A stretch of DNA of 64,000 nt. Source: an uncultured Eubacteriales bacterium (GTDB taxonomy: Bacteria > Bacillota > Clostridia > Oscillospirales > CAG-272). The stretch is taken from positions 67 through 64,066 of the forward strand of contig CAKSLR010000001.1 of the NCBI GenBank assembly GCA_934467435.1. The letters run 5' to 3'. The position numbers and the translations under genes are program-made. Positions 1 through 64,000 of the stretch are shown here, piece after piece (positions within the stretch are counted from its first letter, which is position 1; each line of letters opens with the position of its first letter). The notes beneath the pieces are model-generated. The model was not told where the DNA came from and did no database searches. It worked only from the letters and a program-made list of their open reading frames with translations.

Positions 1-184
1 CAAACGCCGTGCCGAGAAAATAACCGATGAGCGGCATGAGCACCTGAAAGGCGCCGAACCAGGCACCGCAGAGCAGCAGGTGCCGCGCCTTGACGCGCCC
101 GACGGCAAGCCCTTTGCAGACCGAAACGGCAAAGGCATCCATCGATAGCCCGACGGCAAGCAAAAAGAGTTCCGCGATTCCCAT
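1..184 (-). CDS. mntP: Manganese efflux pump MntP, N-terminal part (gene continues beyond left edge)
   Basis: Not in the ORF track because it is truncated. The reverse complement of 1-184 reads MGIAELFLLAVGLSMDAFAVSVCKGLAVGRVKARHLLLCGAWFGAFQVLMPLIGYFLGTAF. LSMDAFAVS is the MntP/YebN family signature. GGAGG (complement of 195-199) lies 10 nt upstream of the ATG. Confidence 0.8.
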   Translation of the reverse strand, partial: MGIAELFLLAVGLSMDAFAVSVCKGLAVGRVKARHLLLCGAWFGAFQVLMPLIGYFLGTAF

Positions 185-224
185 AACAAAAAATCCTCCG
201 AAAAAAGAAAAAGTGACAAAAGAC

Positions 225-245
225 GACCCCTGCATGGCAGGGGTC
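225..245 (-). terminator. Intrinsic terminator hairpin downstream of the 265-960 gene
   Basis: GACCCCTGC-atg-GCAGGGGTC stem. It is flanked by an A-run on the plus strand, which is a T-run on the minus strand, and by gttttc on the other side. Confidence 0.5.
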
Positions 246-264
246 GTTTTCTGTGCAGCAGTGA

Positions 265-960
265 TTATCTGCCGAGGAAAGCATACAGAATGGTCATGAG
301 CGCGGCGGAGAAAGTACCGACCGCCACGAGGATGTAATACACCTTCATCTGCCATGCGTGCCGGTCAAAGAACCAGTAGATCACCGGGCTTGCCGCAAAT
401 GCGAGGATGGTAACGATCATGAGGAAAATGGCAAGGAAGTGCGAGAAGAAGAGCGCGTTGCAGAGGGCATACACGCCAAAAAGCAACGAAAACGCCATCA
501 GGATGTAGCAAAGGGCGCCGGTCAAACGGAAGCGACGCTCGGAGAACACCGATGCCACAAAGAAAAGCAGCGAGAAGAGGGCGATGACGCCGAACAGCAC
601 CCAGCCGCAGACGATGGAACCGTTTTCATACAGGTCAAGCCGGATGAGAAGCAGCGCAAGGGGGGTATAAGCACCGAAGATCGTGAAATAAACCGAGGCA
701 TCCGCAAACCGCTGCAGAACCGGCATCTTCGGAAACTGATAGCGTAGGTACGACAGGGCGAAGAACGCGCCGCACCCCAGCCCCAGTGCCAGGGGGGACC
801 AGACATATGCCGCCCCGAAACCCGCAAGACGGATGAGCAGCAGAACCATGGAAACCAGCGCCACACCGCCGCCCGCCAGACAGGTGATCTGATAAAACTT
901 CTTGTCGCCGGCAGCCACTTCTGCCGGTTTGGTCGGCTTCAGACTTTTGAGAAAGGACAT
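265..960 (-). CDS. Polytopic integral membrane protein, family not recognised
   Basis: ORF track gives 265..978. I prefer the ATG at 960 (MSFLKSL...), preceded by GGGGGTG. There are about 7 hydrophobic segments. I can name no catalytic motif. Confidence 0.6.
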   Translation of the reverse strand: MSFLKSLKPTKPAEVAAGDKKFYQITCLAGGGVALVSMVLLLIRLAGFGAAYVWSPLALGLGCGAFFALSYLRYQFPKMPVLQRFADASVYFTIFGAYTPLALLLIRLDLYENGSIVCGWVLFGVIALFSLLFFVASVFSERRFRLTGALCYILMAFSLLFGVYALCNALFFSHFLAIFLMIVTILAFAASPVIYWFFDRHAWQMKVYYILVAVGTFSAALMTILYAFLGR

Positions 961-1005
961 AAAAAAACACCCCCGCAATACGGTTAAAAATCATCAAGTA
1001 GTTCT

Positions 1006-1034
1006 ATTATACAACATAAAACCCAAAATGGCAA
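1006..1034 (-). promoter_or_regulatory. Sigma-A type promoter for the 265-960 gene
   Basis: On the minus strand: TTGCCA (1034-1029), 17-nt spacer, TATAAT (1011-1006). Confidence 0.55.
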
Positions 1035-1142
1035 GCGGTATGCGAAAAAAATTTGTGAATCTGTGCGAAAAATTTCCGCCGCGCCCGTTCCCGCCGGAAA
1101 AAAAACGGGCGCAAAAAATTCACAAACTTCCGATTTGGGGGG

Positions 1143-1171
1143 TTGACAAACGAAAAAAGACGTGCTATAAT
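1143..1171 (+). promoter_or_regulatory. Consensus sigma-A promoter for tRNA-Pro
   Basis: TTGACA (1143-1148), 17-nt spacer, TATAAT (1166-1171), about 30 nt upstream of the tRNA. Confidence 0.65.
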
Positions 1172-1200
1172 AAGGAACGCTTGACAGAAGCGAAGGTTTT

Positions 1201-1277
1201 CGGGGTGTGGCACAGCTTGGTAGTGCGCTTGGTTCGGGACCAAGAGGTCGCAAGTTCGAATCTTGTCACTCCGACCA
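1201..1277 (+). tRNA. tRNA-Pro (anticodon CGG)
   Basis: Cloverleaf read by hand. Acceptor CGGGGTG/CACTCCG, D-arm GCAC..GTGC, anticodon stem CTTGG/CCAAG with loop TTCGGGA, T-arm with TTCGAAT, and encoded CCA. Confidence 0.9.
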
Positions 1278-1283
1278 GTCTGA

Positions 1284-1316
1284 GTAGTCATAACGGCAGT
1301 TATGGCTACTTTTTCT
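1284..1316 (+). terminator. Intrinsic terminator after tRNA-Pro
   Basis: GTAGTCATAAC-ggca-GTTATGGCTAC (11 bp, one G-U pair) followed by TTTTTCTTT. Confidence 0.7.
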
Positions 1317-1373
1317 TTATTCTGCCGCATTCTGCCGGCGCAACACCGGATGAACGAAAGGACGGATCGATTC

Positions 1374-2291
1374 ATGAAAACGCTGTTATTTGACACCGAC
1401 ATCGGCGCGGACTGTGACGACGCCGCCGCGCTTGCCCTGCTCTTTCACCTGCAAAAGGCGGGGGCGTGCCGTCTGGCGGCGGTCACGGCATCCTCGGGGC
1501 GCGTAGGCGCCACTGCCACCATCCGGGCGCTTTCCGATCATTACGGCGTACCCGTTCCCATCGGTGCCATGCGAGCGCCCTACCCCGCTTGTGACGCATG
1601 GGACCACTACGCGCGCCGCACCATGGAACGCTACGGCACGCGCGACACCGATACCGACGCCGTATCCCTCATGCGGCAGGTACTGGCGGCGGCAAGCGAG
1701 CCCGTTACGCTGGTGGCGGTGGGTCCGCTGACCAACATGGCGCGGCTGCTTTCCTCCGCGCCGGACGGAATCTCGCCTCTCTCCGGGCGTGCGCTGGTGG
1801 AGCAGCACGCGGATTGCCTGTATTTTATGGGCGGCAGTTTTACGGAAAACTACAAAACCGTCGGCTGGGAGGAAACCGCCCCCCGCCCCTCCTGGAACAT
1901 TGTGCAGGACATTCCCGCCGCGCAGGCGGTTGCCGCCGGCTGCCCGGTGGAGATGGTGTACGTGCCCTACGAGGCGGGCTACTACCTCCCCACCCACATG
2001 GAGGAAGGCGACAGCCCCGTATGGTTTGCCATGGCCTGTTTTGCCGGGGATACTGCCCCCGCCTGTCCGCCCGCCGAATTTACCCGCCCCTCATGGGATC
2101 CGCTGACCGCCTATGCCGCAGTCGGGGATCTTTCCCCTTACTTTGACCTTTCCCCGCGCGGGCGTGTGGTCATTGACGAGGCGGGCGCCACCCGCTTTAC
2201 CCCCGGCGCGGGGCGGGATCGCTTTCTTGGCAACCGGGCGTGTTACACGGAGATTGCCCCGCGCCTGCGCGCGCTCATTGCGGGGCGCTGA
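1374..2291 (+). CDS. Nucleoside hydrolase (IUNH family-like)
   Basis: ORF track gives 1302..2291. The internal start MKTLLFDTDIGADCDDAAALALL matches the N-terminal DxDxxxDD Ca-binding motif of inosine/uridine-preferring nucleoside hydrolases. Confidence 0.7.
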   Translation: MKTLLFDTDIGADCDDAAALALLFHLQKAGACRLAAVTASSGRVGATATIRALSDHYGVPVPIGAMRAPYPACDAWDHYARRTMERYGTRDTDTDAVSLMRQVLAAASEPVTLVAVGPLTNMARLLSSAPDGISPLSGRALVEQHADCLYFMGGSFTENYKTVGWEETAPRPSWNIVQDIPAAQAVAAGCPVEMVYVPYEAGYYLPTHMEEGDSPVWFAMACFAGDTAPACPPAEFTRPSWDPLTAYAAVGDLSPYFDLSPRGRVVIDEAGATRFTPGAGRDRFLGNRACYTEIAPRLRALIAGR

Positions 2292-2349
2292 CCGGCACGC
2301 CCGCGGTCGATTTTTGTATTTTCTTGGGCAACTGCCCCTGATTTGCCAG

Positions 2350-2378
2350 TTTACAATCCCCGGGGCTTGTGGTATGAT
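2350..2378 (+). promoter_or_regulatory. Promoter of the TetR gene
   Basis: TTTACA (2350-2355), 17-nt spacer, TGg-TATGAT (2373-2378, extended -10). Confidence 0.55.
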
Positions 2379-2411
2379 AAGAGCGGAAACGAAAACAAGG
2401 AGGGGGATGCT

Positions 2412-2942
2412 TTGCCGAACAATTATACCAAAGATTCGATCAAAAAAGCCTTTATCGAACTGCTCAACGAGCGCCCTCTCAACAAGATCAGCGTCAGAAG
2501 CATTGTGGATATCTGCAACATCAGCCGCAACACGTTTTATTACCATTACCAGGACGTGCCGCAGCTGCTGGAGGAAATCATCATTGAGTCGGCGGACACA
2601 CTGATTGCGCGCTACCCCACCATCGACTCGATCGGCGCGTGTGTAGACGAGGCATTTGCCTTTGCCCAGAAAAACAAGCGCGCCATTTACCACATCTACC
2701 ACTCGGTGGACCGGGATGCCTATGAAGAATTTCTGATGAAAATGTGCGACCACGTGGCACACACGCACATTGACGCCCTGCTTGCCGGACGCGGGATTGC
2801 GCCGAACGACCGCGAGGCGCTGATTCACTGCATGAAATACGTTTGTTTCGGCGCCTGCATCGACTGGACCAAAACCGGTATGAAAAGCAATATTGTGGAA
2901 GAATACCACCGCATTGTCGATCTGTTCCTGCGTGCCTATTGA
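2412..2942 (+). CDS. TetR/AcrR-family transcriptional regulator
   Basis: N-terminal HTH region ...SIKKAFIELLNERPLNKISVRSIVDICNISRNTFYYHYQDV... The ORF-track ATG (2343) lies upstream of the promoter. An in-frame TTG at 2412 sits 7 nt after AAGGAGGGGG. Confidence 0.75.
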   Translation: MPNNYTKDSIKKAFIELLNERPLNKISVRSIVDICNISRNTFYYHYQDVPQLLEEIIIESADTLIARYPTIDSIGACVDEAFAFAQKNKRAIYHIYHSVDRDAYEEFLMKMCDHVAHTHIDALLAGRGIAPNDREALIHCMKYVCFGACIDWTKTGMKSNIVEEYHRIVDLFLRAY

Positions 2943-2978
2943 GGGTTTTCCCCGATTTTCTATGACAATTCCGCACCT

Positions 2979-2999
2979 GTTGTCACAAATTGTGACAAC
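2979..2999. promoter_or_regulatory. Perfect 10-1-10 palindrome: candidate TetR operator, or stem of a weak terminator
   Basis: GTTGTCACAA-A-TTGTGACAAC, followed 4 nt later by TTTTTTT. It lies between the TetR stop and the first gene of the acpS/KS operon. Confidence 0.4.
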
Positions 3000-3075
3000 G
3001 GGTGTTTTTTTGCCTATTCCCTTGGCGGCGGTTTTTTGGTAGGATAGCGGTGTATGGTGAGAAAGGAGTTTTTTT

Positions 3076-3678
3076 ATGTATTCTGTGGTTCCCATGAAAA
3101 TTGCCAAAATCGGTCATATCGTTTCGGCGGTTTTTCTGTTTGCCCTGGGGCTGAGCCTGATTCTCTACCCCGATTTTTCGGTTCCCGTGGTAGAGAAGGT
3201 TTGCGGGGTCTATCTGATTTTATTCGGTGCCATCAAAATGGTGGGGTACCTCTCGCGGGATATTTACCGGCTGGCGTTCCAGTATGATTCGGTATTCGGC
3301 ATCATTCTGGCCGGCATCGGCATTGCGTTTCTTGCCCGCCCCGAATCCACACTGACCTTTGTTTCCATTCTGCTCGGGCTGGCGGTGTTCAGCGACGGCG
3401 TGATCAAAGTGCAGGTGGCACACCACGCCCGTAAATTCGGCATTGAAGCGTGGTGGGCGATTTTTCTGCTTGCCGTGCTGGCAGGCATCGGCGGGCTGTG
3501 CATTGTGATTCACCCCATGGAGGGCGCACGGGCGCTTGGCATTGTGCTGGGCGTGGTGCTGATGGTGGACGGCGTGATGAGCGCCCTGACCGTTCTGACC
3601 TCTGTAAAAATCAAGGAATACAGTGACCCGCGCATTGAAGTGACCTATATCACGTCGGACGGGGACGAAAAGAAATGA
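3076..3678 (+). CDS. Small multi-pass membrane protein (DUF308/HdeD-like)
   Basis: Six hydrophobic helices with repeated G-rich helix pattern. The stop overlaps the acpS start (ATGA at 3675-3678). Confidence 0.5.
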   Translation: MYSVVPMKIAKIGHIVSAVFLFALGLSLILYPDFSVPVVEKVCGVYLILFGAIKMVGYLSRDIYRLAFQYDSVFGIILAGIGIAFLARPESTLTFVSILLGLAVFSDGVIKVQVAHHARKFGIEAWWAIFLLAVLAGIGGLCIVIHPMEGARALGIVLGVVLMVDGVMSALTVLTSVKIKEYSDPRIEVTYITSDGDEKK

Positions 3679-4022
3679 GCGTTACCGACATCGGCATTGA
3701 CCTGGTCTCGGTCGGCAGATTTGCCGGGCGGGGCAAAGGTGTGGAAAAATACTTTCTTTCCCCGGCGGAGGGTGCGGAATTTGCCGCACTGCCGCCCGCC
3801 CGCCGCCCGCTTTACCTTGCTACCCACTGGGCGTGCAAAGAGGCGATTTTCAAAGCAACGGGCGACCGCAACTATACCGCTTATACCCTTTCCCACCGGG
3901 AGGACGGCAAGCCCTTTCTCGTCGGGCGCCCCGATCTTCTCATCTCCATCAGCCATGACAACGATTTCGTTGTGGTAATCATAGAAAAGACAGAAAGAAA
4001 TGAGGATTCCGAACATGAATGA
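3675..4022 (+). CDS. acpS: Holo-ACP synthase (group I 4'-phosphopantetheinyl transferase)
   Basis: 115 aa. IGIDLVSVGRF..., WACKEAIFKATG, GKPFL...ISISHD match the AcpS pattern. Confidence 0.85.
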   Translation: MSVTDIGIDLVSVGRFAGRGKGVEKYFLSPAEGAEFAALPPARRPLYLATHWACKEAIFKATGDRNYTAYTLSHREDGKPFLVGRPDLLISISHDNDFVVVIIEKTERNEDSEHE

Positions 4023-4257
4023 AAATGAAGTAAAAGCAAAAATCAAAGAAATGCTCTGCGACCGCCTCGGCATTGATGCCGACGCGCTCGGCTATGATAC
4101 CGTGCTGTTTGGCGACGGCATCGGGCTGGATTCGATCGACTCGCTGGAGATCATCTCCGCCATTGACGAAGAATACGGCGTTTCGATGACCGGTGTGGGC
4201 AAAGAACACTTCCGCAACATTGATGCACTTGCCGCCTACGTGGTTGCCAACGCCTGA
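4015..4257 (+). CDS. Acyl carrier protein (phosphopantetheine-binding)
   Basis: 80 aa from the ATG at 4015 (GAGGA upstream; overlaps the acpS stop). GLDSIDSLEIISAIDEEYGV contains the DSL Ser attachment motif. Confidence 0.85.
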   Translation: MNENEVKAKIKEMLCDRLGIDADALGYDTVLFGDGIGLDSIDSLEIISAIDEEYGVSMTGVGKEHFRNIDALAAYVVANA

Positions 4258-4300
4258 GAACGCGGGAACCTGAGAACGGAAAAGAAAAGGAAAAACGGAT

Positions 4301-6673
4301 ATGACGAACGAAAGAAACCGCTGTGTCATCACGGGTCTTGGGGTGATTTCCGCCATCGGCAACGATGTGCCAACCTGCTGGGAGAGTATTCTTTCGGCAA
4401 AGAGCGGCATTGACCACACGACCACGCTGGATACGGAAGGCTGCTATGCCGACTATGCGGCAGAGGTCAAGGGGGTAAACGATGCCGATTCGCCCCTTGA
4501 CCGCGCTACCGTGCTTTGCCTGCGGGCAGCCAAAGAAGCCCTGACCGATGCGGCGCTTCCCGATTTTGCGGGCAGTGCACGCGCCTCGGTCATCATGGGG
4601 AGCTGCGTGGGCGGCGGCCGCAGCATGGCTGCCTACTACCGTGGGGAAAAGACCCGGCAAAACGTACGGAACATGCCCATTTCCGCCATTGCCAACCATG
4701 TGGCATCGCTCTGCCACGCGGGCGGGGTGGTAACGAATGTGGCAAACGCCTGCGCGGCGGGCACCATCAGCATCGCCTATGCCTCCGACCTGATCCGGGC
4801 GGGCAGGGCGGATGTGGTGGTTGCCGGCGGGGCGGATGCGTTTTCCGCCGTCCCCTACTCCGGGTTTCTTTCGCTGCACGCGCTGGATGAAGAATCCTGT
4901 TCGCCCTTCAACCGCTCCCATGGCATTACGCTGGGTGAGGGCGCCGGTGCGGTGATTGTGGAATCTTATGCCCACGCGAAGGCGCGGGGCGCGCACATTT
5001 ACTGCGAGGTACTGGGCTCCGGTATCAGCAGCGACGCCTTCCACATCACGGCGCCCCGCCCGGACGGGGAGGGGCAGATGAGCGCCATCCGCGATGCCAT
5101 TGCCCACTCCGGTCTTGCGGCACAGGATGTGGATTACGTCAACGCCCACGGCACCGGCACGGCGAAAAACGACGAGGCGGAGTTCCTTTCCCTGCACACC
5201 ATTTTTGACGGGGAGCGGGACGGACTTTGCGTCAGTTCGACCAAAGCCATGACGGGGCACTGCCTCGGCGCGGCGGGGGCAATCGAATCGGTCTTTGCCA
5301 TCAAGGCGCTGGCGGAGGGTGTGGTACCCCCGACGCTCGGCTACACCGAAGAGGACCTTGCGGTACTGAAGGAAAAGGCAGGGCCCCTGAATTTCTGCCC
5401 CAATCTGCCGCACAAAGAAAAACTGCACACCGTGATGGATAACTCCTTTGCCTTCGGCGGTACGAACGCCAGCCTGCTCTTTTCGGACAAGGCAGGCGAG
5501 ATTCCCGATGCACCCGCGCGGGAGGATATCGTACTGACGGGCATCGGCATTGTCTCTCCGCTCGGAAACGGCAAAAACCGCTATCTTGCCGCCTGCTGCG
5601 GGGGCGAGACGATCGGGGCGGAAGGACGCTCTTCGGTCAGTGCGGCGGATTATGACGCGCTCGGGCTGAAAATGGCGTTTTACCGCAAACTGGACCACCT
5701 CAGCCAGTTGCAGGCAGTCTCGGGGCTGGATGCCCTGCGGGACGGCGGCTACACCGTGACCCCGGAGAACGCCAAGGAAATCGGCATCATCATCGGCACC
5801 TCCGAGGGGGCGCTGGGTCCGAGCTGCGAATTCCAGGAAATGATTGACGAAAAGGGGAACGCGGGCGGCAGCGCCTTCCGGTTCCCGAACACCGTTTATA
5901 ACGCGGCGGGCGGCTATCTTTCCATCTGCTCCGGCATCCGCGGTTACAATGTGACCGTGACCAACGGCGCCCAGTCGGGTCTGCAGTCGGCGGCATACGC
6001 CATGCAGGTCATCCGCAACGGGTGGGAAAGCGCCATGCTTGCCACCGGTACGGACGAAAACAGCGATATTATGACCGAACTCTACCGCTGCCTCGGTCCG
6101 GTTGCCGACCGGCGGGTTGCCCCTTATGCGGGGGAGGATACCATGACCCTCTCGGACGGCAGCGTGTCTCTTCTCCTGGAGACAGCCTCCTCCGCTGCGG
6201 CGCGCGGCGCGCGCCGCTACGGCAGACTGACCGGCTACGGCATGGGGCACGGCGATGTTCCCTTCGGGGAAGTGCGCGGTTCGGCGCGCGGGCTGTCGGA
6301 CGCCATCGAAGCCGCCCTTGCCGATGCGGGCATCGGCGCGGGTGAGATCGATGCGGTCATCGGGTTTGCCAACGGTCTGAGCGAAGTCGACGAAACCGAG
6401 GACAAGGTTCTTTCCCGCTTTGTGGATTCGGCGCGGGTGCCGGTTCTCACGGTGAAAGAACGGATGGGCGAGGGCAGAGCGGCATCCGCCGCACTGGCGC
6501 TGGCGCACGGGGCGCTCCTGCTTGCGGGAGAGTTGCCGAACGAGGGCGACGCTTATCTGACAAAGAACGGCAAAAAAGAAAAAACCACGGTACGCGGGGA
6601 GGACATCCGGCGTGTACTGCTGCTCTCTTACGCGCCGGGCGGTTCTTATACCGCGCTGGTGCTGGAAAAATAA
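4301..6673 (+). CDS. Fused beta-ketoacyl-ACP synthase (FabF-like, Cys-His-His) plus C-terminal Cys-less KS-like (CLF-like) domain
   Basis: 790 aa. N-terminal half: VANAC(151)AAG, VNAH(283)GTGT, TKAMTGH(320)CLGAAG, FAFGGTNASL. C-terminal half (about aa 405-790) has the same fold signature (IVLTGIGIVSPLG, VTVTNGA(557)Q(558)SGLQSAAYAMQVIRNG, ATGTDE), but the Cys and both His positions are replaced. Confidence 0.85.
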   Translation: MTNERNRCVITGLGVISAIGNDVPTCWESILSAKSGIDHTTTLDTEGCYADYAAEVKGVNDADSPLDRATVLCLRAAKEALTDAALPDFAGSARASVIMGSCVGGGRSMAAYYRGEKTRQNVRNMPISAIANHVASLCHAGGVVTNVANACAAGTISIAYASDLIRAGRADVVVAGGADAFSAVPYSGFLSLHALDEESCSPFNRSHGITLGEGAGAVIVESYAHAKARGAHIYCEVLGSGISSDAFHITAPRPDGEGQMSAIRDAIAHSGLAAQDVDYVNAHGTGTAKNDEAEFLSLHTIFDGERDGLCVSSTKAMTGHCLGAAGAIESVFAIKALAEGVVPPTLGYTEEDLAVLKEKAGPLNFCPNLPHKEKLHTVMDNSFAFGGTNASLLFSDKAGEIPDAPAREDIVLTGIGIVSPLGNGKNRYLAACCGGETIGAEGRSSVSAADYDALGLKMAFYRKLDHLSQLQAVSGLDALRDGGYTVTPENAKEIGIIIGTSEGALGPSCEFQEMIDEKGNAGGSAFRFPNTVYNAAGGYLSICSGIRGYNVTVTNGAQSGLQSAAYAMQVIRNGWESAMLATGTDENSDIMTELYRCLGPVADRRVAPYAGEDTMTLSDGSVSLLLETASSAAARGARRYGRLTGYGMGHGDVPFGEVRGSARGLSDAIEAALADAGIGAGEIDAVIGFANGLSEVDETEDKVLSRFVDSARVPVLTVKERMGEGRAASAALALAHGALLLAGELPNEGDAYLTKNGKKEKTTVRGEDIRRVLLLSYAPGGSYTALVLEK

Positions 6674-6694
6674 CAGAAAAAAGGAAAACAACTG

Positions 6695-7426
6695 ATGAAA
6701 GTGGCACTGGTAACGGGAGCCTCACGCGGGATCGGACGGGCATGCGCCCTGCGCCTGGCGCAGGACGGTTTCTGCGTGGTGGTCAACTACGCGCACAGCG
6801 AAAAAGAGGCTGCCGCGGTTCTGGATGAGATCCGCGCCGGCGGCGGTGAGGGGATGCTGTATCGTGCGGATGTCTCCGACCTCGATCAGGTCAAGGGGAT
6901 GATGCGCGAGGTGTTCCGCGCTTACGGACAGATGGATGTGCTGGTCAACAACGCCGGCATGGTACGGGATGAATACCTGCTGATGCTGAACCCCGACACG
7001 CTGGACGCCTGCCTGGATCTGAACGTCAAGGGATATTTCTACTGCACGCAACAGGCGGTATTAAAAATGTTCCGCCGCAAGTGCGGGACGGTGATTCACA
7101 TGTCCTCGGTCAGCGGGGAACTTGCCCTGGCGGGGCAAAGCGTTTACAGCGCCACCAAAGGTGCGGTGAACGCCATGACCCGCACCATGGCAAAGGAACT
7201 GGCGCCCTACGGCATCCGCGTCAACGCGGTGGCACCCGGCTTTATTGAAACCGAGATGCTGGACGCGCTGCCTGAAGAAAAGAAAAAAGAATACTTAAAC
7301 GCCATTCCCATGCACCGGCTCGGAAAGGTGGAGGACGTGGCGGGGCTGGTTTCCTTCCTCGCCTCCGATGCCGCCGCTTACATGACGGGGCAGGTACTGA
7401 CGCTGGACGGAGGCATTTCGCTGTGA
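6695..7426 (+). CDS. fabG: 3-oxoacyl-ACP reductase (SDR)
   Basis: TGASRGIG cofactor motif, NNAG, and the S...YSATKGAV catalytic triad region. Confidence 0.85.
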   Translation: MKVALVTGASRGIGRACALRLAQDGFCVVVNYAHSEKEAAAVLDEIRAGGGEGMLYRADVSDLDQVKGMMREVFRAYGQMDVLVNNAGMVRDEYLLMLNPDTLDACLDLNVKGYFYCTQQAVLKMFRRKCGTVIHMSSVSGELALAGQSVYSATKGAVNAMTRTMAKELAPYGIRVNAVAPGFIETEMLDALPEEKKKEYLNAIPMHRLGKVEDVAGLVSFLASDAAAYMTGQVLTLDGGISL

Positions 7427-7875
7427 TGAACATTTACGAAGTCAACCGCCGTCTGAAGCAGCGGCCGCCCTTTCAGATGGTGGAAAAGGTGAGCGAACTG
7501 ACCCCCGGCGAATCTGCCGTGGGGCACAAGACCGTATCGGTCAATGACCCGTGGTTTGCAGGTCACTTTCCCGGTGAGCCGATTCTGCCCGGCGTTCTGA
7601 TTGTGGAAAGCTGCGCGCAGCTCTGCTCCCTGACGGTGGAAGCGGACGGCACGGCGGAGGACAAATTCTACGTCCTTCTGAAAATCGACAATTTCAAATT
7701 TCTGCGCCCCATTCTGCCGGGTGATGTCATGGACATCACGGTGAAAAAGAAGAGTGGCGCGGGACCCCTTATCACCTTTGATGCGGTGGTATCGGTCGGC
7801 GGCACCGTGCACGCGAAGGGCGGTATTTCCTTTACCGCCATGGAGAAGAGCCGTCTGGACGAAGGAGAACACTGA
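7423..7875 (+). CDS. fabZ: 3-hydroxyacyl-ACP dehydratase (hotdog fold)
   Basis: PPFQMVEKV..., FAGHFPGEPILPGVLIVESCAQL. 4-nt overlap with fabG. Confidence 0.85.
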   Translation: MMNIYEVNRRLKQRPPFQMVEKVSELTPGESAVGHKTVSVNDPWFAGHFPGEPILPGVLIVESCAQLCSLTVEADGTAEDKFYVLLKIDNFKFLRPILPGDVMDITVKKKSGAGPLITFDAVVSVGGTVHAKGGISFTAMEKSRLDEGEH

Positions 7876-7876
7876 G

Positions 7877-8785
7877 ATGGAAAAAACGGCATTTCTCTTT
7901 GCCGGTCAGGGCGCGCAGAGCGTCGGGATGGGCAAAGATTTTTATGAAGAAAACGAAGCGGCACGCGCGGTGTTTGCGATGGGGGAACGACTTGCCCCCG
8001 GCATCACGGCGCTCTGTTTTGCGGGCGACAGTACGGAACTGAACCGCACCGAAAACACGCAGCCCGCCCTGTTTCTGACCGACCTTGCCATTGCCGCCGC
8101 GCTGCGTGCGGCGGGGGTGAGTGCGGACGGTGCGGCGGGCTTTTCGCTGGGGGAGATTCCCGCGCTTGCCTTTGCCGAAGTCCTATCGGAAGAAGAAGCG
8201 TTCCGCTTTGTACTGCTGCGCGGAAAGAGCATGGCAGCGGCAGCCGCCCGCCACGCGGGCGGCATGGCGGCAGCCCTGAAACTGCCGCCCGAACAGGTAG
8301 AGGAAATCTGCCGCCGCTTCCGTGAGATCTGGCCGGTCAACTATAACTGCCCGGGGCAGGTCTCCTGCGCGGGGAGTGCAGCGGAGATTGACGATTTCTG
8401 CGCCGCCGTCAAAGCGGCGGGGGGCAGAGCCGTCAAACTGCCGGTGAGCGGCGCGTTCCACACCCCGTATATGGAAGAAGCGGCACCCGCGCTGCGGGAA
8501 TTTCTTGCCGGCGCGGCGCTCGCGGCGCCCGCCATCCCGGTTTACGCCAACCGCACGGGCGAGCCTTACCCTGCCGACCCTGCGGAAATCACCGCGCGGC
8601 TGTGCGAGCAGGTTTTCTCCCCTGTGCTGTTTGAAAAGACGCTGCACCGGATGTGGGAGGACGGGTACCGCCGGTTCATCGAAGTCGGTGCGGGCAGCAC
8701 GCTCAGCGGCTTTGTGCGCCGTACCCTGCCCGATGCCGTTACGGTAACGGTGAACAACGTTGCCGCCATGGCGGCGCTCAACTGA
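7877..8785 (+). CDS. fabD: Malonyl-CoA:ACP transacylase
   Basis: Internal start MEKTAFLFAGQGAQSVGMG. GFSLGE nucleophile motif and GAFHTPYM. The ORF-track start at 7754 overlaps fabZ and is rejected. Confidence 0.85.
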   Translation: MEKTAFLFAGQGAQSVGMGKDFYEENEAARAVFAMGERLAPGITALCFAGDSTELNRTENTQPALFLTDLAIAAALRAAGVSADGAAGFSLGEIPALAFAEVLSEEEAFRFVLLRGKSMAAAAARHAGGMAAALKLPPEQVEEICRRFREIWPVNYNCPGQVSCAGSAAEIDDFCAAVKAAGGRAVKLPVSGAFHTPYMEEAAPALREFLAGAALAAPAIPVYANRTGEPYPADPAEITARLCEQVFSPVLFEKTLHRMWEDGYRRFIEVGAGSTLSGFVRRTLPDAVTVTVNNVAAMAALN

Positions 8786-8798
8786 CGGAGGTTCGCCG

Positions 8799-9611
8799 AT
8801 GGAAAACAACCGCAAAAGAACGCTGGACGACGTCCGCCGTTCGGAGAACACCAAAACCTGCCCGCGCTGCAAAGAACCGGTGCGCGAGGCGGTGCTTGCC
8901 GATACCTATTACATCTGCCCCCTTTGCGGGGCGCATTTTCCGATTCCCGCCCGCCTGCGGGCGGAGTACCTCTCGGACACCGGGCGGTTTTCGGAGTTAT
9001 TCGGGGAGGAGATCTTCACCGACCCGCTTGCCTTCCCCGACTATGAGGAAAAATTCCGCTCCTCCATGCAGAAGAGCGGCGAAAACGAAGGGGTGCTTTG
9101 CGGCACCACACAGATCGACGGTCACCACGCCTGCCTGTTTGTGATGAACCCCGAGTTCATGCTCGGTTCGATGGGCACGGTGGTGGGCGACCGCATTACC
9201 GCCCTGTTTGAATACGCGACCGAGCACCGTCTGCCCGTGATCGGCTACACGGTATCGGGCGGCGCGCGGATGCAGGAAGGGATGCTTTCGCTCATGCAGA
9301 TGGCAAAGGTTTCCGCCGCCGTGAAAAAACACAGCGAAAGCGGGCTTTTGTACATTGTGGGCATTACCGACCCGACCATGGGCGGGGTGACCGCCAGTTT
9401 TGCCATGCTGGGAGACGTGATTTTTGCCGAACCCGGCGCCCGCATCGGCTTTGCCGGAAAACGGGTGGTGGAGCAGGTCACGGGTGAAAAACTGCCCGAC
9501 AGTTTTCAGACTGCCGAGTTCCAACTCGAAAACGGGTTTCTTGACGAGATTGTAGAGCGGAAGGAACAGCGCGCGCACCTTGGCGTGCTGCTTGCCATCC
9601 ACGAAAGATAA
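8799..9611 (+). CDS. accD: Acetyl-CoA carboxylase carboxyltransferase beta subunit
   Basis: N-terminal Zn ribbon CPRCKEP...CPLCGAHF. GGAGG at 8787-8791 precedes the ATG at 8799. Confidence 0.85.
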   Translation: MENNRKRTLDDVRRSENTKTCPRCKEPVREAVLADTYYICPLCGAHFPIPARLRAEYLSDTGRFSELFGEEIFTDPLAFPDYEEKFRSSMQKSGENEGVLCGTTQIDGHHACLFVMNPEFMLGSMGTVVGDRITALFEYATEHRLPVIGYTVSGGARMQEGMLSLMQMAKVSAAVKKHSESGLLYIVGITDPTMGGVTASFAMLGDVIFAEPGARIGFAGKRVVEQVTGEKLPDSFQTAEFQLENGFLDEIVERKEQRAHLGVLLAIHER

Positions 9612-9622
9612 AGGAGAGAGCG

Positions 9623-10483
9623 ATGACCGAAGAACTGACGGTATATGATAAAATCTGCCGCACCCGGCAGAACGGACGTGCCACGGCGGCGGATTATATG
9701 CTATCGGGCGCCATTTTCACCGATTTCTGCGAGTTGCACGGCGACCGCTGCTTTGGGGACGACCACGCCGTGATCGGCGGCATTGCCCTGCTGCACGACT
9801 TGCCGGTAACGGTGGTCGGCATTGAAAAGGGGCGGGATATCAGCGAGCGGCTGTACCGCAACTTCGGCTGTGTGCTGCCCGAAGGATACCGCAAGGCGCT
9901 GCGCCTGATCCGGGAGGCGGAAAAGTTCCACCGCCCCGTTATCTGCTTTGTGGATACGCAGGGCGCCAACTGCGGCAAGGGCGCGGAGGAGCGCGGCGCG
10001 GGCGAGGCGATTGCCGAAAACCTGTTTGAACTGAGCGACATCCGCACCCCCATCATCACAGTCATGATCGGGGAAGGCGGCAGCGGCGGGGCGCTTGCCC
10101 TGGCGGTTGCCGACCGTGTGTGGATGCTGCGCAACGCCTATTATTCGGTCATTTCGCCCGAGTCGTGCGCCAGCATTCTGTTCAAGGATCCCCACCGCGC
10201 GCCCGAGGCGGCAGAGCACCTGCACCTGACGGCGGACGATTTGCTGGATATGCAGATTGTGGAGAAGGTGATTGAGGAGCCGGATGACTTCCGCGACAGC
10301 GCCGCCCGCGCCAACTTCATGGCATCGCTTGGCGATGCGCTGTACGCCGAACTGCGTACCCTTGCCCGACGCAAGCCCGAAAAACTGGTTGCCGAACGCT
10401 ATGAAAAATACCGCAAGATCGGACGTTACGATTCCTACGGCACGCGGAGCGGACTTTGGAGGTGGCGGCTGGGTGGAAACTGA
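9623..10483 (+). CDS. accA: Acetyl-CoA carboxylase carboxyltransferase alpha subunit
   Basis: FCELHGDRCFGDDHAVIGGIA..., FVDTQGANCG, GEGGSGGALA. Confidence 0.85.
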   Translation: MTEELTVYDKICRTRQNGRATAADYMLSGAIFTDFCELHGDRCFGDDHAVIGGIALLHDLPVTVVGIEKGRDISERLYRNFGCVLPEGYRKALRLIREAEKFHRPVICFVDTQGANCGKGAEERGAGEAIAENLFELSDIRTPIITVMIGEGGSGGALALAVADRVWMLRNAYYSVISPESCASILFKDPHRAPEAAEHLHLTADDLLDMQIVEKVIEEPDDFRDSAARANFMASLGDALYAELRTLARRKPEKLVAERYEKYRKIGRYDSYGTRSGLWRWRLGGN

Positions 10484-11240
10484 CGCACCGAAGAAAAAAG
10501 TTCTGGTTCTGAACGGCAGCCCGCACAAAGAAAAGAGCAGCACCATGGTTGTCACCCGTGCGTTTCTCAATGGGTTGACGAGAAAGGGAACCTACGAGGC
10601 GGAGACCATCTCCGTTGCCGCCCTGAAGGTGACCCCCTGCATGGGCTGCCTTTCATGCTGGGGACGCACCGAGGGCGAATGTGTCATCCGCGGGGATGAC
10701 GTTGCCGCCGTCAAGGAAAAAATCCTTGCGGCGGATCTTTTGCTGCTCAGTTTTCCCCTTTACTTTTTCGGGGTGCCGGGGCAGATGAAACTGCTCGGCG
10801 ACCGCCTGCTTTCGATGATGAAGACCTACCGCGGGCAAAAGGTACCTCCGGACGGTTCGCCCGCGCACGGGATGCGCGATCCGCGACCCGCGCAGAAAAT
10901 TCTTCTGATTTCGGGCTGCGCCTATGTGGAGACCGGGGAGGTTTACCAACCGACCCTCAAGCAATGCGACCTGATTTGCGGAAAGGGGGGCTATACTGCC
11001 GTGCTCTGCCCGCAACTGAAAACCATGCTGGATAACGGCGGCACGCGGGTGGAGCGGACGCTTGCCCGCTTCCGTGCGGCGGGAGAAGAATTTGAGAGAA
11101 GCGGAGCGCTTTCCGATGCGACCCTTGCTGCACTGACCCGTCCGCCGTTTTCCGATACGGTTTACAAGACCATCCTTGCCGAGGTGTGGCGCAAGGAGCG
11201 AGAGGAAGGAGAAAAAGCCCGTGGTACATCTTGCGATTGA
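10473..11240 (+). CDS. Flavodoxin-fold NAD(P)H/FMN oxidoreductase with compact 4-Cys motif (iron-sulfur flavoprotein, Isf-like)
   Basis: KKVLVLNGSPHKEKSSTM (FMN_red-type N-terminus). CMGCLSCWGRTEGEC is C-x2-C-x2-C-x7-C (nt 10638-10682). The GTG at 10473 sits 9 nt after GGAGG and overlaps the accA stop. Its own stop overlaps the plsX start. Confidence 0.65.
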   Translation: METDAPKKKVLVLNGSPHKEKSSTMVVTRAFLNGLTRKGTYEAETISVAALKVTPCMGCLSCWGRTEGECVIRGDDVAAVKEKILAADLLLLSFPLYFFGVPGQMKLLGDRLLSMMKTYRGQKVPPDGSPAHGMRDPRPAQKILLISGCAYVETGEVYQPTLKQCDLICGKGGYTAVLCPQLKTMLDNGGTRVERTLARFRAAGEEFERSGALSDATLAALTRPPFSDTVYKTILAEVWRKEREEGEKARGTSCD

Positions 11241-12192
11241 TCTTCTCGGTGCCGATACGCCGGAGGAGGAACTTTGCCGCGGGGCGGTGACTGCCCTGCG
11301 GAAAAACCCCGACCTTTACCTGCACCTGTTCGGCCATGCCGCGCGGTTGCAGCCATTGTTAGCCGAAAGTAAAATTTCGGTTGACCATTATGAAATTGTG
11401 GACTGCCCCGGTACGGTGACAAACGAGGACGCCTCTCTGACTGCCTACGAAAAAAAAGATGCCTCTATCGTGCGCGCCATGCAACTTGCCAAGGATCGGG
11501 CGGATGTGTGCGGGGTCATTACCTGCGGTTCTACCGGCGCGGTGCTGGTATCCGCGATCATGATTCTCGGTAAAATCCGCGGCATGCGCCCGGTGCTGGC
11601 AGTAGAACTGCAAAGCGAGGACGGCAAGCCGCTGCTGCTGCTGGACTGCGGCGCAAACATCGACAGCCGCGCGGAACTGTTGCTTTCATTTGCCCGGCTG
11701 GGGAACGCTTATATGAAGAGCAAAGGGCAGGACGCGCCGCGGATTGCCCTGCTTTCCAACGGTAGGGAGGATACAAAAGGCTGTGAAACCGTCAAGGAAG
11801 CAAATGCGCTGCTGCGCGCGACGGAAGGGTTGCACTTTATCGGCAATATTGAGGCGACCGATGCCCTGCGTGGGGAAACGGATGTCATCGTTTGCGACGG
11901 GTTCCACGGGAATATTCTGCTGAAAAGCATCGAAGGTACGGCAAAGTCCGTGCTCCGTCAACTGCAGAAGGCAAACATGGGTGACGGCGCACAGGCGGCG
12001 CTGGATGAAGTCTATCGCCGATATGATTTCAACGCGATGGGCGGGGCAGTTCTGCTCGGCGTCAACAAACTGGTGATGAAGGGACACGGCGCGGCAAAGG
12101 GGGATGCGATTGCAAACATGATCGCCCAGGCATACCCGCTTGCCGATCACGGTCTTGCCGACCGCATCCGGCAGATTTACGCCGGGGCGTAA
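11221..12192 (+). CDS. plsX: Phosphate acyltransferase PlsX
   Basis: AIDLLGAD, GSTGA and DCGAN motifs. GTG start at 11221 after GAAGGAG. Confidence 0.85.
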   Translation: MVHLAIDLLGADTPEEELCRGAVTALRKNPDLYLHLFGHAARLQPLLAESKISVDHYEIVDCPGTVTNEDASLTAYEKKDASIVRAMQLAKDRADVCGVITCGSTGAVLVSAIMILGKIRGMRPVLAVELQSEDGKPLLLLDCGANIDSRAELLLSFARLGNAYMKSKGQDAPRIALLSNGREDTKGCETVKEANALLRATEGLHFIGNIEATDALRGETDVIVCDGFHGNILLKSIEGTAKSVLRQLQKANMGDGAQAALDEVYRRYDFNAMGGAVLLGVNKLVMKGHGAAKGDAIANMIAQAYPLADHGLADRIRQIYAGA

Positions 12193-12489
12193 TCCCGCAA
12201 AAGATGGCTGTCGCTGAAACTGCCGTCTTCGGTAAAGACGGCTGCCACGCAGAGCACAACCACCTCTCGCAGATGGATGCTGCTCTGCAAAACACGGCTA
12301 CCGCCTATGGAGGTTGGCTACCCTGATGAAGCGCCACTCCTCCTGTTGGAAGGCTGCTATCCTACTAAAACACGACCACCTCTCACCGGAAGTCACGCAG
12401 AGAGTGGATGCCCTGCGGGAACTGCCGTATCCCGAGCATACCGCGGTTGCTGTTCTGCGAATGACGACTGCGCTTGCTCAACGCAAAAA

Positions 12490-12516
12490 GGAATGTGCCC
12501 ACGCACATTCCTTTTT
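12490..12516. terminator. Bidirectional intrinsic terminator (end of the plsX transcript)
   Basis: GGAATGTGC-ccac-GCACATTCC, flanked by AAAAA upstream and TTTTT downstream. Confidence 0.75.
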
Positions 12517-12575
12517 GATTGTGTCAAGAAAGCCACCCGCTGAACGGGTAGTTTCAAAAAGGCTTTTGCCGCTAA

Positions 12576-12606
12576 ACAAAAAGCCCCCGCGATTTCTCGC
12601 GGGGGC
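12576..12606 (-). terminator. Intrinsic terminator of the 12654-13880 gene
   Basis: GCCCCCGCGA-tttc-TCGCGGGGGC, followed on the minus strand by TTTTTGTTT. Confidence 0.75.
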
Positions 12607-12653
12607 GTTCGCCGCAGGAGCGCCAAAGGCTACCTTCCTATCCGGCGAAAATA

Positions 12654-13880
12654 TTACTCTTCATCATCCTTCTTACGACGGAAGGCGAAGAACCCGGCTG
12701 CGCCGACCGCAGCCAACATCGCGAGCGAAGAACCGACCGCGATGGAAGAACCGCAACCGCCGCCACTACTGCCCGATGCTGCCGTGGTCGTGGTACCGCC
12801 GTTATTACCGGTTGCCTGCGTGCCGCCGTTGTTGGTCGTTACCTTGCCGCCATCATCCTTTTTGGTGGTGAAGACACGGTCGATCGTTACCTTTTTGGTG
12901 GTGGTACGGGAGGTAGGTTTTGCGGAGGTGGTACGCTCAACGGACGCGTCCGCAGCGCCGTACTCTGCGAGTTTGTTGTTCGGGATAATCGAATCATTCT
13001 TTACAACTTCCTCAGAGAGCGTAAAGGTATCATAGTAAGCAAGGGACGCACCCGCCGTCGGTTCGTTCATCGTTTCCCGGTAACCGCCGTTATAGTAACG
13101 GTTGTACTGCAGCGCGCTGTTGGTTACGGGGTTATAGGAATAACGGTCGTTCATCTGGAAGTCAAAGCGGATCGCCTGACCGTCCTTCAGCGTGATGCCC
13201 TGACCATCGGCGGAAATACCGAACTCAACGGCATAACCGGTGTCCAACTGTTGGAAACCCCAGCCCTGCTTCGAGAGATCCGTGTTTGCGCTCCAACCGA
13301 AGATGTTGGTGGTATCGGTAATCAGTTTACCGCCGTTCACGAACATACGACCCTTATCTTCATCATACTCATAGGTCTTATTCTCTTCCAGTACATAGCA
13401 GGAAGGCTGACCGTTGAACCCTTCGATACGGTACTGCAGACCGCGGTTCAGCACACCGTCACCCTTCAGGCCGGCAATGCCCCATTCCTGCTTACCGGTG
13501 TTGGTAAAGTCAATGAACATTTCCACCGAGTCAGACTCCCAGGGGTTCTTACCGGCGCCGTTCACTTCTACGTCATTTACGATGACATAGCAGTAAATCA
13601 TATTCGTCGCCTTCGACCATACAAAGCGGGCAATCCCGTGCGTATAAACGTCTTTCGGCGCATTCTTCGGGCTCATACCGATCACGAGCGGCTCTGCGGT
13701 CGTATAAGCTTCATCCATCTTACCGTCCACCTGAATCGGGTGGGCAGCATCTACCATTTTCACCTTACCAATATTCCGGGTGCCTTCGGCAGTATCGCCG
13801 TCCGCTGCCAGCAATGTACCCGTCAACACGGTTGCCAGAACCAGCACAAACGCCAAAACGCCAAATAGTGTTTTCTTCAT
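12654..13880 (-). CDS. Secreted CBM9/DOMON-like carbohydrate-binding protein with Thr/Gly-rich stalk and C-terminal membrane anchor
   Basis: Start MKKTLFGVLAFVLVLATVLTG (signal peptide) at 13880. IQVDGKMDEAY..., WESDSVEMFIDF, GYAVEFGIS and IRFDFQMNDR fit the CBM9-like pattern. The C-terminus reads ...SGSSGGGCGSS-IAVGSSLAMLAAVGAAGFFAF-RRKKDDEE. Confidence 0.7.
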   Translation of the reverse strand: MKKTLFGVLAFVLVLATVLTGTLLAADGDTAEGTRNIGKVKMVDAAHPIQVDGKMDEAYTTAEPLVIGMSPKNAPKDVYTHGIARFVWSKATNMIYCYVIVNDVEVNGAGKNPWESDSVEMFIDFTNTGKQEWGIAGLKGDGVLNRGLQYRIEGFNGQPSCYVLEENKTYEYDEDKGRMFVNGGKLITDTTNIFGWSANTDLSKQGWGFQQLDTGYAVEFGISADGQGITLKDGQAIRFDFQMNDRYSYNPVTNSALQYNRYYNGGYRETMNEPTAGASLAYYDTFTLSEEVVKNDSIIPNNKLAEYGAADASVERTTSAKPTSRTTTKKVTIDRVFTTKKDDGGKVTTNNGGTQATGNNGGTTTTAASGSSGGGCGSSIAVGSSLAMLAAVGAAGFFAFRRKKDDEE

Positions 13881-14017
13881 TGTTCGAATCCTTTCACCTT
13901 GTGGTTTGTTTTCGGCAAAATCACGGTAAAACGCAGTGAGTTGGGCAGAAAGCACAAACGGAAGATGCGCTTTTTGTGCAACTTTACTATTTTTCACCCA
14001 TTTACCTTTCTATCGTA

Positions 14018-14046
14018 ATTATACTATTTTCCTGTGGAATTGTAAA
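14018..14046 (-). promoter_or_regulatory. Promoter of the CBM9-like gene
   Basis: On the minus strand: TTTACA (14046-14041), 17-nt spacer, TATAAT (14023-14018). This implies a 5' UTR of about 130 nt. Confidence 0.55.
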
Positions 14047-14312
14047 GTATCAATTTTTATATACTGACGATATAAAGAAGTATATAGCGAGGCGATTTTT
14101 TCACCAAAACGCCCTGATTCTGACCGTGCGGGGTGGCTTTTTTCTTTTTCAAGAGCAAAAGAGAGTCAATTTTTCTGTTTTTTTGGTCATGTTGCCGATG
14201 TTTGTGCAATGTGTACAAATTCAAGCGGAACTTTTTGGCACCTTCACCGAATCTCGCCGTTTCCGTTTGATCCGATCGCCGGGGCGGAACCGTATATAAC
14301 ATAGGAAGAAAA

Positions 14313-16826
14313 CTATTTTCCCTGCTCCCGCCAGAACCGGCGGAACAGAACGCCGAGCGCGGACGGATCCCCCACGAATTTGAGATGGTGCCAGTGGTTC
14401 GGAATCATACCCCGCCAAAGGGGGTCGGCAAAACGGTCGTCAATCAGCAGAAGAGTGCCGCGGTCTTCTTCCCCGCGGATGACCCGCCCCGCCGCCTGCA
14501 GCACGCGGTTCATGCCGGGGTAGATGTAGGCATACTGCTTGCCTTCTTCATAAATTTCCTGGTAGTAATCGCAGATCGCCTCGCGCTCGGGGGATAGTTG
14601 AGGCAGGCTGACCCCGACAACGGCGGCACCGATCAGGCGGCTGCCGGCGAGGTCGATGCCCTCGGCAAACACGCCGCCCGTCACGCAGAAGCCGACCAGC
14701 GTTTCGCCGGGGTCCGGCGCAAAGCGGGAAAGAAATTCCTCCCGCGCCCGCTGGGGCGCACCGCGCTTTTGCACGGCAATTTTCACAGCGGGATACGCAC
14801 GGTGGAAGGCAATGCAGATTTCCTCAAGGTAGGCAAACGAAGGGCAGAACACAAAATAGTTCCCCACATGGGCGCTGACCATTTCGTAAATTGCCGCGGC
14901 AATGGCGGGGGCGCTTTCGGTGCGCGCGGTAAAGCGGGTACTGATCTGATCCATGACCGCCACCGAAAGATGTTCTTCTTCAAAGGGGGAATCGAGGAGC
15001 AGTTCCTCATCCTCCGCCCGCCCGCCGAGCACCGTACGGTAAAAGGGCAATGGGGCAAGCGTTGCCGAAAAGAGGACGGCGCTCTTTCCGAGATCCAGAC
15101 GGGCGCTGAGCACCTCGGCAGGGTCAAGGCAGACCGTGCGCACACGGTACTGCGCATCCTCCCGCAGGTAAAAGGTGACAAAACGATCGGAATACAGTTC
15201 CGCACGGGTGGCAAAATTCCGGAGCGGATAGCAGAATGCGCGCAGTTTTTCCCGCAGGGAGAGCGGCGTGCGGCGATCCTGCGCGGCGCGCAGTCCTTCC
15301 TCCGCCAGGGCGGCAACGGCAAAAAACAACTCTTCCGGCGCCGCTTTCTGCCGTGTGAAGGCGTGCGTCACGCCATCGGCATCCTCATAGGGGCGCTCGC
15401 CCGAGAGCGCCGCTTTGACCGTGCGCAGAAACAGGCGGCGCACCTCCTCCGCGCGGGAAAGGAGGGGGGAGGCAGACGCCTCCTCCCGCAGTGTGGCGAC
15501 CAGGGCGCCGAGGGTGCGGGAATCGAGTTCCCCGCTGTACATTTCCCGCGCCCGTTCGAGAAGATCGTGCGCCTCATCGATCAGGAAGCAGTAGTTCCCG
15601 TCCTCCGAGAAGTAGCGGCGCAGGTACATTCGGGTATCGAACAGATAATTATAATCCCCGACGATCACATCGCAAAACCGGCTGTAGCGCAGGGAAAGTT
15701 CGTAGGGACAGACGCCGAAGCGGGCGGCAACCGCCCGCACCTCCGCCTCCCCCGCCACGGGCGTGGGGGAAGAAAGCAGCGCAAGCGCCGCGCTCTCCAG
15801 ACGCTCCCCGCCCGCACGGGCAAAGCGGCAGGGGGCAAGCGAATCGCGGCAGAGCATTTTTTCGGTACAGATGCGCTCTTTTGCCGTAAGCACGATGGCG
15901 CGCAGTTTGCCGCCCGCGGCGGCAAAGCGCCCGAGGGCATCCGCCGCTGCGCGGGCGGTGGTGGTTTTGGGGGTGAGGTAAAACACGCGGTCACACAGCC
16001 GCTCCCCGAGGGCACGCAGGGCGGGATACAGCACCCCCGCCGTTTTGCCGGTGCCGGTGGGGGCGCAGGCATACAGACGGCGGTGATGGCGGATGGTGCG
16101 GTAGGTTGCCTGAATCAGATCCTCCTGCCCCATGCGCGGGCGGGGATAGGGAAAGCGCAGGGTACGCAGGGTGGGCAGCCGTTCCGCCACCCGGGCAACC
16201 TCGGCTACCGCCGCGTGGGAGAGCGTTGCCCGCACACGGGCAAAAAAGGTGTCGGCTGCCGCACGGGTCACCGTTTCCTCAAACGTTCCCTCCCGCCCGT
16301 CACGGGGAGAGCGGAGCAGCGCCCGCACGTGAACGGCGGGCGCCGTCTCCGTCGAAAAATACAGGCAGGCAAGCAAAAACAGTTCCCCGCGCACATGGCG
16401 CAGAGTCTCTTTGTCGGGGGATGCCGGGTCCCCGTTCACCGTGCGAACCACCGTCAGCGTAGCGGAAAGCCCCGCCATAGCACCGCCGTGCGGCAGAAGG
16501 ACACCGTCCGCCGATCCGAAGAGGCAGAAGCGCCTCTCCCCTTCCTCAAATTCCAGCGAGAAGGAACGCGCCTCCCCGATACCGCCCGGCAGCGCGCCGG
16601 ACGATGGCAGCGGAGGAGTGCCTTCTTCCCCCTCCCGCGGAATTTCGCTTGCCAGCCGGCAAAGGGAGAGCGAAACCAACTCCCCGAGAGAGACGCGGAT
16701 GCACCCCTCATTCTCGTCATAATACAAAATTGCACGCCCCCTTCGGAATCTGCGATCCAAAATTGTAAACAATTTGAAAACGCCCTTGTCAAAACGCAAA
16801 AGATGTGTTATAATACCCCTCGTCAT
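14313..16826 (-). CDS. XPD/Rad3/DinG-family Fe-S DNA helicase with uncharacterised N-terminal domain of about 230 aa
   Basis: Walker A CAPTGTGKT, IDEAHDL box, and four Cys between them (ICTEKMLCRDSLAPCRF...GVCPYE). The start is uncertain: ATG at 16826 or TTG at 16727. The ORF-track start 16904 runs through tRNA-Val. Confidence 0.75.
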   Translation of the reverse strand: MTRGIITHLLRFDKGVFKLFTILDRRFRRGRAILYYDENEGCIRVSLGELVSLSLCRLASEIPREGEEGTPPLPSSGALPGGIGEARSFSLEFEEGERRFCLFGSADGVLLPHGGAMAGLSATLTVVRTVNGDPASPDKETLRHVRGELFLLACLYFSTETAPAVHVRALLRSPRDGREGTFEETVTRAAADTFFARVRATLSHAAVAEVARVAERLPTLRTLRFPYPRPRMGQEDLIQATYRTIRHHRRLYACAPTGTGKTAGVLYPALRALGERLCDRVFYLTPKTTTARAAADALGRFAAAGGKLRAIVLTAKERICTEKMLCRDSLAPCRFARAGGERLESAALALLSSPTPVAGEAEVRAVAARFGVCPYELSLRYSRFCDVIVGDYNYLFDTRMYLRRYFSEDGNYCFLIDEAHDLLERAREMYSGELDSRTLGALVATLREEASASPLLSRAEEVRRLFLRTVKAALSGERPYEDADGVTHAFTRQKAAPEELFFAVAALAEEGLRAAQDRRTPLSLREKLRAFCYPLRNFATRAELYSDRFVTFYLREDAQYRVRTVCLDPAEVLSARLDLGKSAVLFSATLAPLPFYRTVLGGRAEDEELLLDSPFEEEHLSVAVMDQISTRFTARTESAPAIAAAIYEMVSAHVGNYFVFCPSFAYLEEICIAFHRAYPAVKIAVQKRGAPQRAREEFLSRFAPDPGETLVGFCVTGGVFAEGIDLAGSRLIGAAVVGVSLPQLSPEREAICDYYQEIYEEGKQYAYIYPGMNRVLQAAGRVIRGEEDRGTLLLIDDRFADPLWRGMIPNHWHHLKFVGDPSALGVLFRRFWREQGK
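16786..16814 (+). promoter_or_regulatory. Promoter of tRNA-Val
   Basis: TTGTCA (16786-16791), 17-nt spacer, TATAAT (16809-16814). Confidence 0.6.
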
Positions 16827-16903
16827 GGAGGCATAGCTCAGTTGGTTAGAGTACTTGCTTGACATGCAAGGGGTCACTGGTTCGAGTCCAGTTGTCTCCA
16901 CCA
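16827..16903 (+). tRNA. tRNA-Val (anticodon GAC)
   Basis: Acceptor GGAGGCA/TGTCTCC, D-loop AGCTCAGTTGGTTAGAGT, anticodon stem CTTGC/GCAAG with loop TTGACAT, T-loop GGTTCGAGTCC, and encoded CCA. Confidence 0.9.
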
Positions 16904-17059
16904 CAGCCTCAAAGGCGTTTTGCCTTTGGGGCTCCTTGCTTTTTTCAGCGCTTTTTTGCGTTTTTTGTCGGATTTTCTCTCAGTATAACACAAAATTTCT
17001 CCTCCCGCAAGGGGGGGCCTTGCTTTTTTGCTGTTTTTTACAGATTGGAGCCTGTTTTC

Positions 17060-18028
17060 ATGAAGCACAAATCCCTCTCGCCTGTTGCCGCCCTGCTTTG
17101 CATGTTGCTGACCGCTATGATCTGGGGGTTCGCCTTTTCCGCGCAAAAGGAGGCGGGCGATGCCATCGGCAGTCTGAGCGTGACCTGCCTGCGTTCGGTG
17201 ATTGCGGCGGCGGCGCTGTTTTTTCTCATTCTGATTTTTGACCGGGTGCGGGGGGACGGACGGCGTCTGCTTTCCCGCCGGGGTGTGGACATCACGCGGA
17301 CGGAATGGCTCGGCGGTGTTCTCTGCGGGCTGGCGCTTGCCACCGCCACGCTGCTGCAGCAATACGGCATGCAGGAAAACGGCAGCGCCGGCAAGACCGC
17401 GTTCCTTACGGCGCTGTATGTGGCGCTCGTGCCTCTGTTCGGCATCTTTCTCGGCAAAAAGACCGCGCCGCTCGTGCTGTGCGGGGTGGTCGGCTCGGTG
17501 CTGGGGGCCTTTGTGCTTTCGTTCGACCTGTCGGGCGGGGCATCGTTTTCCTTTGCGCGGGGGGATCTTCTCTGTTTTCTCAGCGCGGTGATGTTTGCCG
17601 TGCATATTCTGATTGTAGACCGGTTTTCCCCGCACACAGACGGCATTCGCATCTCTTTTGTTCAGTTTCTCACCGGTGCGGTTCTGACCCTCCCGTTGAT
17701 GCTGCTTTTTGAGCGCGGCACCGTGACGGCGGATGCCATGGGGCGGGCGATTCTGCCGCTGCTTTACCTTGGCGTGATGTCCAGCGGCGTGGCATACACC
17801 CTGCAGATCGTAGGGCAGAGCCGGGTGCACCCCGCGGTGGCAAGCACGCTGCTTTGCACCGAGTCTATTTTCGGGCTGCTCGGCGGCATGCTCTTCTTCG
17901 GCGAGACGCTTTCCGCGCGCGAATGGGTGGGTTGCGCGCTGCTCTTTGTTTCCGTCCTGCTCAGTCAGACGGGCAGTTTTTTCCGCCGTCCCCAACCCCC
18001 GAAACAAGAAAAGGAGGCTGATTTATGA
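17060..18028 (+). CDS. DMT-superfamily (EamA-type) transporter
   Basis: Internal start MKHKSLSPVAALLCMLLTAMIWGFAFSAQK. Ten hydrophobic helices in two EamA-like halves. Confidence 0.8.
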   Translation: MKHKSLSPVAALLCMLLTAMIWGFAFSAQKEAGDAIGSLSVTCLRSVIAAAALFFLILIFDRVRGDGRRLLSRRGVDITRTEWLGGVLCGLALATATLLQQYGMQENGSAGKTAFLTALYVALVPLFGIFLGKKTAPLVLCGVVGSVLGAFVLSFDLSGGASFSFARGDLLCFLSAVMFAVHILIVDRFSPHTDGIRISFVQFLTGAVLTLPLMLLFERGTVTADAMGRAILPLLYLGVMSSGVAYTLQIVGQSRVHPAVASTLLCTESIFGLLGGMLFFGETLSAREWVGCALLFVSVLLSQTGSFFRRPQPPKQEKEADL

Positions 18029-18918
18029 AAGAATGGATCTATCGCCACGGTATCCTGTTTGCCGCCCTGCTGTTCTTCCCTTTCTTTGCGCTGTTTTTGT
18101 TTTTCCTCTACCGCCGGATGCTGGACCCCTTTACCGTTACGCTGCTTTCGCTTTGGCTGCTTTGGCTGGTGATGCTGCCCGGGCGGCGGGCGGGACAGGT
18201 GCTTTACCGGGATGCGTACCTGGCACTGTACCGGGACTGCGACCCGTTTACCTATGTGGAAAAGATGCAGTTTCTTTCGGAAAAGCGCTCCCTGCCCGCC
18301 GCACGCCGCCTGATGCTTTCGACCAACCTGGCGGTGGGCACCGATGCCTGCGGCAAGACCGAGGATGCCCTGCGCCGGTGCCGGGAATGCCTTGACACTG
18401 CGGAAAGGGAGAACCCCGCCGTGCGGTATGTCATTTACCTGACCTACGCCTGCATCACCGCACACAGCGAAGCACACCGGGACGAGTTGCCCCACATGAT
18501 CGCGCAGTTGGAAGCGGGGCTTTCCCAGATCGGGCAGGGGGCGGCGGAGCGGATGCAGTTCCGCGAAAGCATTGCCACCATCCGGGATGCCCACCGCCTT
18601 TGGACGGGGGAATATGACGGGCTGCGGAAGCGGTTTCTTGACCGTTTGAACGCCATTTGCGATACCCCCGCGCAAAACTACCCGAAAATGCTTGCCTGCA
18701 TCTGGCTCTCGCGCCTGTACGACCGCCTCGGCGAGTACGAAAAGGCGGGCGCCATGTACCGCTATGTGGAGGAAAACGGCTACCGCCTTGCCATCGCGCG
18801 GGAGGCAAAGATTTCCGGGGAGCGCTGCCGCCGCCTGGCGGAAGAAGAAAAGTGCGCCGCCCCTGCCGCAGGCGAGCCGGAGGCTGCCGCGCCGGAGGAA
18901 CCCCCGGCAATATTCTGA
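18025..18918 (+). CDS. Hypothetical membrane-anchored protein
   Basis: ATGA overlap with the DMT gene. Two N-terminal TM helices are followed by a helical soluble part. No family recognised. Confidence 0.5.
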   Translation: MKEWIYRHGILFAALLFFPFFALFLFFLYRRMLDPFTVTLLSLWLLWLVMLPGRRAGQVLYRDAYLALYRDCDPFTYVEKMQFLSEKRSLPAARRLMLSTNLAVGTDACGKTEDALRRCRECLDTAERENPAVRYVIYLTYACITAHSEAHRDELPHMIAQLEAGLSQIGQGAAERMQFRESIATIRDAHRLWTGEYDGLRKRFLDRLNAICDTPAQNYPKMLACIWLSRLYDRLGEYEKAGAMYRYVEENGYRLAIAREAKISGERCRRLAEEEKCAAPAAGEPEAAAPEEPPAIF

Positions 18919-19043
18919 CGCTGTGCCGAAAAAAAATCGGGCACGGAAAAAAGGGTGTAAAACCGCGAAAAAAGCGCCCGCGCCGCATGAAAAAGCGGGT
19001 TTTGGTCTGCCGTCCGAAAAGAAAGAAAATCGGGGTCGGGGGC

Positions 19044-19072
19044 TTGACATTTTTTCGCGAACCATATATAAT
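19044..19072 (+). promoter_or_regulatory. Consensus promoter of the 19120 lipoprotein gene
   Basis: TTGACA (19044-19049), 17-nt spacer, TATAAT (19067-19072). Confidence 0.6.
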
Positions 19073-19119
19073 AATAGTACCCCCGGAGGGGGAGTTTTGA
19101 GAAAAAAGGAGTACACACA

Positions 19120-19557
19120 ATGAAAAGAACCATTTCTCTCTCGCTCGCACTGGTAATGGTCGTGGTAATGGCGCTTTCGCTCGCTTCCTGCTCGAACTAC
19201 GGGAAGATTGAAAAGAACTTTACCGCTGCCGAATACACGGTTGTGGACACGACGGACGAGGACGGAAAGGAGAAGCTCTCCTTTGTCGCTCACCTGAACG
19301 ATGAAGGCAAGATCTCCTGCACCACGCACATTCTGAAGAAGGGGCTGAACTACGCAGTGATTCTGGAGTTCGGTGCCAACGAGGATGCGCAGAAGGCGCT
19401 GGAAAACTACATGAAGGATGATGACGTCAAGGCGTTCGTCAAGGATCTGGATTCCACCAAACTGGTGAACGGCAACTGCGTTCTGATTCCCGTAACGATC
19501 AATCTCGTTTCGATCAGCAAAAATATCAACGAGATGATCGATCTGTTCAATAAGTAA
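19120..19557 (+). CDS. Small lipoprotein, unknown function
   Basis: Signal peptide with lipobox LASC (MKRTISLSLALVMVVVMALSLASCSN). AAGGAG RBS. Confidence 0.6.
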   Translation: MKRTISLSLALVMVVVMALSLASCSNYGKIEKNFTAAEYTVVDTTDEDGKEKLSFVAHLNDEGKISCTTHILKKGLNYAVILEFGANEDAQKALENYMKDDDVKAFVKDLDSTKLVNGNCVLIPVTINLVSISKNINEMIDLFNK

Positions 19558-19564
19558 AAAAACT

Positions 19565-19590
19565 GCCCCGGCTTCGCCGGGGCGTTTTTT
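19565..19590. terminator. Bidirectional intrinsic terminator
   Basis: GCCCCGGC-ttc-GCCGGGGC, flanked by an A-run and TTTTTT. Confidence 0.75.
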
Positions 19591-19789
19591 CTTGCCGCCT
19601 GCGCGGCTTTTTCTTTTTTTGCAGGAGAAGGCGGCAGAAATCCCATCGGTTTGTGCGCGTGCAAAGAGGCAAGGATGGCCGCCGCGCGTTTGCTGCACAA
19701 AAACGGTTGCACGCATTTGCCGCGCGGGGAGAGACGTTGCCGTACGTCTGCCGGACAGGACACCCGCGCGTTTTCGGGAGAAGGAACGG

Positions 19790-22700
19790 TTACGGGTGCA
19801 GGGTGGCGCGGCAGACGCTTTGCATCTCACACGTCTCGCACGCCCTTACCTTGCCGATGGTCGCGGGGCGGGCATCCGCCACGCCGCCGGCAAGTTCCCC
19901 ACCGATGCGGCAGATCACCTCCTCCAGCCGGTGCACGAGTTGCCCCATTTCGGCAAGCGAGGCAAGCGATGGCTCGCTGTTCTTCTTGAACGTGCCGTCC
20001 TTTTTGACCTCGACCGGAATATAGCGTCCCGCCAGCGTTTTTTCCATGGCGCGCAGCACCGTCTCATCCCGCAGCAGCAATCCGCTGCGCGGGATTTTTT
20101 TGGCTGCCTCGTCAAATGCCTCTTCCCGTCCGATCGGGCGGTCTTCGGTCACGTCTGCCGCCCGCGCGCCGGTATAAAGCACACCGGCGGGCAGAAGTTC
20201 CCCGCCCTCACCGGCAAGGGAACGGCAAAAGGACGGATTCTCACTCTTCCAGAGCGAGAAGAGATAGACCAGCAACTGTGTGTTCAGCCCGCGTTCGATA
20301 TCGTCAAGGGAAAACTGCTTGGCGCCCGATTTGTAGTCCACCACGCGCAGGTAGGTCTTATCGCCGTTTTTCCAGGTATCCACGCGGTCGATTCTGCCAC
20401 GCAGCAGAATCCGGGTGCCGCCCGGCAGCACAAACGGCAGCGTGCCGGGGGCATCCTCCCCTTCCTCCCCGATGCCCATTTCAAAAAAGCGGGGCACAAA
20501 ATCGCTTTGAGAAAACTCGGCATATAACTCAGAAAGGACCAGCGCCGCCGAGCGGCGCAGGGTCGTCAGCAGGTGCAAAAGGCGCGGCGTGCGCTGCTCC
20601 TTTTTCGGGCAGATTTCCCGGATGTAATCGGAAAGAATCTCCTCCACGATCGGGGGAATTTCCTCCCGGGAGAGGTCGCGGATCTGCCGCCCCTCTTTTT
20701 CCAGGCGGCCGAAAAACCGCTCCAGCACCGTATGCAGCAGGTTACCGACATCGGCATAATCAAACTCAATCTCCCGGTTGGGGTCCAGGCGCAACTGATA
20801 CCGGCAGAAATACGAAAACGGACACTTTACGTAACTGTCCATGCGGGACTGGGTCAGAGGAATGACCTTGCCGAACAGCATGGCAGCGGTATCGGGCAGC
20901 AGGCGGCAGACGGGGTCGGAGACCGGCGTGGCGAGCGCCGCGCAGGCACGCCCGCCATCGGCATCGGAGGCAAGGACACGGCGAAGCGCCTCCCCTTCCG
21001 GCGTACCGCGGTAGAGGGCAAGATATTCGGCAGCGGGGCGTCGCCGCCAGAGGTGGGAAAGGCGCGGGGCGTCCCGATCTTCCATCACGCGCGTATCGGT
21101 CAGCGCAAGAATCCGGGAAAGCGGCGCTGCCGCCTCCAGTGGTGCGCCGGTGGGAGACGCGGTGGCATAGAGCAGGGTCACACTCTCCTTCGCCGCACAG
21201 AAGGCGCGGGTAAAGCAAAACCACTCCCGCGCGCAGCGGCGAAGAAGGTCGGGGCGGATAGAAAGCCCGATTTCCTCGAGTACCCGGCGGTCGCGGTCGC
21301 TGAACACGCCCTCCTCGGTCACACTGGCGGGGAATTCGCCGTCATTGACCCCGAGAAGATACACGTGTTTCGCGTTCCCGAGGCGAAGCAGGTCGGCAGA
21401 GCCGACCGTCACTTCATCCTGCGATGTGGGAATGCGGGAAAGCGTGACCTGCGAAAGCAGCAGGCGGAAGAGATCGACAAACGCATCGGCATCGACCGAC
21501 ACGCCCGCCAACGTATCGCAAAGGGTATCGAGCGCCGAGAGAATCACGCCGAAAAGGCGCCCGATTTCCTCCGCCTCCGCGCGCAGACCCGCGGCGCGGG
21601 CGTTCGCCGCTTCGGCACGCAGCTGCTCCTCGACCGAGAGAGACAAAAGAAAATCGTAAAGAGCGCGGCAATGCTCGGGCACCGGACAGCAGCGGCACGA
21701 GGCGGCAAGCGGGGAAAGCTGCGCCACCAGATGCTGCCGCACGCGCTCAACGGTCGAAACGATCTCACGCCCGCGTGCCGTCCACTGATCGGTGTAACCG
21801 TCCGGGTTCATATTCCAGCCGTCCGGGTCGGTAAAACGGGCGCCGTCGATCTTCCAACGGGTCACGTAGAGTTCAAACATATCCGCATCGTTCTCCGCCA
21901 CGCCGCTCATGCCGCATTTGAGGTAGGACAGCACATCCCGCTGCCGGTACGGACCGGTACAGACGGCATATGCCGTAAGGATCAGTTTGACGGCGCGGTA
22001 CGAAGTAATATCGGTATGTTTTGCCATAAAGCAGGGAATTTCCGCGTCTTCCAGCGCGGTATCCAGAACCCCGACGTAAGACTCCGCACGGCGGCAGATC
22101 ACGGCAAAATCACGGTAGTGCGCGCCCTCTTCCGTCACGCGGCGGGCAATATCACAGGCAATCCAGGCAGCGGAGGCGTAGGCGTTTTCGCACGCCACCA
22201 CGCGCAGAGAATCCTCGGCGGCAAGGCGCGCGCCCCCCTCCGGCTGCCCTGTGCCAAACAGAAGCGGGGCAAGCGCGCGGACAAGCGGCGTGCCGCGGCG
22301 CCCCGCCCCGCACGAGGTGCGCCGGAACGGCACCCCCGCCTTTTCGGCAAGGCGGGAAAGGCGCCGGGCGGTATCCGCCACCTCCAGCATCGGGGAAGCC
22401 TCCTCCTGTCCGTCGGGCAGGGTAAGCGTCAGCGTCAGGTCGGTCTTTTGCGCAAGCGCGGCAAGCACCCGCCACTCCTGCTCGGTAAAACTGATAAACC
22501 CATCGACGTACACCGCCGTGCCGGCGAACAGATCCTTCCCGGAAAGCAGGTCGGCAAGGCGGTCAAGATCCTCGCCCACATCGTTATAGGTTTCCCGCAG
22601 AAGCCCGTGGTACATGGCACCGAGAAGGGACAAATCCTCCAGTTTTTCGCGCAGGCGGTTCCCTTCTTCCAGTTTTTTTGCGGCAGCCTCCAGTTTGGCG

Positions 22701-23110
22701 GGGGTCAGGGTCATGGCGGAAAGTTCCCCCATTGCCGCCGCCATATTCCGCACATAACCGAGGTCGATTTTGCCGGCATTCCCCTCGCTTTGCTTTTCGT
22801 GCAGCAGGGGCAGCAGTTCCCCGACCGCGCGCCACATGACCAGGGCGCGGGCGGGGGCATCGGCATAGCGGTAAGAAAGCCCGCCCACCTGCCGGAACAC
22901 CGTATTGGCGAGGCGGGTGAAATTGGTGACTTCAAAATACAGGGGGGCGGCGGGCGGCAGGACATCCGCCATTGCCTGTTCGGAAAGCACCGTTTGCTGC
23001 TCCGGCACCAGCAGCACGGCGCGACGGCACGCCGCCACGTCCGCGCGGATGCGGTCGGCAAGGCGGGTGGTCTTTCCGCTGCCGAAATCCCCGGTCAGCA
23101 GTTCGATCAT
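19790..23110 (-). CDS. addB: ATP-dependent helicase/nuclease subunit B (AddB/RexB)
   Basis: Start MIELLTGDFGSGKTT (Walker A) at 23110 after GGAGGAGG. C-terminal nuclease/Fe-S region GRIDRVD...VVDYKSG and CETCEMQSVC. The ORF-track N-terminal extension to 23440 is rejected. Confidence 0.85.
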   Translation of the reverse strand: MIELLTGDFGSGKTTRLADRIRADVAACRRAVLLVPEQQTVLSEQAMADVLPPAAPLYFEVTNFTRLANTVFRQVGGLSYRYADAPARALVMWRAVGELLPLLHEKQSEGNAGKIDLGYVRNMAAAMGELSAMTLTPAKLEAAAKKLEEGNRLREKLEDLSLLGAMYHGLLRETYNDVGEDLDRLADLLSGKDLFAGTAVYVDGFISFTEQEWRVLAALAQKTDLTLTLTLPDGQEEASPMLEVADTARRLSRLAEKAGVPFRRTSCGAGRRGTPLVRALAPLLFGTGQPEGGARLAAEDSLRVVACENAYASAAWIACDIARRVTEEGAHYRDFAVICRRAESYVGVLDTALEDAEIPCFMAKHTDITSYRAVKLILTAYAVCTGPYRQRDVLSYLKCGMSGVAENDADMFELYVTRWKIDGARFTDPDGWNMNPDGYTDQWTARGREIVSTVERVRQHLVAQLSPLAASCRCCPVPEHCRALYDFLLSLSVEEQLRAEAANARAAGLRAEAEEIGRLFGVILSALDTLCDTLAGVSVDADAFVDLFRLLLSQVTLSRIPTSQDEVTVGSADLLRLGNAKHVYLLGVNDGEFPASVTEEGVFSDRDRRVLEEIGLSIRPDLLRRCAREWFCFTRAFCAAKESVTLLYATASPTGAPLEAAAPLSRILALTDTRVMEDRDAPRLSHLWRRRPAAEYLALYRGTPEGEALRRVLASDADGGRACAALATPVSDPVCRLLPDTAAMLFGKVIPLTQSRMDSYVKCPFSYFCRYQLRLDPNREIEFDYADVGNLLHTVLERFFGRLEKEGRQIRDLSREEIPPIVEEILSDYIREICPKKEQRTPRLLHLLTTLRRSAALVLSELYAEFSQSDFVPRFFEMGIGEEGEDAPGTLPFVLPGGTRILLRGRIDRVDTWKNGDKTYLRVVDYKSGAKQFSLDDIERGLNTQLLVYLFSLWKSENPSFCRSLAGEGGELLPAGVLYTGARAADVTEDRPIGREEAFDEAAKKIPRSGLLLRDETVLRAMEKTLAGRYIPVEVKKDGTFKKNSEPSLASLAEMGQLVHRLEEVICRIGGELAGGVADARPATIGKVRACETCEMQSVCRATLHP

Positions 23111-23676
23111 ACGTCCTCCTCCCGCAGGGCGTAGCCCCTGCCGCGCACTGCCACAATCCGCCGTCTGCCGTCCCCTTCTACTTTCCGACGCAGGCTGTGC
23201 AGGGTAACGGCAAGAATCCCGGGATCCACCGTCCCGGCGCACGTTCCCCAGCCTGCCGCAAGCAAATCTTCCCGCGCGACGGCACCGCCGTGCGCCGCCC
23301 ACAGGGCGGAAAAGAGGGCGTATTCCTTTTCGCTGAGGGGAATCTGCCTGCCGCCGAGCAGGGCGGCGCGGGCGGTGGGGTCGGGGCGCAGCCCCCGCTG
23401 CCCCTCCCCGCCGCGTACGGCAACGAGCAGCGAGCGGCAAAGCAGTGGGCGGTGCAGCGTGCTTCCGGTGTCGGAAAGCGCCCTGCCGTAGGCAATCCGC
23501 CGCCCCGCGAAGGATGGCGGCGGGAACGCATCGGCATCATACAGGCAGACATCCGCCGGGGGCAGATCGTCCGGCGATGCCGCCACGCAAACGGAAAAAC
23601 CTGCATCCTCCAGCCACAGGGTCAGCAACCGGGCGCAGGCAGGCTCCCGCGATAAAACGCAAATGCGGTCCGTCAT
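23107..23676 (-). CDS. OmpR/PhoB-type winged-helix DNA-binding protein with short, degenerate receiver-like N-terminus
   Basis: C-terminal LSEKEYALFSALW...VAREDLL...VTLHSLRRKVE...IVAVRGRGYAL is the trans_reg_C pattern. The N-terminal region of about 60 aa lacks the acidic pocket (VLSRE instead of DD/DE). ATGA overlap with addB. Confidence 0.65.
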   Translation of the reverse strand: MTDRICVLSREPACARLLTLWLEDAGFSVCVAASPDDLPPADVCLYDADAFPPPSFAGRRIAYGRALSDTGSTLHRPLLCRSLLVAVRGGEGQRGLRPDPTARAALLGGRQIPLSEKEYALFSALWAAHGGAVAREDLLAAGWGTCAGTVDPGILAVTLHSLRRKVEGDGRRRIVAVRGRGYALREEDV

Positions 23677-23709
23677 GTTCTCTCCCCCCTTCGGTTCGGT
23701 TTTTGCGGT

Positions 23710-26601
23710 TCAGGTTTTGCTTTTTCCCGATGCGGTTTTTGTCTTTCGGGGCGACTTGCGTTCCCCGTGTGTTTCCTCCAGTTTGGCGCGCAGGTAACGC
23801 CCGGTGTAGGACGCTTCCACCTGTGCCACCTCCTCCGGCGTGCCGGCGGCAACCAGGGTACCGCCGCGGTCGCCCCCTTCGGGGCCGAGGTCGATGAGGT
23901 AATCGGCACACTTGATAAAGTCCAGGTTATGCTCGATCACCACAATGGAATTGCCCGCCGCGGCGAGTGCGTCCAGCACTGCAATCAGGTGCGAAACGTC
24001 CTCGGTGTGCAGCCCTGTGGTCGGCTCGTCCAACACATACAGTGTGCGCCCCGTCGGGCGTTTGGCAAGTTCGCTTGCCAGTTTGACGCGCTGCGCCTCT
24101 CCCCCCGACAGGGTGGTGGAGGACTGTCCGATCTTGACATAGCCGAGCCCCACATCGCACATGGTTTTCAGTTTGCGGGTGATGGCGGGAATGCCGTCAA
24201 AGAAGGTCAGCCCTTCCTCTGCGGTCATTTCCAGCACTTCGTAGATATTTTTGCCCTTATAGCGGACCTCCAGCGTTTCGCGGTTATACCGCATACCGCC
24301 GCAGGCATCGCACTTCACATACACATCGGGCAGAAAGTGCATTTCAATGCACTTGACGCCGTCGCCCTCACAACTCTCGCACCTGCCGCCGCGGACGTTG
24401 AACGAGAACCGCCCCGCGCCGTACCCTCTCGCCTTTGCCTCGGGCGTTTTGGCAAACAGATTCCGGATTTCCCCGAACAGCCCGGTATAGGTGGCGGGGT
24501 TGGAGCGCGGCGTGCGCCCGATGGGGCTTTGGTCGATGGCAATGATTTTATCAAGTTCCTCTACCCCTTCGATGCGGTCATGCGCGCCGGGGTGCAGGTT
24601 GGCACGGTTCAGGCGCCGCGCCAGGGCGCGGTAAAGGATGCCGTTGACGAGCGACGACTTGCCCGACCCCGACACGCCCGTGACGCACACAAAGCAGCCG
24701 AGCGGAATCTCCACCGTCAGATTTTTGAGGTTATTCTGCCGTGCGCCGACCACGCGCAGCCACTTGCCGTTCCCCGGGCGGCGGACTTTCGGTACGGGGA
24801 TGAAGCGGCGCCCGGCAAGATAGTCACCCGTGATCGAGCCGACCGTTGCCGCCACCTCGGCAGGGGTGCCGGCGGCAACAATCTCGCCCCCGTGTACCCC
24901 GGCGCCGGGACCGACATCGACCAGATAATCGGCAGCACGCATGGTATCTTCATCATGTTCGACCACAATCACGGTATTGCCGAGGTCGCGCAGTTTTTTG
25001 AGGGTGGCAATGAGTTTGTCGTTATCCCGCTGGTGCAGACCGATGCTCGGTTCATCCAGAATATACATCACCCCGACCAGCGAAGAGCCGATCTGCGTGG
25101 CAAGGCGGATGCGCTGTGCCTCCCCGCCCGAAAGCGTGCCTGCCTTGCGGGCAAGGGTCAGGTACTCCAGCCCCACGCTGCAAAGAAAGCCGAGGCGGGC
25201 GCGGATTTCCTTGAGAATCTCGTGCGCGATCTTCTCCTCGGTCGGGGAGAAAGAAAGCCCCTCGACAAAGTGAAGCAGATCGGCAACCGAAAGGTGGCAG
25301 ATTTCATCGATATTCAGCCCACCAACCGTGACGGCCAGCACCTCGTCCGACAGGCGCCGCCCCTTACACTTCGGGCAGGGGGCATCCTCGACAAAGGCAT
25401 CGTAATACGACCCCATATCGGGGTTTTGCTGCATCCGCCGCTCGATGATGGGAATGATGCCGTCAAAGGTCACGATCTGCGCAACCGACTCCTTGCCGAA
25501 ATAGCGGGTCACGGCATAGGTTTTCTGCCCCGTGCCGTAAAGCAGCGCGTGCATGGCGGGATCCGAAAAGGCGGAAAGCGGTGTGTCGATATCATAGCCG
25601 AGTTCCCTCACAGCGGCGATGATGAGCGGTCCGTTCCAGGATTTTTCGTCAATGGTCTTGAAACCGTTGCAGACGATCGCCCCCTGCCGCAGCGAAAGGG
25701 AAAGATCGGGCATGATCTTTTCGGGGGAAATCACGCGCAAATCCCCCAGTCCCGCGCAGGCGGGGCAGGCGCCGGTCGGGCTGTTGAACGAGAACATCCG
25801 CGGTTCCAGTTCCCCGAAACTGATATGGTGCTCTTCGCAGGCGTATTTCTGCGAGAACGAAAGTTCGGTTTCCTCCCCCTCCCGCGGCACCAGGCGGATT
25901 TTCACCCGCCCGTCCGAGAGGCGGAGCGCCGACTCAATCGAATCGGAAAGGCGCGGGCGGAGGTCCGGGCGCATCACCAGGCGATCCAGCACAATATCAA
26001 TCTCATGCCGGACGTTCTTATCGAGGTGAATTTCTTCTTCCAGTTCCCGCATCTCGCCGTCAATGCGGGCGCGGACGTAACCGCCGCGGCGCGCATCGGC
26101 AAGCACTTTTTCGTGCATCCCTTTCTCCCCGCGCACCACGGGGGAAAGGACGAGAAAGCGCGTGCCCTCGGGCAGTTCCATCACGCGGTTGATGATGCTC
26201 TCGGTCGTCTGCTGGCGGATTTCCTTGCCGCAGACCGGGCAATGGGGCACGCCGAGGCGGGCATAGAGCAGGCGCAGATAATCGTAGATTTCCGTTACGG
26301 TGCCGACGGTGGAACGCGGGTTTTTGGAGGTGGTTTTCTGGTCGATGGAAATGGCAGGGGAAAGCCCTTCGACCGAATCGACATCCGGCTTGTCCATCTG
26401 CCCGAGGAACATCCGGGCATAGGACGAGAGCGACTCCACAAACCGGCGGTGCCCCTCGGCATACAGCGTGTCAAACGCGAGCGAGGATTTGCCCGAGCCG
26501 GAGAGCCCCGTGAGCACCACCAGCCGATCCCGCGGGATATCGAGGGAAATATTTTTGAGGTTGTGCACCCGCGCACCGCGGATGGAGATCATTTTCGTCA
26601 T
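23710..26601 (-). CDS. uvrA: Excinuclease ABC subunit A
   Basis: [47 protein letters not shown], two ABC ATPase modules and zinc-finger Cys clusters. Confidence 0.95.
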
Positions 26602-28577
26602 GTTGCCTTTACCTGTAATTCCTTGATTTTATCACGCAGGAATGCCGCCCGCTCAAACTCCAGTTGTGCCGCGGCGGTCTTCATCTCGCGGCGCAGAGAA
26701 TCGAGCAGTTCCTCGCGCGCGGCGGCGGTGAGTTTTTCGCCCGCGCGGGGGAGGCGCGCTTTCTTTTCTTCTTTTTTGCCGATGGAAATCAGTTCCATCA
26801 CGTTCTTGCGCACCGTCATGGGGGTAATGCCGTGCGCCTCGTTATACGCCGACTGAATTTTCCGGCGGCGCTCGGTTTCGTCGATTGCCGTTTTCATGGA
26901 GGGGGTGATGCGGTCGGCGTACATAATCACATGCCCGTCCGCATTGCGGGCGGCACGCCCGATGGTCTGAATCAGCGCCGTATCCGAGCGCAGCAACCCG
27001 TCTTTATCGGCATCCAGAACGGCAACGAGCGCCACCTCGGGAATATCCAGCCCCTCGCGCAACAGGTTCACGCCCACCAGCACATCGTAGTTGCCGAGGC
27101 GCAGATCGCGGATGATCTCCTGCCGCTCCATGGTTTCGACCTTGTGGTGGATATATTTGACGCGGATTTCCTGTTCCCCGAGATAATCGGTTAAATCCTC
27201 CGCCATTTTGGTGGTCAGGGTGGTAACCAGTACCCTTCCCTTCTTTTTCACCGTTTCGCGAATCTCGCCGATCAGATCATCCACCTGCCCTTCGATCGGG
27301 CGGACGCGGATCTCGGGGTCGAGCAGCCCGGTCGGGCGGATGAGCTGCTCCACCGTCTGCTCGGAATGTTCTTTTTCATAGGCGGCGGGGGTGGCGCTGA
27401 CAAAGCAGACCTGGTGAATGTGCGCTTCAAACTCATCAAAGTGCAGCGGGCGGTTGTCGTAGGCGGAGGGGAGGCGAAAGCCGTAATCCACCAGATTCTT
27501 TTTCCGCGCGGTGTCCCCGCCGCTCATGCCGCGCACCTGCGGCACGGTAACGTGCGATTCGTCGATGAACATGATATAGTCGGAGGGAAAATAATCGAGC
27601 AGCGTATAGGGCGTCGAGCCGGCGGGACGGCGGGAGAGGATGCGGGAATAATTCTCCACCCCCGAGCAGAAACCGACCTCGCGCAGCATGGCAAGGTCAT
27701 ATTTGGTACGCTCCTCAATGCGCTGCGCCTCCAGCAGTTTGTTCTGCGAACGGAAGTACGCTACGCGCTCTTTCATTTCTTCTTCGATCTCGCCGAGCGC
27801 CGCCTCCCGCTTTTCATCCGACACGGCATAGTGCGTAGCGGGGAAGATGGAGGCGCAGTCGAGCCGCGCGAGCACCTCGCCCGTCACGGTGTGAATTTCG
27901 GTCAGGCGTTCGATCTCATCGCCGAAAAACTCCACGCGGATGGCATGGTCGCCCGACGAAGCGGGCAGAATCTCCACGGTATCGCCCCGCACGCGGAATT
28001 TATCGCGCACGAAGTTGATGTCGTTGCGCTCATAATGGTTGGAGACGAGGCGGCAGATCAGCCGATCCCGCGAGAGCGGCATGCCGGGGCGCAGGGTGAT
28101 GACCAGCGATTCGTATTCCCCGGGGTCGCCCAGACTGTAAATGCAGGAGACCGAGGCGACGATGATGACATCCCGCCGCTCAAAAAGGGCAGAGGTGGCG
28201 CTGTGGCGGAGTTTATCGATCTCGTCGTTGATCATCGCGTCCTTTTCGATATACATATCCTTGCCGGGGATATACGCCTCGGGCTGGTAGTAATCGTAAT
28301 AGGAGACGAAGTATTCCACCGCGCTGTCGGGAAAAAACGACCGCATCTCGGAACAGACCTGCGCGGCAAGGGTCTTGTTGGGTTCGAGAATCAGGGTCGG
28401 GCGGTTGACAGCGGCAATGACGTTTGCCATGGTAAAGGTTTTACCCGAGCCGGTGACGCCGAGCAGCGTCTGCCCGCGATCCCCGCGCAAAAAACCGTCG
28501 GTGAGTGCCGCAATCGCCTGCGGCTGGTCCCCCGTGGGGGTAAAATCGCTCTTCAGCACAAAGCGGCTGTCTTTCAT
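26598..28577 (-). CDS. uvrB: Excinuclease ABC subunit B
   Basis: Start [22 protein letters not shown] at 28577, 9 nt after [14 protein letters not shown]-terminal UVR motif ...[14 protein letters not shown]. 4-nt overlap with uvrA. Confidence 0.95.
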
Positions 28578-28602
28578 GTTCGGCATCCTCCGTTTGCCGC
28601 AC

Positions 28603-29322
28603 TCACGCGCGCGGCCAGATATCGAGAACGGCAAGTTCCGTCGGGTTCCAGAGGCGCGGCAGGCAGGACGTACACAACCCGCGCGAAACGAGCATCCGCC
28701 CGTCATAGAACCCCGCGGTATAGCGGGGGAACAGCCCCTGCCCCGGCGCAAACAGCCCGCGCCCGAACGGGCGCCACTGCCCGCCGTGGGCATGCCCCGC
28801 CACGATATAGGAAATCGGCAACTCCCGCAGATAGGGCTCATAATACTCGGGGTGGTGGCATAGCAGAATCCGGCATCCCTTTGCCCGGGCGAACGCCGAA
28901 AGGAACGCGCGGTCGGGCGGCGGGGTGGGACCGAGGCGGGACTGGTGCACCCCGTGGCGGTAGCCGGTGCAAAGCCCGCCGAGCCACACGCCGTGGGTGA
29001 ACACGCAGTTATCGCAAAGCAGCACCGCGCCGGTGTTGCTGACGGTTTCCGCCAGTTCCGACCCATTCATCCAGGTATCGTGGTTTCCGGGGGAACAGAA
29101 GGTGGGATAAAGCGCGGCGCAGGCGGAAAGAAACGAAAGGGCGCGGGTATAGCGCCCCGGTGCATCAAAAAAATCCCCCGGCAGAAGCACAAGGTCGGGC
29201 GCCTCTGCCTCCAGGGCGCGCAAAACGGGCGCGTAGGCGCCGTTATGCAGATCGGCAACCACCGCGAGGCGCAGCGGGCGCTGCACGGCGGCGTGACGGG
29301 AAGTATAGTGGGTAACGATCAT
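28603..29322 (-). CDS. Metallophosphoesterase (calcineurin-like)
   Basis: [21 protein letters not shown] and VAGHAHGGQ motifs. Confidence 0.8.
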
Positions 29323-30092
29323 GCGTCATCTTCCTCCGCTAACAGAGATGCCCCGCTTTGCAGGCGGTAAGTGCCGCCGTCCCCGGCACCGGGGAAGGCA
29401 GCCGAGCGCAGCAGGATGGGTGTGTAACTGCCCCCCGCCACCAGAATATGTTCGAGCAGCGTGACCCCGACCGCGGCAAACGCCTGCCGCAGTTGCAGGG
29501 TGGTCTGCACATCCTCCGCAGACGGAATGGCAATCCCCTGCGGGTGGTTGTGGGCAAGAACCGCCATGGCGGCTTTGGTGCGGAAGGCGTGTTCAATCAG
29601 CAGCCGCGGCGTAATGGCGACCGAGTTGACCGACCCCTCATAAATTTTCACGCAGTCCAGCCGCCGGTAAGCGTTATCGAGCAGGAGCAGATAGACCGTT
29701 TCCTGCCGCACGCCGGAAAACAGATCCACAAAGAAGTCGCCCACCGTCTTCAGACGATGAAACTCCTGTCGTTTTTCCTGTTTTTCTTCCTCCCGTGCGC
29801 GGGCAGCGGTCGGCAGCAGCAGACAAAGCAAGGTGGCGGCGTGCATGCCCATGCCGTCCACTGCGGCAAGTTCCTCTGCCGATGCGTGAAACACACCCGA
29901 GAGCGAGCCGAAACGCAAAAGAAGGCGGTGCGCCAGTTCATTGGTATCCCGCTGCGGGATGGCAAAGAAGAGGAGGAGTTCTAAAATCTCATGCGGCGCG
30001 AAGCCGGAAAGCCCATCCCGCAAAAAACGCTCCTTGACCCGTATGCGGTGTTCTTTGTGCAGTTGCATTTTATCAAACGCTTTGTCAGCCAT
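29319..30092 (-). CDS. radC: RadC-family JAB-domain protein
   Basis: Start MADKAFDKMQLHKEHRIRVKERF at 30092. HhH region GSLSGVFHASAEELAAVDGMG. JAMM motif LAHNHPQG...PSAEDV. Confidence 0.85.
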   Translation of the reverse strand: MADKAFDKMQLHKEHRIRVKERFLRDGLSGFAPHEILELLLFFAIPQRDTNELAHRLLLRFGSLSGVFHASAEELAAVDGMGMHAATLLCLLLPTAARAREEEKQEKRQEFHRLKTVGDFFVDLFSGVRQETVYLLLLDNAYRRLDCVKIYEGSVNSVAITPRLLIEHAFRTKAAMAVLAHNHPQGIAIPSAEDVQTTLQLRQAFAAVGVTLLEHILVAGGSYTPILLRSAAFPGAGDGGTYRLQSGASLLAEEDDA

Positions 30093-30534
30093 ACGTACTC
30101 CAATAGGAAATAAGATCGGAAAGGGGGTCAACCCCGAAAAAGACCAGAAGCAGGTTGCGTACCACAAAGAAGGAAAGCAGCAGCACGGCATAGCCGATTG
30201 CCACGCGGGGAGAGGGTGCGCCCCCCCGCCGGACGGCAAGAAGGAAGGAAACCTGATAATACCCGAGCGAGAAAATGCCGCAGAGTACGCCGGGGTTGGC
30301 GGCAAGGGAGGAAAGGATATCCCCCCGCCAAAGAAACTCCAGCGCCCGCGTTGCCCCGCAGCCGGGGCAATAGAGGTGCGCCATGCGGGAAAAAGCGCAG
30401 AAAAACGGAACGCCGCGCGCCCGGAGGTAAAGATAAAGAAGCACCCCAACCCCGCAAAGCAGCACGCCGCCGTCAAAGAAAAGGAGGTGCCGCCACGCCG
30501 CGCGGCGCGGCGCGGCATATTTTGTTGCCATCAT
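30085..30534 (-). CDS. DUF2752-family membrane protein
   Basis: CPGCGATRA motif followed by hydrophobic helices. ATG at 30534 or 30531 after GGGAGGA. 8-nt overlap with radC. Confidence 0.7.
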   Translation of the reverse strand: MMATKYAAPRRAAWRHLLFFDGGVLLCGVGVLLYLYLRARGVPFFCAFSRMAHLYCPGCGATRALEFLWRGDILSSLAANPGVLCGIFSLGYYQVSFLLAVRRGGAPSPRVAIGYAVLLLSFFVVRNLLLVFFGVDPLSDLISYWSTYG

Positions 30535-30609
30535 CCTGTCCTCCCGCAAGAAATCCCCTGCATACGACCGAAACCAACTGTTTTTTCAAGAAGCAAAACC
30601 ACCGGTAAT

Positions 30610-30690
30610 GGCATTTTTGCGAGGCCGTCCATACCGCAGCCGTGCACCGCACGGAAAGGGCGCCAGCCCGTGCGGTTTGCCATGCAAACC
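30610..30690 (-). repeat. Copy A of the 81-nt conserved leader/operator element
   Basis: 79/81 identical to 30751-30831. Contains GGTTTGC-cat-GCAAACC and the CCGTGC / GCACGG / CCGTGCGG alternative-pairing triplet. Confidence 0.85.
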
Positions 30691-30750
30691 TGCTCTGCCG
30701 CATTCCGGTGTTGCGGGATTCTACCACGAGCAAAAATGCTTGCTTGCAAG

Positions 30751-30831
30751 GGCATTTTTGCGAGGCCGTCAATACCGCAGCCGTGCACAGCACGGAAAGG
30801 GCGCCAGCCCGTGCGGTTTGCCATGCAAACC
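30751..30831 (-). repeat. Copy B of the 81-nt conserved leader/operator element
   Basis: Direct repeat of copy A with a 141-nt period. It starts about 5 nt downstream of the predicted minus-strand transcription start. Confidence 0.85.
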
Positions 30832-30842
30832 GCCCTGCGGTT

Positions 30843-30871
30843 ATTATACCACAAAACCGCTTTCTTGTAAA
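30843..30871 (-). promoter_or_regulatory. Consensus promoter reading into repeat copy B and the DUF2752-radC-uvrBA-addB gene string
   Basis: On the minus strand: TTTACA (30871-30866), 17-nt spacer, TGg-TATAAT (30848-30843). A degenerate duplicate (TGg-TAGAAT, 30723-30718) precedes copy A. Confidence 0.6.
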
Positions 30872-30955
30872 CCGCCAACCCCCATCCCGCCGCAAAAAAA
30901 CGTAAAATTTCGTTCCCCCCAAACGTAAAATTTTATTCCGCTTTTTTCCATATGC

Positions 30956-30984
30956 TTGACAGAACGAAGAAAATGTGGTAGCAT
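30956..30984 (+). promoter_or_regulatory. Promoter of the P-type ATPase gene
   Basis: TTGACA (30956-30961), 17-nt spacer, TGg-TAGCAT (30979-30984). Confidence 0.55.
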
Positions 30985-31015
30985 GATAAGGATGAACCGA
31001 AGAAAGGAAACGGAT

Positions 31016-33652
31016 ATGGAGAAAAAAGCCTATCTGACCGAAAAAGAAGAAGTACTCTCCGCTGTCGCCACCGACGGGCATGCGGGGCTTTCCGCCGCCG
31101 AGGCGAAAACGCGGGGCGAGACGTATGGAAAAAACAAACTGACCGAGGGCAAACGCACCTCGCTTTTTGCGCGGATTCTTGCGCAGATCGCCGACCCCAT
31201 GGTGCTGGTGCTGATCGGCGCGGCGGTCATTTCCGCCGTTACCTCCGCCCTGCAGGGGGAATCATTTGCCGATGTGTTCATCATCCTTGCGGTGGTGGTC
31301 ATCAACACGGCACTCGGCGTCTTGCAGGAAAGCAAAGCGGAAAAAGCAATTGATGCGCTGAAAGCCATGTCGGCGGCGAACTCGAAGGTCGTGCGCGACG
31401 GGCAGCTGCAACTGGTGCCGAGCGAAGAACTGGTGCCGGGCGACATTGTGGTGCTGGAGGCGGGCGATGCCGTACCTGCGGACGGACGGTGGATCGAAAC
31501 GGCAAGCCTCTCGGTGGAAGAGGCGGCGCTGACGGGCGAATCGCTGCCCGCCGAAAAAACCGATGCCGCCCTTGCCCCCGCCGAGGGGGGCGATGTGCCG
31601 CTCGGCGACCGCCGCAACATGGGATATATGGGCAGCGCCGTGGTCTACGGGCGCGGCAGAATGGTGGTGACCGCCACCGGTATGAAGACCGAAATGGGCA
31701 AGATTGCCACCGCGATTTCGGATGCCGCCGACGGCGAGACCCCCTTGCAGAAGAAACTGAACCAGTTAAGTAAAATTCTGACCTTTGCCGTGCTCGGCAT
31801 CTGTGTTTTCATGTTCGCCTTTGCCCTGCTGCGGGGCGGGCAGTTTGATGCCGGAACCATTCTCTCCACCTTCATGCTGGCGGTGAGCCTTGCCGTTGCC
31901 GCCATTCCCGAGGGGCTTTCGGCGGTGGTGACCATTGTGCTTTCGATGGGGGTTACCAAAATGTCGGCGCAGAAGGCGATCATCCGCCGTCTGACGGCGG
32001 TGGAGACGCTCGGCTGCACGCAGATCATCTGCTCCGACAAGACCGGCACGCTGACGCAGAACAAAATGACCGTGGTGGAACACACGGGAGAGGACGAACA
32101 CCTGCTCGGGCGCGGCATGGCGCTCTGCTCGGATGCCGAGTGGCGCGCGGAGGGAGCCATCGGCGAACCGACCGAGTGCGCCCTGGTCAACTACGCGGCA
32201 TCCATCGGCGAACGGAAAGACCTCCTGGTAAAAGAGGCGCCGCGCGTAGGGGAGGCGCCCTTTGACTCCCTGCGCAAGATGATGAGCACCCTGCACCGCA
32301 CGGACGGCAGAATCGTGCAGTTTACGAAAGGGGCGCCGGACGAGATTCTCCGCCGCGCCGACACGATTTGGGAAGGCGGCAGAATCGTACCGCTGACCGA
32401 AGAACGGCGGAACGCCGTTCTCAAGCAGAACACCGCTTACGCCTCCCGCGCGCTGCGGGTGCTTGCCCTGGCGCAGCGGACGTATGACACGATGCCGACC
32501 GACCTTTCGCCTGCGGCGCTGGAAGAACACCTGACCTTTATCGGCATGGTGGGCATGATTGACCCCGTGCGCCCCGAGGTACAGGCGGCGGTTGCCGAAT
32601 GTATGGCGGCGGGCATCCGCCCCGTGATGATTACGGGCGACCACAAGGATACCGCCGTTGCCATCGGCAAGACCCTCGGCATTCTTTCGGACGCGGGCGG
32701 CGCGATTACCGGGGCGGAACTGGATCGCCTCAGCGACGAGGAGTTTGACCGCGTGGTAGACCGGTATTCGGTTTACGCGCGGGTGCAGCCCGAGCACAAG
32801 GTGCGCATTGTCCGCGCCTGGCAGGCACGCGGGTGCGTGGTTGCCATGACGGGGGACGGCGTGAACGACTCCCCTGCCATCAAGAACGCGGATATCGGCA
32901 TCGGCATGGGCATTACCGGCACCGATGTGACGAAAAACGTTGCCGACATGATTCTTGCCGACGATAACTTTGCCACCATCGTCAGTGCTGTGGCGGAAGG
33001 GCGCCGCATTTACGACAACATCTGCAAGTGTATGCAGTTTCTGCTTGCCTCCAACCTGAGCGAGGTCATCAGCATTTTTGTTGCCACCCTGCTCGGCTTT
33101 ACCATTCTGCGGGCGCCGCACATTCTGTTTATCAATATGCTGACCGATTCCCTGCCCGCCCTTGCCCTCGGTGCGGAGAAGGCAGAGCCGGACGTGATGC
33201 AGCGCAAGCCCCGCCGCAGCGACGAGGGGATTTTTGCGGGAGGCATGGGCTTTCACATCGCGGCGGAGGGGATTCTCATTTCGCTCATCACGCTGGCTGC
33301 CTATTTTGTCGGGCATTTCCTGGAGAGCGGAAGGTGGGAGATCACCGAAAGCCCGGACGGCGTGACGATGGCGTTTCTTGCCCTCTCGATGGCGGAGATT
33401 TTCCACGCCTACAATATGCGTTCGCGCCATTCGCTCTTCCGGCTGCGCACGCACAACCCGCTGCTGCTGGTAACCATGCTTGCCGCCCTTGCCCTGACCA
33501 CGGCGGTGATCTACATTCCCGCCCTCTCCGCGCTCTTCGGCTTCACCGCCATCCGCGCGAAGGAATATTTCACGGCGCTGGCGCTTGCCTTCCTGATTGT
33601 GCCGCTCGTGGAACTCTATAAGTTTCTCTCAAGCCGCAAAAAGAAGGCGTAA
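31016..33652 (+). CDS. Cation-translocating P-type ATPase (type II, Ca2+-ATPase-like)
   Basis: Start MEKKAYLTEKEEVL. ICSDKTGTLTQNKM phosphorylation site, MITGDHKDTA and TGDGVNDSPAIKNADIGIGMG. Confidence 0.9.
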   Translation: MEKKAYLTEKEEVLSAVATDGHAGLSAAEAKTRGETYGKNKLTEGKRTSLFARILAQIADPMVLVLIGAAVISAVTSALQGESFADVFIILAVVVINTALGVLQESKAEKAIDALKAMSAANSKVVRDGQLQLVPSEELVPGDIVVLEAGDAVPADGRWIETASLSVEEAALTGESLPAEKTDAALAPAEGGDVPLGDRRNMGYMGSAVVYGRGRMVVTATGMKTEMGKIATAISDAADGETPLQKKLNQLSKILTFAVLGICVFMFAFALLRGGQFDAGTILSTFMLAVSLAVAAIPEGLSAVVTIVLSMGVTKMSAQKAIIRRLTAVETLGCTQIICSDKTGTLTQNKMTVVEHTGEDEHLLGRGMALCSDAEWRAEGAIGEPTECALVNYAASIGERKDLLVKEAPRVGEAPFDSLRKMMSTLHRTDGRIVQFTKGAPDEILRRADTIWEGGRIVPLTEERRNAVLKQNTAYASRALRVLALAQRTYDTMPTDLSPAALEEHLTFIGMVGMIDPVRPEVQAAVAECMAAGIRPVMITGDHKDTAVAIGKTLGILSDAGGAITGAELDRLSDEEFDRVVDRYSVYARVQPEHKVRIVRAWQARGCVVAMTGDGVNDSPAIKNADIGIGMGITGTDVTKNVADMILADDNFATIVSAVAEGRRIYDNICKCMQFLLASNLSEVISIFVATLLGFTILRAPHILFINMLTDSLPALALGAEKAEPDVMQRKPRRSDEGIFAGGMGFHIAAEGILISLITLAAYFVGHFLESGRWEITESPDGVTMAFLALSMAEIFHAYNMRSRHSLFRLRTHNPLLLVTMLAALALTTAVIYIPALSALFGFTAIRAKEYFTALALAFLIVPLVELYKFLSSRKKKA

Positions 33653-33678
33653 CCCCCGCCGGGAAGTGCGCCGAAAAG

Positions 33679-33702
33679 AAAAAAGCCCTGCGGGGCTTTT
33701 TT
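33679..33702. terminator. Bidirectional terminator between the ATPase gene and alr
   Basis: AAAAAGCCC-tgcg-GGGCTTTTTT. Confidence 0.5.
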
Positions 33703-33716
33703 CTTTTCGGCAGGCG

Positions 33717-34979
33717 CTATTCTTGGTCGAAGATGTAACGGCGCTCCGCGCGCCGGGAGGCACGGCAAAGCAACTCATAAGGGATGGTGCGGGCGCGGGC
33801 GGCGAGGGCGGACAGCCGCCTGCCGCTCTCATCCCATACCGTGACCGGGTCGCCCGGCGCGGCAGAAAGGGTGCCGAGGCGAAGAAGGCACGCATCCATG
33901 CAGACCTTGCCAATGATGCGGGCGTTGCCGCCCCCGACGCCGAGCATCGCGCCGGTGGCGGCGCGGGGCAGACCGTCCGCATAGCCGACCGCGGCGACCC
34001 CCACGCGCGTATCCCGCCGTGCGCGATACGCGCCGCCGTACCCGGCGCACGCACCGCGCGGCAGAAGGAACACGCGCGTCAGGGTACTCTCCATCCGCAT
34101 GACCGCCCGCATCCGCGGGGCAAGCGCCGGGGGAAACGGGAGCGTGGGGGCGGGCGGGATTCCATAGAGCGCAATGCCAAAACGCACGCCGTCCATCCCC
34201 ATACTGCCGAACCGCAGCACGCCCGCGCTTGCCGCCAGGTGGGAAAAGCGGCAGAGCCCCGCGCGGCGGAATTCCGCCGCCGCGCGGGAAAAGCAGGTGA
34301 CCTGTTCCCCGGTCAGGGGAGAGGCGGGGTCATCCGCCGCCGCCAGGTGGGAATACAGCCCATAAGGGTACCACCCCTCCTGCCGCACGAGCGCCCGGCA
34401 GGTATCAAGCGCCGCCCGCTCTCCCCCGGTGATGGGGAACCCGAGGCGGTGCATACCGCTATCCAGTTTGATATGACAGGCGACCCGCCCTGCGGGAATG
34501 CCCGCATACGGGGGGCGGGAACGTGCCGCCCCCGCCCGCGGCGGGGCAGGCAGCGCGCGGGTGATGGCAAGTACATCCGCCGCACTGCCGACGGTAGCCG
34601 AAATCCGTTCCCGCAGCAGAAGCGGCGCCGCGCCGCGCGGTGCGGGAGAAAGGAGCAGAATATCCGCCCCCGGCACGGTGCGGCGGAGGGAAAGCGCCTC
34701 CCCCAGGGTGGCAACGGCAAAGAAATCCGCCCCCACGGCGGCAAGCGCGGCGGCGCATGCCGCCGCGCCATGCCCGTAGGCATCCGCTTTCACCACGCAG
34801 ATGGGGCGGGGCGACTCGCCCCGCGTGCGGAGATCGGCACAAAGTGCAAGAAAATTCCCCTGCAGGGCAGAAAGGTCCACCGTGATACGGCAGGGGGAGA
34901 GCGGAATGCCCGCCGTTTCCGTCTCCCACTCCGGCGATGCGCCGGATGCCGGGAGAAAACATTCGTCGGCGCCGCTCAA
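33717..34979 (-). CDS. alr: Alanine racemase
   Basis: VVKADAYGHG PLP-lysine motif, plus GADFFAVATLGEA. The likely start is the TTG at 34979, which overlaps the upstream stop (TTGA). The ORF-track ATG at 35027 overlaps the upstream gene by 52 nt. Confidence 0.85.
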   Translation of the reverse strand: MSGADECFLPASGASPEWETETAGIPLSPCRITVDLSALQGNFLALCADLRTRGESPRPICVVKADAYGHGAAACAAALAAVGADFFAVATLGEALSLRRTVPGADILLLSPAPRGAAPLLLRERISATVGSAADVLAITRALPAPPRAGAARSRPPYAGIPAGRVACHIKLDSGMHRLGFPITGGERAALDTCRALVRQEGWYPYGLYSHLAAADDPASPLTGEQVTCFSRAAAEFRRAGLCRFSHLAASAGVLRFGSMGMDGVRFGIALYGIPPAPTLPFPPALAPRMRAVMRMESTLTRVFLLPRGACAGYGGAYRARRDTRVGVAAVGYADGLPRAATGAMLGVGGGNARIIGKVCMDACLLRLGTLSAAPGDPVTVWDESGRRLSALAARARTIPYELLCRASRRAERRYIFDQE

Positions 34980-35503
34980 CCTTCCGCCTCCGGCAGCAGG
35001 GTAATGACCGTTTCCCCGGTGCGGCAAACGAGTTTTTCAGGCACGCCGCCCGCCGACATCCGCACGGTGTACTCTGCCGTCCCGTCACGGAAAGTCAGGG
35101 TTGCCGCCCCCGATGCGTCCGTCTCGGTATGCGCCCCGCCCGGGTCGGCTAGAAAGAAGCAAAACACGGCAAAATGCGGCATATCCTCCGATGCGGGGCA
35201 AAGCACCCCGTCAAGAGAAAGCGTTGCCCCCGTCGCATTGCAGGCAGCCCGCACCCCGCGCAGCGTGTCAGGCGCGGTATAGGTCACCGCCAGGGCGCGC
35301 GTGCCGTCCGCCTCGGTGCGGACTTCCAGAATCCCCGCGTAGGCGGTGCCGTCCTCCTCCCATGTAGCGGAAAGGCGATGATCCGCTGCCGCAAAGCGGC
35401 GGTAGGCGGTAAGCGCCGCGGTTTCCCCCGCCCCACAGCCGCAAAACGGCAGTACCATGCCGAGAAGCAGCCAGAATGTGACCCATTTTCTTTTCATGTT
35501 CAT
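34976..35503 (-). CDS. Small secreted protein or lipoprotein, unknown function
   Basis: N-terminal MNMKRKWVTFWLLLGMVLPFCGCGAGE (signal peptide with Cys). Confidence 0.5.
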   Translation of the reverse strand: MNMKRKWVTFWLLLGMVLPFCGCGAGETAALTAYRRFAAADHRLSATWEEDGTAYAGILEVRTEADGTRALAVTYTAPDTLRGVRAACNATGATLSLDGVLCPASEDMPHFAVFCFFLADPGGAHTETDASGAATLTFRDGTAEYTVRMSAGGVPEKLVCRTGETVITLLPEAEG

Positions 35504-35691
35504 TCCCCCGCAAAACCGTCTTTTACCCTAAGATATATGCATCGGGGCAGAAAAATATGAGCAAAGACCGGGCGAGGATTGCGGCGTTCCGACTGCGGGC
35601 GCGGGGCGCCGGCGAGGGTCTCTTCTGCACAGGGGCGGCTGCCGCAGCAGAACCAAAACACGGGGCGGGACGGTGATATTCGAAGAAAACC

Positions 35692-35720
35692 TTGACTTTT
35701 CCTTTCGTTCGTGCTATACT
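35692..35720 (+). promoter_or_regulatory. Promoter of the DUF4430 lipoprotein gene
   Basis: TTGACT (35692-35697), 17-nt spacer, TATACT (35715-35720). Confidence 0.55.
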
Positions 35721-35754
35721 ACCCTCCGACAAAAGAAAAAAGGAGACGACTAAA

Positions 35755-36207
35755 ATGACCAAACTTCAACAAAACGGGCGCCGCATCGGCGCTGCTACGC
35801 TGCTGCTCTTCCTGCTGCTTTCCAGTATGCTTTGCAGCTGTGCCACCAACCCCCCCGCCCCCAACCCGACCCCCTCGACCGGCGGTACCAAAACCGAACT
35901 GACCCTCGGCACCGGGGCAACGACCGTCACGGTAACGGTGGTGGACGACAAGGAGAATCAGACGATTTACACCCTGCACACCGACAAAACCACCCTGCGG
36001 GAAGTGATGGACGAGCACAAACTGATCTCGGGCACCGATTCCCAGTACGGGCTGATGGTAGACACCGTTTGCGGCGTGCGCGCCGATTACAGCGCCAACC
36101 AGAGTTGGTGGAAGATTCTGATCGGGGAAGAAATGGCACCGACCGGGGTTGATGAGATCAAGCTGACCAACGGCGCATCCTATTCCTTCGTTTACACCAT
36201 CGGCTAA
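35755..36207 (+). CDS. DUF4430-like lipoprotein
   Basis: Start MTKLQQNGRRIGAATLLLFLLLSSMLCSC after AAAGGAG. C-terminal ...TLREVMDEHKLISGTDSQYGLMVDTVCGVRADYSANQSWWKILIGEEMAPTGVDEIKLTNGASYSFVY resembles DUF4430. Confidence 0.6.
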   Translation: MTKLQQNGRRIGAATLLLFLLLSSMLCSCATNPPAPNPTPSTGGTKTELTLGTGATTVTVTVVDDKENQTIYTLHTDKTTLREVMDEHKLISGTDSQYGLMVDTVCGVRADYSANQSWWKILIGEEMAPTGVDEIKLTNGASYSFVYTIG

Positions 36208-36216
36208 AGAAAAAAA

Positions 36217-36242
36217 GCACACCCACGGGGTGTGCTTTTTTT
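36217..36242 (+). terminator. Intrinsic terminator
   Basis: GCACACCC-acg-GGGTGTGC followed by TTTTTTT. Confidence 0.75.
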
Positions 36243-36300
36243 CGGGGGTTTTGCGGTTTTCCCTTTTGGTGTGGTTCCGGGTTCCTGCGGGAGCCTTTTT

Positions 36301-39300
36301 TTAATCCCATTGATCCGCAAAGAACGGAGTTCCGTCATCGGTCTCGACATCCTTCCCGTAAATGCGGCGGATGGCGCCGCGACGGAAGAAATCTTCGGCA
36401 AGTCCGTAATCGGGATAGGTATTGCCCGAAAATTCCACGTCCTCGCAAACCGTAAGATAGACCGTATATTTCGGGTGGGTGGCATCCTCCGGCGTAGCGC
36501 CCTCCGCAATGCCGCCGAACCGCCCGAAGCGGTTATCCTTTACCGTGACCCCCCGCACGCTGTTCAGCGCCAGGGCGTAGGTGTTATTGCGGGAAACCAT
36601 GACATTACCGATGATGCGGATGCCGGAATGAAACACCTGCCGCCCCTCCCGCGGCTGCGTGCAAAGCCCTGCCACCGAGATGGTTGCCTGCTGCACATCC
36701 TCGCCCGTGCGGAGATAGCAGCCGGTGTTTTCCATGTAGTTCTCGGAGATTTCCAGATTTTCAAACATCCCGGATTCGCCCCAATCGGTGCCCTGGTGGG
36801 CAAGTATGGCAGCCATGCCGAGATTGACGAACGAGCAGTGCGTCACCACCCCGTCCGACGCTTTCAGCACCAGCCCGCGCGCGCGGGCGTTGCGGACCAG
36901 GCAATTTTCAAACCGGTAGCCGGACGAGGAGCGGTTGCGGTTATCCACGCACACCTTCGGGTCAGTGGTGACGGTGGAAGAAAGATCGATGCCGACAAGA
37001 AGAGTGGGGTCAAACGCCTCGCGCGGCACGGTGACCTCATACACCGTATCGGTACCGCCGTAGACATTTTTTTCGGTGCGGAGAGGAACGGATGCGCTTT
37101 GCACGCGCCCGTCGCATACCACCATGCCGTCTGCCGTGTAGGCATAGAGCCGGTCGCCCACGCGGAAGGGGGCGCAGACGCTGCCCGCTACGCTGCCGTT
37201 GCGCTGCATGACGGCGGAAAGGTTGTTTTTGTAGCGCAGGACGACAGACCCGCCCTGTTCCTCATACCCGCAAAGGCGGCCATGGGCGGAGGTCTGGTTG
37301 GTGCCGTCGTCACACATCCCTTCAAAAAGGCAGGAGATGGCTTGCAGCCCCCTGGTGCTGTGGTTCGAGTGCGTGGCATCGACCGACGAGCAGAGCGGCG
37401 GCGTGCCGCGGCAGTTCCCGTCCGCATCCAGATACACGCCGAACGAAACGCCGTATTTCTCTTCCAGCGCGCGGTAACGGTCATACATTTCCCGGGAAAT
37501 CCGCGGGGCAAAGCCGGGGGTATCCCACAGGCGCAGGAGGGTGCAGCCCTCCCCCTCCACGTATCGGTCATTGTAGCAGAATCCGGCAGCGCCCAGCACC
37601 GTGACATCCTCCAGCCGGGGGGAGACGGCATCGGTCACCCACAGGACGGCACCGCCGACCCCGCGGCAGACAATGCTGTCGCCCACCGAAATCATCCGGT
37701 AAAGGGAGGCGTGATAGAAAAGGGTCAGAATGCCGGTTTCTTCGTCATACGAAATCACCTTGCCCCCCATATCGGCATACGGTTCGGCGTGCCCCGGGCG
37801 GTAGCCGTAGGTGGTGGAAGTCAAGCCGGTGAAGGAATAATACCTGCCGTCCAGCCAGTTTTCTATCATGCCGGCGCCGGCGATGGCCTGAATCTGCCCG
37901 TTTTCTTTGCCGATAACAACCATCTGCCCCGTGGAATTTTCCGTATGGTCGAGCATCCCGCCCTTCAGGGTAAAGCCGTCGGCGCCCTGCACATGAATGG
38001 TGGCGGTTTGATAGGAGGATTTTTGCCAATAGGTGCCGTAGGCGTAGACAACGGTGTTCTTTTTTGTCCCTGTGCCGAAAGTCACGGTGGCATCCAGCGC
38101 GTAGGCGCCGGGGAGGAGATAGACCGCATCCCGCTCCCGGCTCTCCTGTTCGAGAAATTCCCGCAGGCTGCGGCAGGCGCCCTCCCGTTCCCGCACGGCT
38201 CTGCGCACGGGCATGGTCAGGAAAAGTTCCTTATCCACCTTCGGCAGGAGGTCTTCATTGGCGCCGACACCGGGATAGGTACCGACGGCAGTGACCGTAT
38301 CTCCGCTGAGGTTTTGGTTGAACCCCAGATCGCGGGCGGCGGCGACGGTATTCTGATTGGCAAGGAGATAGTTGTTCTTCGCATAATACAGATTCCCTGC
38401 CAGCGTATTTTCGACAAAATAAGCGCTGTGGCAATCTTCGATCTTCGCATCGGTTGCCGTATTGCGTATGCAGGAGATATTTTTGGCGCAAGACAGGCGC
38501 AGGGTGGCGCCGGTACCCGCCATCAGGCGGTTACCCGCCAAAAGGAGGTTGGTTGCCCCCTGCGCCGTGAGCGCGCCGCGGAGCGTGGAGGCGCTCAGGC
38601 GGGAATCCCCCGCCGCAAGAACCACCGACCCGGCGGGAGAGGAAAAATAGCACCGATCGACATAAAAATCACTGCCGGAGGCGGAAAATGCGCACGCGCC
38701 GGCGCCGAACGCCGAGGCATACACGGTGGCGCCGGTCACTGCCTCGGCGGCAAATGCGGTACCGGTTGCCACAGCGCGGCAACCGGAAAGCGTCAGGTCC
38801 GTGCAGCCGGCGTGAAACGAAAATCCGTTGGTGCCGATGGCTTCCACCCCTTCCAGCACCAGCCCGTCGGAAGACGAAACTTCCATCGCGCTCCCGCTGC
38901 CCGCAGTGTTGACCCAGGTCAGGTCGGAAAGCGTGATATTCCGGGCGGCACGCACGGAAAGGGGGAAGTTCGCGAGAATCACCGCGCCGCCGAACGAGTA
39001 GGTACGACCGGAGACGCTTTCGATGGTGTAGCCGTCACCGCTGACGCGATAAACTTTGTTTTCCAGCGAACCGCTGCGCACCAGAGCGCGCAACTCGGAC
39101 GTCGTGATCTCTACGGTTCCGGCGGCGGTGCGACCGAGCAGGGGGAACCGATCGGCGGCGAGGTCGGTGCCGATCCCTTCGGTCGGGGTGTAGCCGCCGT
39201 TATCGCGGTTGCCGAGGGAAACCGGGGTATAAGTGCCTGCATAGGACGGCAGAACGGGAACATCCGGCTGCGGCTCTTCCGGTTTTTCATCGGGGTTTGG

Positions 39301-39444
39301 TTCCGGCTTGGCGGTGCCGCCGGTACTACCCGTTTTGTCCGGTGGCACAGGCGTGGGGGTCGGCGCACAGGCGACAAGGGAAAAGGAGAGGAAACAGAGC
39401 GAGAGCAGCCCTGCCAGAAGGCGGCAAATTTGCTTTTTTCTCAT
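36301..39444 (-). CDS. Large lipoprotein with right-handed parallel beta-helix (PbH1) repeats
   Basis: Start MRKKQICRLLAGLLSLCFLSFSLVAC (lipobox LVAC) at 39444. Pro/Glu-rich linker, then repeated ...NITLSDLTWVN..., ...LEISENYMENTG..., ...IRIIGNVMVSRNN..., ...VTVKDNRF. Confidence 0.75.
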   Translation of the reverse strand: MRKKQICRLLAGLLSLCFLSFSLVACAPTPTPVPPDKTGSTGGTAKPEPNPDEKPEEPQPDVPVLPSYAGTYTPVSLGNRDNGGYTPTEGIGTDLAADRFPLLGRTAAGTVEITTSELRALVRSGSLENKVYRVSGDGYTIESVSGRTYSFGGAVILANFPLSVRAARNITLSDLTWVNTAGSGSAMEVSSSDGLVLEGVEAIGTNGFSFHAGCTDLTLSGCRAVATGTAFAAEAVTGATVYASAFGAGACAFSASGSDFYVDRCYFSSPAGSVVLAAGDSRLSASTLRGALTAQGATNLLLAGNRLMAGTGATLRLSCAKNISCIRNTATDAKIEDCHSAYFVENTLAGNLYYAKNNYLLANQNTVAAARDLGFNQNLSGDTVTAVGTYPGVGANEDLLPKVDKELFLTMPVRRAVREREGACRSLREFLEQESRERDAVYLLPGAYALDATVTFGTGTKKNTVVYAYGTYWQKSSYQTATIHVQGADGFTLKGGMLDHTENSTGQMVVIGKENGQIQAIAGAGMIENWLDGRYYSFTGLTSTTYGYRPGHAEPYADMGGKVISYDEETGILTLFYHASLYRMISVGDSIVCRGVGGAVLWVTDAVSPRLEDVTVLGAAGFCYNDRYVEGEGCTLLRLWDTPGFAPRISREMYDRYRALEEKYGVSFGVYLDADGNCRGTPPLCSSVDATHSNHSTRGLQAISCLFEGMCDDGTNQTSAHGRLCGYEEQGGSVVLRYKNNLSAVMQRNGSVAGSVCAPFRVGDRLYAYTADGMVVCDGRVQSASVPLRTEKNVYGGTDTVYEVTVPREAFDPTLLVGIDLSSTVTTDPKVCVDNRNRSSSGYRFENCLVRNARARGLVLKASDGVVTHCSFVNLGMAAILAHQGTDWGESGMFENLEISENYMENTGCYLRTGEDVQQATISVAGLCTQPREGRQVFHSGIRIIGNVMVSRNNTYALALNSVRGVTVKDNRFGRFGGIAEGATPEDATHPKYTVYLTVCEDVEFSGNTYPDYGLAEDFFRRGAIRRIYGKDVETDDGTPFFADQWD

Positions 39445-39458
39445 GGTTGATTCCTTTC

Positions 39459-39482
39459 TTACGGGCATCTTTACGGGCATCT
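39459..39482. repeat. 12-nt tandem repeat x2 in the leader of the beta-helix lipoprotein gene
   Basis: ttacgggcatct repeated twice, 15 nt upstream of the start codon. Confidence 0.8.
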
Positions 39483-39503
39483 TTGCTGACGCTTTGCGGG
39501 CAG

Positions 39504-39573
39504 CGCCGCCGCGCAAAATGAGAGCGCGTTGCGGGATACGCCGCCGCGCGGAATGAGAGCGCGTTGCGGGATA
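39504..39573. repeat. 35-nt tandem repeat x2, plus partial copies on both sides
   Basis: cgccgccgcgcaaaatgagagcgcgttgcgggata / cgccgccgcgcggaatgagagcgcgttgcgggata (33/35 identical). The next partial copy forms the hairpin CGCCGCC-ggg-CGGCGGCG + TTTTTTT (39574-39598). Confidence 0.85.
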
Positions 39574-39611
39574 CGCCGCCGGGCGGCGGCGTTTTTTTCG
39601 GCGGCCGCGGT

Positions 39612-39650
39612 GGCAGAAAGAGCGCCCCTTCCACGAAGGGAAGGGGCGCT
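39612..39650 (-). terminator. Hairpin downstream of the small ORF at 39669-39815
   Basis: AGCGCCCCTTCC-acgaag-GGAAGGGGCGCT (12 bp), followed on the minus strand by CTTTCTGCC, a weak U-tract. Confidence 0.5.
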
Positions 39651-39668
39651 CGAGGGAAACCGAACCAA

Positions 39669-39815
39669 TCAGATATCGCGGATATCGGTAATGGTCAGAT
39701 CCGTATTGTCAATGTAATCCTTGCCGGTTTCGTTCTCATACTCATCGGATGCCATGATGACATCGGTGGCAGCGAAAGAAAGCAGCTCGGCTTCGGGGCG
39801 ATTATATTTTTTCAT
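39669..39815 (-). CDS. Unannotated small acidic ORF (48 aa), paralogue of 42447-42596
   Basis: Below the ORF-track size cutoff. MKKYNRPEAELLSFAATDVIMASDEYENETGKDYIDNTDLTITDIRDI. GGAGG (complement of 39824-39828) lies 8 nt upstream. It starts 17 nt after the stop of the 774-aa gene. Confidence 0.5.
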   Translation of the reverse strand: MKKYNRPEAELLSFAATDVIMASDEYENETGKDYIDNTDLTITDIRDI

Positions 39816-39832
39816 GTCTTTTGCCTCCTATC

Positions 39833-42157
39833 TTACGCGTTGTAGGCAGCGATTGCCTTGGAGAGTTCCATCATCGCGCAGACGAGTTCCGGCAGACCCT
39901 TTTCGTCGGAATCCATCATTCTGGCGGCAAAGGACTCTACGCTGTAGGTCATGTGGTAGCCATAGTAACGGACACGACCGTTCTGTACGCACAGACGCAT
40001 ATGATGTACTTCGGACAACTCACGCAGACCGATGTTTTCGATCAGGAAACTGTTCTTGCTATCCATCTTCAGACCGACACGATCGGCGTTCATGGTATCC
40101 TGATCGGTGCCGTGCTGCAGATAGATGGGGCAAGCTTTCTCGGTATCGGAAATATCGGCATAGATGCGGATGGAGATCTTGCTGTCCACGATCAGCGAGA
40201 AGGAGCGGAGCTCGGAAGCAGAGATCAACGTACCGATCTTTTCACCGTCAAACTTTGCGTAGTACAGAATCGACAGGTCAACCAGCCCCTTGAACGCATT
40301 ATCGAGTTTCGCATTGGCGAGATTCCCGGTATTGTAGTTGAAGTAAACCTGTGCGGCGGCACCGTAGTTCAGAATGCCGGCGAGCATTTCCTGCTCTTTG
40401 ATATCGGTGGTGGCGTTGAACTGGTTGTAAACCTTCTCCATCACGCTCATCTCGGTGACGGCAGACTGCACCAGCACTTCATCGCCCTTCTTTGCGTACA
40501 CCTGTACATACAGGGTATCGGCAATTTCCTTCGGGGAGAAGCCGTCATACACGCAGGAGTAAGAGAAATCACGGTTCAGGGTCATCGGCAGCGTAGCCAC
40601 GGCGTTGGCAGCCGTCTTTTCGCCGCTGACATTCTTATCCCAAACATACACACCGACTTCGGTGGAATCGAGATAAACGTCTTTGTTTGCGTAAGCAATG
40701 AAACTCAGACCGATGGTGTTATCGGCAACCACCTTTGCGTCTGCCACTTCCATGAAGTACTTCGCATCCGGCTTGCCGGAGGTGAAAGAAGTGATGTCAT
40801 AGAGCGAAACGACAGGGGTTGCGCACATAACCTTTACTTCGGACGGCACAGCGCTTGCCACAAAGTGCAACACATCGCCTTTCACAAGTTCCACGCCGGT
40901 CGGCATTCCGGAAGCGCTGACCACGCCGTTGGCATCCGAGGAAACGGTGACTTCTTTCAGAAGCGTGCCGTTCTTATAAACAGTCATCTTTGCGCTGGCG
41001 TTCTTTGCCGCTCTCAGGTTGTTATCCGAGAGACGCAGGTTGGTCAGCGAAAGGTCAGCCTTGGCATGAGCAATCGAGGTGTACTGGTAGGTCGGTGCGA
41101 ATTTACCGGCATCTTCGGTACCGAAGTTATAACCGCCGAGAATGGTATCGCTACCATACAGGTAAATGCCGTTGTACTTGCCGCCTTCCAGGAGTTCGCG
41201 GTCGCGACCTGCCCAAGCCTCGGTCAACTGTCTGCGCTGCCAGGGATATTCAATGAACTTACCGGCAGTCAGATCATAGTCGCCGAGTTTCCAGGTAGCG
41301 GAAGTCTGCTTGACCGTAGAATAGCCATTGACGTTACGCGCCACCGGCCAGTCATTGCTCATGGTATTGAAGGTTTCTGCCATGCGGGTCGGAACGGGAA
41401 CATAGCCATCTGCCCAGGTGATCTCCGGCGAAGCGGAAACACCGGCAGTCGTCTCACGACCGAACACGTACTGAATCTTATCGCCGATATTGACCTGCAC
41501 CTTATCCAGCGCCGTGCCTACCTGTTTCTTGAAATGTTCATTGTCCGTGACAACGGCGAACTTATCGCCATCCGTCATCGTAGCGCCCTTCGTCGGCCAG
41601 ATCATGGAACCGTTGATGAAAATGCCGAGACGAACGGCAGCCACTTCGCCGTCAGCCAGCAGGTCGCCGTCGCCGCTGCGAAGAACGGCGGCCATCGCTT
41701 TGAAGCCGATCTTTACGGTGCCTTCATAAGGCGCCTCATAAGTATAGACAAAACCGGAGGTGGAACCGTAGCCGGAACCGTCCGTCTTCTGTACATAATA
41801 CCGGGTATCAACATTCGGAATGTTCGAACGGGAAGCCAAAATAACCGTACCGTTATTGAGGTAAATAAAACTACCGTCGACCTGCCCCCAAGTGTTGCCG
41901 TTTTTCAGAATGGAGTACACCCTGTCAAAGTCATTCAGGGCGATGAGTTTGCCCTCGGCAAATTTACTCATGGTCCAGTTTCCGTTAAAGCCCGTGAAGG
42001 ACTGCCCCTCCACAAACGTAGGGTAGTTATCTCCCCCCAGCTCCAGAACGGTAGAAAAGCCCTTTGAATCAGCAGCCGTCAAGGAAATCAGCATAGCGGG
42101 AACCACCGCTGCTACCATGCAGACAGCCATGATCAAACTGAGAATGCGTTTTTTCAT
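39833..42157 (-). CDS. Large secreted protein, unknown function, low-GC gene
   Basis: Signal peptide MKKRILSLIMAVCMVAAVVPAMLISLTAADS. 774 aa, rich in N/K/Y/T/D. Consensus promoter and own terminator context. No family recognised. Confidence 0.7.
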   Translation of the reverse strand: MKKRILSLIMAVCMVAAVVPAMLISLTAADSKGFSTVLELGGDNYPTFVEGQSFTGFNGNWTMSKFAEGKLIALNDFDRVYSILKNGNTWGQVDGSFIYLNNGTVILASRSNIPNVDTRYYVQKTDGSGYGSTSGFVYTYEAPYEGTVKIGFKAMAAVLRSGDGDLLADGEVAAVRLGIFINGSMIWPTKGATMTDGDKFAVVTDNEHFKKQVGTALDKVQVNIGDKIQYVFGRETTAGVSASPEITWADGYVPVPTRMAETFNTMSNDWPVARNVNGYSTVKQTSATWKLGDYDLTAGKFIEYPWQRRQLTEAWAGRDRELLEGGKYNGIYLYGSDTILGGYNFGTEDAGKFAPTYQYTSIAHAKADLSLTNLRLSDNNLRAAKNASAKMTVYKNGTLLKEVTVSSDANGVVSASGMPTGVELVKGDVLHFVASAVPSEVKVMCATPVVSLYDITSFTSGKPDAKYFMEVADAKVVADNTIGLSFIAYANKDVYLDSTEVGVYVWDKNVSGEKTAANAVATLPMTLNRDFSYSCVYDGFSPKEIADTLYVQVYAKKGDEVLVQSAVTEMSVMEKVYNQFNATTDIKEQEMLAGILNYGAAAQVYFNYNTGNLANAKLDNAFKGLVDLSILYYAKFDGEKIGTLISASELRSFSLIVDSKISIRIYADISDTEKACPIYLQHGTDQDTMNADRVGLKMDSKNSFLIENIGLRELSEVHHMRLCVQNGRVRYYGYHMTYSVESFAARMMDSDEKGLPELVCAMMELSKAIAAYNA

Positions 42158-42215
42158 GTTTTTTTCCTTTCGTTACAATGGTTTGTATGAGTGCCCTAAA
42201 CCTCTACACACGTAT

Positions 42216-42244
42216 ATCATACCACAACCTTTTCGATTTGTCAA
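42216..42244 (-). promoter_or_regulatory. Consensus promoter of the 774-aa secreted protein gene
   Basis: On the minus strand: TTGACA (42244-42239), 17-nt spacer, TGg-TATGAT (42221-42216). Confidence 0.6.
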
Positions 42245-42382
42245 CAAATTGTTGGATTCTCGGCAGGGCGCGGACTGCCAAACTTCGGAGCCTTTTTTTG
42301 TACAGTTTGCACAAATGCAGAATGGCGCTTTTTCCCCGCAGAGCGCGGGAGCGCGCCGGCACGCTTTCTTTTTCCGCCCCGC

Positions 42383-42411
42383 TTGACAAAACCGCGGAGA
42401 TATGGTAAAAT
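42383..42411 (+). promoter_or_regulatory. Consensus promoter of the small ORF at 42447
   Basis: TTGACA (42383-42388), 17-nt spacer, TGg-TAAAAT (42406-42411). Confidence 0.55.
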
Positions 42412-42446
42412 GAGCGTAACGATTTTCCCCTGTGAGGTGAAAAAAG

Positions 42447-42596
42447 ATGGAAAAGCGCCCGTTTGATGCACCGCACGCGACCCTTGTGCTGTTTGGTACG
42501 CAGCCCTTTCTTCTGGCAAGTGACGAAAAAGAAGATGACGGTAAGAAGGACTGGGGCAACGACGGCATTGAACTGCCGCCCGTACCGCTGCGTTGA
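42447..42596 (+). CDS. Unannotated small acidic ORF (49 aa), paralogue of 39669-39815
   Basis: MEKRPFDAPHATLVLFGTQPFLLASDEKEDDGKKDWGNDGIELPPVPLR. GAGGTG lies 7 nt upstream. It has its own promoter and is followed by a 19-bp hairpin. It shares L-x2-F-x7-ASDE-x-E-x3-GK-x4-N with the other small ORF. Confidence 0.5.
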   Translation: MEKRPFDAPHATLVLFGTQPFLLASDEKEDDGKKDWGNDGIELPPVPLR

Positions 42597-42603
42597 AAAA
42601 AGA

Positions 42604-42646
42604 AACACACCGTGCCGCCGGGCAAGCCCCGGCGGCACGGTGTGTT
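42604..42646. terminator. 19-bp hairpin between the small ORF and malQ. It acts as a terminator at least for malQ.
   Basis: AACACACCGTGCCGCCGGG-caagc-CCCGGCGGCACGGTGTGTT. On the minus strand it is followed by TCTTTTTTC. Confidence 0.75.
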
Positions 42647-44078
42647 ATCTGCCGTAAAGATCGGCAAGCGCGGCAAAGCGGGCGGTATCCACGCGGGAGA
42701 GTTGCTCCTCCGTCACGCGGTAGGTCCAGTTCCCCGCCGCCGTGCCGGGGCGGTTGATGCGGGTATCCTCCCCGAAGCCGAGCAGATCCTGCAGGGGAAG
42801 GATGAGCAGATCGGCGTGTGAGGCGTACATTGTCCGGATCACGCAGGGGAGCGCCCCGTCAATTTCCGTGCCCGGGTAGCCGCAATAAGCAAAGACGCGG
42901 CGGCGGGTTGCCTCCGGCAGGGCGAAAAGATACCCGAGCAGCGTATTATTATCGTGCGTGCCGGTATATGCCACCGCGTGGGCGGGGTAGCGGTAGGGGA
43001 GGTGCGGGCTGTCCTTCTCCAAAAAGGCGAACTGCAGCACCCGCATACCGGGGAGCCCGCTGTAGGAAAGGAGTTCCTCCACATCCGGCGTATCGCCGCC
43101 AAGATCCTCGGCAACCAGCAGCTTTTCCCCTGCCGTGCGCCGTAGGACATCCATCAGTTCCCTGCCCGGTCCCCGCACCCATTTCCCCCCGCGTGCGTCG
43201 GTGGCGTCGGCGGGGATGCTGTAATAGGAGGCGAAGGCGCGGAAGTGGTCGATGCGCAGCCCGTCAAAGGAAGCCAGTTCGTGCCGGATGCGGTCGGTAA
43301 AAAAGGAGAATCCGTCCTCCCGCATGGCATCCCAGCGGTAGAGGGGGTTGCCCCAGAGTTGCCCCGTTTCGGAAAAGCAATCGGGCGGTACGCCGGCAAC
43401 AGCGGCGGGGGTGCCGTCCTCCCGGAGTTGGAAGATGCCCGGGTTTTCGTAGACATCGGCAGACTCGGCATCGACATAGATCGGAATATCGCCGAGCAGC
43501 CGCACGCCGTTTGCGGCGGCATAGGCATGCAGCGCATCAAACTGGCGGCAGAACTGATACTGCGTGAAGGCGAGGGCGAAATAATACGCACCGTCATACC
43601 GGTCGGTCACAAAGGCACGGGCGGGGCGGTCGTCGTTCGCACGCCGGAGCGCCATATAGCGGCAGAACGCCGCGGTGCGGGGGCGGGCGGCAAGAAATTC
43701 TTCCACCGCGGCGCGGTCCCCGAAACGGGCGGCGGCACGGGAGAGGAGCGCAAAGCGCTCCTCTCCCGTGCGGTCGTACTCGCAGGCAAAGGGATTCTGC
43801 CCGCGGGCGGCATCCAGTTCCGCCCGGGTGAGCAGCCCTTCCTCTGCGAGGGTCGGCAGATCGATGAAGGCGTAATTGTAACTGAACGCCGAAAACGACT
43901 TATAGGGAGAGTTGCCCTCCCCGGGCAGGCAGAAGGGCAGCACCTGCCACCAACGGAACCCGCCCGCCCGCAAAAAATCCACAAACCTGCGTGCCTCGCG
44001 CCCGAAGGAACCGACGCTGTAAGCGCCCGGCAGCGAGAACACCGGCAAAAGAACGCCGCTTGCACGTGAAAGTTTCAA
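42645..44078 (-). CDS. malQ: 4-alpha-glucanotransferase (amylomaltase, GH77)
   Basis: SGVLLPVFSLPG...GSFG...FVDFL...WQVLPF N-terminus, and GH77-like length (477 aa). Confidence 0.85.
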   Translation of the reverse strand: MKLSRASGVLLPVFSLPGAYSVGSFGREARRFVDFLRAGGFRWWQVLPFCLPGEGNSPYKSFSAFSYNYAFIDLPTLAEEGLLTRAELDAARGQNPFACEYDRTGEERFALLSRAAARFGDRAAVEEFLAARPRTAAFCRYMALRRANDDRPARAFVTDRYDGAYYFALAFTQYQFCRQFDALHAYAAANGVRLLGDIPIYVDAESADVYENPGIFQLREDGTPAAVAGVPPDCFSETGQLWGNPLYRWDAMREDGFSFFTDRIRHELASFDGLRIDHFRAFASYYSIPADATDARGGKWVRGPGRELMDVLRRTAGEKLLVAEDLGGDTPDVEELLSYSGLPGMRVLQFAFLEKDSPHLPYRYPAHAVAYTGTHDNNTLLGYLFALPEATRRRVFAYCGYPGTEIDGALPCVIRTMYASHADLLILPLQDLLGFGEDTRINRPGTAAGNWTYRVTEEQLSRVDTARFAALADLYGR

Positions 44079-44102
44079 AAGAACACCTGCCTTTTTTGCA
44101 AT

Positions 44103-45056
44103 TCATTCATTCAGATAAAGCGATTCATACACCCCGCCGGGGATAAATTCCCGCAGAAGCGAAGTCTCCGGCACCAGATCCGCGGGGATGGGGGCAAAGC
44201 GGGAGAGCGCGGCGCGCACCACCTCGATATAGTCCCCCTGCGGGGCATCGGGGGCGGAGAGCAGCGCCTCGTCAAAGGGGCGCAGCACGCCGATTTCATA
44301 ATCGTGAAAGGTGTTGATGGCGCAGTCGGCACGGTGCTTATAGGGATAGAGATTCCGGTTCTCCCCCGCCAGCACATTCTGCCAGACCTCGTAGGTACGG
44401 CGGGCGGGAAAGGCACGGTAGAGGTGATCGCGGCAGAGACGGCGCAGGAACCGGATCTTGCGCCCCGAGAGAACGCGCGTGCCGTCCTCCTCCGCAATGT
44501 TGGTGGAAACGCTGACAAACAGGCGCAAAAGCCCCCCGTCCGACATTCCCACATCCATTTTCGGGTTCAGGGCGTGCAGCCCCTCAAAAATCACAACCCC
44601 CGCCTGCGGCAGGCGAAGCGGCGTGCCGCCCCCGCAGCGGGCGGCACGTTTGAAATCATAACGCGGCACGGGATATTCTTCCCCCGAAAGCAGGGTTTCC
44701 ATGCAGGCATGAATCTCATCGGTGTGAAGGGCATCGACCGACTCAAAATCCGGTGTGCCGTCCGGAAGGCGCGGATAAGCCGGGTCGGCGGCGGGGGAAC
44801 GGTAAAAATCGTCAAGCGATACCACGGCGGCAAAATGCCCCGCCGCCCGCAACCGGTCGGCAAGAAAATTGGCGGTGGTGGTTTTACCGGAACTGCTCGG
44901 CCCTGCCAGCAGAACCACCTGCCGCCCGCTGCCGGACAGCAGGTGCGCGGCAACCGCGTCCACCTGCCGGTGATAGCGGTTCTCCGCCGCGGCGATGGCG
45001 GCGGGCAGATCCGAAAGGCGCGCGCGCAGCGCGGCGCAGGAAAGATCGGTGGTCAT
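44103..45056 (-). CDS. P-loop nucleoside/uridine-kinase-family protein
   Basis: LLAGPSSSGKTTTANFL Walker A. SLDDFY and FEGLHALNP resemble the PRK/Udk family. Confidence 0.6.
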   Translation of the reverse strand: MTTDLSCAALRARLSDLPAAIAAAENRYHRQVDAVAAHLLSGSGRQVVLLAGPSSSGKTTTANFLADRLRAAGHFAAVVSLDDFYRSPAADPAYPRLPDGTPDFESVDALHTDEIHACMETLLSGEEYPVPRYDFKRAARCGGGTPLRLPQAGVVIFEGLHALNPKMDVGMSDGGLLRLFVSVSTNIAEEDGTRVLSGRKIRFLRRLCRDHLYRAFPARRTYEVWQNVLAGENRNLYPYKHRADCAINTFHDYEIGVLRPFDEALLSAPDAPQGDYIEVVRAALSRFAPIPADLVPETSLLREFIPGGVYESLYLNE

Positions 45057-45140
45057 GAAACGTCCTCCTTATGGCTTTTTAACAGGATACCCCGCCTTTT
45101 TCATTCTGTGACAGGCGGGGCGGTTTTTTTATTTTGTTTT

Positions 45141-45998
45141 TCAGGGCTGTTTTTGCAGCCGCGCCGAAACGGCGGCGGAAAACGCCGCGGCGGCGGGAGA
45201 GAGAGACGGGCGGGCGAAGAAGCGGGCGGGGTACCCGATGCCCTCCGCCGCCAGGCGGCAAAGGCGCACGCCGGCGCACTCCGCCGTGCGGTGCGAAATG
45301 CCGGAAAGAAAGGCAATGCCCTCCCCCGCCGCCACATAGGCAAGCAGACAGGAAACATCGCCGCACACCACCGAAACGGGGAGCGCCACACCGGCATCCG
45401 AAAGGCAACGGCGGGCAACCTCCTGCGCGGGAGAGGCGCCGTCCAGCGCCACCAGCCGCTCACCGCCGAGGGCGGAGAGCGGCACGCGATCCCATTCGGT
45501 CAGGCGGTGGGAGTCCGAGGTCAGAAGCAGCACTTCGGCAGACAGCACCTCAAAAAGGGGCGAAAGCCCCGGCACCGCCTCCGCCGCCGACACGCCAAGG
45601 TCGTAGGTCACGCCGGGCAGGGGGGTGCGGTGGACGTGAAAGGTCACGCCGGGATTTTCGGTGCGAAAATCGGTGAGAAGGCGCAGGAGCGCATCAAAAT
45701 GCTCTTCGGCGAGGAGATAGACCTCCCCCGCAAGCCCCTCGCCCTCCCCACGCACTTTTTTCGCGGCGTCCCCGAGCAGATCCAGCGCACGCTGCACCTC
45801 CCGGCAGAAGCGGCGCCCCGCCTCACTCAGGATGACGCGGTTGCCGCTGCGGACAAAAAGCTGCACCCCGAGTTCCTTTTCGAGTTGCGAGATGGTTTTG
45901 GAAATGGCGGACTGGGGAATGTTATGATACTTTGCCGCGCGGGTAAAATTTTCGGTGCGCGCGGCGGTGCAAAGGTAGCGGAGTTGCAGAAGTTCCAT
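45141..45998 (-). CDS. LysR-family transcriptional regulator
   Basis: MELLQLRYLCTAARTENFTRAAKYHNIPQSAISKTISQLEKELGVQLF (HTH_1), plus a substrate-binding domain. Confidence 0.85.
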   Translation of the reverse strand: MELLQLRYLCTAARTENFTRAAKYHNIPQSAISKTISQLEKELGVQLFVRSGNRVILSEAGRRFCREVQRALDLLGDAAKKVRGEGEGLAGEVYLLAEEHFDALLRLLTDFRTENPGVTFHVHRTPLPGVTYDLGVSAAEAVPGLSPLFEVLSAEVLLLTSDSHRLTEWDRVPLSALGGERLVALDGASPAQEVARRCLSDAGVALPVSVVCGDVSCLLAYVAAGEGIAFLSGISHRTAECAGVRLCRLAAEGIGYPARFFARPSLSPAAAAFSAAVSARLQKQP

Positions 45999-46013
45999 GT
46001 GGTATCCTTTCGG

Positions 46014-48149
46014 TCAGTCATCAAGACGGTGGTAGGTCAGCACGGGCAGAACGCACCCCTCCGCCGTATCCACGCTCCGCGCGCGGCGGCAGACAAAGGT
46101 CACGACATCGCCCGCCCGGACATCCAGCGTCAGTCCTTCGGTCGCGCGGCACATCTCATCCAGCGTCGTATCGCGCCGCACGGTGAAAAAGCCGTCCTCC
46201 CCCGCCGGGAACACGGTTTTGCCGTTGACGCGGACGGCAAACAGATAGTCGTTCTGCGGGGCAAAAAGATCGGTAAACGAAACCGTGAGGCTGCCGCTTT
46301 CGGGGGCAAGGAAGGCATAGCCCACATCCCATTCGGCGGTGGGGCCGAACACATAGTTCCGCGCCGTGTAAATGCCGCCGTGGCCGCCCCAGATATTCCT
46401 GCCGTCATAGAGCCAGCCGAAGTTTTTATCTATCTTTTCAAAAGGCGTAAACGACCCGTCCTCCTGCGAGATATAGCCGCAGCGGAAAGGACCGGGGTAG
46501 GCGACAAAGGCATAAGAGCCTGCCGTGCCCGATACAATCGGCGCGGAATCGAGAAAGGCGTAGGAAAGGCGCAGCGTACCGCGCAGAGAAAGCGTTTTTT
46601 CTCCCTCCGTGGTCCCGAGCCGAACCGAAAGCACCGTATCGGTGCGCAGCCCGAGCAGCCGGTATCCTTCGCTGCGCACGCCCTCCCCCGTGCAGGTCAC
46701 GGTGGGAAGCAGGCGCTTGGAAAGCCCGAGGGGAGACACGCGCGGCACGAGCGCCGCCGCGCGGTCGCGGTCGGTCATCTTCACTTCCCCTTCCGCCGCG
46801 GCGGTGCCGTCATAATTCAGAAACGAGAGTGCGGGGGTGGTATCGCCCCCGCGGATGCCGAGGGCAAGGAGCAGGTTCCGCGCCGTCTCGCACGCCCGTT
46901 CGTTCTGCGCCGCGGCGGTACAGGTACCGTCCGCGCGGTAAAGTTCGGATACGGTTGCGGGGGTGTGATAGCCGAAAAAGAGGCGGAAAGCGCGCGCGTC
47001 ATAGCGCGAAAAATACTGCTGCACCGAGGCGGCATCGGCAAAGGCGTTGACCGCATCCGAAAGCAGGAACACGTCCGCATCCTCCCCGCTGTTTGCCAGT
47101 GCGTACGCACCGGCGCGCACCCCGTTCATGGCGAGCGTGGTGCTGCCGTACCCGGTTTCTGCCCGCGGGAGCACGATGCCGGTGAAGGAAGAGGGATAAT
47201 CCGCATCCCCCTGCGAGAAGGAGAACGCGGCATCCAGCGTAGCCTTGGCTTCCCGGAAGGCGGCGAGGAACGCCGCCTCGGACAGGGCGCCGTCCATTCC
47301 CGCATCGGGCGCATAAAACCAGCCGGTACGGGCGTGCACGTAGTGCCCCGACGCAAATTCCCCACGCAGGGTATCGGCAACCGAGGCAAAGAGCGCCGCG
47401 ACAATTTCCGCCGCCCCGCCGCCGGGGGCATAATCAAAGATGGAGGTGTTCTCCATTGCCATGTTGACAACCAACACCTTTTCCCCGGTCTGCTCTACCC
47501 ACTGATAGGCAAGCGGCGCGGAGAAGGAGGCGTATTTCCCCGCCCCGCTCTGGGTCAGTTCTTCGGTGCGGCAGACGGGCATCATGTAATTTTTGGAATA
47601 CTCGCCCCCATCGGTCAGGGTAGCGGGCACAAAGTCATCGGCATTGGCGGCGGTGGGGCGGGGCGAGCCGCTGGCAGCGGGGAAAATGCCGTAGACATTC
47701 CCGCGGGAAGCGCGGAGCGTGGCGCTGTCCGGTGTGGCACTGCCGCGCACCTCGCTGCCGCCGAGCAGAAGAAAGACGGCAAGGCGCGCAGGGGAAACCC
47801 GGACGGGGAGCGATCCCTCGCTCCCGTCCGGCAGGCGGTAGTGCACCGTGGCACTGCCGATGCCGACCGCCCGCAGGCAGAAGGCGGCATCGCTCTCCCC
47901 GGTCAGGGTCAGCACCTCCCCCTCCCCTGCGACATCGGAGAGTGAGAGGAACGTGCCGTCGAGCGAAAGATCATCGTCATAAAACAGGCTGCGGACACCG
48001 TCCTCCGGCGCGGGTGCAGGGGCGGGCGCCTCACCGGCGGGTTTTTCCAGAAACGCGCGGATCGCGGAAAGTTGCGCGCAGCCGGAGAGCGACAGGGCGC
48101 AGCACAGGCAAAGTAAGAGCGCCGGCATCCGGCGGAGCAGAAATCGCAT
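46014..48149 (-). CDS. Large lipoprotein, unknown function
   Basis: Start MRFLLRRMPALLLCLCCALSLSGC (lipobox LSGC) at 48149 after AAAGGAG. An Ig-like segment (LRAVGIGSATVHYRLPDG) is followed by about 550 aa with no family I recognise. Confidence 0.6.
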   Translation of the reverse strand: MRFLLRRMPALLLCLCCALSLSGCAQLSAIRAFLEKPAGEAPAPAPAPEDGVRSLFYDDDLSLDGTFLSLSDVAGEGEVLTLTGESDAAFCLRAVGIGSATVHYRLPDGSEGSLPVRVSPARLAVFLLLGGSEVRGSATPDSATLRASRGNVYGIFPAASGSPRPTAANADDFVPATLTDGGEYSKNYMMPVCRTEELTQSGAGKYASFSAPLAYQWVEQTGEKVLVVNMAMENTSIFDYAPGGGAAEIVAALFASVADTLRGEFASGHYVHARTGWFYAPDAGMDGALSEAAFLAAFREAKATLDAAFSFSQGDADYPSSFTGIVLPRAETGYGSTTLAMNGVRAGAYALANSGEDADVFLLSDAVNAFADAASVQQYFSRYDARAFRLFFGYHTPATVSELYRADGTCTAAAQNERACETARNLLLALGIRGGDTTPALSFLNYDGTAAAEGEVKMTDRDRAAALVPRVSPLGLSKRLLPTVTCTGEGVRSEGYRLLGLRTDTVLSVRLGTTEGEKTLSLRGTLRLSYAFLDSAPIVSGTAGSYAFVAYPGPFRCGYISQEDGSFTPFEKIDKNFGWLYDGRNIWGGHGGIYTARNYVFGPTAEWDVGYAFLAPESGSLTVSFTDLFAPQNDYLFAVRVNGKTVFPAGEDGFFTVRRDTTLDEMCRATEGLTLDVRAGDVVTFVCRRARSVDTAEGCVLPVLTYHRLDD

Positions 48150-48230
48150 AAAGGCTCCTTTCCCCCAAACAGGCGAGAAAAAGAATGGCGGGGGCAGCCC
48201 TTCCGTGCGGAAGGGCTGCCGCACACGTTC

Positions 48231-48259
48231 ATTATACGGCATTTTGTGCCGGATTGCAA
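48231..48259 (-). promoter_or_regulatory. Promoter of the 46014-48149 lipoprotein gene, followed by a 12-bp 5'-terminal hairpin
   Basis: On the minus strand: TTGCAA (48259-48254), 17-nt spacer, TATAAT (48236-48231). The hairpin GGCAGCCCTTCC-gcac-GGAAGGGCTGCC occupies 48193-48220, at about +4 of the transcript. Confidence 0.55.
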
Positions 48260-48330
48260 GAAAAAGATAAAAAAGATACAAATTTCCTGCCTTTTTTCCG
48301 CCCGGATACAGCAAAATGGAGAAAAAACGC

Positions 48331-48366
48331 AAAAAAAGCGGAGGCTGCCACAGGGGCAGCCTCCGC
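48331..48366 (-). terminator. Intrinsic terminator of the solute-binding protein gene
   Basis: GCGGAGGCTGCC-loop-GGCAGCCTCCGC, followed on the minus strand by TTTTTTT. Confidence 0.8.
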
Positions 48367-48392
48367 GCTTTGCCGAATATCCGGCAGGAATT

Positions 48393-49913
48393 TTAATAAT
48401 TGGTCAGTTCTTCGTATCTCTCGGCAAGTGCCTGCAGACGCTTCTGCATGGTGTCGGAGATACCCGCCCACATATCGGCAGCGCTGCCGCCGTCGTTGAT
48501 GGCGGTACGGGTGAAGTAGGCAAGACCGACGTTCGTGCCGTTGTACGCCACGCGCAACTCATCCGAAGCGGACGAGTGAATCATGGACAGGTCATAGGTA
48601 CGACCCTTGTAGATGTAGTCGATCATCGGAATCGACGCCTCATCACGGGTGTTACCGTGGGTCAGAATGACATCGTAGTAAGCCGGAACGACCGTACGGT
48701 GCGTTTCCGCTGCCAAAGCCTCGGTCAGGGCGCCGATCATGGTCTTACGGGTCTCATCGTTCGAGCCGACAGGCGCGTAGATGACCGAAGAAGAGTCGTT
48801 CACGCCGGCAAGATAGGTCTTCTGGTTCTTCGAACTCTTCGGGTAAGGAAGAATACCGAAATCAATCTCGGCTTCGTGCAGCGTTTCCCCATCCAGAGAA
48901 CCGAGCAGCGTGGTCAGGAACAGACCGCCGCCTGCGGCGAACTTCTTATCGTTATCCGAATAGGTCGTGAGCGCACCGCTCGACTTCCAGATCGAAGAAA
49001 TTGCGTCAATGGTAGCCACCGTGGTGCTGGTCATGGTCATCAGTTCGGGCGTAGTTTCGCCGTCATTGATGACCTGCTGAATCCCGGCGGCTCTGCTTGC
49101 CAGATCCAGCGGGTGAACGGTGGTGGAAAGCAGACCGAAGGTATCCTCGGCATCCACCTTGTTCGGCTCGCCGGAGGTGGGGTTATCCCGCCAGAAATCC
49201 TTAACGATCTTATACATATTATCGAGCGTCCAGTCACCGCCCTCGACGACGTCGTAGAGCGTGTTGTACCTGGCGTCGATGCTCTTTGCCACGTTGTTAT
49301 CGTCTGCCATGTCCTTATTGAACACGAGGCAACCGGTATGGTACAGGGCGGACATATTGATATCCGACACGCCGACAAACTGACGGCCGTAGAGCGTAAA
49401 AGCAATGTTCGACTGGGGGTTCCACCAATCGTTCTTCCCGATGCTGTCCTTGACATAGGGCACCTCGGAACGCAGGTCATAAAGCATACCGGTCATGATA
49501 ATCGGACCGACGAGCCAGACCTGACCGAGCGCCACGTGGAAGTCCACGTTGCCGTCATTGATCGCACGCTTGACCGCGTTGGTATGATCCTCCGCCACCT
49601 GACCTTCGGTGTAAGAGGACGTGATCTTCACATTGAAGAGGTTGTTCATGCGGTTGTTACGCTGCAGAATTGCATCATCACGCTGGTCGGGCTTCTCTTC
49701 TTCCTTATAAATCTCACCCAGGTAAGAAGGAAGCATCGAGACAACGAACTCTTCGCCGTTGAAGTTATGTTCGCCAACGCTGTCCAGACGCGGGGTCGTA
49801 TCACCGGGGTTCGGGTTGTCGGGATTGCCGCCGTTATTATTATTATTGTTCGGACAGGCAGCAAAGGGCAACGTCATGCAAAGTACAAGCAAAAGTGCAA
49901 ATACCCGTTTCAT
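48393..49913 (-). CDS. Extracellular solute-binding lipoprotein (sugar-type ABC SBP), with no adjacent permease or ATPase genes
   Basis: Start MKRVFALLLVLCMTLPFAAC (lipobox) at 49913 after GGAGG. Asn/Gly/Pro linker. About 500 aa, as for family-1 SBPs. Confidence 0.7.
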   Translation of the reverse strand: MKRVFALLLVLCMTLPFAACPNNNNNNGGNPDNPNPGDTTPRLDSVGEHNFNGEEFVVSMLPSYLGEIYKEEEKPDQRDDAILQRNNRMNNLFNVKITSSYTEGQVAEDHTNAVKRAINDGNVDFHVALGQVWLVGPIIMTGMLYDLRSEVPYVKDSIGKNDWWNPQSNIAFTLYGRQFVGVSDINMSALYHTGCLVFNKDMADDNNVAKSIDARYNTLYDVVEGGDWTLDNMYKIVKDFWRDNPTSGEPNKVDAEDTFGLLSTTVHPLDLASRAAGIQQVINDGETTPELMTMTSTTVATIDAISSIWKSSGALTTYSDNDKKFAAGGGLFLTTLLGSLDGETLHEAEIDFGILPYPKSSKNQKTYLAGVNDSSSVIYAPVGSNDETRKTMIGALTEALAAETHRTVVPAYYDVILTHGNTRDEASIPMIDYIYKGRTYDLSMIHSSASDELRVAYNGTNVGLAYFTRTAINDGGSAADMWAGISDTMQKRLQALAERYEELTNY

Positions 49914-49954
49914 AGAGCAGAATTTTTCCTCCATACTATTTTTTCAGTATTCCC

Positions 49955-49983
49955 ATTATAGCACGCCGGATGTCAACTGTAAA
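49955..49983 (-). promoter_or_regulatory. Promoter of the SBP gene
   Basis: On the minus strand: TTTACA (49983-49978), 17-nt spacer, TATAAT (49960-49955). Confidence 0.55.
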
Positions 49984-50044
49984 GAGGACGGACGGAAAAT
50001 CGGCGCCTTGCACAATTTTCTGGGTGTGTTTTTTGGCAATATGC

Positions 50045-50788
50045 CTATATTTTTTGACCGATATTTTCCTTTTTCCCAAAGGTTGCCGCTTCGACAAACG
50101 CCACAATGGGCGCGGGGTCGGCAAGCGAGTGGGGGTGGTGGTCACATTCCGGCTTGACGATAACGGTCACGGGTGCCCCCGCCGCACGGTAAGCGGCAAC
50201 CAGGCAGGCGCCGTTTTCTTCATACGGCACGGTTTTATCGGCGCCGCCCGCCACCAGCAGCACGGGCAGGCGGGTGGCAATGAGTTCGGGCAGGCGGTCG
50301 ATCGGTGCGCCGCGGAACGCCAGCACATCCGCCACCGTGCGCAGGGAAAAGACCCGCGCTTTGCAGTCTTCCCACTCCGCGGGCGAGCCGCAGCCCAGCC
50401 CCAGCCCCGCCGGCCAGCTTTTGAGGTCCAGCACCGGCGCATCCAGATACAGGCAGGTGCAATCGGCGGGGTAGGCGATGGCATAATTGCAGGCATACAA
50501 CCCGCCGCGGGAAAAGCCGAAGAGGGCGGCGCGGGGGGATAGGTGATAGGTTTCCGTCAGGTAGTCGTGAAAGCGGTGGAATGCCGCGATGGCGGCGGGG
50601 GAACCGTATTCATTGGAAACGCAGTAATAGGCGATGTGGAAGCCGCGTGCGAGCAGCGCCAGATCTGCCTGATTGAAGGCATAAAGAAACTCGGTGCGCC
50701 ACACCCAGGGGTTGCCGGGGGCGGGACTCTCCGGCACAATCAGGGTGGCGGCTCTGCCGTCCAGGGTAAATTCAATCGTTTGGCTCAC
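50045..50788 (-). CDS. Alpha/beta-hydrolase (esterase)
   Basis: GFSRGG nucleophile elbow (G-x-S-x-G). C-terminal ...GGADKTVP...DHHPHS acid/His region. Confidence 0.7.
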   Translation of the reverse strand: MSQTIEFTLDGRAATLIVPESPAPGNPWVWRTEFLYAFNQADLALLARGFHIAYYCVSNEYGSPAAIAAFHRFHDYLTETYHLSPRAALFGFSRGGLYACNYAIAYPADCTCLYLDAPVLDLKSWPAGLGLGCGSPAEWEDCKARVFSLRTVADVLAFRGAPIDRLPELIATRLPVLLVAGGADKTVPYEENGACLVAAYRAAGAPVTVIVKPECDHHPHSLADPAPIVAFVEAATFGKKENIGQKI

Positions 50789-50923
50789 TGGGAAAACTCC
50801 TTTGTTTTTTTCCTCATTATAGCACGGCGGGCGGGGGAAGTCAAGGCGGTTTTAACGATTTATTCACATTTCGGGAGCGGGGGTTTGCTATAATGAAAAG
50901 AACGAAAAAAGCGGGAGGCAACC

Positions 50924-51664
50924 ATGGAAGAGGGGGCATACGGTGCGGATTTTGCCGCGCAGTTTGACGCATTGTTCAGGGCGAACGGGCTGGGGGACTT
51001 TGCCACCCCCGAAAACGCCGCTGCGTTTGCCGCACTTGCGGCGCACATGCGGGAGGAAAACGCCCGCTTCAACCTGACCGCCATTACCGAGGAGCGGCAG
51101 GTGCTGTTCCGCCACATTCTGGACAGTGCCGCTTTCGCGCGGTTTCTGCCGCAGGGAGCGCGGGTACTGGACGTGGGCTGTGGGGCGGGGTTCCCTACCC
51201 TGCCGCTTGCCGTCTGCCGCCCCGATCTTTCCCTTACGGCGCTGGACGCTACCCGCAAGCGGGTAGAGTACGTGGCGGGGTGTGCGGCGCTGCTCGGGCT
51301 GAAGAACGTGCAGACGGTCTGCGCGCGGGCGGAGGAAGCCGCGCGCACCGGACTTCGCGGCGCGTTTGATGCGGTGACCGCCCGTGCGGTAGCGGCGCTG
51401 CCGGTGCTGGCGGAACTTTGCCTGCCCTTTGTACGGGTGGGGGGATTGTTTTTGCCGATGAAGGCACGCGGGGCGGCGGAGGAAGCCGCCGCCGCGCTCC
51501 ATGCGGTCGGGTGCCTTGGCGCCGAGGCGGCGGGGAGTGAGACTTTCACCCTCTCGGACGGCGCGGAAGTGCTGACGCGCACGGCGCTCTTTTACCGCAA
51601 AAAGAAGGAGACCGACGCCGCCTATCCCCGTGCCTATGCGCGGATTCTGAAAAAGCCGCTCTGA
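50924..51664 (+). CDS. rsmG: 16S rRNA (guanine527-N7)-methyltransferase
   Basis: FNLTAITEERQVLFRHILDS and VLDVGCGAGFPTLPLA SAM motif. Confidence 0.85.
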   Translation: MEEGAYGADFAAQFDALFRANGLGDFATPENAAAFAALAAHMREENARFNLTAITEERQVLFRHILDSAAFARFLPQGARVLDVGCGAGFPTLPLAVCRPDLSLTALDATRKRVEYVAGCAALLGLKNVQTVCARAEEAARTGLRGAFDAVTARAVAALPVLAELCLPFVRVGGLFLPMKARGAAEEAAAALHAVGCLGAEAAGSETFTLSDGAEVLTRTALFYRKKKETDAAYPRAYARILKKPL

Positions 51665-51869
51665 CGCCGGCGGCGCCCCCGCAGGTTACGGGGGCGCCGC
51701 ACCGTTTTCCGCGCCGGGCGGAACACCGAACCGGATTCCGGCAAGCGGCGTGCCGGAAACCGGCATACCCGCACAACGGCAAAACCGACGCCGGGGTGCC
51801 GTGCGGGCGCCCGGTTGCCGGGTACGCCCGCCATGCGGGTGCCGCGACCGAAAAAAGAAAGGAAACGCC

Positions 51870-54059
51870 ATGAAACGAACGAACAAACTGCCCGAGTTGC
51901 TTGCCCCTGCCGGCTCGCCCGATGCGCTGCGGGCGGCAATAGAAGGCGGGGCGGATGCCGTCTACCTCGGCGGCAACGGGTTTAACGCGCGGGCGGGCGC
52001 GGTGAATTTCGGAGAAGAGCAGATGGCGGACGCCGCCGCGCTTTGCCGGATGTACGGCGTTTCGCTTTACGTGACGCTCAACACCCTGCTCTATGACCGC
52101 GAATGCGAGGCGTTTTTGCGTTACGCCGCCACCCTGTATGAAATGGGGGTTGACGCGGTGATTGTTGCCGATTTCGGCGCCATGCGCCTGCTGCGCACCT
52201 ACCTGCCGGGGTTGCCGGTGCATGCCAGCACGCAGGCATCCGTACACTCGCTTGCGGGGGCGGAAGCCGCCGCCCGCATGGGCTGCCGGCGGGTGGTGCT
52301 GGCGCGGGAGTTGCCGCTTGCCGAAATTGCCGCCGTCACGGCGGCGGCACCGATCGAAACCGAGGTGTTTCTGCACGGGGCGCTGTGCGTTTCCCACTCG
52401 GGGCAATGTCTGTTTTCCTCTCTGGTCGGGGGGCGTTCCGCCAACCGCGGGGAATGCGCCCAGCCCTGCCGCCTGCCCTATAACGGCACCTACCCCATCA
52501 GCCTGCGGGATCTTTCGCTTGCCCCGCACGTGCCTGCGCTGATCGGGGCGGGCGTTGCCTCGCTGAAAATCGAGGGGCGGATGAAAAGCCCCGCCTACGT
52601 CTACGGGGTCACGTCCATCTACCGCCGGCTGCTGGACGAGGGGCGCGCCGCCACGGCGGAGGAAAACCGCCGCCTTGCCGCTCTGTTTTCGCGCGGCGGC
52701 TTTACCGACGGTTATTTTTGCGGCAAGTGCGAGCGCCCGATGACGGGCGTGCGGTCGGAGGAGGACAAGAGCGCCAGCCGCGCCCTGCCCCCGCCGCCGG
52801 TCGGCGTGCGGAAACTCCCTGCCCGCGGCGGCGTCCTTCTGTGGAAGGGGAAAGCGGCTTCCTTCTCCATCTACCTCGAGGACGGGCGGGAGGCGACCTA
52901 CCATGGCGCCGTTCCCGTGCCGGCACGCTCGGCACCCCTGACCGTGGACGGCGTGCGGGAGCGGCTCTCGCGCACCGGCGGCACGCCGGTGCTGCTGCCG
53001 CCCATGGCGATTGCCGTTTCGCTGGACGAAGGGCTGAACCTTTCGCCGGGGGAACTGAACGCGCTGCGGCGCGGGGCGATGGACGCGCTGTTTGCGCCCC
53101 CCGTACGGCATGCCCCTCCCCTGCCCGAAAAAAAGGATCTTCTGCCGCCCGGGGGCGGGAACGCCCCGGTTTGCACGGTGCTTTGCCTGCGGGCAGAGCA
53201 GGCGGACGCGCTGCGCGCGGCATGGCGGGCGGCGGCGCCAAACGGAACGGACACCGGAAGCGACGAAGAACCGCAGGGGCGCGAAAACACGGCGCGCCAG
53301 GAAAAGAACGTGCTGCCGGAGAGTGCCGGCGCGACCGCACAGGCAGGTGCAACTGCCGCACGGCAGACGCCGCCCCCCGGCGCCCCGCTCCTCTTTTTGC
53401 CGCTCTTCGGTTATGAAGAGGCACACGAACTGCCCGATGGCGTTTACCTGCCGCCGGTGATCTGCGAGCGGGAGAAAGAGGACGTCCGCGCCGCGCTGCG
53501 CCGCGCCCGTGCGGCGGGCATTGCGTATGCCCTGTGCGGCAACATCGGCACGATTGGGCCCGTACGGGAGATGGGCTTTACGGTGATCGGCGATTTCCGT
53601 CTGAACATCACCAACCGCGCCGCGGCCGCCGAGATGCGCGAGGCGGGCGTTGCCCACGCGATTCTTTCCCCCGAACTGACGTTGCCACAGGCGCGCGACA
53701 TCGGCGGCGGGGTGTTGGTGTACGGCAGAATTCCCCTGATGCTGACCGAGCGCTGCTTTGTGCGCGAGAATTTCGGCTGCGGGGCGTGCGGGCACGCCGC
53801 CCTAAGGGATCGGCGGGGCGTTTCGTTTCCCATCGTGCGGGAATACCCGCACCGCGGCATGATTCTGAACAGTCTGCCGACCTACATGGGCGACCGTGCG
53901 GCGCAGCTTGCCGACTACCGCATTACGGCAACGCATTTTCTTTTTACCGTGGAAAGCGGGGCGGAGTGCGCCGCCGTATGGCGCGCCTTCCGGCGGGGAG
54001 AGGCGCTCCCCTGCCCCTGCCGCCGTGTGGCGGTGAAATCATTCCGACGTGACGGGTGA
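51870..54059 (+). CDS. U32-family peptidase-like protein (two-domain long form)
   Basis: Start MKRTNKLPELLAPAGSPDALRAAIEGGADAVYLGG. E-x-F-x2-G-[SA]-[LIVM]-C-x4-G-x-C-like region EVFLHGALCVSHSGQC. Confidence 0.8.
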   Translation: MKRTNKLPELLAPAGSPDALRAAIEGGADAVYLGGNGFNARAGAVNFGEEQMADAAALCRMYGVSLYVTLNTLLYDRECEAFLRYAATLYEMGVDAVIVADFGAMRLLRTYLPGLPVHASTQASVHSLAGAEAAARMGCRRVVLARELPLAEIAAVTAAAPIETEVFLHGALCVSHSGQCLFSSLVGGRSANRGECAQPCRLPYNGTYPISLRDLSLAPHVPALIGAGVASLKIEGRMKSPAYVYGVTSIYRRLLDEGRAATAEENRRLAALFSRGGFTDGYFCGKCERPMTGVRSEEDKSASRALPPPPVGVRKLPARGGVLLWKGKAASFSIYLEDGREATYHGAVPVPARSAPLTVDGVRERLSRTGGTPVLLPPMAIAVSLDEGLNLSPGELNALRRGAMDALFAPPVRHAPPLPEKKDLLPPGGGNAPVCTVLCLRAEQADALRAAWRAAAPNGTDTGSDEEPQGRENTARQEKNVLPESAGATAQAGATAARQTPPPGAPLLFLPLFGYEEAHELPDGVYLPPVICEREKEDVRAALRRARAAGIAYALCGNIGTIGPVREMGFTVIGDFRLNITNRAAAAEMREAGVAHAILSPELTLPQARDIGGGVLVYGRIPLMLTERCFVRENFGCGACGHAALRDRRGVSFPIVREYPHRGMILNSLPTYMGDRAAQLADYRITATHFLFTVESGAECAAVWRAFRRGEALPCPCRRVAVKSFRRDG

Positions 54060-54160
54060 CAAACACGCCGCCCGCGCCGAAAAACGTACCCCAAGCGGAA
54101 ACGCGGAACATCCCGGGAGGCGTCCCTTCTCCGACCGGCGCCGCATCCGGGTCATAAAAA

Positions 54161-54185
54161 AGCGGCACACCGTGCCGCTTTTTTT
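54161..54185 (+). terminator. Intrinsic terminator after the U32 gene
   Basis: AGCGGCAC-acc-GTGCCGCT followed by TTTTTT. Confidence 0.7.
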
Positions 54186-54232
54186 GTGTTTTCCCGTTGG
54201 TTTGCCAACCCGTGAAAAGCAGGTGACGAACC

Positions 54233-54264
54233 AAAAAGTCCGCCGCTGCCATGGGCAGCGGCGG
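54233..54264 (-). terminator. Intrinsic terminator of hpt
   Basis: CCGCCGCTGCC-atg-GGCAGCGGCGG, followed on the minus strand by ACTTTTTGG. Confidence 0.75.
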
Positions 54265-54271
54265 GGCGACT

Positions 54272-54811
54272 TCAATTCTTCTCGTAAACTTCCCGCCGTA
54301 GGACATAAATGGCGGGGAGGGTACGGTACTTTTCCGCGTAGTCCAGCCCATAGCCGACGACAAACTCGTTCGGCACCCGGAAGCCGCAGTAAGAGACTTC
54401 CACGGGGGTGACCCGCCGCTCGGGCTTATCGAGCAGCGTGCAGATGCGGACCGAGGCAGGATTCCGCGATTCGATGAGCGATTTGAGGTAGGAAAGCGTG
54501 GTGCCGCTATCGACCATATCCTCCACGATAATCACGTGCCGTCCGGCAATCGGGCGGTCAATATCCTTAATCATGCGGACGCGGCCGGTGGTCTGCGTAT
54601 CCCCGCCGTAACTGGAGACCGACATGAACTCCAGTTCCGCCGGAATGGTGAGGCTTTTGGTCAGATCGGCAAAGAAGTAGATGCTGCCCTTCAGGATGCA
54701 GACAAACAGGGGGTCAAGCCCAGCATAATCCCGGTCAAGTTCTGCCGCCAGTTGGGCAACGCGCGCGGCAATCTCCTCCCGGCTGATAAGGACTTTTTCG
54801 TATTCTTGCAT
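54272..54811 (-). CDS. hpt: Hypoxanthine phosphoribosyltransferase
   Basis: VCILKGSIYFFADL and the VIIVEDMVDSGTTL PRPP-binding motif. Confidence 0.9.
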   Translation of the reverse strand: MQEYEKVLISREEIAARVAQLAAELDRDYAGLDPLFVCILKGSIYFFADLTKSLTIPAELEFMSVSSYGGDTQTTGRVRMIKDIDRPIAGRHVIIVEDMVDSGTTLSYLKSLIESRNPASVRICTLLDKPERRVTPVEVSYCGFRVPNEFVVGYGLDYAEKYRTLPAIYVLRREVYEKN

Positions 54812-54838
54812 GGTGTTCTCCTTTTTTGGGGGATGTCC

Positions 54839-55903
54839 TTACAGCCCGAGGCGGTCCACGGTCTTGTAAAGCGACTCGATATACGCGCGGCGGCGGGCGC
54901 AGGTGTTCTGCATCTCGCTGATCTGTTCGCGCGTGAACTTGTCAAGGTCGCCTTCCTTCAGTTTGTTCTTATACATCCGGTCAAGAATCAGCGCGTAGTG
55001 GATGTCAACGGCGCAGATTTCGTTATTGCAGTCGCAGATGACCTCGTTCGAATGCCCCTTGAACAGCTCGTCCACCGCAAATTCACCCATGCGGGAGGCA
55101 AGCAGACGGTCACGCAGGCTGGGTACGCCGCCGCGGATGACGTGGGCAAGGCGGGCAAAGCGCGACTCCACGCCCGTTTCCTCTTCGATGCGGGCGGTCA
55201 GCTTCTCCGAGAAATCATGCCCGAGCCCCTCGGACACCACAATGATGAAGTTCCGCTTGCCGAGGGCGCGGGAGTGCTTCATTTTGGCAATCAGCGCATT
55301 TTCATCAAACGGAATCTCGGGTACCACAACGGCGGTGGCGCCGACGGCAATGCCGGTTTGCAGCGCGATATCGCCGCAGTCACGCCCCATGACCTCCACC
55401 ACGCTGCAACGGGCATGGGACTCACAGGTATCGCGCAGGCGGTCGATCATTTCGATGCAGGTATTCATCGCCGTATCGAAGCCGATGGTATAATCGGTGG
55501 CGGTAATGTCGTTATCAATGGTGCCGGGCAGCCCGATGCAGGAAACGCCGCGGGCGGTCAGGTCGGTGGCGCCGCGGAAGGTACCGTCGCCGCCGATGGC
55601 AACGATACCGTCGATATTATGCTTGCGGCAGGTCGCCATGGCAGCCTGCATGCCCTCTTCGGTCTTGAACATGGGGCTGCGCGCCGTATAAAGGAACGTG
55701 CCGCCATGGTTGACGATATTGGAAACATCGCGGATGCCGAGCGGGCGGATATCGTCGTGGATCAGCCCTTCATAGCCCGATACAATGCCGACCACCTCTA
55801 CACCGTTGGCAATGGCGGAGCGGGTCACGGCACGGATGGCGGCGTTCATGCCGGGCGCATCTCCGCCCGAGGTCAGTACACCGATTCTTCTGAAATTCTT
55901 CAT
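54839..55903 (-). CDS. pfkA: ATP-dependent 6-phosphofructokinase
   Basis: IGVLTSGGDAPGMNAAIR, GGDGT and PGTIDNDI. The ATG at 55903 is better spaced from GGGGGA than the one at 55912. Confidence 0.9.
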   Translation of the reverse strand: MKNFRRIGVLTSGGDAPGMNAAIRAVTRSAIANGVEVVGIVSGYEGLIHDDIRPLGIRDVSNIVNHGGTFLYTARSPMFKTEEGMQAAMATCRKHNIDGIVAIGGDGTFRGATDLTARGVSCIGLPGTIDNDITATDYTIGFDTAMNTCIEMIDRLRDTCESHARCSVVEVMGRDCGDIALQTGIAVGATAVVVPEIPFDENALIAKMKHSRALGKRNFIIVVSEGLGHDFSEKLTARIEEETGVESRFARLAHVIRGGVPSLRDRLLASRMGEFAVDELFKGHSNEVICDCNNEICAVDIHYALILDRMYKNKLKEGDLDKFTREQISEMQNTCARRRAYIESLYKTVDRLGL

Positions 55904-55929
55904 GGAAAACATCCCCCTTTACAGGATAA

Positions 55930-56568
55930 TTATAATGACAGAAATGAGGCGTCCTCCGCCCGGCAGAGAACCATGGCAATTCCGGTCTCCCCGGAATAGG
56001 CAACAAGGACGCGGGCGCCGGCATAATCCGCATAGCGGACGGCGGCGCGGGGTGAGGTACGGTAAAGCGGCTCGGTCTTTCCCTCAAACCGCACACCGCC
56101 CTCCCGCAGGGAAAAGACAAATGCACGCGCACCGTGCCGTGCAGGCAGGGCGCGGGTCAGGGTCACTTCATAAAACGCATAGGGAAGCCGGAGCAGGTAA
56201 CGCAGATACAGATACAGCGAAAGCGAGAAAAGCACTCCCGCCGCCGCGGTAGCCGCCGTGATGCCGAAAAGGAACGAAACCAGCGCCGGAGAAAAGGAAA
56301 ACAGCCAAGGCAGAAGAAGCGAGGCAAGCGCAAGGAGCGCCGACGCGCCGCCGAACGCCCCCGCCATATGCCGCAGCAGACGGCGGTGACAGCGGATATC
56401 CACTGCCCCGTCAAGCAGTTCTTTTTTTACCGCCGCATCGAGATGCGGCAGCGGTACGGCTTCCGGGGTTGCCACGGGTGTGCCGGCCGTCTTTCCCCGC
56501 CCGGCGGGCGAGGGGCGGTCTGCCGCGCTCACGGCTGCACCGCGCGCTCCCGCGCGCGGCGGGGGCAA
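55930..56568 (-). CDS. Hypothetical membrane protein
   Basis: Two central hydrophobic helices. The start is uncertain: the ORF-track start overlaps cinA by 40 nt, and the GTG at 56475 is an alternative. Confidence 0.4.
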   Translation of the reverse strand: MPPPRAGARGAAVSAADRPSPAGRGKTAGTPVATPEAVPLPHLDAAVKKELLDGAVDIRCHRRLLRHMAGAFGGASALLALASLLLPWLFSFSPALVSFLFGITAATAAAGVLFSLSLYLYLRYLLRLPYAFYEVTLTRALPARHGARAFVFSLREGGVRFEGKTEPLYRTSPRAAVRYADYAGARVLVAYSGETGIAMVLCRAEDASFLSL

Positions 56569-57038
56569 TCGGAGAGCCGCTCCATCATGGCAAGCACGGC
56601 GGCACGGCGCACCGCCGTACGGTCGCCGGGGAAGGTATAGACTGCGGTTTCGGTCACCCCATCCATCGTCACGCCGATAAACACCCGCCCGACGGGAATT
56701 TCCTCACTGCCGCCGCCGGGGCCGGCAAGCCCCGTGACCGAAACGCCGATGCGGGCGCCGGTGGCACGGCAGACGCCCTCCGCCATGGCGGCGGCAACCG
56801 GGGCAGAAACGGCGGTATATGCCGCCAGTGCCGGCGCAGGAACGCCGAGCAGCTTTTCTTTGACGCCGTTGGTATAAGACACCACACCGCCGAGAAATAC
56901 CTCGCTTGCCCCCGGAACATCCACAAGGGTCTTGGAAAACCAGCCGCCCGTGCAGGATTCGGCAGCCGAGAGCGTCAGTCCCGCTTCCGCAAACGCCGAA
57001 AGCAGTTCCGCCGCGGCGGCAAAAAGTTCGTCCTTCAT
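56529..57038 (-). CDS. CinA-family nicotinamide-nucleotide amidohydrolase domain protein (PncC-like)
   Basis: Start MKDELFAAAAELL. LSAAESCTGGW, GVVSYTN and VTGLAGPGGG. Confidence 0.8.
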   Translation of the reverse strand: MKDELFAAAAELLSAFAEAGLTLSAAESCTGGWFSKTLVDVPGASEVFLGGVVSYTNGVKEKLLGVPAPALAAYTAVSAPVAAAMAEGVCRATGARIGVSVTGLAGPGGGSEEIPVGRVFIGVTMDGVTETAVYTFPGDRTAVRRAAVLAMMERLSDCPRRARERAVQP

Positions 57039-57226
57039 CTCTCCCTCTCCTCTCCCTGCCGCGGGGGCAGGCAAGATTCCTTTCCGGAGGACACTCCACT
57101 CCCGCCATTATACAACAAAGCGGGGGCTTTTACAATATCTTTCCCGGAAATTTTTTCGCCCGCGCAAAAGGCAGGGCGCGAGACTTGATTTTTTTGGCAC
57201 CGTGTGCTACAATACGGGGGAAGTGC

Positions 57227-57252
57227 GAAAAAAGCGCGGGGCACACCGCGCT
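57227..57252 (-). terminator. Intrinsic terminator of the 57277-58116 gene
   Basis: AGCGCGG-tgtgcc-CCGCGCT, followed on the minus strand by TTTTTTCGC. Confidence 0.7.
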
Positions 57253-57276
57253 GATTCCGTCAACCGAAGTCGTCCG

Positions 57277-58116
57277 TCAACCGAAGTCGTCCGCCACCCG
57301 CTTCTCCTCCGCCTTGGCATCGTGCCGCCGCTTGCATTTTTTCAGGAGGCAGACAATGCCGCAGGGAACAAAATAGGGCAGCGAAAGATAGACCGCGAGC
57401 ACCCCGATGGTGTAAAGCACGGGCGAAAAATGGTAAACCGCACCGACAAAGGGCATCACATCCCCCAACCGGTAGGGGTGAGAAATAAACATCATATTGC
57501 AGTTGGCAATATCGTCAAACAACCCGTAAATGAGGTTGACCGCGAGCGCCAGCCCGCATGCCGGAACGCTGAAAAGCAGGTACTGCACATACCCGCGGCG
57601 GTTGTAGTGAAAATACCCGTTCAGCAGATACGAAAGCCCCACGTACATCATGACCGTATGGAATGCCATGCTGTAGCAGGAAAGAAAATGGAACATAGGG
57701 TAGGTGGCAACCGAGGTCATGGGCAGAATGAGGAAGGCGAACCCGCCGACAATGCCGCCGCCGACGATAAAGCCCTTGCCCATCTCGTGCACCTTTTTGT
57801 TGCCGCAGGCAATCATCCAGTAGGCGTAGATGGAAAGCGAACAGTAGGTCAGGGGCAGCCAGTGATTCGGCGTCATGCCGCCGTGCACCCAGTTGAAGAG
57901 GATTTTGCAGCACTCAAGCAGGGTGACGGGAATGGCGATGTCCAGCACGATTTTATCCAGCTGCTCTTCTTTCATCCCGCGGGACAGGTGCAGGCAGACG
58001 GCAAGAATGGCAAAGCAGACTGCCGTGACGATCAGATGGGTGGGAGAAAACATGCCGCACGCCGTGACGCCGGCTGCCGCCATATCCCCTTCCCAGATCA
58101 GGAAATGAGAAAACAT
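57277..58116 (-). CDS. Multi-pass membrane protein (YwaF/TMEM164-like)
   Basis: Start MFSHFLIW at 58116 after AAGGAGG. About 8 hydrophobic helices. The ORF-track N-terminal extension is rejected. Confidence 0.55.
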   Translation of the reverse strand: MFSHFLIWEGDMAAAGVTACGMFSPTHLIVTAVCFAILAVCLHLSRGMKEEQLDKIVLDIAIPVTLLECCKILFNWVHGGMTPNHWLPLTYCSLSIYAYWMIACGNKKVHEMGKGFIVGGGIVGGFAFLILPMTSVATYPMFHFLSCYSMAFHTVMMYVGLSYLLNGYFHYNRRGYVQYLLFSVPACGLALAVNLIYGLFDDIANCNMMFISHPYRLGDVMPFVGAVYHFSPVLYTIGVLAVYLSLPYFVPCGIVCLLKKCKRRHDAKAEEKRVADDFG

Positions 58117-58231
58117 CTGCAAATTCCTCCTTGTGTGCGAAAAAACACGATTACATTCATTGTAACAGAAACGACGAAAAAAAGCAACAGTTTTTCTGTA
58201 AATAAAAAACGAAAACGAAAGGAAAGCGGGC

Positions 58232-58792
58232 ATGAAAAACGAGCATTTGCAGGAGAAGGCGTGCATTCTGGACGCGCCCGCCATGGGGCGGGCGCTGACC
58301 CGCATTGCCCACGAAATTCTGGAAAAGAACAAGGGAACGGAGGGACTGGTGCTGATCGGCATCCGCCGCCGCGGCGTGCCGCTTGCCGAGCGGATTGCCG
58401 CGCGCATCCGGGAGATTGAGGGGGTCGAGGTGCCGGTCGGCGCGCTGGATATTACCTTTTACCGCGACGACCTCAGCCACATTGCCCCGGCGCCGGTGCT
58501 CCGCCGTGCCGAGGCGGGGGTGCCGATTACCGATTGCCATGTGGTGCTGGTGGACGATGTGATTTACACCGGGCGTACGGTACGCGCCGCCATCGAGGGG
58601 CTGTTTGACCTCGGCAGACCCGCGAACGTCCGCCTTGCCGTGCTGATTGACCGTGGGCAGCGCGAACTGCCCATCCGCCCTGATTTTGTCGGCAAAAATA
58701 TTCCGACGGCGAAAGACGAAGTGGTGCGCGTCCGCGTGACCGAGACCGACGGCGAGGACAGTGTTGCCATTCTTGCCCCCGCCGAAACGTGA
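58232..58792 (+). CDS. pyrR: Pyrimidine operon regulator / uracil phosphoribosyltransferase PyrR
   Basis: [35 protein letters not shown] and the [21 protein letters not shown] motif. Confidence 0.9.
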
Positions 58793-58878
58793 CGCCGGAG
58801 CATGCCGGTTGAAAGCAGTTCCGGGCGCGAATCCGTCTGACCGGAAGAAAAAACCTTTGCAAAAAAGCGCCGCGTCGC

Positions 58879-58919
58879 AAAAAAGCAGCCGCCGAACGGG
58901 GTTCGGCGGCTGCTTTTTT
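58879..58919. terminator. Bidirectional terminator (pyrR and the 58919-59338 gene)
   Basis: GCAGCCGCCGAAC-ggg-GTTCGGCGGCTGC (13 bp), flanked by AAAAAA and TTTTTT. Confidence 0.85.
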
Positions 58920-59338
58920 CAGCGAAGGAAGAACCGGAGAGCGGGCTCTACATTCCCATTCTGCCCGAGTGCCTTCTTAATCATTTCCATATACTGCCTC
59001 ATGAACTCTTCCATCTCCGCGTCGCTCATACCGGGCGCCGTGAGGGTCGTGTAAATGAGGTACGCGACAATCGCCAGACCGATGATGCCGCAAACCAGCC
59101 CCGCGATGCTCATGCCGTCCAGCTGCCCGAGCCGCGAGCGGCTGATGAAGGCAAACACAATGGCAAGCACGGCGCAAACGCCGGCAACGGGAAAGAGGCA
59201 GCAGCAGACAAGGGAGAGAATACCGAGAACAAGAGAAGCGACCGAAAACGCGGCGCTCTTCTTCTCTTCGTTGCCGAGATTCAGATCCGGCACGTCGTTT
59301 GAGGGGACTTCCCCCTCCTGCGGGTCATTCTGATTCAT
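58919..59338 (-). CDS. Small membrane protein (DUF4190-like)
   Basis: Start MNQNDPQEGE at 59338 after GGAGGAAAC. Two Cys-rich TM helices. The rest of ORF-track 58919..60088 is antisense to the HAD gene and is rejected. Confidence 0.55.
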   Translation of the reverse strand: MNQNDPQEGEVPSNDVPDLNLGNEEKKSAAFSVASLVLGILSLVCCCLFPVAGVCAVLAIVFAFISRSRLGQLDGMSIAGLVCGIIGLAIVAYLIYTTLTAPGMSDAEMEEFMRQYMEMIKKALGQNGNVEPALRFFLR

Positions 59339-59494
59339 GAAAGTTTCCTCCGAACCTATATAAGTTACCATTATTATAGCAGGGAGACAGAAAAAAATCA
59401 ATCGTTTTTTGAAAAAAAGCGTGCAATCTTTGCGCGGATGTGATACAATAGGAGGGTGTTTTCCGTGCCACGACGGCGGAGAGGAGTTTTTTCG

Positions 59495-60289
59495 ATGAAC
59501 GAGATGGGGGATCTTTGTGCCCTGCGGGCAAAAAAGGCGTTTTTGTGCGATATGGACGGGGTGATCTATCACGGCAGCAAACTGATTCCGCATGTGGCGG
59601 AATTTGTTTCGTGGCTGGAGCGGGAGAAAAAGGACTACCTGTTTCTCACGAACGGCTCGGGAAAATCGCCGCGCGAACTTTCGGAGAAACTGGAGCGCAT
59701 GGGGCTTTCGGTTTCCGAGGATCATTTTTACACCAGCGCGCTGGCAACCGCCTCGTTCCTTGCAGGGCAATGCCCCGGCGGCACGGCTTACGTGATCGGG
59801 GAGCCGGGGCTGGTGAACGCCATGTACGAGGCGGGCTTTTCGATGAACAGCCACGACCCCGACTATGTGGTATTCGGCAAGACCACCTCGCTCGGCTACG
59901 GGGAGATTGAGCGGGCGGTGAAGCTCATTCAGCGCGGCGCCAAACTGATCGGTACCAACCCCGACCTGACCGACCCGGCAGAGGACGGATTTGTACCCGC
60001 CTGCCGGGCGCTGATTGCGCCGATTGAACTTTCCACCGGTAAGCGCGCCTACTACATCGGCAAACCGAACCCGCTGATGATGCGCCATGCGCTGAAAACG
60101 CTGGGCTGCCGCCGGGAGGAAGCGGTCATCATCGGCGACCGCATGGATACCGACATCATTGCCGGCATTGAAAGCGAACTGGATACCGTGCTGGTGCTCT
60201 CGGGCGTCAGCACGCGCGAAACGGTGCGGGATTTTGCTTACCGCCCGAAATACATACTGGAGGATGTGGGCGCCATCGCCCTCTCATAA
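59495..60289 (+). CDS. HAD-superfamily subfamily IIA phosphatase (NagD-like)
   Basis: FLCDMDGVIYHG (DxDG), FLTNGS and IGDRMDTDI. Confidence 0.8.
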   Translation: MNEMGDLCALRAKKAFLCDMDGVIYHGSKLIPHVAEFVSWLEREKKDYLFLTNGSGKSPRELSEKLERMGLSVSEDHFYTSALATASFLAGQCPGGTAYVIGEPGLVNAMYEAGFSMNSHDPDYVVFGKTTSLGYGEIERAVKLIQRGAKLIGTNPDLTDPAEDGFVPACRALIAPIELSTGKRAYYIGKPNPLMMRHALKTLGCRREEAVIIGDRMDTDIIAGIESELDTVLVLSGVSTRETVRDFAYRPKYILEDVGAIALS

Positions 60290-60296
60290 AACCGAC

Positions 60297-61709
60297 ATGA
60301 AATCTACCCTGACCAAAACCGGGCGCGCCGCGTTTTACCGCGAGGCGCTTGCCCTTGCCCTGCCCATTGCCTTTCAGAACCTGCTGACCTCCTGCGCCAC
60401 CCTGATCGATACCGCCATGGTCACGGGGCTGGGCAATGCTGCCGTTTCCGCCATGGGGGTTGCCGCGCGCTTCAGTTTTCTTCTGAACGTGGTCTGCTTC
60501 GGCTTTGCCTCGGGTTGCTCGGCGCTGCTTTCGCAGTACTGGGGGGCGCGGGATGTGCCGAACGTCCGCCGCACCATGGGCTTTGCCCTCTCGCTTTCTC
60601 TTTCGTTCGGGGCGCTTTACGCCGTGGCGCTTGCCCTCTTCCCCACGTGGCTTGCCTCGGTTTTCACAGGGGAAGAACGCATCGTCAACATGGCTGCCGA
60701 ATACCTTCTGACCTTCGCGGCGGCGGTGCTGCCGCTGGTATTCTCCCAGGTGCTTTGCATCTCGTTGCGGGCGGTGGAAAACATCCGCCTGCCGCTTCTG
60801 TCTTCCGCCGTATCGGTCGTGGTCAATACCTCGCTCAACTATTGCCTGATTGAAGGGCGTTTCGGCTTTCCTGCCCTCGGGCTGCGCGGGGCTGCCCTTG
60901 CTTCCGCCGTTGGCTGTGCCGTGCAGACGGTTTTCCTTTTGGTAGCGGTGGAAGTGACGAACAACCCCTTCCGCGGGGCGTTTCGCGACCTCTTCCGCTT
61001 TGACCGTCCTTTCTGCCGCAAGTATTTTCACATTGCGGTACCCGCGCTGCTCAACGAAACACTCTGGGCGGTGGGCACCAACGTCTATACCATGGTGTTT
61101 GCCCGCCAGGGAGTGGAAAACCACGCGGGTTATACGTTGTATGAGAACATCCAGCAACTCTTCTTCGTCTTTTTCGTCGGCATCTGCGGTGCCTGCTCGG
61201 TCATGGTAGGCATGCGCGTGGGCAGGGGCGACCACGAGGATGCCTATGCCGCCGCGCGGCGGTTTGCCATCATGACCCCGCTTGCCGGGGTGGTGCTCGG
61301 CGGGGCGCTGATTCTTCTGCGGGAACCGCTGCTTTCCCTCTTCCCGATCGAAACGGCGGCAGCCGAGGCGGTTGCCTCTGCCTGCCTTGCCTTTTACGGG
61401 TGCTGGATTGCCATCCGCATGATTCCCTACACCATGATCTGCGGCATTTTTCGCGCCGGGGGCGACACCCGTGCCGGCTGCCTGTTTGACCTGTCCGGGC
61501 TGTATGCGTGCGGAATTCCCGCCGTGCTGGTGGTGGGACTGCTCATCCGCCCCGCCTCGTTTGTGGTTCTTGTTGCCACCATGTTTGTCTTTGAGGACAT
61601 CCCGAAGGGGATCCTCTGCGTGCGGCACTTCCGCTCGCGCCGCTGGATCAAACAGATTACTGTGGTGCCCGAAGTCCCCACCGAAGCAGAGGTTCGGGCG
61701 TGCGACTGA
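60297..61709 (+). CDS. MATE-family efflux transporter
   Basis: Start MKSTLTKTGRAAFYREALALALPIAFQNLL. 12 TM helices in two homologous halves. Confidence 0.85.
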   Translation: MKSTLTKTGRAAFYREALALALPIAFQNLLTSCATLIDTAMVTGLGNAAVSAMGVAARFSFLLNVVCFGFASGCSALLSQYWGARDVPNVRRTMGFALSLSLSFGALYAVALALFPTWLASVFTGEERIVNMAAEYLLTFAAAVLPLVFSQVLCISLRAVENIRLPLLSSAVSVVVNTSLNYCLIEGRFGFPALGLRGAALASAVGCAVQTVFLLVAVEVTNNPFRGAFRDLFRFDRPFCRKYFHIAVPALLNETLWAVGTNVYTMVFARQGVENHAGYTLYENIQQLFFVFFVGICGACSVMVGMRVGRGDHEDAYAAARRFAIMTPLAGVVLGGALILLREPLLSLFPIETAAAEAVASACLAFYGCWIAIRMIPYTMICGIFRAGGDTRAGCLFDLSGLYACGIPAVLVVGLLIRPASFVVLVATMFVFEDIPKGILCVRHFRSRRWIKQITVVPEVPTEAEVRACD

Positions 61710-61712
61710 CCC

Positions 61713-61753
61713 TGCGTGCGGCTGCCAAAACGGCAGCCGCACGCATCTTTTTT
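61713..61753 (+). terminator. Intrinsic terminator of the MATE gene
   Basis: TGCGTGCGGCTGCC-aaaac-GGCAGCCGCACGCA (14 bp) followed by TCTTTTTTG. Confidence 0.85.
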
Positions 61754-61806
61754 GCCATGGCTGCCGCAAAACAGCAAAATTTGTGCAAAAAATCGGTTTT
61801 TCCCTC

Positions 61807-61835
61807 TTGACAAACGTTCCGCGACGTGCTATAAT
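61807..61835 (+). promoter_or_regulatory. Consensus promoter of the T-box leader
   Basis: TTGACA (61807-61812), 17-nt spacer, TATAAT (61830-61835). Confidence 0.65.
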
Positions 61836-61841
61836 GCAAAA

Positions 61842-62085
61842 AACCGTAGAAGCAGAAAAAAGACGGCGAGCCTTTGCCAAGCGAGCGTGGGGCGGTGGGA
61901 GCCACGTGAAGGGTACCGGGGAATATGGGCTGCGGAGGTCGGCGTTCAATGCGCCGCGGGGGCTCCCGTCACAGGGCAAGGGATATGTCGGTATTCCGGA
62001 AAGAGGGTCGCCATGACCGAAACAAGGTGGCACCGCGGCAGAGTTTTTTGTCGCCCTTGATATCAAAGATCAAGGGCGCTTTTTG
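61842..62085 (+). promoter_or_regulatory. T-box riboswitch leader, probable Trp specifier (UGG)
   Basis: Stem I elements AGCGAG (AG bay) and GGTGGGA (distal loop). Specifier loop ...GGGGAAUAUGGG immediately before the closing helix CUGC/GCAG. T-box core AACAAGGTGGCACCGCGG (62021-62038). Terminator CGCCCTTGAT-atcaaag-ATCAAGGGCG + TTTTT (62052-62084). Confidence 0.8.
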
Positions 62086-62113
62086 TTTTGCGCCCGAAAA
62101 GGAGGAATTTTTC

Positions 62114-63088
62114 ATGAAACGTGTCCTTTCCCTGCTCACACTTGTCGCGCTGCTCGTTCTCGGTGCCTCGTTTGCCGGCTGCGCCGAGGAGCGCCCGCTC
62201 ATCGGTATCCTGCGGTTCGGTCCGCACGCCTCGCTCACCCACTGTTACGATGGGGTGATTGCGGGGCTTGAGGAGGGCGGCGTGGATCTTTCCGCCTATG
62301 AAATTCTCTCGCTCGACAGCAATTTTGACACCAACGTGGCGCAAAGCCAGGCAAAGAGCCTGGTCAACCGCGGGGCAAAGGTGGTGATTGCCATTGCCAC
62401 GCCCGCGGCGCTTGCCGCGGCAAACGCCGCAGCGGAGCGTGACGTGCCGGTGGTCTATTGCGCCGTGACCGACACGGCGGTGATGGCAAATTACGAAAAC
62501 GTAACCGGTTCTTCGGATATCCCCGATTTTGCAGGGCAACTCACACTCATCACCCGCTTTCTTGAAAAAGAAGAGATCACCGTCGGAGTGCTCCGCTCCG
62601 CCGAGGAATCCGGCTCCGCCTTTCAGGTAGCGGCGCTGCGGGATGCCGCCGAGGCATACGGCGGGCGCGTGAAGATTGTCGATACCCTCGTCAGCGACAT
62701 CACCACCATTGACGCGCGCCTTGCGTCTCTCATCGAAGGGGAGCGGGTGGACTGCCTGCTCAACCTGCTGGATAACACCATCGTCGGCAAACTCTCCTCC
62801 CACATTCTGCCCGCGGCGAACGCGGCGGGCATTCCCGTGTTCGGTTCGGAGATCGAGCAGGTGAAGGCGGGCTGCGTGGCAAGCGCCACGCTCGACTACC
62901 GCGAGGTGGGTCGGCTTGCCGGCATCTCGGCATCTGCCGTGCTCCGCGGCGTACCGGCCGGGGAACTGCCCGTGCGGACGGTGACGAACGCCTCCTACAC
63001 CTACAACGCCGCGGCGTGCCGGGCGCTCGGACTGACGGTGCCGGGGGATCTGCCTCTGCTGCCGGCGGACGAGGAGGGGGCGGCATGA
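62114..63088 (+). CDS. ABC transporter substrate-binding lipoprotein (COG2984 / ABC_sub_bind family, Trp/Tyr-type)
   Basis: Start MKRVLSLLTLVALLVLGASFAGC (lipobox) after GGAGG. IGILRFGPHASL...VIAIATPAA...VVYCAVTD pattern of the PF04392-type SBPs. Confidence 0.75.
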   Translation: MKRVLSLLTLVALLVLGASFAGCAEERPLIGILRFGPHASLTHCYDGVIAGLEEGGVDLSAYEILSLDSNFDTNVAQSQAKSLVNRGAKVVIAIATPAALAAANAAAERDVPVVYCAVTDTAVMANYENVTGSSDIPDFAGQLTLITRFLEKEEITVGVLRSAEESGSAFQVAALRDAAEAYGGRVKIVDTLVSDITTIDARLASLIEGERVDCLLNLLDNTIVGKLSSHILPAANAAGIPVFGSEIEQVKAGCVASATLDYREVGRLAGISASAVLRGVPAGELPVRTVTNASYTYNAAACRALGLTVPGDLPLLPADEEGAA

Positions 63089-64000
63089 CGCTTTTTCTTC
63101 ACACCACCGCAGACGGACTGCAAATGGGGCTTTGCTTTGCCGTTCTCGCGCTCGGCGTTTATCTTTCCTACGCCATTCTCGATTTTCCCGATCTGACGGT
63201 TGACGGTAGTTTTCCGCTCGGCGGGGTGGTTGGCAGCGTGCTGCTTCTGCGGGCAGGGTTGCACCCGGCGGCGGTGCTCCCCTTTGCGTTCCTTGCGGGG
63301 GCGACGGCAGGCGCCGTCACGGGGCTGCTGCATGTGCGGGGGCGCATCTCCCCGCTGCTCTCCGGCATCATTACCATGACGGGGCTGCTTTCGGTCAATC
63401 TGGCGCTGACCGCCCTGCTCTCGGATACCGGCACGCCCACCACGATCTTTTCTTACCGCGGTGCCGGCATTGCCGGCATCTTTCACCTGCCGCCGCTCTC
63501 GCTCGTACCGGCGGCGTACCGGGATGCGGCGGTGTTCGGCCTTCTCTTGCTTTCGGTTCTTCTTTGTAAGGGACTGCTTGACGCATTTCTTGCCACGCGC
63601 CTCGGGTTCCTTCTGCGGGCGGCGGGGGAAAACGAACAGGTCGTACGGGCGCTCGGGCGGGATCCGGGGCATATGAAAATTCTCGGGCTCTCGCTTGCCA
63701 ACGGGCTTTCGGCGCTCTCGGGGGCGCTTTACGCCCAACTTTCCATGCAGTACGATAACAACGTGGGCAGCGGCAAGGTGGTGCTCGGTCTTGCCTCGGT
63801 CATCATCGGCTGTGCCCTGCTCGGCAGGATGGGGCGGCTGCGCGGCACCACGGCGGTTATCTTCGGTGCGGCGGTTTATTCACTCTGCCTGAATTACCTG
63901 GTTCTGATTGACAAAAACGGCATTTACCTCAAACTGCTGAACGCCCTGCTCTTTACGCTGATTCTGCTGACGGGCGACCGACTGCGCGCCCGCCGCGCGG
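63085..64000 (+). CDS. ABC transporter permease (COG4120-type), truncated by the right edge of the window
   Basis: Not in the ORF track because there is no stop in the window. The ATG at 63085 overlaps the SBP stop (ATGA). MTLFLHTTADGLQMGLCFAVLALGVYLSYAILDFPDLTVDGSFPLGG..., multi-pass hydrophobic. Confidence 0.75.
   Translation, partial: MTLFLHTTADGLQMGLCFAVLALGVYLSYAILDFPDLTVDGSFPLGGVVGSVLLLRAGLHPAAVLPFAFLAGATAGAVTGLLHVRGRISPLLSGIITMTGLLSVNLALTALLSDTGTPTTIFSYRGAGIAGIFHLPPLSLVPAAYRDAAVFGLLLLSVLLCKGLLDAFLATRLGFLLRAAGENEQVVRALGRDPGHMKILGLSLANGLSALSGALYAQLSMQYDNNVGSGKVVLGLASVIIGCALLGRMGRLRGTTAVIFGAAVYSLCLNYLVLIDKNGIYLKLLNALLFTLILLTGDRLRARRA

Follow-up and report, generated by a model that had tools for sequence, protein, structure and literature searches.

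Whether a type II fatty acid synthesis (FAS II) operon can build an acyl chain when it carries neither a FabH-type ketosynthase (KS) nor an enoyl reductase (ER) of a known family is the question raised by positions 3076-12192 of the 64-kb stretch of clostridial DNA analysed here (hereafter the window). The first-pass annotation had proposed either a non-canonical housekeeping fatty acid synthase or a polyene-type pathway, and had known of no precedent for either. The evidence favours the first of these readings and makes the second unlikely; we lean towards a self-contained, non-canonical FAS II that would deliver (mostly) saturated acyl-ACP for membrane lipids.

Gene content and organisation of the operon

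Operon proteins were assigned to families using Pfam and NCBIfam models. Eleven genes on the + strand were confirmed in the order previously given, namely DUF308, AcpS, ACP, KS-KS', FabG, FabZ, FabD, AccD, AccA, flavoprotein and PlsX, and the same eleven were recovered by gene calling carried out independently on two identical metagenome scaffolds, which refined the start codons of ACP (4015), FabD (7877), AccD (8799) and PlsX (11221). Intergenic spacings of -20 to +43 bases show that the genes are tightly packed. The remaining genes of the window are of the housekeeping type (uvrA, uvrB, addB, alr, rsmG, pfk and malQ).

The first gene (3076..3678) encodes a DUF308/HdeD-like membrane protein (PF03729, E 6.5e-18) and the second (3675..4022) the holo-ACP synthase AcpS (PF01648, E 4.4e-11), which scores slightly over the TIGR00556 cut-off and in which the motifs GIDLV, KEAxxKA and ISISH were recognised. 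No protein of the cluster is better conserved than the dedicated, divergent acyl carrier protein of 80 aa (4015..4257; PF00550; serine motif LDSIDSL), with 81-90% identity in close relatives. It scores well under all AcpP cut-offs of NCBIfam (at best 45 bits vs 70), a divergence more usual in dedicated second systems than in housekeeping carrier proteins and hence a point against the favoured reading. The KS-KS' fusion of 790 aa (4301-6673) is followed by the 3-oxoacyl-ACP reductase FabG (6695..7426; TIGR01830, 275.7 bits; NF009466 subfamily, 234.9 vs a cut-off of 222), the 3-hydroxyacyl-ACP dehydratase FabZ (7423..7875; NF000582 equivalog, 118.9 vs 113) and the malonyl-CoA:ACP transacylase FabD (7877..8785; PF00698, E 1.3e-44), the last slightly under the TIGR00128 equivalog cut-off (232.7 bits vs 260.9). 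The beta subunit of the acetyl-CoA carboxylase carboxyltransferase, AccD (8799..9611), is likewise slightly under its equivalog cut-off (TIGR00515, 294.3 bits vs 317), and the alpha subunit AccA (9623..10483; PF03255, E 3.6e-104) exceeds that of the NF041504 subfamily (313 bits vs 300). A flavodoxin-like flavoprotein of 255 aa with an FMN reductase fold (10473..11240; PF02525 and PF03358) precedes the phosphate acyltransferase PlsX (11221..12192; PF02504, E 5.4e-69; slightly under the TIGR00182 equivalog cut-off, 239.9 bits vs 243.4), which is best read as the exit from the operon pathway to phospholipid synthesis. Curated NCBIfam cut-offs for fatty acid synthesis are thus reached by FabZ at equivalog level and by the KS half, FabG and AccA with subfamily models, a pattern that speaks for fatty acid synthesis and against a polyene system.

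The fused condensing enzyme and chain initiation

The KS half (4301..5500) is a FabF-type condensing enzyme (NF005589 FabF subfamily, 410.6 bits vs 387) with 38% identity to Bacillus subtilis FabF in a structural alignment. Its active site (Cys151/His283/Lys315/His320) is intact, and the catalytic residues are invariant across 121 family members. The FabF-derived, chain-length-factor (CLF)-like KS' half (5501..6673), as judged from its alignment to E. coli FabF, is catalytically dead through loss of the Cys/His/His triad (Cys163 to Ala557, His303 to Phe689, His340 to Glu724); the FabF lysine is kept (Lys335, Lys719 here), and Phe689, Glu724, Arg726 and Gln558 are invariant or nearly so in the family. 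The whole protein is predicted as a pseudo-dimer (pTM 0.93), and the best full-length PDB match of the model is the KS-CLF didomain of PfaC (6riw, TM 0.81), which it resembles in its modelled arrangement. The claim that precedents are lacking was consequently too strong: a fused KS-CLF didomain is already known from the PUFA synthase PfaC (PDB 6riw), and a heterodimer of FabF and a dead FabF that starts fatty-acid synthesis by decarboxylating malonyl-ACP has been described in anammox bacteria (bioRxiv 10.64898/2026.05.19.726425).

Pfam searches of essentially all sizeable ORFs found no FabH-type KS, no FabI, FabK, FabL or FabV and neither accB nor accC in the window; the lack of accB and accC speaks against a self-contained operon. 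The tblastn searches used FabK, FabI and FabH queries that each lie above their own NCBIfam equivalog cut-off; within the window FabK had no match, FabI matched the cluster's FabG alone and FabH matched only weakly, inside KS-KS'. The earlier statement that FabH and the known reductases are absent from the 64 kb was thereby upheld, and in the window together with 164 related loci (about 2.4 Mb) there was no FabK match and no genuine FabH or FabI. We infer that FabH and FabK are missing from the rest of the genome as well. The fused enzyme probably primes itself in place of FabH.

FabK and FabH could nevertheless be encoded elsewhere. An unlikely, though serious, alternative is an ordinary housekeeping elongation set whose FabH and canonical ER, most likely FabK (or else FabI), lie at another locus, with the flavoprotein an accessory that possibly serves in electron transfer, in redox protection or, like FabX, as a dehydrogenase/isomerase making double bonds. 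FabK is reported as the enoyl reductase of most Clostridia (PMC10543012), and the absence of FabH and FabK covers the window and the 164 loci. The location of accB and accC outside the operon shows that some of the synthesis genes are dispersed, and no evident way of making unsaturated fatty acids is encoded in the cluster, which makes a part for the flavoprotein in desaturation conceivable. Against this, canonical clostridial clusters hold fabK and fabH within the fab operon, yet neither occurs in the roughly 2.4 Mb around the 164 clusters, throughout which the flavoprotein stays with its neighbours.

The conserved flavoprotein as a candidate enoyl reductase

The first-pass annotation had named an 'Isf-like flavoprotein' and given it no role. 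The protein has four cysteines in a CxxCxxCx7C motif (C56, C59, C62 and C70), which do not vary among 40 homologues and probably bind a [4Fe-4S] cluster. The AF2 model (pLDDT 92.6) shows an AzoR/NQO1-like fold, which is that of a two-electron FMN reductase. By sequence profile the best solved relative is the flavone ene-reductase FLR (7d38, E 2.6e-10), a gut clostridial enzyme acting on an alpha,beta-unsaturated carbonyl (PMC7862272). A search by structure placed azoreductases and quinone reductases closest and FLR 44th, which counts against a role in enoyl-ACP reduction. Such activity has, to our knowledge, been demonstrated for no member of this fold. A 2022 review gives SDR-type and FabK-type enzymes as the only ER types (PMC9260719). 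Distant relatives include fusions with SCP2 lipid-binding or GDSL lipase domains, an observation that was counted in favour of the enoyl-ACP reductase reading.

The genomic context is strict. Among 80 loci anchored on the KS, the flavoprotein is present in all 69 whose contig extends to its expected place, the other 11 being truncated contigs. Although it is found at any of three places (behind AccA, immediately behind FabZ or upstream of ACP), its linkage to the cluster persists. Reciprocally, 79 of 80 metagenome loci anchored on the flavoprotein (46-63% identity) carry neighbouring cluster genes; the sole exception is a 1.7 kb contig with the flavoprotein gene alone. Look-up of one flavoprotein representative led to the same cluster. 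Among the non-canonical genes of the cluster it is the one most strictly conserved, and its product is probably a non-canonical enoyl-ACP reductase, so that 'no recognisable enoyl reductase' holds for the known families and fails to account for this candidate.

These observations bear directly on a polyene-type type II system of the aryl polyene (APE) or cyl/granadaene kind, in which enoyl reduction would be dispensed with and a conjugated polyenoyl chain passed to lipid assembly. A KS-CLF-like pair accompanied by ketoreductase, dehydratase, acyltransferase and ACP, in a cluster lacking any known ER family, is in keeping with it, as is the lysophospholipid-acyltransferase-like gene of some variants, since APE clusters carry such a gene. 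The premise that a reductase is lacking is, however, undermined by the retention of a reductase-fold flavoprotein in both sets of loci and by its kinship in sequence profile to an ene-reductase. Moreover, the dehydratase reaches the FabZ equivalog cut-off and remains under the ApeI-like threshold (22 vs 28.5), accDA and plsX lie within the operon, and the accessory genes of APE and cyl clusters were not found: the annotated neighbourhoods hold no second dehydratase, glycosyltransferase, LolA/MMPL-type exporter, ammonia-lyase, ABC transporter or CylE/F/K-like gene. A polyene product is thus highly improbable.

In the pathway favoured here, AccD and AccA would provide malonyl-CoA together with a biotin carboxylase and BCCP whose genes lie at another place in the genome, and the dedicated ACP would be activated by AcpS and then malonyl-loaded by FabD. 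KS-KS' would fold into an intramolecular pseudo-dimer of KS and chain-length factor, in which the FabF-type half would elongate the chain and also prime it by decarboxylation of malonyl-ACP to acetyl-ACP, so that FabH would not be required. FabG would carry out ketoreduction and FabZ dehydration; the fourth step, reduction of trans-2-enoyl-ACP, would fall to the 255-aa flavoprotein, carrying FMN and replacing FabI/FabK, and would draw electrons from NAD(P)H or reduced ferredoxin. PlsX would then turn the finished acyl-ACP into acyl-phosphate, which would enter phospholipid synthesis. The direct observations behind this scheme are which genes are present, which active sites are intact and which are dead, the fold models, and a strict linkage of the genes in hundreds of genomes.

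Distribution and variants of the cluster

At least 536 species-representative genomes carry the KS-KS' fusion, and the hosts of the conserved operon are uncultured gut and rumen Clostridia (hundreds of genomes). As had been surmised, the relatives are Clostridia, namely Oscillospirales, Christensenellales and Lachnospiraceae. A core of ACP, KS-KS', FabG, FabZ and flavoprotein is invariant. The first two genes of the window's operon do not belong to the conserved set: of 80 related loci, 3 have AcpS at this position and 10, all close relatives, have the lineage-specific DUF308 gene. PlsX comes after the flavoprotein in 25 of the 80 loci anchored on the KS and in most of those anchored on the flavoprotein.

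Clusters of the Christensenellales type (AcpS, ACP, KS-KS', FabG, FabZ, flavoprotein, AccB, AccC, AccD, AccA, FabD) encode all functions of fatty acid synthesis except FabH and a known ER; such an operon, with full acetyl-CoA carboxylase, FabD and ACP, argues against an ordinary set completed from elsewhere. Some Lachnospiraceae clusters lack fabD and the acc genes and have in their place a gene for a PlsC-like acyltransferase and one resembling G1P dehydrogenase, a content that resembles a specialised lipid pathway beside a normal FAS and speaks against a self-contained one. A second, specialised acyl-chain synthase with its own ACP, working beside a canonical FAS and making one chain type or length for a particular membrane lipid, with chain length set by KS-CLF and the flavoprotein as private ER, is nevertheless rather improbable. 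The divergent ACP agrees with it, as do the KS-CLF pair, of a kind typical of specialised systems (PUFA synthases, type II PKS and the synthesis of ladderanes among them), the minimal Lachnospiraceae variants (flavoprotein, PlsC-like acyltransferase, ACP, KS-KS', FabG and FabZ) and the patatin and PlsC-like genes flanking other variants. In the window's lineage, however, the operon includes fabD, accD, accA and plsX, normally single-copy housekeeping genes whose presence was counted in favour of a self-contained FAS II, and the AcpS gene adjoins that of ACP.

Upstream of the operon, a TetR-family protein of 176 aa (2412..2942, + strand; PF14278 and PF00440; gene call) is likely to be the cluster regulator, and a homologue adjoins the cluster, in either orientation, in 35 of 80 related loci. 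A scan for terminator-like sequences, together with the sequence itself, revealed a palindrome with a 15-bp stem and TTGTCACAAATTGTGACAA core, followed by a T-run (2973..3005, + strand), which may serve as terminator of tetR, as a TetR operator ahead of the operon, or as both.

Gene content of the operon and its surroundings

Searches with Pfam and NCBIfam bore out the eleven plus-strand genes that the first-pass annotation had placed at 3076-12192, in the order DUF308/HdeD-like membrane protein, AcpS, ACP, KS-KS' (a 790-aa fusion of a FabF-type ketosynthase half and a degenerate KS' half; 4301-6673, plus strand), FabG, FabZ, FabD, AccD, AccA, a 255-aa flavodoxin-like protein (10473-11240, plus strand; hereafter the flavoprotein) and PlsX. 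The tight packing described there was likewise confirmed, with overlaps between neighbours of at most 20 bases and gaps of at most 43 bases, and two identical metagenome scaffolds, on which genes had been called independently, show the same eleven genes, with four start codons refined. A TetR-family gene (2412-2942) lies just upstream of the operon. Between tetR and the first operon gene stands a palindrome with a 15-bp stem (2973-3005; core TTGTCACAAATTGTGACAA) followed by a T-run, which could be the tetR terminator, a TetR operator, or both.

The remainder of the 64 kb consists of ordinary chromosomal housekeeping genes such as uvrA, uvrB, addB, alr, rsmG, pfk and malQ. Three ORFs of 1213, 774 and 513 aa (44304-47945, plus strand; 39833-42157, minus strand; 48393-49934, minus strand) are without any Pfam match, and a 1071-aa ORF (36301-39516, minus strand) has a beta-helix repeat as its sole match. 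These large ORFs of the 36301-49934 region may encode surface proteins, and the 1213-aa ORF may be a shadow ORF because of its unusual codon-position GC pattern.

A discrete ACP, a malonyl transacylase, an elongating ketosynthase with a Cys-His-His triad, a FabG ketoreductase and a FabZ dehydratase were all identified in the operon using Pfam and NCBIfam. FabZ passes its NCBIfam equivalog cut-off, the KS half and FabG pass the FabF and FabG subfamily cut-offs, and AccA too reaches a curated NCBIfam cut-off for fatty-acid synthesis. The translations show the motifs of AcpS and the serine motif of the ACP; the ACP itself (80 aa) is divergent and scores far below the AcpP model cut-offs. Of the acetyl-CoA carboxylase (ACC), the operon carries only the carboxyltransferase subunits AccD and AccA (8799-10483), and AccB and AccC are absent from the 64-kb window. 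Assignments to cispentacin-type (AmcB/E/F) and flexirubin-type systems were rejected, every NCBIfam score being far under its cut-off.

The absence of FabH and of any known enoyl-ACP reductase (ER) from the 64 kb, as first remarked from the sequence, held in Pfam searches of the sizeable ORFs and in tblastn searches. The FabK, FabI and FabH queries used for tblastn each pass their NCBIfam equivalog cut-off (FabK: TIGR03151), and they were run against the window and 164 related loci, about 2.4 Mb in all. No FabH-type (KAS III) protein of the PF08541/TIGR00747 type was found among the window ORFs, and across the 2.4 Mb the E. coli FabH query gave weak matches inside KS-KS' only and the FabK query gave none. 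With the FabI query, the strongest among the matches listed in the first 85 sequences were all to the cluster's own FabG, which is the sole SDR of the cluster. No ER of either class, SDR (FabI/FabL/FabV) or TIM barrel (FabK), was found in the window. FabH and FabK are presumably missing from the rest of the genome as well; the alternative under which FabH and an ER are encoded elsewhere, with the flavoprotein as an accessory, is considered unlikely.

The operon shares with the canonical type II fatty-acid synthase (FAS), as in the clostridial order fabH-acpP-fabK-fabD-fabG-fabF-accB-fabZ-accCDA, the ACP, FabD, a Cys-His-His FabF-type KS, FabG, FabZ, the ACC carboxyltransferase subunits and the link to PlsX. 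It differs from the canonical system in being without FabH and FabI/K/L/V, in the fusion of its KS to a dead KS copy, in its divergent ACP and in the presence of a flavodoxin-like flavoprotein at the place expected for the ER. Among the steps of bacterial fatty-acid synthesis, enoyl reduction varies most and is the commonest drug target. In a 2022 review of the enzymes responsible, just the SDR-type (FabI, FabL, FabV and their relatives) and the TIM-barrel FabK are recognised (PMC9260719).

The KS-KS' fusion and the proposed initiation of synthesis

The KS half of the fusion is of the FabF type, with Cys151, His283, Lys315 and His320 invariant in 121 sequences. In the KS' half, E. coli FabF residues Cys163, His303 and His340 are replaced by Ala557, Phe689 and Glu724, respectively, and Lys335 is kept as Lys719; many residues of the KS' pocket are still nearly invariant. 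KS' matches FabF with an E-value of 1e-24 and the actinorhodin chain length factor (CLF; 1tqy_B) with one of 1.2e-11, and being closer to the former it arose from a FabF duplication and not from an actinomycete CLF. Its sequence matches also include chains of PDB entry 9s5h, which are unnamed FabF-type synthases.

What defines KS/CLF systems is the pairing of an active KS with a homologue devoid of the catalytic triad, as a (pseudo-)heterodimer, and KS-KS' has this arrangement. The KSQ-type Gln at the Cys position, a signature of actinorhodin-type CLFs, is absent from KS', which carries Ala557 there. Gln558 was considered as the classical CLF/KSQ glutamine and rejected; it aligns with the Cys+1 position of E. 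coli FabF, and the two catalytic His residues are changed to Phe and Glu. Given the Cys+1 position of Gln558 and the lost His residues, KS' is unlikely to act as a decarboxylase by itself, and priming is therefore assigned to the intact KS half.

The AlphaFold2 model of the whole KS-KS' has a pTM of 0.93, and its best full-length match in the PDB is the KS-CLF didomain of PfaC (6riw; TM 0.81 over 905 columns, 19% identity), the remaining top structural matches covering one half only. Like KS-KS', PfaC of the PUFA synthase combines in one chain an active KS and, behind it, an inactive KS-like domain, the two forming a pseudo-dimer. The PUFA system employs a flavin-dependent ER (PfaD). However, PfaC belongs to a multidomain megasynthase that has DH domains and the partners PfaA/B/D, whereas KS-KS' stands alone and is accompanied by discrete FabG and FabZ. 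No FabK/PfaD-type ER was found near KS-KS' with the FabK query.

FabH is dispensable in some type II systems, as in Pseudomonas aeruginosa, where FabY, an initiator of the KAS I/II type, takes its place; this enzyme joins acetyl-CoA to malonyl-ACP, and it is no fusion of a KS with a dead KS. In anammox bacteria the ladderane cluster encodes amxFabF2, a FabF homologue, and amxFabFmut, a triad-less FabF homologue, which form a KS/CLF-like heterodimer; decarboxylation of malonyl-ACP by this pair, and with it the initiation of fatty-acid synthesis, has been demonstrated biochemically (bioRxiv 10.64898/2026.05.19.726425). In amxFabFmut the Cys is replaced by Val or Thr and the His residues by Asn, Glu or Cys, as compared with Ala, Phe and Glu in KS' (bioRxiv 10.64898/2026.05.19.726425). 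The anammox proteins are two separate polypeptides from a cluster containing radical SAM enzymes, whereas the clostridial protein is one 790-aa chain among ordinary FAS genes, with no radical SAM gene. By analogy with this pair, KS-KS' may be self-priming through malonyl-ACP decarboxylation. The earlier view that the operon had no known precedent stands in part: the anammox pair is a direct precedent for FabH-independent priming, and the combination as a whole was not encountered in the literature searched. Full-text searches returned no description of a fused KS of this kind in Clostridia.

The flavoprotein as a candidate enoyl-ACP reductase

The flavoprotein matches Flavodoxin_2 (PF02525) and FMN_red (PF03358), and its motif C56-x2-C59-x2-C62-x7-C70 is invariant across 40 homologues, together with about 30 further positions. 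These Cys residues are spaced as in the 4Fe-4S motif known from iron-sulfur flavoproteins, and the protein may bind such a cluster. Its AlphaFold model has a pLDDT of 92.6, and the top structures retrieved with Foldseek are FMN-dependent azoreductases and two-electron reductases of the NQO1 type. A reductase activity is presumed for the flavoprotein; no paper tying a flavodoxin-like or Isf-like protein to enoyl-ACP reduction was found in full-text literature searches.

Isf of Methanosarcina has a flavodoxin-like FMN domain and a compact CX2CX2CX4-7C motif that binds a 4Fe-4S cluster. The flavoprotein resembles it in the fold of the FMN domain and in the invariant compact Cys motif. However, Isf is a stand-alone protein of oxygen and peroxide detoxification, whereas the flavoprotein is a member of a FAS operon. 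No chain described as an iron-sulfur flavoprotein occurs among the 52 PDB matches of the flavoprotein profile, nor was an NCBIfam match obtained.

Among solved structures, the family profile of the flavoprotein matches best the flavone reductase FLR from Flavonifractor plautii (7d38; E 2.6e-10); the matches that come after it are about 1000-fold weaker. FLR is an ene-reductase of the flavodoxin/WrbA fold which reduces the C=C bond of alpha,beta-unsaturated carbonyls by hydride transfer from FMNH- (PMC7862272). Profile positions 9-111 align with FLR residues 3-105, a stretch of about 100 N-terminal residues; both proteins have an FMN domain of the flavodoxin/WrbA type, an insert rich in Cys at the equivalent position and an extended C terminus. 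They differ in length (310 aa in FLR against 255 aa), and the substrates of FLR are free flavones, not ACP thioesters. The flavone-binding tail of FLR (His271, Ile275, Thr279, Lys282; PMC7862272) is unmatched in the flavoprotein, the profile match ending at FLR residue 105. A specific structural link between the two was rejected, since Foldseek places FLR 44th (TM 0.45), after the azoreductases and quinone reductases. The relationship with FLR is therefore real but weak, FLR ranking first by sequence profile only, and the similarity seen in the predicted structure is generic. FabK is a flavin-mediated ping-pong ER that replaces FabI in Clostridia and streptococci (PMC9260719), and its likeness to the flavoprotein is proposed as a functional analogy only: the two are unrelated in sequence, FabK belonging to the TIM-barrel nitronate monooxygenases and the flavoprotein having a flavodoxin-like fold with a Cys4 motif.

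An exhaustive profile search gave 246 flavoprotein representatives at E <= 1e-30. Many of the distant relatives (P0254-P0380) are fusions of 350-715 aa, in which an SCP2 lipid-binding domain follows the flavoprotein domain in seven of the ten scanned and a GDSL lipase domain occurs in one; these fusions point to action of the wider family on hydrophobic, acyl-type substrates. The loci of the SCP2 fusions (L085, L086 and L089) are contigs of 2-3 kb, on which the only neighbour is a PadR regulator beside the L085 fusion.

When the proteins of the window were mapped onto the best 80 KS-KS'-anchored loci, the flavoprotein was detected in 69, and in all 11 loci without it the contig ends short of the site usual for the lineage. 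Its gene occupies one of three positions, behind AccA (the arrangement of the window), immediately behind FabZ, or upstream of ACP (Lachnospiraceae), and the linkage is kept throughout. Reciprocally, genes of the cluster adjoin the flavoprotein in 79 of 80 metagenome loci anchored on it (46-63% identity), the lone exception being a 1.7 kb contig that carries the flavoprotein alone. The locus of one representative flavoprotein reads patatin, PlsC-like acyltransferase, ACP, KS-KS', FabG, FabZ, FabD, AccD, AccA, flavoprotein.

This linkage bears on the polyene-type pathway raised at first pass. Aryl-polyene and cyl/granadaene clusters share with the operon a KS with a CLF-like partner, KR, DH, AT and ACP and have no canonical ER; no known ER family occurs in the present cluster. 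Against a polyene system without enoyl reduction stand the strict linkage of a reductase-fold flavoprotein, a dehydratase of FabZ grade (it passes the FabZ equivalog, and its ApeI-like match scores 22 bits against a cut-off of 28.5) and the location of accDA and plsX within the operon. Aryl-polyene and cyl clusters possess ApeI-type and extra dehydratases as well as tailoring and export genes, but no acc genes, plsX or conserved flavin reductase. No additional dehydratase, glycosyltransferase, LolA/MMPL or ABC exporter, or CylE/F/K-like gene was found in the annotated neighbourhoods, which also speaks against a polyene product. The polyene interpretation is thus disfavoured and regarded as very improbable.

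Distribution of the cluster and the proposed pathway

Relatives of KS-KS' number in the thousands at 55-74% identity, and the fusion is present in at least 536 species-representative genomes, where its public annotation is generic ('beta-ketoacyl-ACP synthase family protein'). The best 80 of the 536 carriers are labelled Clostridiales, Christensenellaceae, Oscillospiraceae, Ruminococcus and Lachnospiraceae; cultured carriers include Ruminococcaceae bacterium FB2012, Coprococcus hominis, Eubacterium sp. MSJ-21 and Lachnospiraceae bacterium G41. As to the conservation of the gene order in related Clostridia, a core of ACP, KS-KS', FabG, FabZ and flavoprotein was found to be invariant and the other genes variable. 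In the 80 KS-KS'-anchored loci FabD was detected in 47, AccD in 42, AccA in 40, TetR in 35, PlsX in 25, DUF308 in 10 and AcpS in three. The Christensenellales-type operon (AcpS, ACP, KS-KS', FabG, FabZ, flavoprotein, AccB, AccC, AccD, AccA, FabD) lacks only FabH and a known ER among the functions needed to make fatty acids de novo.

The pathway proposed here as the most likely one draws on the observed gene content, residues, folds and linkage. ACC would supply malonyl-CoA, and FabD would place the malonyl group on the dedicated ACP. The KS half of the pseudo-dimer would both prime, by decarboxylation of malonyl-ACP, and elongate, with the dead KS' half shaping the acyl tunnel. FabG and FabZ would carry out the next two steps, the flavoprotein would reduce trans-2-enoyl-ACP, and PlsX would pass the product on to phospholipid synthesis. 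We tentatively propose that the flavoprotein is the sole ER and represents a new structural class (FMN with a [4Fe-4S] cluster, perhaps receiving electrons from ferredoxin), and that initiation and elongation both fall to KS-KS' alone, in over 500 gut and rumen Clostridia species without FabH and FabI/K/L/V; this is a real possibility, held with some reserve.

The pathway is of a known kind; the literature searched contains no description of a free-standing fused KS-CLF together with a candidate ER that has a flavodoxin fold and a Cys4 motif. If the proposal is correct, enoyl reduction would have a new solution, not homologous to the known ones, in a flavodoxin-fold ER that possibly depends on an iron-sulfur cluster, and the same pathway would show a second peculiarity in a fused KS-CLF that primes itself and needs no FabH. 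Pathway prediction for the carrier metagenome-assembled genomes would change as well, since their FAS would be rated incomplete by automated annotation. Such a pathway could have a bearing on the continued abundance of Clostridia in mice given a FabK inhibitor (PMC10543012), and it would suggest commensals that are spared by narrow-spectrum antibiotics directed at FabI or FabK.

Some Lachnospiraceae versions of the cluster are without fabD and the acc genes, and there are hints that the Lachnospiraceae versions constitute a specialised glycerolipid pathway. The Lachnospiraceae system may be a second, specialised synthase; as an explanation of the system as a whole, this is judged quite improbable.

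Variation was also observed at individual loci. AccB and AccC lie inside the cluster at the Christensenellales-type locus L014 (14566-16888), and AccD and AccA are a single fused 565-aa protein in Lachnospiraceae bacterium G41 (L072, 14676-16373). A PlsC-like acyltransferase (PF01553) is encoded between the flavoprotein and ACP in Lachnospiraceae (Coprococcus hominis, L060 6908-9540; L072 8113-9581). In Coprococcus hominis, where the cluster stops after FabZ and the fabD and acc genes are absent, a glycerol-1-phosphate-dehydrogenase-like Fe-ADH_2 gene (NF002022, 234 bits, under the cut-off) is found upstream. Patatin-like phospholipase genes stand beside the cluster in two lineages (L014 19539-20381; L087 and L088 1-1429), one of which also has a PlsC-like acyltransferase, and these patatin neighbours are a further link to glycerolipid remodelling. 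At locus L083, a second Flavodoxin_2/FMN_red gene (18042-18728, minus strand; 228 aa) lies on the opposite strand directly 3' of plsX and may be a paralogue of the cluster flavoprotein. Carriers of KS-KS' labelled Treponema sp., Acidiphilium, Coriobacteriaceae and Akkermansia muciniphila (P0117 cluster; L006, L024, L040) were also encountered; these labels probably reflect binning or labelling errors and not horizontal transfer, because the proteins are 59-69% identical to the Clostridia versions.

Follow-up and report, generated by a model that had tools for sequence, protein, structure and literature searches.

A putative single-chain ketosynthase with a triad-less partner half in a variant fatty-acid operon of gut Clostridia

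Canonical FabF (4LS5, and 2GFW from E. coli) has two active sites, is a homodimer of subunits of about 410 aa and as a rule takes over after FabH, and pairs of a ketosynthase (KS) and a chain-length factor (CLF) have been taken to mark polyketide or specialised-lipid biosynthesis. In the 64-kb window analysed here, i.e., the whole stretch of 64,000 nucleotides, the open reading frame at 4301..6673 (+ strand, stop codon at 6671-6673) translates into 790 aa with zero internal stops and holds two KS-fold domains, a layout that departs from the single-domain subunit of the FabF homodimer and raises the question of what the second domain does and which pathway the protein serves. The reading we favour, and consider reasonably probable, is that one chain forms a pseudo-heterodimeric condensing enzyme, probably self-priming, that serves a variant type II fatty-acid synthase (FAS-II).

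A FabF-type half joined to a half without the catalytic triad

The N-half (aa 1-397, 4301..5491, + strand) is, judged from its sequence, a catalytically complete FabF-type β-ketoacyl-ACP synthase. It matches the two ketosynthase Pfam domains, PF00109 and PF02801 (E 9e-38 and 5e-47), as well as the TIGR03150 fabF model (E 3.7e-102), and among solved structures it matches B. subtilis FabF (4ls5, E 1.3e-76, 38% identity) and amxFabF2, a subunit of an anammox heterodimer (9s5h_B, E 5e-74). The active-site nucleophile Cys151 (TGC, 4751..4753, in VANACAAG), the first catalytic residue His283 (CAC, 5147..5149, in VNAHGTGT), the second, His320 (CAC, 5258..5260, in TKAMTGHCLGAAG), and the conserved Lys315 (5243-5245), all on the + strand, are unchanged in 40/40 homologues. 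The whole protein scores 438.6 bits on TIGR03150 against a cut-off of 493.75 and 410.6 bits on the NF005589 subfamily model against a cut-off of 387, the N-half alone staying under both cut-offs (342 and 326 bits, respectively). A short and weakly conserved linker, AGEIPDAPARED (aa 398-409, 5492..5527, + strand), follows without stop or frameshift, its mean column identity in the alignment (0.38) being lower than that of the N-half (0.78) or the C-half (0.66).

The C-half (aa 410-790, 5528..6670, + strand) is a triad-less, FabF-derived domain (KS') resembling a CLF partner, and its alignments make it a full-length FabF homologue lacking the Cys-His-His set. Taken alone it matches PF00109 and PF02801 (E 1.9e-13 and 4.6e-9) and the NCBIfam FabF model (E 2.3e-31), while its family profile spans residues 16-426 of E. 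coli FabF (E 5e-49) and aligns with amxFabFmut, the other anammox subunit (9s5h_C, E 1.4e-46). The HMMER register with E. coli FabF is gapless around the active site and pairs Cys163 with Ala557, Thr164 with Gln558, His303 with Phe689, Lys335 with Lys719 and His340 with Glu724. An earlier, sequence-only reading of this DNA had described a FabF-like catalytic KS joined in one chain to a second KS-fold domain, devoid of Cys and of both His, and had named a mis-registered triad in the second half as what would overturn it. On re-translation all its codons and motifs (Cys151, His283, His320, Ala557, Gln558, GFANGLS) were recovered where it had put them, residue mapping and family-wide conservation bear the description out, and, with Ala557, Phe689 and Glu724 in gapless register, no hidden triad emerged.

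The Cys position and its neighbour, Ala557 (GCC, 5969-5971) and Gln558 (CAG, 5972-5974), together 5969..5974 on the + strand, lie in VTVTNGAQSG; among 40 homologues position 557 varies (A29/P3/S3/V2/N2/Y1) and Gln558 is kept in 39. The Gln had already been suspected to stand one residue off the Cys position, and this offset is real rather than a mis-registration, since the engineered Gln of the FabF C163Q mutant (2gfv) pairs with Ala557 and not with Gln558. The first catalytic His position is occupied by Phe689 (TTT, 6365..6367, + strand, within GFANGLS at aa 688-694; Phe in 39/40 homologues) and the second by Glu724 (40/40), the latter in the aligned stretch Lys719...Gly723-Glu724-Gly-Arg726 (6455..6478, + strand) within VKERMGEGRAAS (aa 718-729), where Arg726 is kept in 40/40 homologues and Lys719 in 34/40. 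The C-half also contains the block G523-SAFRFPNTVYNAAGGYLSI-542 (5867..5926, + strand) with the motif FPNTV (F528, T531, V532), in which 19 of the 20 positions are invariant among 58 aligned sequences, the exception being position 527, where at least 90% of homologues have Lys instead of the Arg of the present protein. Across these 58 sequences, reaching down to roughly 50% identity, about 60 residues of the C-half are invariant.

Predicted fold and likeness to known ketosynthase pairs

The AlphaFold2 model of the whole chain is compact (mean pLDDT 89.8, pTM 0.93), with pLDDT falling below 50 at residues 533-536, inside the block 523-542. Its top PDB match by Foldseek is 6RIW, the KS-CLF didomain of PfaC, over both halves (E 1.2e-51, 912 columns; TM 0.81 normalised to the query, TMt 0.70), while single FabF chains reach a TM of only 0.46. 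Taking the pTM together with this one superposition, the best reading is a predicted intramolecular KS/CLF-like pseudo-heterodimer, in which the C-half would pack back on the N-half like the partner of a KS dimer or a CLF, so that the protein would have one active site and not two; alternatively, two fusions may pack as a domain-swapped dimer. The AlphaFold check for an intramolecular pseudo-dimer, proposed by the sequence-only reading, thus turned out in favour of the KS/CLF logic that it had recognised in the protein.

PfaC of Moritella marina (6RIW) shares with the fusion the succession of a KS and a triad-less KS fold in one polypeptide, arranged as an intramolecular pseudo-heterodimer (predicted in the case of the fusion), but sequence identity is only 19% and the NCBIfam PfaA model yields 89 bits against a cut-off of 1010. 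PfaC moreover belongs to a large Pfa megasynthase of many domains, where DH domains, tandem ACPs and a PfaD-type ER accompany it, whereas the fusion is a free-standing protein of 790 aa in a dissociated type II system, which ends after its second KS fold and is accompanied by discrete FabG, FabZ, FabD and ACP. The type II polyketide synthase (PKS) pairs ActI-ORF1/ORF2 (1TQY) and AntD/AntE (6SMO) likewise combine an active KS with a homologous triad-less partner, which shapes the tunnel at the interface as it may in the KS/CLF-like fusion. Nevertheless, KS-α and KS-β are separate polypeptides, their CLF carries Gln at the Cys position where the C-half has Ala557 with Gln at +1, and their clusters include cyclase or aromatase genes, none of which occurs in the FAS-II operon of the fusion. 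As in CLF and KSQ domains, the catalytic His are lost from the C-half (Phe689, Glu724) and the full KS fold is kept (FabF residues 16-426). However, the C-half was placed outside the type II PKS CLF/KSQ family, as its Cys position (557) varies and lacks the Gln, and as sequence comparison puts FabFs (E 1e-24) well ahead of ActI-ORF2 (1tqy_B, 1.2e-11) and AntE (6smo_C, 3.8e-8).

ApeO/ApeC (6QSP) resemble the fusion in coupling a KS and an inactive partner in a FAS-like reducing pathway, but they are separate proteins of Gram-negative pigment biosynthesis rather than one chain. An ApeC-type C-half was rejected, since ApeC is about half-size and keeps a single thiolase half (PMC8358021), while PF00109 and PF02801 are both present in the C-half, whose alignment with FabF runs from end to end. 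Among the likenesses drawn earlier to KSα/KSβ, ApeO/ApeC and PfaC, the KS/CLF logic and the PfaC-like fold were therefore retained, and the assignments to type II PKS CLF/KSQ domains and to ApeC abandoned. PigJ and RedX, from prodiginine biosynthesis, likewise carry two KS folds in a single polypeptide of about 760 aa, and an active-site Cys is present in just one of the two. Their pathway differs from that of the fusion and their domains come in the opposite order, the active-type N-half of the fusion matching positions 508-755 of the 759-position NCBIfam PigJ model (NF053555), i.e., the C-terminal domain of PigJ; with the active half N-terminal and 74 bits against a cut-off of 900, membership was rejected. 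As compared to canonical FabF, the fusion is one chain with presumably one active site and no FabH nearby (in the window and within +/-10 kb of the related loci), and its C-half descends from the same family.

The nearest characterised relative is the anammox heterodimer amxFabF2/amxFabFmut (amxFabFhet, PDB 9S5H/9S5I), presented in a preprint of May 2026 as the first chain-length factor in a fatty-acid pathway (bioRxiv 10.64898/2026.05.19.726425). Both are FabF-derived pairs with Cys-His-His in one unit and not in the other, both are adjoined by a dedicated ACP and FabZ, and both amxFabFmut and the C-half show Glu in place of the second His but keep the Lys (K....GE). The two nonetheless differ in that the subunits of amxFabFhet are separate polypeptides from two genes, that of the dead subunit lying upstream, while in the fusion a single chain starts with the active half; identity between the C-half and amxFabFmut is only 28.6%, the Cys position holds Val or Thr in amxFabFmut and a variable residue, here Ala, in the C-half, and the first His position holds Asn and Phe, respectively. 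The surroundings differ as well, a radical-SAM ladderane cluster in anammox bacteria and, around the fusion, an ordinary FAS-II operon that includes acc, fabD and plsX. In amxFabFmut, Phe135, Thr138 and Val139 of a helix-loop-helix line the KS substrate tunnel (bioRxiv 10.64898/2026.05.19.726425), and F528, T531 and V532 of FPNTV, invariant in the C-half, align with these F/T/V residues of 9s5h_C. By homology, the helix-loop-helix block of the C-half, GSAFRFPNTVYNAAGGYLSI, would form one side of the tunnel that takes up the acyl chain in the N-half, and may in this way stabilise the active site and set the chain-length preference.

Operon content and possible role in the cell

The genes around the fusion, all on the + strand, are mostly those of fatty-acid synthesis. 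Upstream are found a TetR-family regulator, possibly of the operon itself (2343..2942, likely start near 2412; Pfam TetR_N, TetR_C_8; near the fusion in 39/85 loci), an AcpS-type phosphopantetheinyl transferase (3675..4022; PF01648) and, directly adjacent, the cognate acyl carrier protein (ACP) of 80 aa with the attachment motif GLDSIDSLE (4015..4257; Pfam PP-binding; upstream of the fusion in 81/85 loci). Downstream are the 3-oxoacyl-ACP reductase FabG (6695..7426; TIGR01830, E 3.6e-82; 80/85 loci), the 3-hydroxyacyl-ACP dehydratase FabZ (7423..7875; NF000582, E 1.5e-34, over the cut-off; 77/85 loci), the malonyl-CoA:ACP transacylase FabD (7877..8785; Pfam Acyl_transf_1) and the acetyl-CoA carboxylase carboxyltransferase subunits AccD (8799-9611) and AccA (9623-10483), together 8799..10483 (Pfam). 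Next comes a flavodoxin-like protein of 255 aa with four invariant Cys (10473..11240; Pfam Flavodoxin_2/FMN_red), encoded alongside the fusion, in varying position, in 73/85 loci; its best solved relative is FLR, a gut ene-reductase (7D38, profile E 6.4e-11), its database name is the generic 'flavodoxin family protein', and it is a candidate enoyl-ACP reductase of the system. The acyl-ACP:phosphate acyltransferase PlsX (11221..12192; Pfam FA_synthesis, E 5.4e-69; 29/85 loci) links the operon to phospholipid synthesis. Another locus (L033) reads ACP, KS-KS', FabG, FabZ, Flav, ACP2, AccB, AccC, AccD, AccA, FabD, BirA, BioY. With tblastn (E<=1e-5), the 64-kb window and the surroundings (+/-10 kb) of the gene in 84 related loci gave no match for FabH or FabK, and for FabI only a weak cross-match to FabG.

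This content suggests that the fusion would act in gut Clostridia as the condensing enzyme of a variant FAS-II, together with ACP, FabG, FabZ, FabD, AccDA, the flavodoxin-like putative ene-reductase and PlsX. The anammox heterodimer decarboxylates malonyl-ACP and makes acetoacetyl-ACP, an activity credited to its intact KS subunit and not to the dead one; in vitro it performed initiation only, with no elongation seen (bioRxiv 10.64898/2026.05.19.726425). A split pair derived from FabF thereby offers a direct precedent for the decarboxylation that the sequence-only reading had weighed as a way to account for the missing FabH. By analogy, the site in the N-half may decarboxylate malonyl-ACP to acetyl-ACP and condense it with a second malonyl-ACP; the fusion would then probably prime itself, making FabH unnecessary. 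Precedents for KS-catalysed priming are PfaA-KS (PMC12895367) and P. putida FabB (PMC10869286).

A broader proposal, which we regard as conceivable rather than probable, is that a large group of gut and rumen Clostridia (Christensenellales, Oscillospirales and many Lachnospiraceae) runs an alternative housekeeping FAS-II, where the KS-KS' protein would both prime without FabH and elongate, the dead half would be a built-in chain-length factor, and the FLR-related four-Cys flavoprotein would represent a new class of enoyl-ACP reductase replacing FabI/K/L/V. If true, abundant commensals would possess a pathway without two standard antibiotic targets. Confirmation that fused, FabF-derived dead partners act in a primary fatty-acid operon would add a third way for Firmicutes to initiate synthesis independently of FabH, a natural single-chain, one-active-site scaffold to study how a partner controls chain length and a pointer to a candidate new enoyl-ACP reductase, and would revise expectations of which commensals are hit or spared by inhibitors of FabH, FabF, FabI or FabK.

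The same architecture could alternatively belong to an accessory or specialised-lipid pathway that makes or extends a particular class of chains beside a canonical FAS-II encoded elsewhere (FabH, FabF, FabK/I), in the manner of the CLF-containing systems for polyenes, ladderanes and PUFAs; indeed, all KS/CLF-type pairs characterised to date come from specialised pathways. The ACP, which is divergent (36 bits on TIGR00517 vs. a cut-off of 70 bits), would agree with this, and the search for FabH, a second FabF and FabI/K/L/V was confined to the 64-kb window and +/-10 kb of related loci. The cassette of Coprococcus hominis and of other Lachnospiraceae is limited to TetR, (Fe-ADH), Flav, ACP, KS-KS', FabG and FabZ, with unrelated genes thereafter, and some Lachnospiraceae cassettes come without FabD and Acc, so that in those bacteria the system could be an accessory one. 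However, tailoring genes (radical SAM, methyltransferase, cyclase, thioesterase, glycosyltransferase) are absent from the operon, housekeeping partners are present (plsX, acpS, accDA or accABCD, fabD, birA, bioY), and the arrangement is shared by hundreds of species in several Clostridia orders, which makes this alternative rather unlikely.

Possible activity of the C-half, and spread and age of the fusion

A further possibility is that the C-half is itself catalytic, a novel malonyl-ACP decarboxylase with KSQ-like function that would use its own pocket of Gln558, Lys719, Glu724 and Arg726 and hand the acetyl primer to the N-half. The conservation of these residues around the vestigial site (in 34 to 40 of the 40 homologues) and the lack of FabH in any locus examined (window; +/-10 kb) would fit such a function, and amxFabFmut has a second tunnel leading from the surface to its dead triad (bioRxiv 10.64898/2026.05.19.726425). 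The reading favoured above, for its part, assigns no particular function to the conserved Gln558, Glu724 and Arg726. On the other hand, both His required for KS-type decarboxylation are replaced, the Gln occupies Cys+1 beside a variable position 557, and in the next-closest fused relatives Gln558 is lost, the two positions reading AE, VS, YA, IA or NI. The anammox authors judged such catalysis unlikely for their dead subunit, whose tunnel is without triad access (bioRxiv 10.64898/2026.05.19.726425), and we deem it quite improbable here.

Clusters of proteins with 57-99% identity to the fusion over its full length number at least 120 (748-826 aa), and proteins of about 790 aa are present in hundreds of Clostridia genomes at 54-99% identity. 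Relatives are encoded in 536 stretches of species-representative genomes; among the best 80 of these, 75 match practically the full length of the protein (starting at residue 1-7 and ending at 785-790), the remaining five being shortened by contig ends or by a shorter match. Isolates with the fusion include Ruminococcaceae bacterium FB2012, Coprococcus hominis CLA-AA-H212 and Eubacterium sp. MSJ-21. That the C-half is a functionless relic of tandem duplication, or that two neighbouring fabF genes were merged into this reading frame by assembly or annotation, is hardly credible, even though the halves are homologous (about 25% identity) and the linker short, as the junction stays open and the length is kept in these clusters and loci from independent assemblies, the C-half carries its near-invariant 20-residue block and some 60 invariant positions, its relatives in a library of 1.84 billion proteins are almost all fusions of 750-830 aa, and in a neighbour-joining tree it is not sister to its own N-half. 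The artefact part of this explanation, raised by the sequence-only reading as, for example, a missed stop or frameshift near nt 5500 between two genes, is refuted by the junction being intact in hundreds of genomes.

In the same tree the subtrees of the N- and C-domains are congruent, which indicates that the fusion is old and that its halves have co-diverged. The arrangement is kept in hundreds of species of several Clostridia orders, which suggests that FabF-derived dead partners are common, in single-chain form, in an apparent primary fatty-acid operon of gut and rumen Clostridia. The design is widespread yet uncharacterised, and its members carry the generic database name 'beta-ketoacyl-ACP synthase family protein'.

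Reading frame, active-site register and conservation of the fusion

The ORF at 4301-6673 (+) was translated in a single unbroken frame into a protein of 790 aa, hereafter KS-KS', and the motifs and codons cited by the sequence-only reading were each recovered at their place in the translation. An 846-codon antisense ORF at 4151-6691 (-) spans the whole gene without homology support; it arises from the 60% GC content and can mislead naive gene callers. The Pfam ketoacyl-synthase N- and C-terminal domains were each present in two copies; the match was strong at aa 7-348 and weaker, yet still significant, for the C-half (aa 410-790) alone (E 1.9e-13 and 4.6e-9), and the NCBIfam FabF model recognized both the N-half (aa 1-397; E 3.7e-102) and the C-half (E 2.3e-31). 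The N-half aligned end-to-end with Bacillus subtilis FabF (E 1.3e-76), with Cys151, His283, Lys315 and His320 all present. The phmmer alignment of the C-half to Escherichia coli FabF among PDB sequences was gap-free near the active site and paired Cys163 with Ala557, Thr164 with Gln558, His303 with Phe689, Lys335 with Lys719 and His340 with Glu724. A profile built from 15 C-halves of the family gave an identical register over the entire fold (FabF residues 16-426, E 5e-49) and placed the engineered Gln of FabF C163Q opposite Ala557. The single-sequence and profile alignments therefore leave no hidden triad in the C-half, the mis-registration of its catalytic residues being ruled out against FabF, C163A and C163Q alike, and the Gln that the sequence-only reading had placed one residue off the Cys position is genuinely at Cys+1.

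That reading had also considered an assembly-level fusion of two genes. Among 5.8 billion proteins searched, at least 120 clusters of 748-826 aa matched with 57-99% full-length identity, all of them under generic database names only, and 536 stretches encoding a relative were detected when one genome per species was scanned. Essentially the whole protein was covered in 75 of the 80 best of these stretches, the other five being truncated where a contig ended or where the match was shorter. The hosts of these 80 were Christensenellales-, Oscillospirales- and Lachnospiraceae-type genomes, and isolates carrying the fusion include Ruminococcaceae bacterium FB2012, Coprococcus hominis, Eubacterium sp. 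MSJ-21 and Lachnospiraceae bacterium G41; some submitter labels of relatives (e.g., Akkermansia, Acidiphilium) evidently reflect mis-binning. A Hadza gut metagenome contributed a 255-kb contig bearing a 99%-identical copy, in the same gene order as in the window. Full-length relatives across many genomes, together with the open reading frame, rule out an assembly artefact or a frameshift.

Among 40 homologues, the N-half triad and Lys were invariant, position 557 was variable (A29/P3/S3/V2/N2/Y1), Gln558 and Phe689 were each kept in 39, Lys719 in 34, and Glu724 and Arg726 in all; mean column identity was 0.78 in the N-half, 0.38 in the linker and 0.66 in the C-half. In 58 sequences, 19 positions of the 20-residue C-half block G523-SAFRFPNTVYNAAGGYLSI-542 were invariant, and position 527, Arg in the window protein, was Lys in at least 90% of homologues. 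Judged from these columns, selection clearly acts on the C-half. The simplest guess for Gln558, Glu724 and Arg726 is a Glu-Arg/Lys network filling the vestigial pocket.

The architecture also proved widespread. Among 1.84 billion cluster representatives, the C-half had 106 matches at E<=1e-30, nearly all of them proteins of 750-830 aa matched at approximately residues 400-800. When the catalytic columns were mapped in the 150 best C-half matches, the N-domain read C-x-H-K-H in all full-length fusions except P0182 and P0190 (S-x-S-E-H), no C-domain kept the triad, a few C-domains resembled classical chain-length factors (CLFs) in having Gln at the Cys position, and many had K/E at the Lys335/His340 positions; the FPNTV-type motif occurred in the C-domain of 49 of the 104 long proteins and K..GE in 34. 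These metagenomic relatives (P0121-P0270) comprise more than 100 families of 750-830-aa fusions, distinct at <50% identity, whose C-domains differ greatly in their dead-triad residues, some with the Gln of classical CLFs, as well as unfused K/E-type partners of 400 aa. In a neighbour-joining tree, the FabFs of E. coli and B. subtilis shared a clade with all N-domains; every C-domain, the anammox protein amxFabFmut and the unfused K/E-type proteins were placed apart from it. N and C subtrees were congruent in this tree, which carries no support values and was used for N/C congruence only, as degenerate domains may attract each other; such congruence argues for an old fusion whose halves have co-diverged, rather than for a recent internal duplication.

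Predicted structure and relation to known KS/CLF systems

The AlphaFold2 model, computed from a 58-sequence alignment, had a mean pLDDT of 89.8 and a pTM of 0.93 over the whole chain, so that the two halves are placed confidently with respect to each other; confidence was very low only at 194-197 and 533-536, the latter inside the near-invariant block. [quoted passage not shown] The model thus supports a predicted intramolecular pseudo-heterodimer, with a domain-swapped dimer as a possible alternative.

KS-KS' probably works as a KS/CLF pair, and its architecture resembles that of the PfaC didomain. The KS/CLF-type logic proposed by the sequence-only reading is supported by the dead C-half and the PfaC-like model, but the C-half belongs to neither the PKS-CLF nor the ApeC family. 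Membership in the PKS-CLF/KSQ family was rejected, the C-half lacking Gln at the Cys position and being nearer to FabF; an ApeC-like identity was ruled out because the C-half, in contrast to the ApeC partner, is full length, and a PigJ-like one by the reversed domain order and a score far below the cut-off.

The closest characterised relative came from PDB 9S5H, which contains two FabF-like chains: chain B ranked third for the N-half (5e-74) and chain C was among the best matches of the C-half profile (1.4e-46). The chain C sequence, taken from the HMMER alignment and used for a homologue search, retrieved anammox bacteria exclusively (Brocadia, Jettenia, Scalindua and others), and on this ground the entry was matched to a preprint (bioRxiv 10.64898/2026.05.19.726425). 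There, amxFabF2, with an intact triad, and amxFabFmut, in which Cys is replaced by Val/Thr and His by Asn/Glu/Cys, form a KS/CLF-like heterodimer (amxFabFhet); neither shows activity by itself, and the pair converts malonyl-ACP to acetyl-ACP by decarboxylation and forms acetoacetyl-ACP. The substrate tunnel of the active subunit is lined by Phe135, Thr138 and Val139, which belong to a helix-loop-helix of the dead one; the authors describe the pair as the first chain-length factor reported from a fatty-acid pathway. Chain C shared 28.6% identity with the window C-half over 315 columns; its tunnel Phe/Thr/Val aligned with F528/T531/V532 of the invariant FPNTV motif, and the two have in common NG ahead of the Cys position and K....GE. 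KS-KS' is best described as the fused, free-standing counterpart of this FabF-derived heterodimer, and is a hitherto uncharacterised enzyme; our literature search found no report of a fused KS-KS' in the type II FAS of Clostridia.

Operon context and proposed priming

KS-KS' is apparently seated in the primary FAS-II of gut Clostridia. The + strand of the window encodes TetR, DUF308, AcpS, ACP, KS-KS', FabG, FabZ, FabD, AccD, AccA, a 255-aa flavodoxin-like protein and PlsX. Searched by tblastn with the window proteins, 84 related loci and the window itself (85 in total) showed a constant core of KS-KS' (85/85), ACP (81/85), FabG (80/85) and FabZ (77/85). At E<=1e-5, tblastn detected neither E. 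coli FabH nor Streptococcus pneumoniae FabK in the window and the 84 loci, and for E. coli FabI nothing beyond a weak cross-match to FabG (22.8% identity); E. coli AccC, queried likewise, was found in 5 loci. An extra SDR gene, expected to cross-match the FabG query, occurred in one locus only (L074).

The fullest operon, at 9673-20307 of the related locus L033, comprises ACP, KS-KS', FabG, FabZ, the flavodoxin-like protein, a second ACP (14315-14557), AccB, AccC, AccD, AccA, FabD, BirA and BioY. FabH, a known enoyl reductase and PlsX are absent from this otherwise full FAS-II operon. Its gene content, which includes AccB and AccC together with a biotin ligase (BirA-type) and a biotin transporter (BioY), speaks for the cassette being the primary system for fatty acids in that relative. 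An assignment of the KS-KS' cluster to an accessory lipid pathway seems unlikely to us; it is kept alive by the reduced cassette of Coprococcus hominis (L060), made of TetR, Fe-ADH, the flavodoxin-like protein, ACP, KS-KS', FabG and FabZ. Inside that cassette lie an Fe-ADH_2, glycerol-1-phosphate-dehydrogenase-like gene (6908-7966) and an unannotated ORF of 211 aa (8905-9540).

KS-KS' is a single chain with one intact active site and a conserved dead partner, belonging to a FAS-type operon. In the model the halves pack as a KS dimer, and, by analogy with the anammox structure, the FPNTV helix-loop-helix of the C-half may form part of the acyl tunnel of the N-half and tune chain length. By analogy, too, the N-half site probably decarboxylates malonyl-ACP and so primes synthesis, by which FabH would be made dispensable. 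Precedents for KS-catalysed priming are amxFabFhet (bioRxiv 10.64898/2026.05.19.726425), PfaA-KS (PMC12895367) and Pseudomonas putida FabB (PMC10869286).

Flavodoxin-like protein and flanking genes

The flavodoxin-like Flavodoxin_2/FMN_red protein (window 10473-11240, +; L033 13582-14331; L060 8155-8901) is a member of a tight family whose database name goes no further than 'flavodoxin family protein'; four of its Cys are invariant (C56, C59, C62, C70). Its gene was found in 73 of the 85 loci, in positions differing by lineage, the loci without it being mostly short or truncated contigs. By profile, the best solved relative was 7D38 (E 6.4e-11), the flavone reductase FLR of Flavonifractor plautii, which founds a new class of FMN ene-reductases acting on the C=C bond of alpha,beta-unsaturated carbonyls (PMC7862272). 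Because it strictly accompanies KS, KR, DH and ACP, and because no known enoyl reductase turned up nearby in the searches for FabI and FabK, the protein is a candidate enoyl-ACP reductase, and a candidate for a new class of them; no report of a flavodoxin-fold enoyl-ACP reductase was found in the literature.

In the stretch immediately preceding acpS and the ACP gene, a TetR-family regulator (2343-2942, +) was present in 39 of the 85 loci and a DUF308 membrane protein (3076-3678, +) in 13, both being retained in the closest relatives. Regulators of the fab type are known in Proteobacteria (FabR, DesT), and by analogy the TetR protein may regulate the fab operon. Downstream of the operon, a CBM9-domain protein is encoded on the opposite strand at 12654-13997 (-) and a DinG/XPD-type helicase (DEAD_2, Helicase_C_2) at 14313-16904 (-); both are also found on the 99%-identical contig and are apparently unrelated to the fatty-acid genes.

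Follow-up and report, generated by a model that had tools for sequence, protein, structure and literature searches.

Known bacterial enoyl-ACP reductases (ERs) are of two folds, the SDR type (FabI, FabL and FabV) and the TIM barrel of FabK (PMC9260719). The recognised families comprise the SDRs FabI, FabL, FabL2, FabI2 and FabMG, together with FabV and FabK, the last of which uses NADH directly (PMC9260719). FabX of Helicobacter pylori, which contains FMN and a [4Fe-4S] cluster and acts on acyl-ACP in fatty acid synthesis, is an enzyme other than an ER (PMC8626469), and the FAD/[4Fe-4S] ene-reductases include the enoate reductases (PMC7862272). In FLR, the flavone reductase of Flavonifractor plautii (PDB 7D38/7D39; Yang et al. 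2021, PMC7862272), which is not NAD(P)H-dependent, FMNH- delivers a hydride to the beta carbon, reducing a C2=C3 bond conjugated to a carbonyl. Isf proteins, from Methanosarcina thermophila and relatives, carry a CX2CX2CX5-7C motif thought to bind a [4Fe-4S] cluster (PMC3164229).

The 64-kb stretch of DNA analysed here (the window) contains an operon encoding AcpS, ACP, a fused KS-KS' protein, KR (FabG), DH (FabZ), FabD, AccD/AccA and PlsX, in which a 255-aa flavoprotein gene is embedded (Table 1). On genomic grounds, this flavoprotein is probably the enoyl-ACP reductase of the operon's type II synthase.

Operon structure and gene boundaries

The N-terminal half of the KS-KS' protein has the catalytic Cys-His-His, and the C-terminal half, which lacks all three residues, is CLF-like. 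Regulators of the same TetR family precede most related clusters, and the DUF308/HdeD-like gene recurs in related lipid clusters. The scan placed the hairpin, which separates the operon from the convergent gene downstream, on the - strand only; in our reading it may also terminate the + strand operon. Among the large ORFs of the window, Pfam scans identified DNA-repair genes as well as genes for a P-type ATPase and for a U32 peptidase; several long ORFs with no match probably arise as antisense artefacts, the sequence having 60% G+C.

According to the original prediction, the GTG start of the flavoprotein gene overlaps the accA stop and its stop codon overlaps the GTG of plsX, and both overlaps are real (11 and 20 nt, respectively). 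The plsX GTG at 11221 is preceded by an AGGAG (11207-11211) situated inside the flavoprotein ORF, and translational coupling of the flavoprotein gene with accA and plsX through these overlaps appears plausible. An identical 255-aa sequence was already present in a public protein collection, and independent gene callers had thus picked the same start and stop. The database names are 'flavodoxin family protein' or 'WrbA' throughout.

Table 1. Coordinates of the operon genes, of sites within the flavoprotein gene and of flanking elements in the window
Feature	Position	Strand	Basis or remark
TetR-family regulator (TetR_N + TetR_C_8), upstream of operon	2343..2942	+	Pfam
DUF308/HdeD-like membrane protein, first gene of operon	3076..3678	+	
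AcpS, holo-ACP synthase	3675..4022	+	Pfam ACPS, E 4.4e-11
Acyl carrier protein (ACP)	4000..4257	+	NCBIfam ACP models
Fused KS-KS', 790 aa	4301..6673	+	
FabG, 3-oxoacyl-ACP reductase, only SDR of operon	6695..7426	+	NCBIfam TIGR01830, 275.7 bits, best model
FabZ, 3-hydroxyacyl-ACP dehydratase	7423..7875	+	NF000582, 118.9 bits (cut-off 113)
FabD, malonyl-CoA:ACP transacylase	7877..8785	+	
AccD, acetyl-CoA carboxylase carboxyltransferase beta	8760..9611	+	True start may be slightly downstream of 8760
AccA, acetyl-CoA carboxylase carboxyltransferase alpha	9623..10483	+	Pfam ACCA, E 3.6e-104
GGAGG ribosome-binding site	10458..10462	+	Sequence reading; 10 nt 5' of flavoprotein GTG
Flavoprotein gene, 255 aa, candidate ACP-dependent ene-reductase/enoyl-ACP reductase	10473..11240	+	ORF/translation, Pfam, AlphaFold2; GTG start at 10473, TGA stop at 11238-11240 (sequence reading)
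Overlap of accA end and flavoprotein start, 11 nt	10473..10483	+	accA TGA stop at 10481-10483
N14-G-S-P-H-K-E-K-S-S-T24 loop after strand 1, putative FMN phosphate-binding loop	10512..10544	+	
C56-x2-C59-x2-C62-x7-C70, predicted [4Fe-4S] ligands	10638..10682	+	Conserved motif
S147-G-C149-A-Y151 loop after strand 4, predicted flavin/substrate loop	10911..10925	+	
C-terminal helical extension, residues 191-255, outside core flavodoxin fold	11043..11237	+	
Overlap of flavoprotein end and plsX GTG start, 20 nt	11221..11240	+	Sequence reading
PlsX, phosphate acyltransferase, last gene of operon	11221..12192	+	Pfam FA_synthesis, E 4.6e-69, match from residue 2
GC-rich hairpin	12583..12606	.	Consensus scan only

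Search for a known enoyl-ACP reductase

No ER of any known class was identified in the operon by Pfam or NCBIfam, and a Pfam scan of the window's large ORFs produced none either. Validated FabK and FabV probes, plus a FabI probe, were then used in tblastn/six-frame searches of the window and 115 loci (1.79 Mb in total). Neither FabK (E<=1e-3) nor FabV was found in this sequence set, the FabI probe matched FabG genes only, and none of the three probes matched the flavoprotein ORF itself, which falls outside the known ER families in that its Pfam matches are restricted to flavodoxin-fold families. The earlier claim that the operon lacks an ER is hence correct for the operon and the 64-kb window as regards FabI/FabL-like SDRs, FabK and FabV. 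FabG doubling as the ER was rejected, as the protein scored best on the 3-oxoacyl-ACP reductase model and reached 204.6 bits on the FabL model (cut-off 328).

This absence applies to the scanned neighbourhoods, and ER genes can be situated away from a fab cluster; fabI of Staphylococcus aureus and of Bacillus subtilis is located outside the main fab cluster. FabK, FabL and FabV were each discovered as a non-orthologous replacement in genomes without FabI. A literature search returned nothing on an ER of flavodoxin, WrbA or Isf type, and nothing on an ER in Lachnospira eligens or on a fused KS-KS' synthase in Lachnospiraceae.

Co-occurrence of the flavoprotein with the KS-KS' gene

Searching with the flavoprotein as anchor (one genome per species) yielded 35 loci, and the ACP-KS-KS'-FabG-FabZ core was located beside the flavoprotein in 34 of them, the hosts including Lachnospira eligens, Ruminococcus and Acholeplasmatales. 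The core genes also adjoin the flavoprotein homologue of Coprococcus hominis/Eubacterium sp. MSJ-33, which was identified from a metagenome locus. With KS-KS' as anchor, 80 metagenomic loci were obtained, 21 of which end right beside the cluster; the flavoprotein was present in all 59 of the remaining, informative loci (59/80 overall). The linkage is kept in five gene orders and several bacterial orders, among homologues of 33-98% identity, and in two of the five gene orders the flavoprotein directly follows FabZ (KS-KR-DH-Flav). The original prediction had proposed co-occurrence with the KS-KS' gene across genomes as a check, and such co-occurrence was evident from both anchors. Related loci also carry accB, accC, biotin ligase and PlsC-like genes in or beside the cluster, the carriers of which range from Acholeplasmatales MAGs with small genomes to abundant gut commensals. 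Since the flavoprotein occurs in every informative copy of the cluster and no known ER was found there, it is the best candidate for a new ER class.

Fold and conserved residues

A flavodoxin-fold FMN-reductase N-terminus (KKVLVLNGSPHKEKSSTM) had been recognised in the sequence, and Pfam agrees, matching Flavodoxin_2 (61.5 bits, cut-off 27; E 1.2e-16) and FMN_red (57.8 bits, cut-off 24; E 1.2e-15) to residues 8-121; the residues past 121 had no Pfam match. The AlphaFold2 model (pLDDT 93, pTM 0.90) has a three-layer alpha/beta/alpha fold with a parallel sheet. Helices only follow after residue 190 (H191-210, H215-221 and H228-254), and in this extension A203 and G204 are invariant; for P225 and F226, conservation is at least 90% in the 58 closer database homologues.

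The cysteine motif (CMGCLSCWGRTEGEC) lies where it had been placed, the codons of C56 and C70 being nt 10638-10640 and nt 10680-10682, respectively. All four cysteines (C56/C59/C62/C70) are invariant in 65 distinct homologues (at least 30% identity) and in 58 database homologues, and the motif probably provides the ligands of a [4Fe-4S] cluster. In the N14-T24 loop, the homologue alignments showed N14 and S16 to be invariant and G15 and S22 to be at least 90% conserved. By analogy with FLR, in which Met10, Ser14 and Asn15 at the equivalent position bind the FMN phosphate (PMC7862272), this may be the phosphate-binding loop. The S147-Y151 loop, preceded in the model by a strand (E142-148), contains a fifth invariant cysteine, C149, and S147 is at least 90% conserved in the homologue alignments. 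It may correspond to the FLR loop after beta4, where G146, S147 and W149 contact the isoalloxazine and the substrate (PMC7862272), an equivalence based on pattern match rather than alignment.

Comparison with known reductases

By sequence, the best solved relative was FLR (PDB 7D38; E 4.8e-11 in a family profile search of the PDB), a match that surfaced only with the family profile, as the single sequence gave weak PDB matches (best E 4e-4). In a profile-profile comparison with hhalign, the two proteins matched over residues 7-117 (probability 98.3%, E 1.2e-14), Cys motif included. Both come from gut Clostridia, and they share a flavodoxin/WrbA-like FMN fold with the Cys motif at the same place; the motifs align, although the spacing differs (C-x2-C-x2-C-x11-C in FLR relatives, against x7 here). 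FLR is longer, however (310 versus 255 aa), and binds the flavone with a tail of beta-sheet and long helix (a C-terminal beta subdomain and a bent helix with His271, Ile275 and Thr279), to which the profile and hhalign found no alignment beyond residue 117 of our protein. It also differs in acting on free flavones, in being encoded outside lipid operons and in having no reported Fe-S cluster. A search with a 104-residue FLR fragment recovered short fragments only (at most 181 aa), so that profile alignment did not extend to the FLR tail or to the loop after beta4, and the pairing of C149 with FLR S147 stays a pattern match. Filing the flavoprotein as FLR-class was rejected, given homology over the N-terminal 110 residues only, a length of 255 aa, helices alone after residue 190 and no alignment past residue 117.

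The designation 'Isf-type' proved right for the cysteine motif only. The flavoprotein resembles Isf in being a flavodoxin-like FMN protein with a compact cysteine motif, the spacing of which fits the Isf consensus, but by sequence its closer relatives are FLR and the AzoR/NQO-type reductases, ahead of any Isf-named PDB chain. Among 60 PDB matches of the family profile at E<=1 there was no such chain, and no NCBIfam Isf model matched. Isf proteins are shorter, have no helical extension at the C-terminus and use ferredoxin as the donor for reducing O2/H2O2, and we know of no link between Isf and ACP or lipid genes.

FabK (PDB 2Z6I), an FMN-dependent ER, takes the place of FabI in many Firmicutes, as a rule with its gene in the fab cluster, and has the role proposed here for the flavoprotein; its fold, however, is an unrelated TIM barrel of the nitronate monooxygenase family, and no similarity between the two was found. 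FabX, FadH (2,4-dienoyl-CoA reductase) and the clostridial enoate reductases share the bond chemistry and the cofactor pair predicted for the flavoprotein, but are TIM-barrel (OYE- or FabK-like) and not flavodoxin-fold proteins, and FabX runs the reaction backwards and isomerises. The best fold matches were reductases of AzoR/NQO1/NQO2/WrbA type (TM-score 0.5-0.69, Foldseek E as low as 4e-9, with a probability of 1.00 for AzoR and NQO1), which belong to the same Pfam family, Flavodoxin_2, but have 14-19% identity, no Cys motif, NAD(P)H as donor and soluble small molecules as acceptors. As the best 50 Foldseek matches were all AzoR/NQO-type reductases and included neither FLR nor Isf, the fold search did not discriminate among candidate relatives. 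A function as ACP-phosphodiesterase, suggested solely by the old 'AcpD' names of the AzoR structures 1T5B and 1TIK, was rejected; 'AcpD' is a misassignment for AzoR.

Diverged relatives and the wider family

Four diverged homologues, placed with the KS-linked proteins by a neighbour-joining tree, have no KS, KR or DH within 3.4-10 kb. Their clusters consist of PlsC-patatin-Flav-ACP-DUF308-PlsX-DegV-FakA-activase (L125); PlsC-like, fatty-acid ligase, ACP, Flav and SGNH hydrolase (L130); PlsC-like, ACP, patatin and Flav (L129); and patatin-Flav-DUF2229 (L121). In three of these clusters, ACP together with an acyltransferase is the conserved partner, and not the elongation cycle as such, while L121 has patatin genes and a DUF2229 gene only. 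These are lipid-scavenging or acyltransferase clusters. The proximity of clade members to ACP, fatty-acid ligase and acyltransferase genes suggests C=C reduction on an acyl-ACP as the general activity, which the operon under study may use as the ER of its elongation cycle.

At E<=1e-3, the wider flavoprotein family comprises 11,437 members. Fusions to lipid-binding SCP2 domains or to a GDSL/SGNH hydrolase occur in some relatives and point to hydrophobic or acyl substrates; the family also includes SCP2-fused, PadR-linked paralogues that are detoxification-like in appearance. In the neighbour-joining tree, the fab-linked flavoproteins form a clade of their own, separate from the SCP2-fused proteins. 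None of the loci examined combined the flavoprotein with a classical FabH/FabF/FabK cluster.

Alternative explanations

The original prediction that the flavoprotein supplies the missing reduction gained from the co-occurrence, the lack of a canonical ER nearby and the kinship with FLR; the diverged clade members without KS, KR or DH nearby count against it. Such members adjoin genes for ACP, fatty-acid ligase, PlsC-like proteins, patatin/SGNH lipases and DegV/FakA, and a 1434-aa acyl-CoA-dehydratase-activase-like protein is encoded near one of them, as might be expected if the flavoprotein performed some other redox step on acyl-ACP or membrane lipid and the true ER were encoded elsewhere. 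That step could be a FabX-like dehydrogenation/isomerisation for anaerobic unsaturated fatty acids (the route to which in Clostridia is, to our knowledge, not settled), the saturation or repair of scavenged, ACP-loaded fatty acids, or low-potential electron donation to a plasmalogen-forming activase/reductase. A precedent is FabX of H. pylori, a non-ER enzyme with FMN and [4Fe-4S] that works in fatty acid synthesis (PMC8626469). We nevertheless consider this explanation unlikely, because it would still leave about 95 KS-KS' loci without an ER, and because, at the loci examined, the flavoprotein did not occur with classical FabH/FabF/FabK clusters, the hosts of which also need unsaturated fatty acids and plasmalogens. 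Furthermore, neither the large ORFs scanned in the window nor the genes called at those KS-linked loci that have gene tables included an activase gene, the Pfam scan of the window's large ORFs did not find a plasmalogen-synthase-like gene, and ER-type chemistry on an ACP thioester also fits the clusters without KS.

A general protective reductase of Isf/WrbA/AzoR type, with O2, H2O2, quinones or xenobiotics (flavonoids, for example) as substrates, would have no direct pathway role and would be carried in lipid operons to shield oxygen-sensitive or membrane processes. While the Isf-type motif, the fold matches to quinone and azo reductases, the detoxification-like paralogues within the 11,437-member family and the database names (only 'flavodoxin family protein' or 'WrbA') accord with such a role, a bystander would not stay linked over five gene orders, several bacterial orders and 33-98% identity with overlapping neighbours, and the separate clade of the fab-linked proteins, apart from the SCP2-fused ones, likewise makes it improbable. 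Even less credible, in our estimation, is a highly reducing type II polyketide-like system with a product that is unsaturated (polyene-type) by design, so that no ER is missing and the flavoprotein is a tailoring or late-stage reductase. The KS/CLF-like architecture and weak matches of DH, KS, ACP and KR to ApeI-like and cispentacin/flexirubin-type families are set against accA/accD (elsewhere accB, accC and biotin ligase), fabD, acpS, plsX and PlsC-like genes in or beside the cluster, its presence in small-genome Acholeplasmatales MAGs and abundant gut commensals, and best scores of FabZ and PlsX on housekeeping equivalog models, with values near the cut-offs of these.

Proposed mechanism

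In the favoured reading as an ER, the synthase would consist of ACP, the fused KS/CLF-like condensing enzyme, FabG and FabZ, with the flavoprotein as the fourth enzyme, an FMN ene-reductase, probably also with a [4Fe-4S] cluster, that would act on ACP-bound trans-2-enoyl chains. This flavodoxin-fold protein would by analogy be a dimer, in which the N14-T24 loop and the loop that follows strand 4 would hold FMN. Electrons could reach the flavin from NAD(P)H in a ping-pong manner, as in AzoR, NQO1 and FabK, or, which we think somewhat more likely, singly from reduced ferredoxin/flavodoxin through the cluster on C56/C59/C62/C70. FMNH- would then transfer a hydride to C3 of the enoyl thioester, followed by protonation of C2, for which the invariant C149 or the conserved Y119, H132 and R135 are candidate proton donors or carbonyl polarisers. 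The C-terminal helices may cover the acyl chain and dock ACP.

Implications

ERs are drug targets (triclosan, isoniazid and FabI inhibitors), and FabK inhibitors have been proposed as microbiome-sparing agents against Clostridioides difficile and Fusobacterium. If the flavoprotein is an ER, it would represent a third ER fold, used by very common gut commensals; commensals with the cluster would be predicted to be naturally insensitive to FabI and FabK inhibitors, and an annotation gap would be closed in genomes that call the protein only 'flavodoxin family protein'. The FLR-type ene-reductases would at the same time gain a primary-metabolic member. A more far-reaching picture, which we regard as possible but doubtful, is that abundant gut Clostridia (Lachnospira eligens, Coprococcus and Ruminococcus spp.) and Acholeplasmatales have a distinct type II synthase, in which a KS/CLF-like fusion stands in for FabH and FabF and a flavodoxin-fold Fe-S flavoprotein for FabK/FabI. 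The latter would be a fifth structural class of ER and the first that is ferredoxin-linked, fed by ferredoxin/flavodoxin and not by NAD(P)H, and it would also act on scavenged acyl-ACPs in relatives without synthase genes at the locus. Should the cluster be the entry point for electrons, lipid synthesis in these anaerobes would be tied to their ferredoxin pool.

The flavoprotein gene and its operon

The ORF originally predicted between accA and plsX is a real gene, read from a GTG start to a TGA stop (11238-11240), with GGAGG (10458-10462) 10 nt 5' of the start codon. Both overlaps that had been described were found, 11 nt with the end of accA (stop TGA 10481-10483) and 20 nt with plsX, whose GTG (11221) is preceded by AGGAG (11207-11211) and whose reading matches Pfam FA_synthesis from residue 2 onwards. 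A public protein collection already contains the identical 255-aa product (Flav), so the same ends were picked by independent gene callers. Residues 8-121 matched Pfam Flavodoxin_2 (E 1.2e-16) and FMN_red (E 1.2e-15), NCBIfam held no model specific to Flav, and the only names in public records are 'flavodoxin family protein' and 'multimeric flavodoxin WrbA'. The cysteine motif was likewise present (C56-x2-C59-x2-C62-x7-C70, nt 10638-10682) and agrees with the motif CX2CX2CX5-7C of iron-sulfur flavoproteins (Isf), which is thought to hold a [4Fe-4S] cluster (PMC3164229). The Flav of Lachnospira eligens (242 aa) falls in a 90%-identity cluster that includes many pure PlsX proteins (329 aa), an indication that the gene calls of some assemblies include a Flav-PlsX read-through or fusion product bridging the two.

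The gene belongs to an operon of 11 overlapping or closely packed genes (see table), which comprises condensation (KS), ketoreduction (KR), dehydration (DH), malonyl supply, a carrier with its activating enzyme and an exit to phospholipid; AccD and AccA are present without AccB or AccC, and neither FabH nor FabF is in the operon. In the fused condensing enzyme, KS-KS' (790 aa), the catalytic Cys-His-His survives in the N-terminal half only, and the C-terminal half, where none of the three residues is left (NGAQSG/FANGL/GEGRAAS), resembles the chain-length-factor partner of a KS/chain-length-factor pair; the fused gene is kept in approximately 100 loci at 50-98% identity. As had been proposed, the gene content of the cluster shows no known enoyl-ACP reductase (ER): FabG is the only SDR of the operon, and its best model was 3-oxoacyl-ACP reductase (275.7 bits), with FabL far under its cut-off. 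Several long ORFs overlapping the tRNAs and real genes probably arise as antisense artefacts from the 60% G+C content, and the DNA-repair run, P-type ATPase and U32 peptidase are unrelated to Flav.

Features of the window and of related loci
Feature	Location	Strand	Content
tRNA-Pro(CGG)	1201-1277		
TetR gene and terminator-like hairpin	upstream of operon		
Lipid operon	3076-12192	+	DUF308/HdeD-like membrane protein, AcpS, ACP, KS-KS', FabG, FabZ, FabD, AccD, AccA, Flav, PlsX
KS-KS'	4301-6673	+	single fusion, intact KS and dead KS'
AccD, AccA	8760-10483	+	
Flav	10473-11240	+	
GC-rich hairpin	12583-12606		downstream of operon
DNA-repair run	14313-26601	-	DinG-like helicase, AddB-like nuclease, UvrA; downstream of operon
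tRNA-Val(GAC)	16827-16903		
P-type cation ATPase	30956-33652		
U32 peptidase	51750-54059		
Order A	window		FabZ-FabD-AccD-AccA-Flav-PlsX
Order B			FabZ-Flav-AccB-AccC-AccD-AccA-FabD-biotin ligase
Order C			FabZ-Flav, cluster end
Order D			TetR, G1P-dehydrogenase-like gene, Flav, PlsC-like gene, ACP, KS-KS', FabG, FabZ
Order E			FabZ-Flav-PlsX
L. eligens Flav	L011 9989-10717		
Acholeplasmatales-type locus	L016 10961-16121		AccB, AccC, AccD, AccA, FabD, biotin-protein ligase after Flav
G1P-dehydrogenase-like gene	L091 6908-7966		
Locus without KS	L125 6889-18553		TetR, PlsC-like gene, patatin, Flav, ACP, DUF308, PlsX, DegV, FakA, 1434-aa dehydratase-activase-like protein
Locus without KS	L130 6773-12075		TetR, PlsC-like gene, fatty-acid ligase, ACP, Flav, SGNH hydrolase, DUF308
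Locus without KS	L129 1433-4113		PlsC-like gene, ACP, patatin, Flav
Locus without KS	L121 5598-10997		patatin, Flav, DUF2229 protein
Fused paralogues of Flav	P0185, P0195, P0193, P0169		

Co-occurrence with the KS-KS' cluster

Co-occurrence, on which the original prediction was to be judged, held from both directions. Anchored on Flav, with one genome per species, 34 of 35 loci had it beside fab genes (including L003, a 5.2-kb contig showing only AccD-AccA-Flav-PlsX), the single exception being a relative at 30% identity on a 5.5-kb contig; the organisms included cultured L. eligens, Ruminococcus spp., Evtepia, Avispirillum and Acholeplasmatales MAGs. With KS-KS' as the anchor, 59 of 80 metagenome loci contained Flav, and the contigs of the other 21 end at the cluster edge on the expected side, save L068, whose 5.5-kb contig has low coverage and stops short of the expected position. 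The linkage is kept across five gene arrangements (A-E), and in orders B, C and E the sequence KS-KR-DH-Flav is that of the steps in the reaction cycle. In order D (Coprococcus hominis, Eubacterium sp. MSJ-33) Flav is only 33-37% identical to that of the window. The C. hominis-type loci (L078-L103) also have a glycerol-1-phosphate (G1P)-dehydrogenase-like gene directly 5' of Flav and a PlsC-like acyltransferase; this dehydrogenase-like gene matched Fe-ADH_2, with PRK00843 as best NCBIfam model (233.8 bits, cut-off 413), and a G1P-forming enzyme within a bacterial fatty-acid/phospholipid cluster is unexpected.

Canonical ERs were sought by tblastn in the window and 115 related loci (1,787,055 bases of neighbourhood sequence), using Streptococcus pneumoniae FabK, Vibrio cholerae FabV and Escherichia coli FabI probes used for fishing only, the first two validated full-length against PDB entries 2Z6I (E 1e-205) and 5XI0 (E 2.5e-245), respectively. 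In these neighbourhoods FabK gave a best E of about 1, FabV nothing below 0.25, and FabI matched only FabG genes (22-26% identity).

Relationship to flavone reductase

Among solved structures, the one closest to Flav in the sequence-profile search was 7D38 (E 4.8e-11, residues 8-111), the flavone reductase (FLR) of Flavonifractor plautii, and profile-profile comparison with FLR relatives gave 98.3% probability. FLR has a WrbA-like FMN domain followed by a C-terminal tail, binds both FMN and substrate at its dimer interface, and reduces a carbonyl-conjugated C=C by passing a hydride from FMNH- to its beta carbon; NAD(P)H is not used directly, the physiological electron donor is unknown, and FMN is the sole cofactor given, the cysteines not being discussed (PMC7862272). 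The FLR relatives have an invariant C-x2-C-x2-C-x11-C, aligned at the same position as the x7 motif of Flav, and loss of an Fe-S cluster during aerobic purification could account for FMN being the sole reported cofactor of FLR, for its independence of NAD(P)H and for the lack of a known donor.

Among 65 distinct Flav sequences, down to 30% identity, invariant positions comprised N14 and S16 (part of what is, in this fold, the FMN-phosphate-binding loop), the four motif cysteines together with G58, W63 and G68, a fifth cysteine (C149), I72, D75, P95, F99, K106, D110, R111 and R135, and F31, G34, G170, A203 and G204; 58 database homologues showed a similar pattern. A confident AlphaFold2 model (pLDDT 93, pTM 0.90) predicted a five-stranded flavodoxin-like core with a helical C-terminal extension and placed the cysteines on a long loop (residues 50-76). 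Foldseek against the PDB returned AzoR, NQO1, NQO2 and related FMN/FAD reductases (TM-scores 0.5-0.69, 14-19% identity).

Relatives outside KS-KS' clusters

Searched exhaustively with the profile, a set of 1.84 billion representatives yielded 11,437 relatives at E<=1e-3, of which 253 reached E<=1e-30. Many are longer than Flav, being fused to an SCP2 lipid-binding domain (approximately 355 aa), to both SCP2 and a multi-pass membrane domain (530-600 aa) or, in one case (Wujia sp.), to a GDSL/SGNH hydrolase. One SCP2 fusion follows a PadR regulator on short contigs of 2.4-2.8 kb, which show no lipid genes. Neighbour-joining put the SCP2-fused proteins outside the clade containing all KS-linked Flav, and two more representatives inside that clade were again in KS-KS' clusters. 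Four diverged clade members (L125, L130, L129 and L121), at a divergence where the topology is unreliable, had no KS, KR or DH within the 3.4-10 kb visible per side. Their contexts are lipid-scavenging or remodelling clusters; the first three share with KS-linked clusters an ACP and an acyltransferase using acyl-ACP, and L121 has the patatin link only.

Interpretation

Flav is most economically read as an ACP-directed ene-reductase giving the enoyl-ACP reduction that the operon lacks, and we consider it the probable ER of the pathway, because the cycle is otherwise complete in the operon, co-occurrence is total through rearrangements, Flav comes after FabZ in some gene orders, no known ER was found in 1.8 Mb of neighbourhoods, the homologous FLR reduces the same type of bond, and FabK, FabL and FabV were earlier non-orthologous replacements. 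The missing-reductase hypothesis, first offered as pure inference, now has partial support and is considerably firmer, through co-occurrence, ER-free neighbourhoods and FLR homology. The contexts without KS also fit, and leave room for, a different lipid-redox role, which we regard as unlikely though worth keeping in mind; they do not contradict ER-type chemistry, since a ligase could put a 2-enoic acid on ACP for subsequent reduction. A general protective Isf/WrbA-like function fits the data more poorly than the ER reading and seems improbable, and a polyene-type pathway needing no ER, also a poorer fit, is more improbable still.

For Flav as ER, we infer the cofactors, electron donor and catalytic residues. 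An FMN and [4Fe-4S] pair recurs for this chemistry in FadH, enoate reductases and, in reverse, FabX. Ferredoxin or flavodoxin would be a plausible donor because FLR is independent of NAD(P)H, and C149, in the loop after strand 4, may, by analogy, be a proton donor, since that loop in FLR bears flavin- and substrate-contacting residues.

Full-text literature searches returned no paper in which enoyl-ACP reduction is connected with a protein of flavodoxin, WrbA or Isf type, and no description of the KS-KS' synthase of these bacteria. A 2022 review of bacterial ERs lists the SDR-type FabI, FabL, FabL2, FabI2, FabMG and FabV and the TIM-barrel FabK, and does not mention a flavodoxin-fold enzyme (PMC9260719). 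On the comparative genomics presented here, Flav would add another case of ER displacement, in which a flavodoxin-fold reductase related to FLR was recruited.
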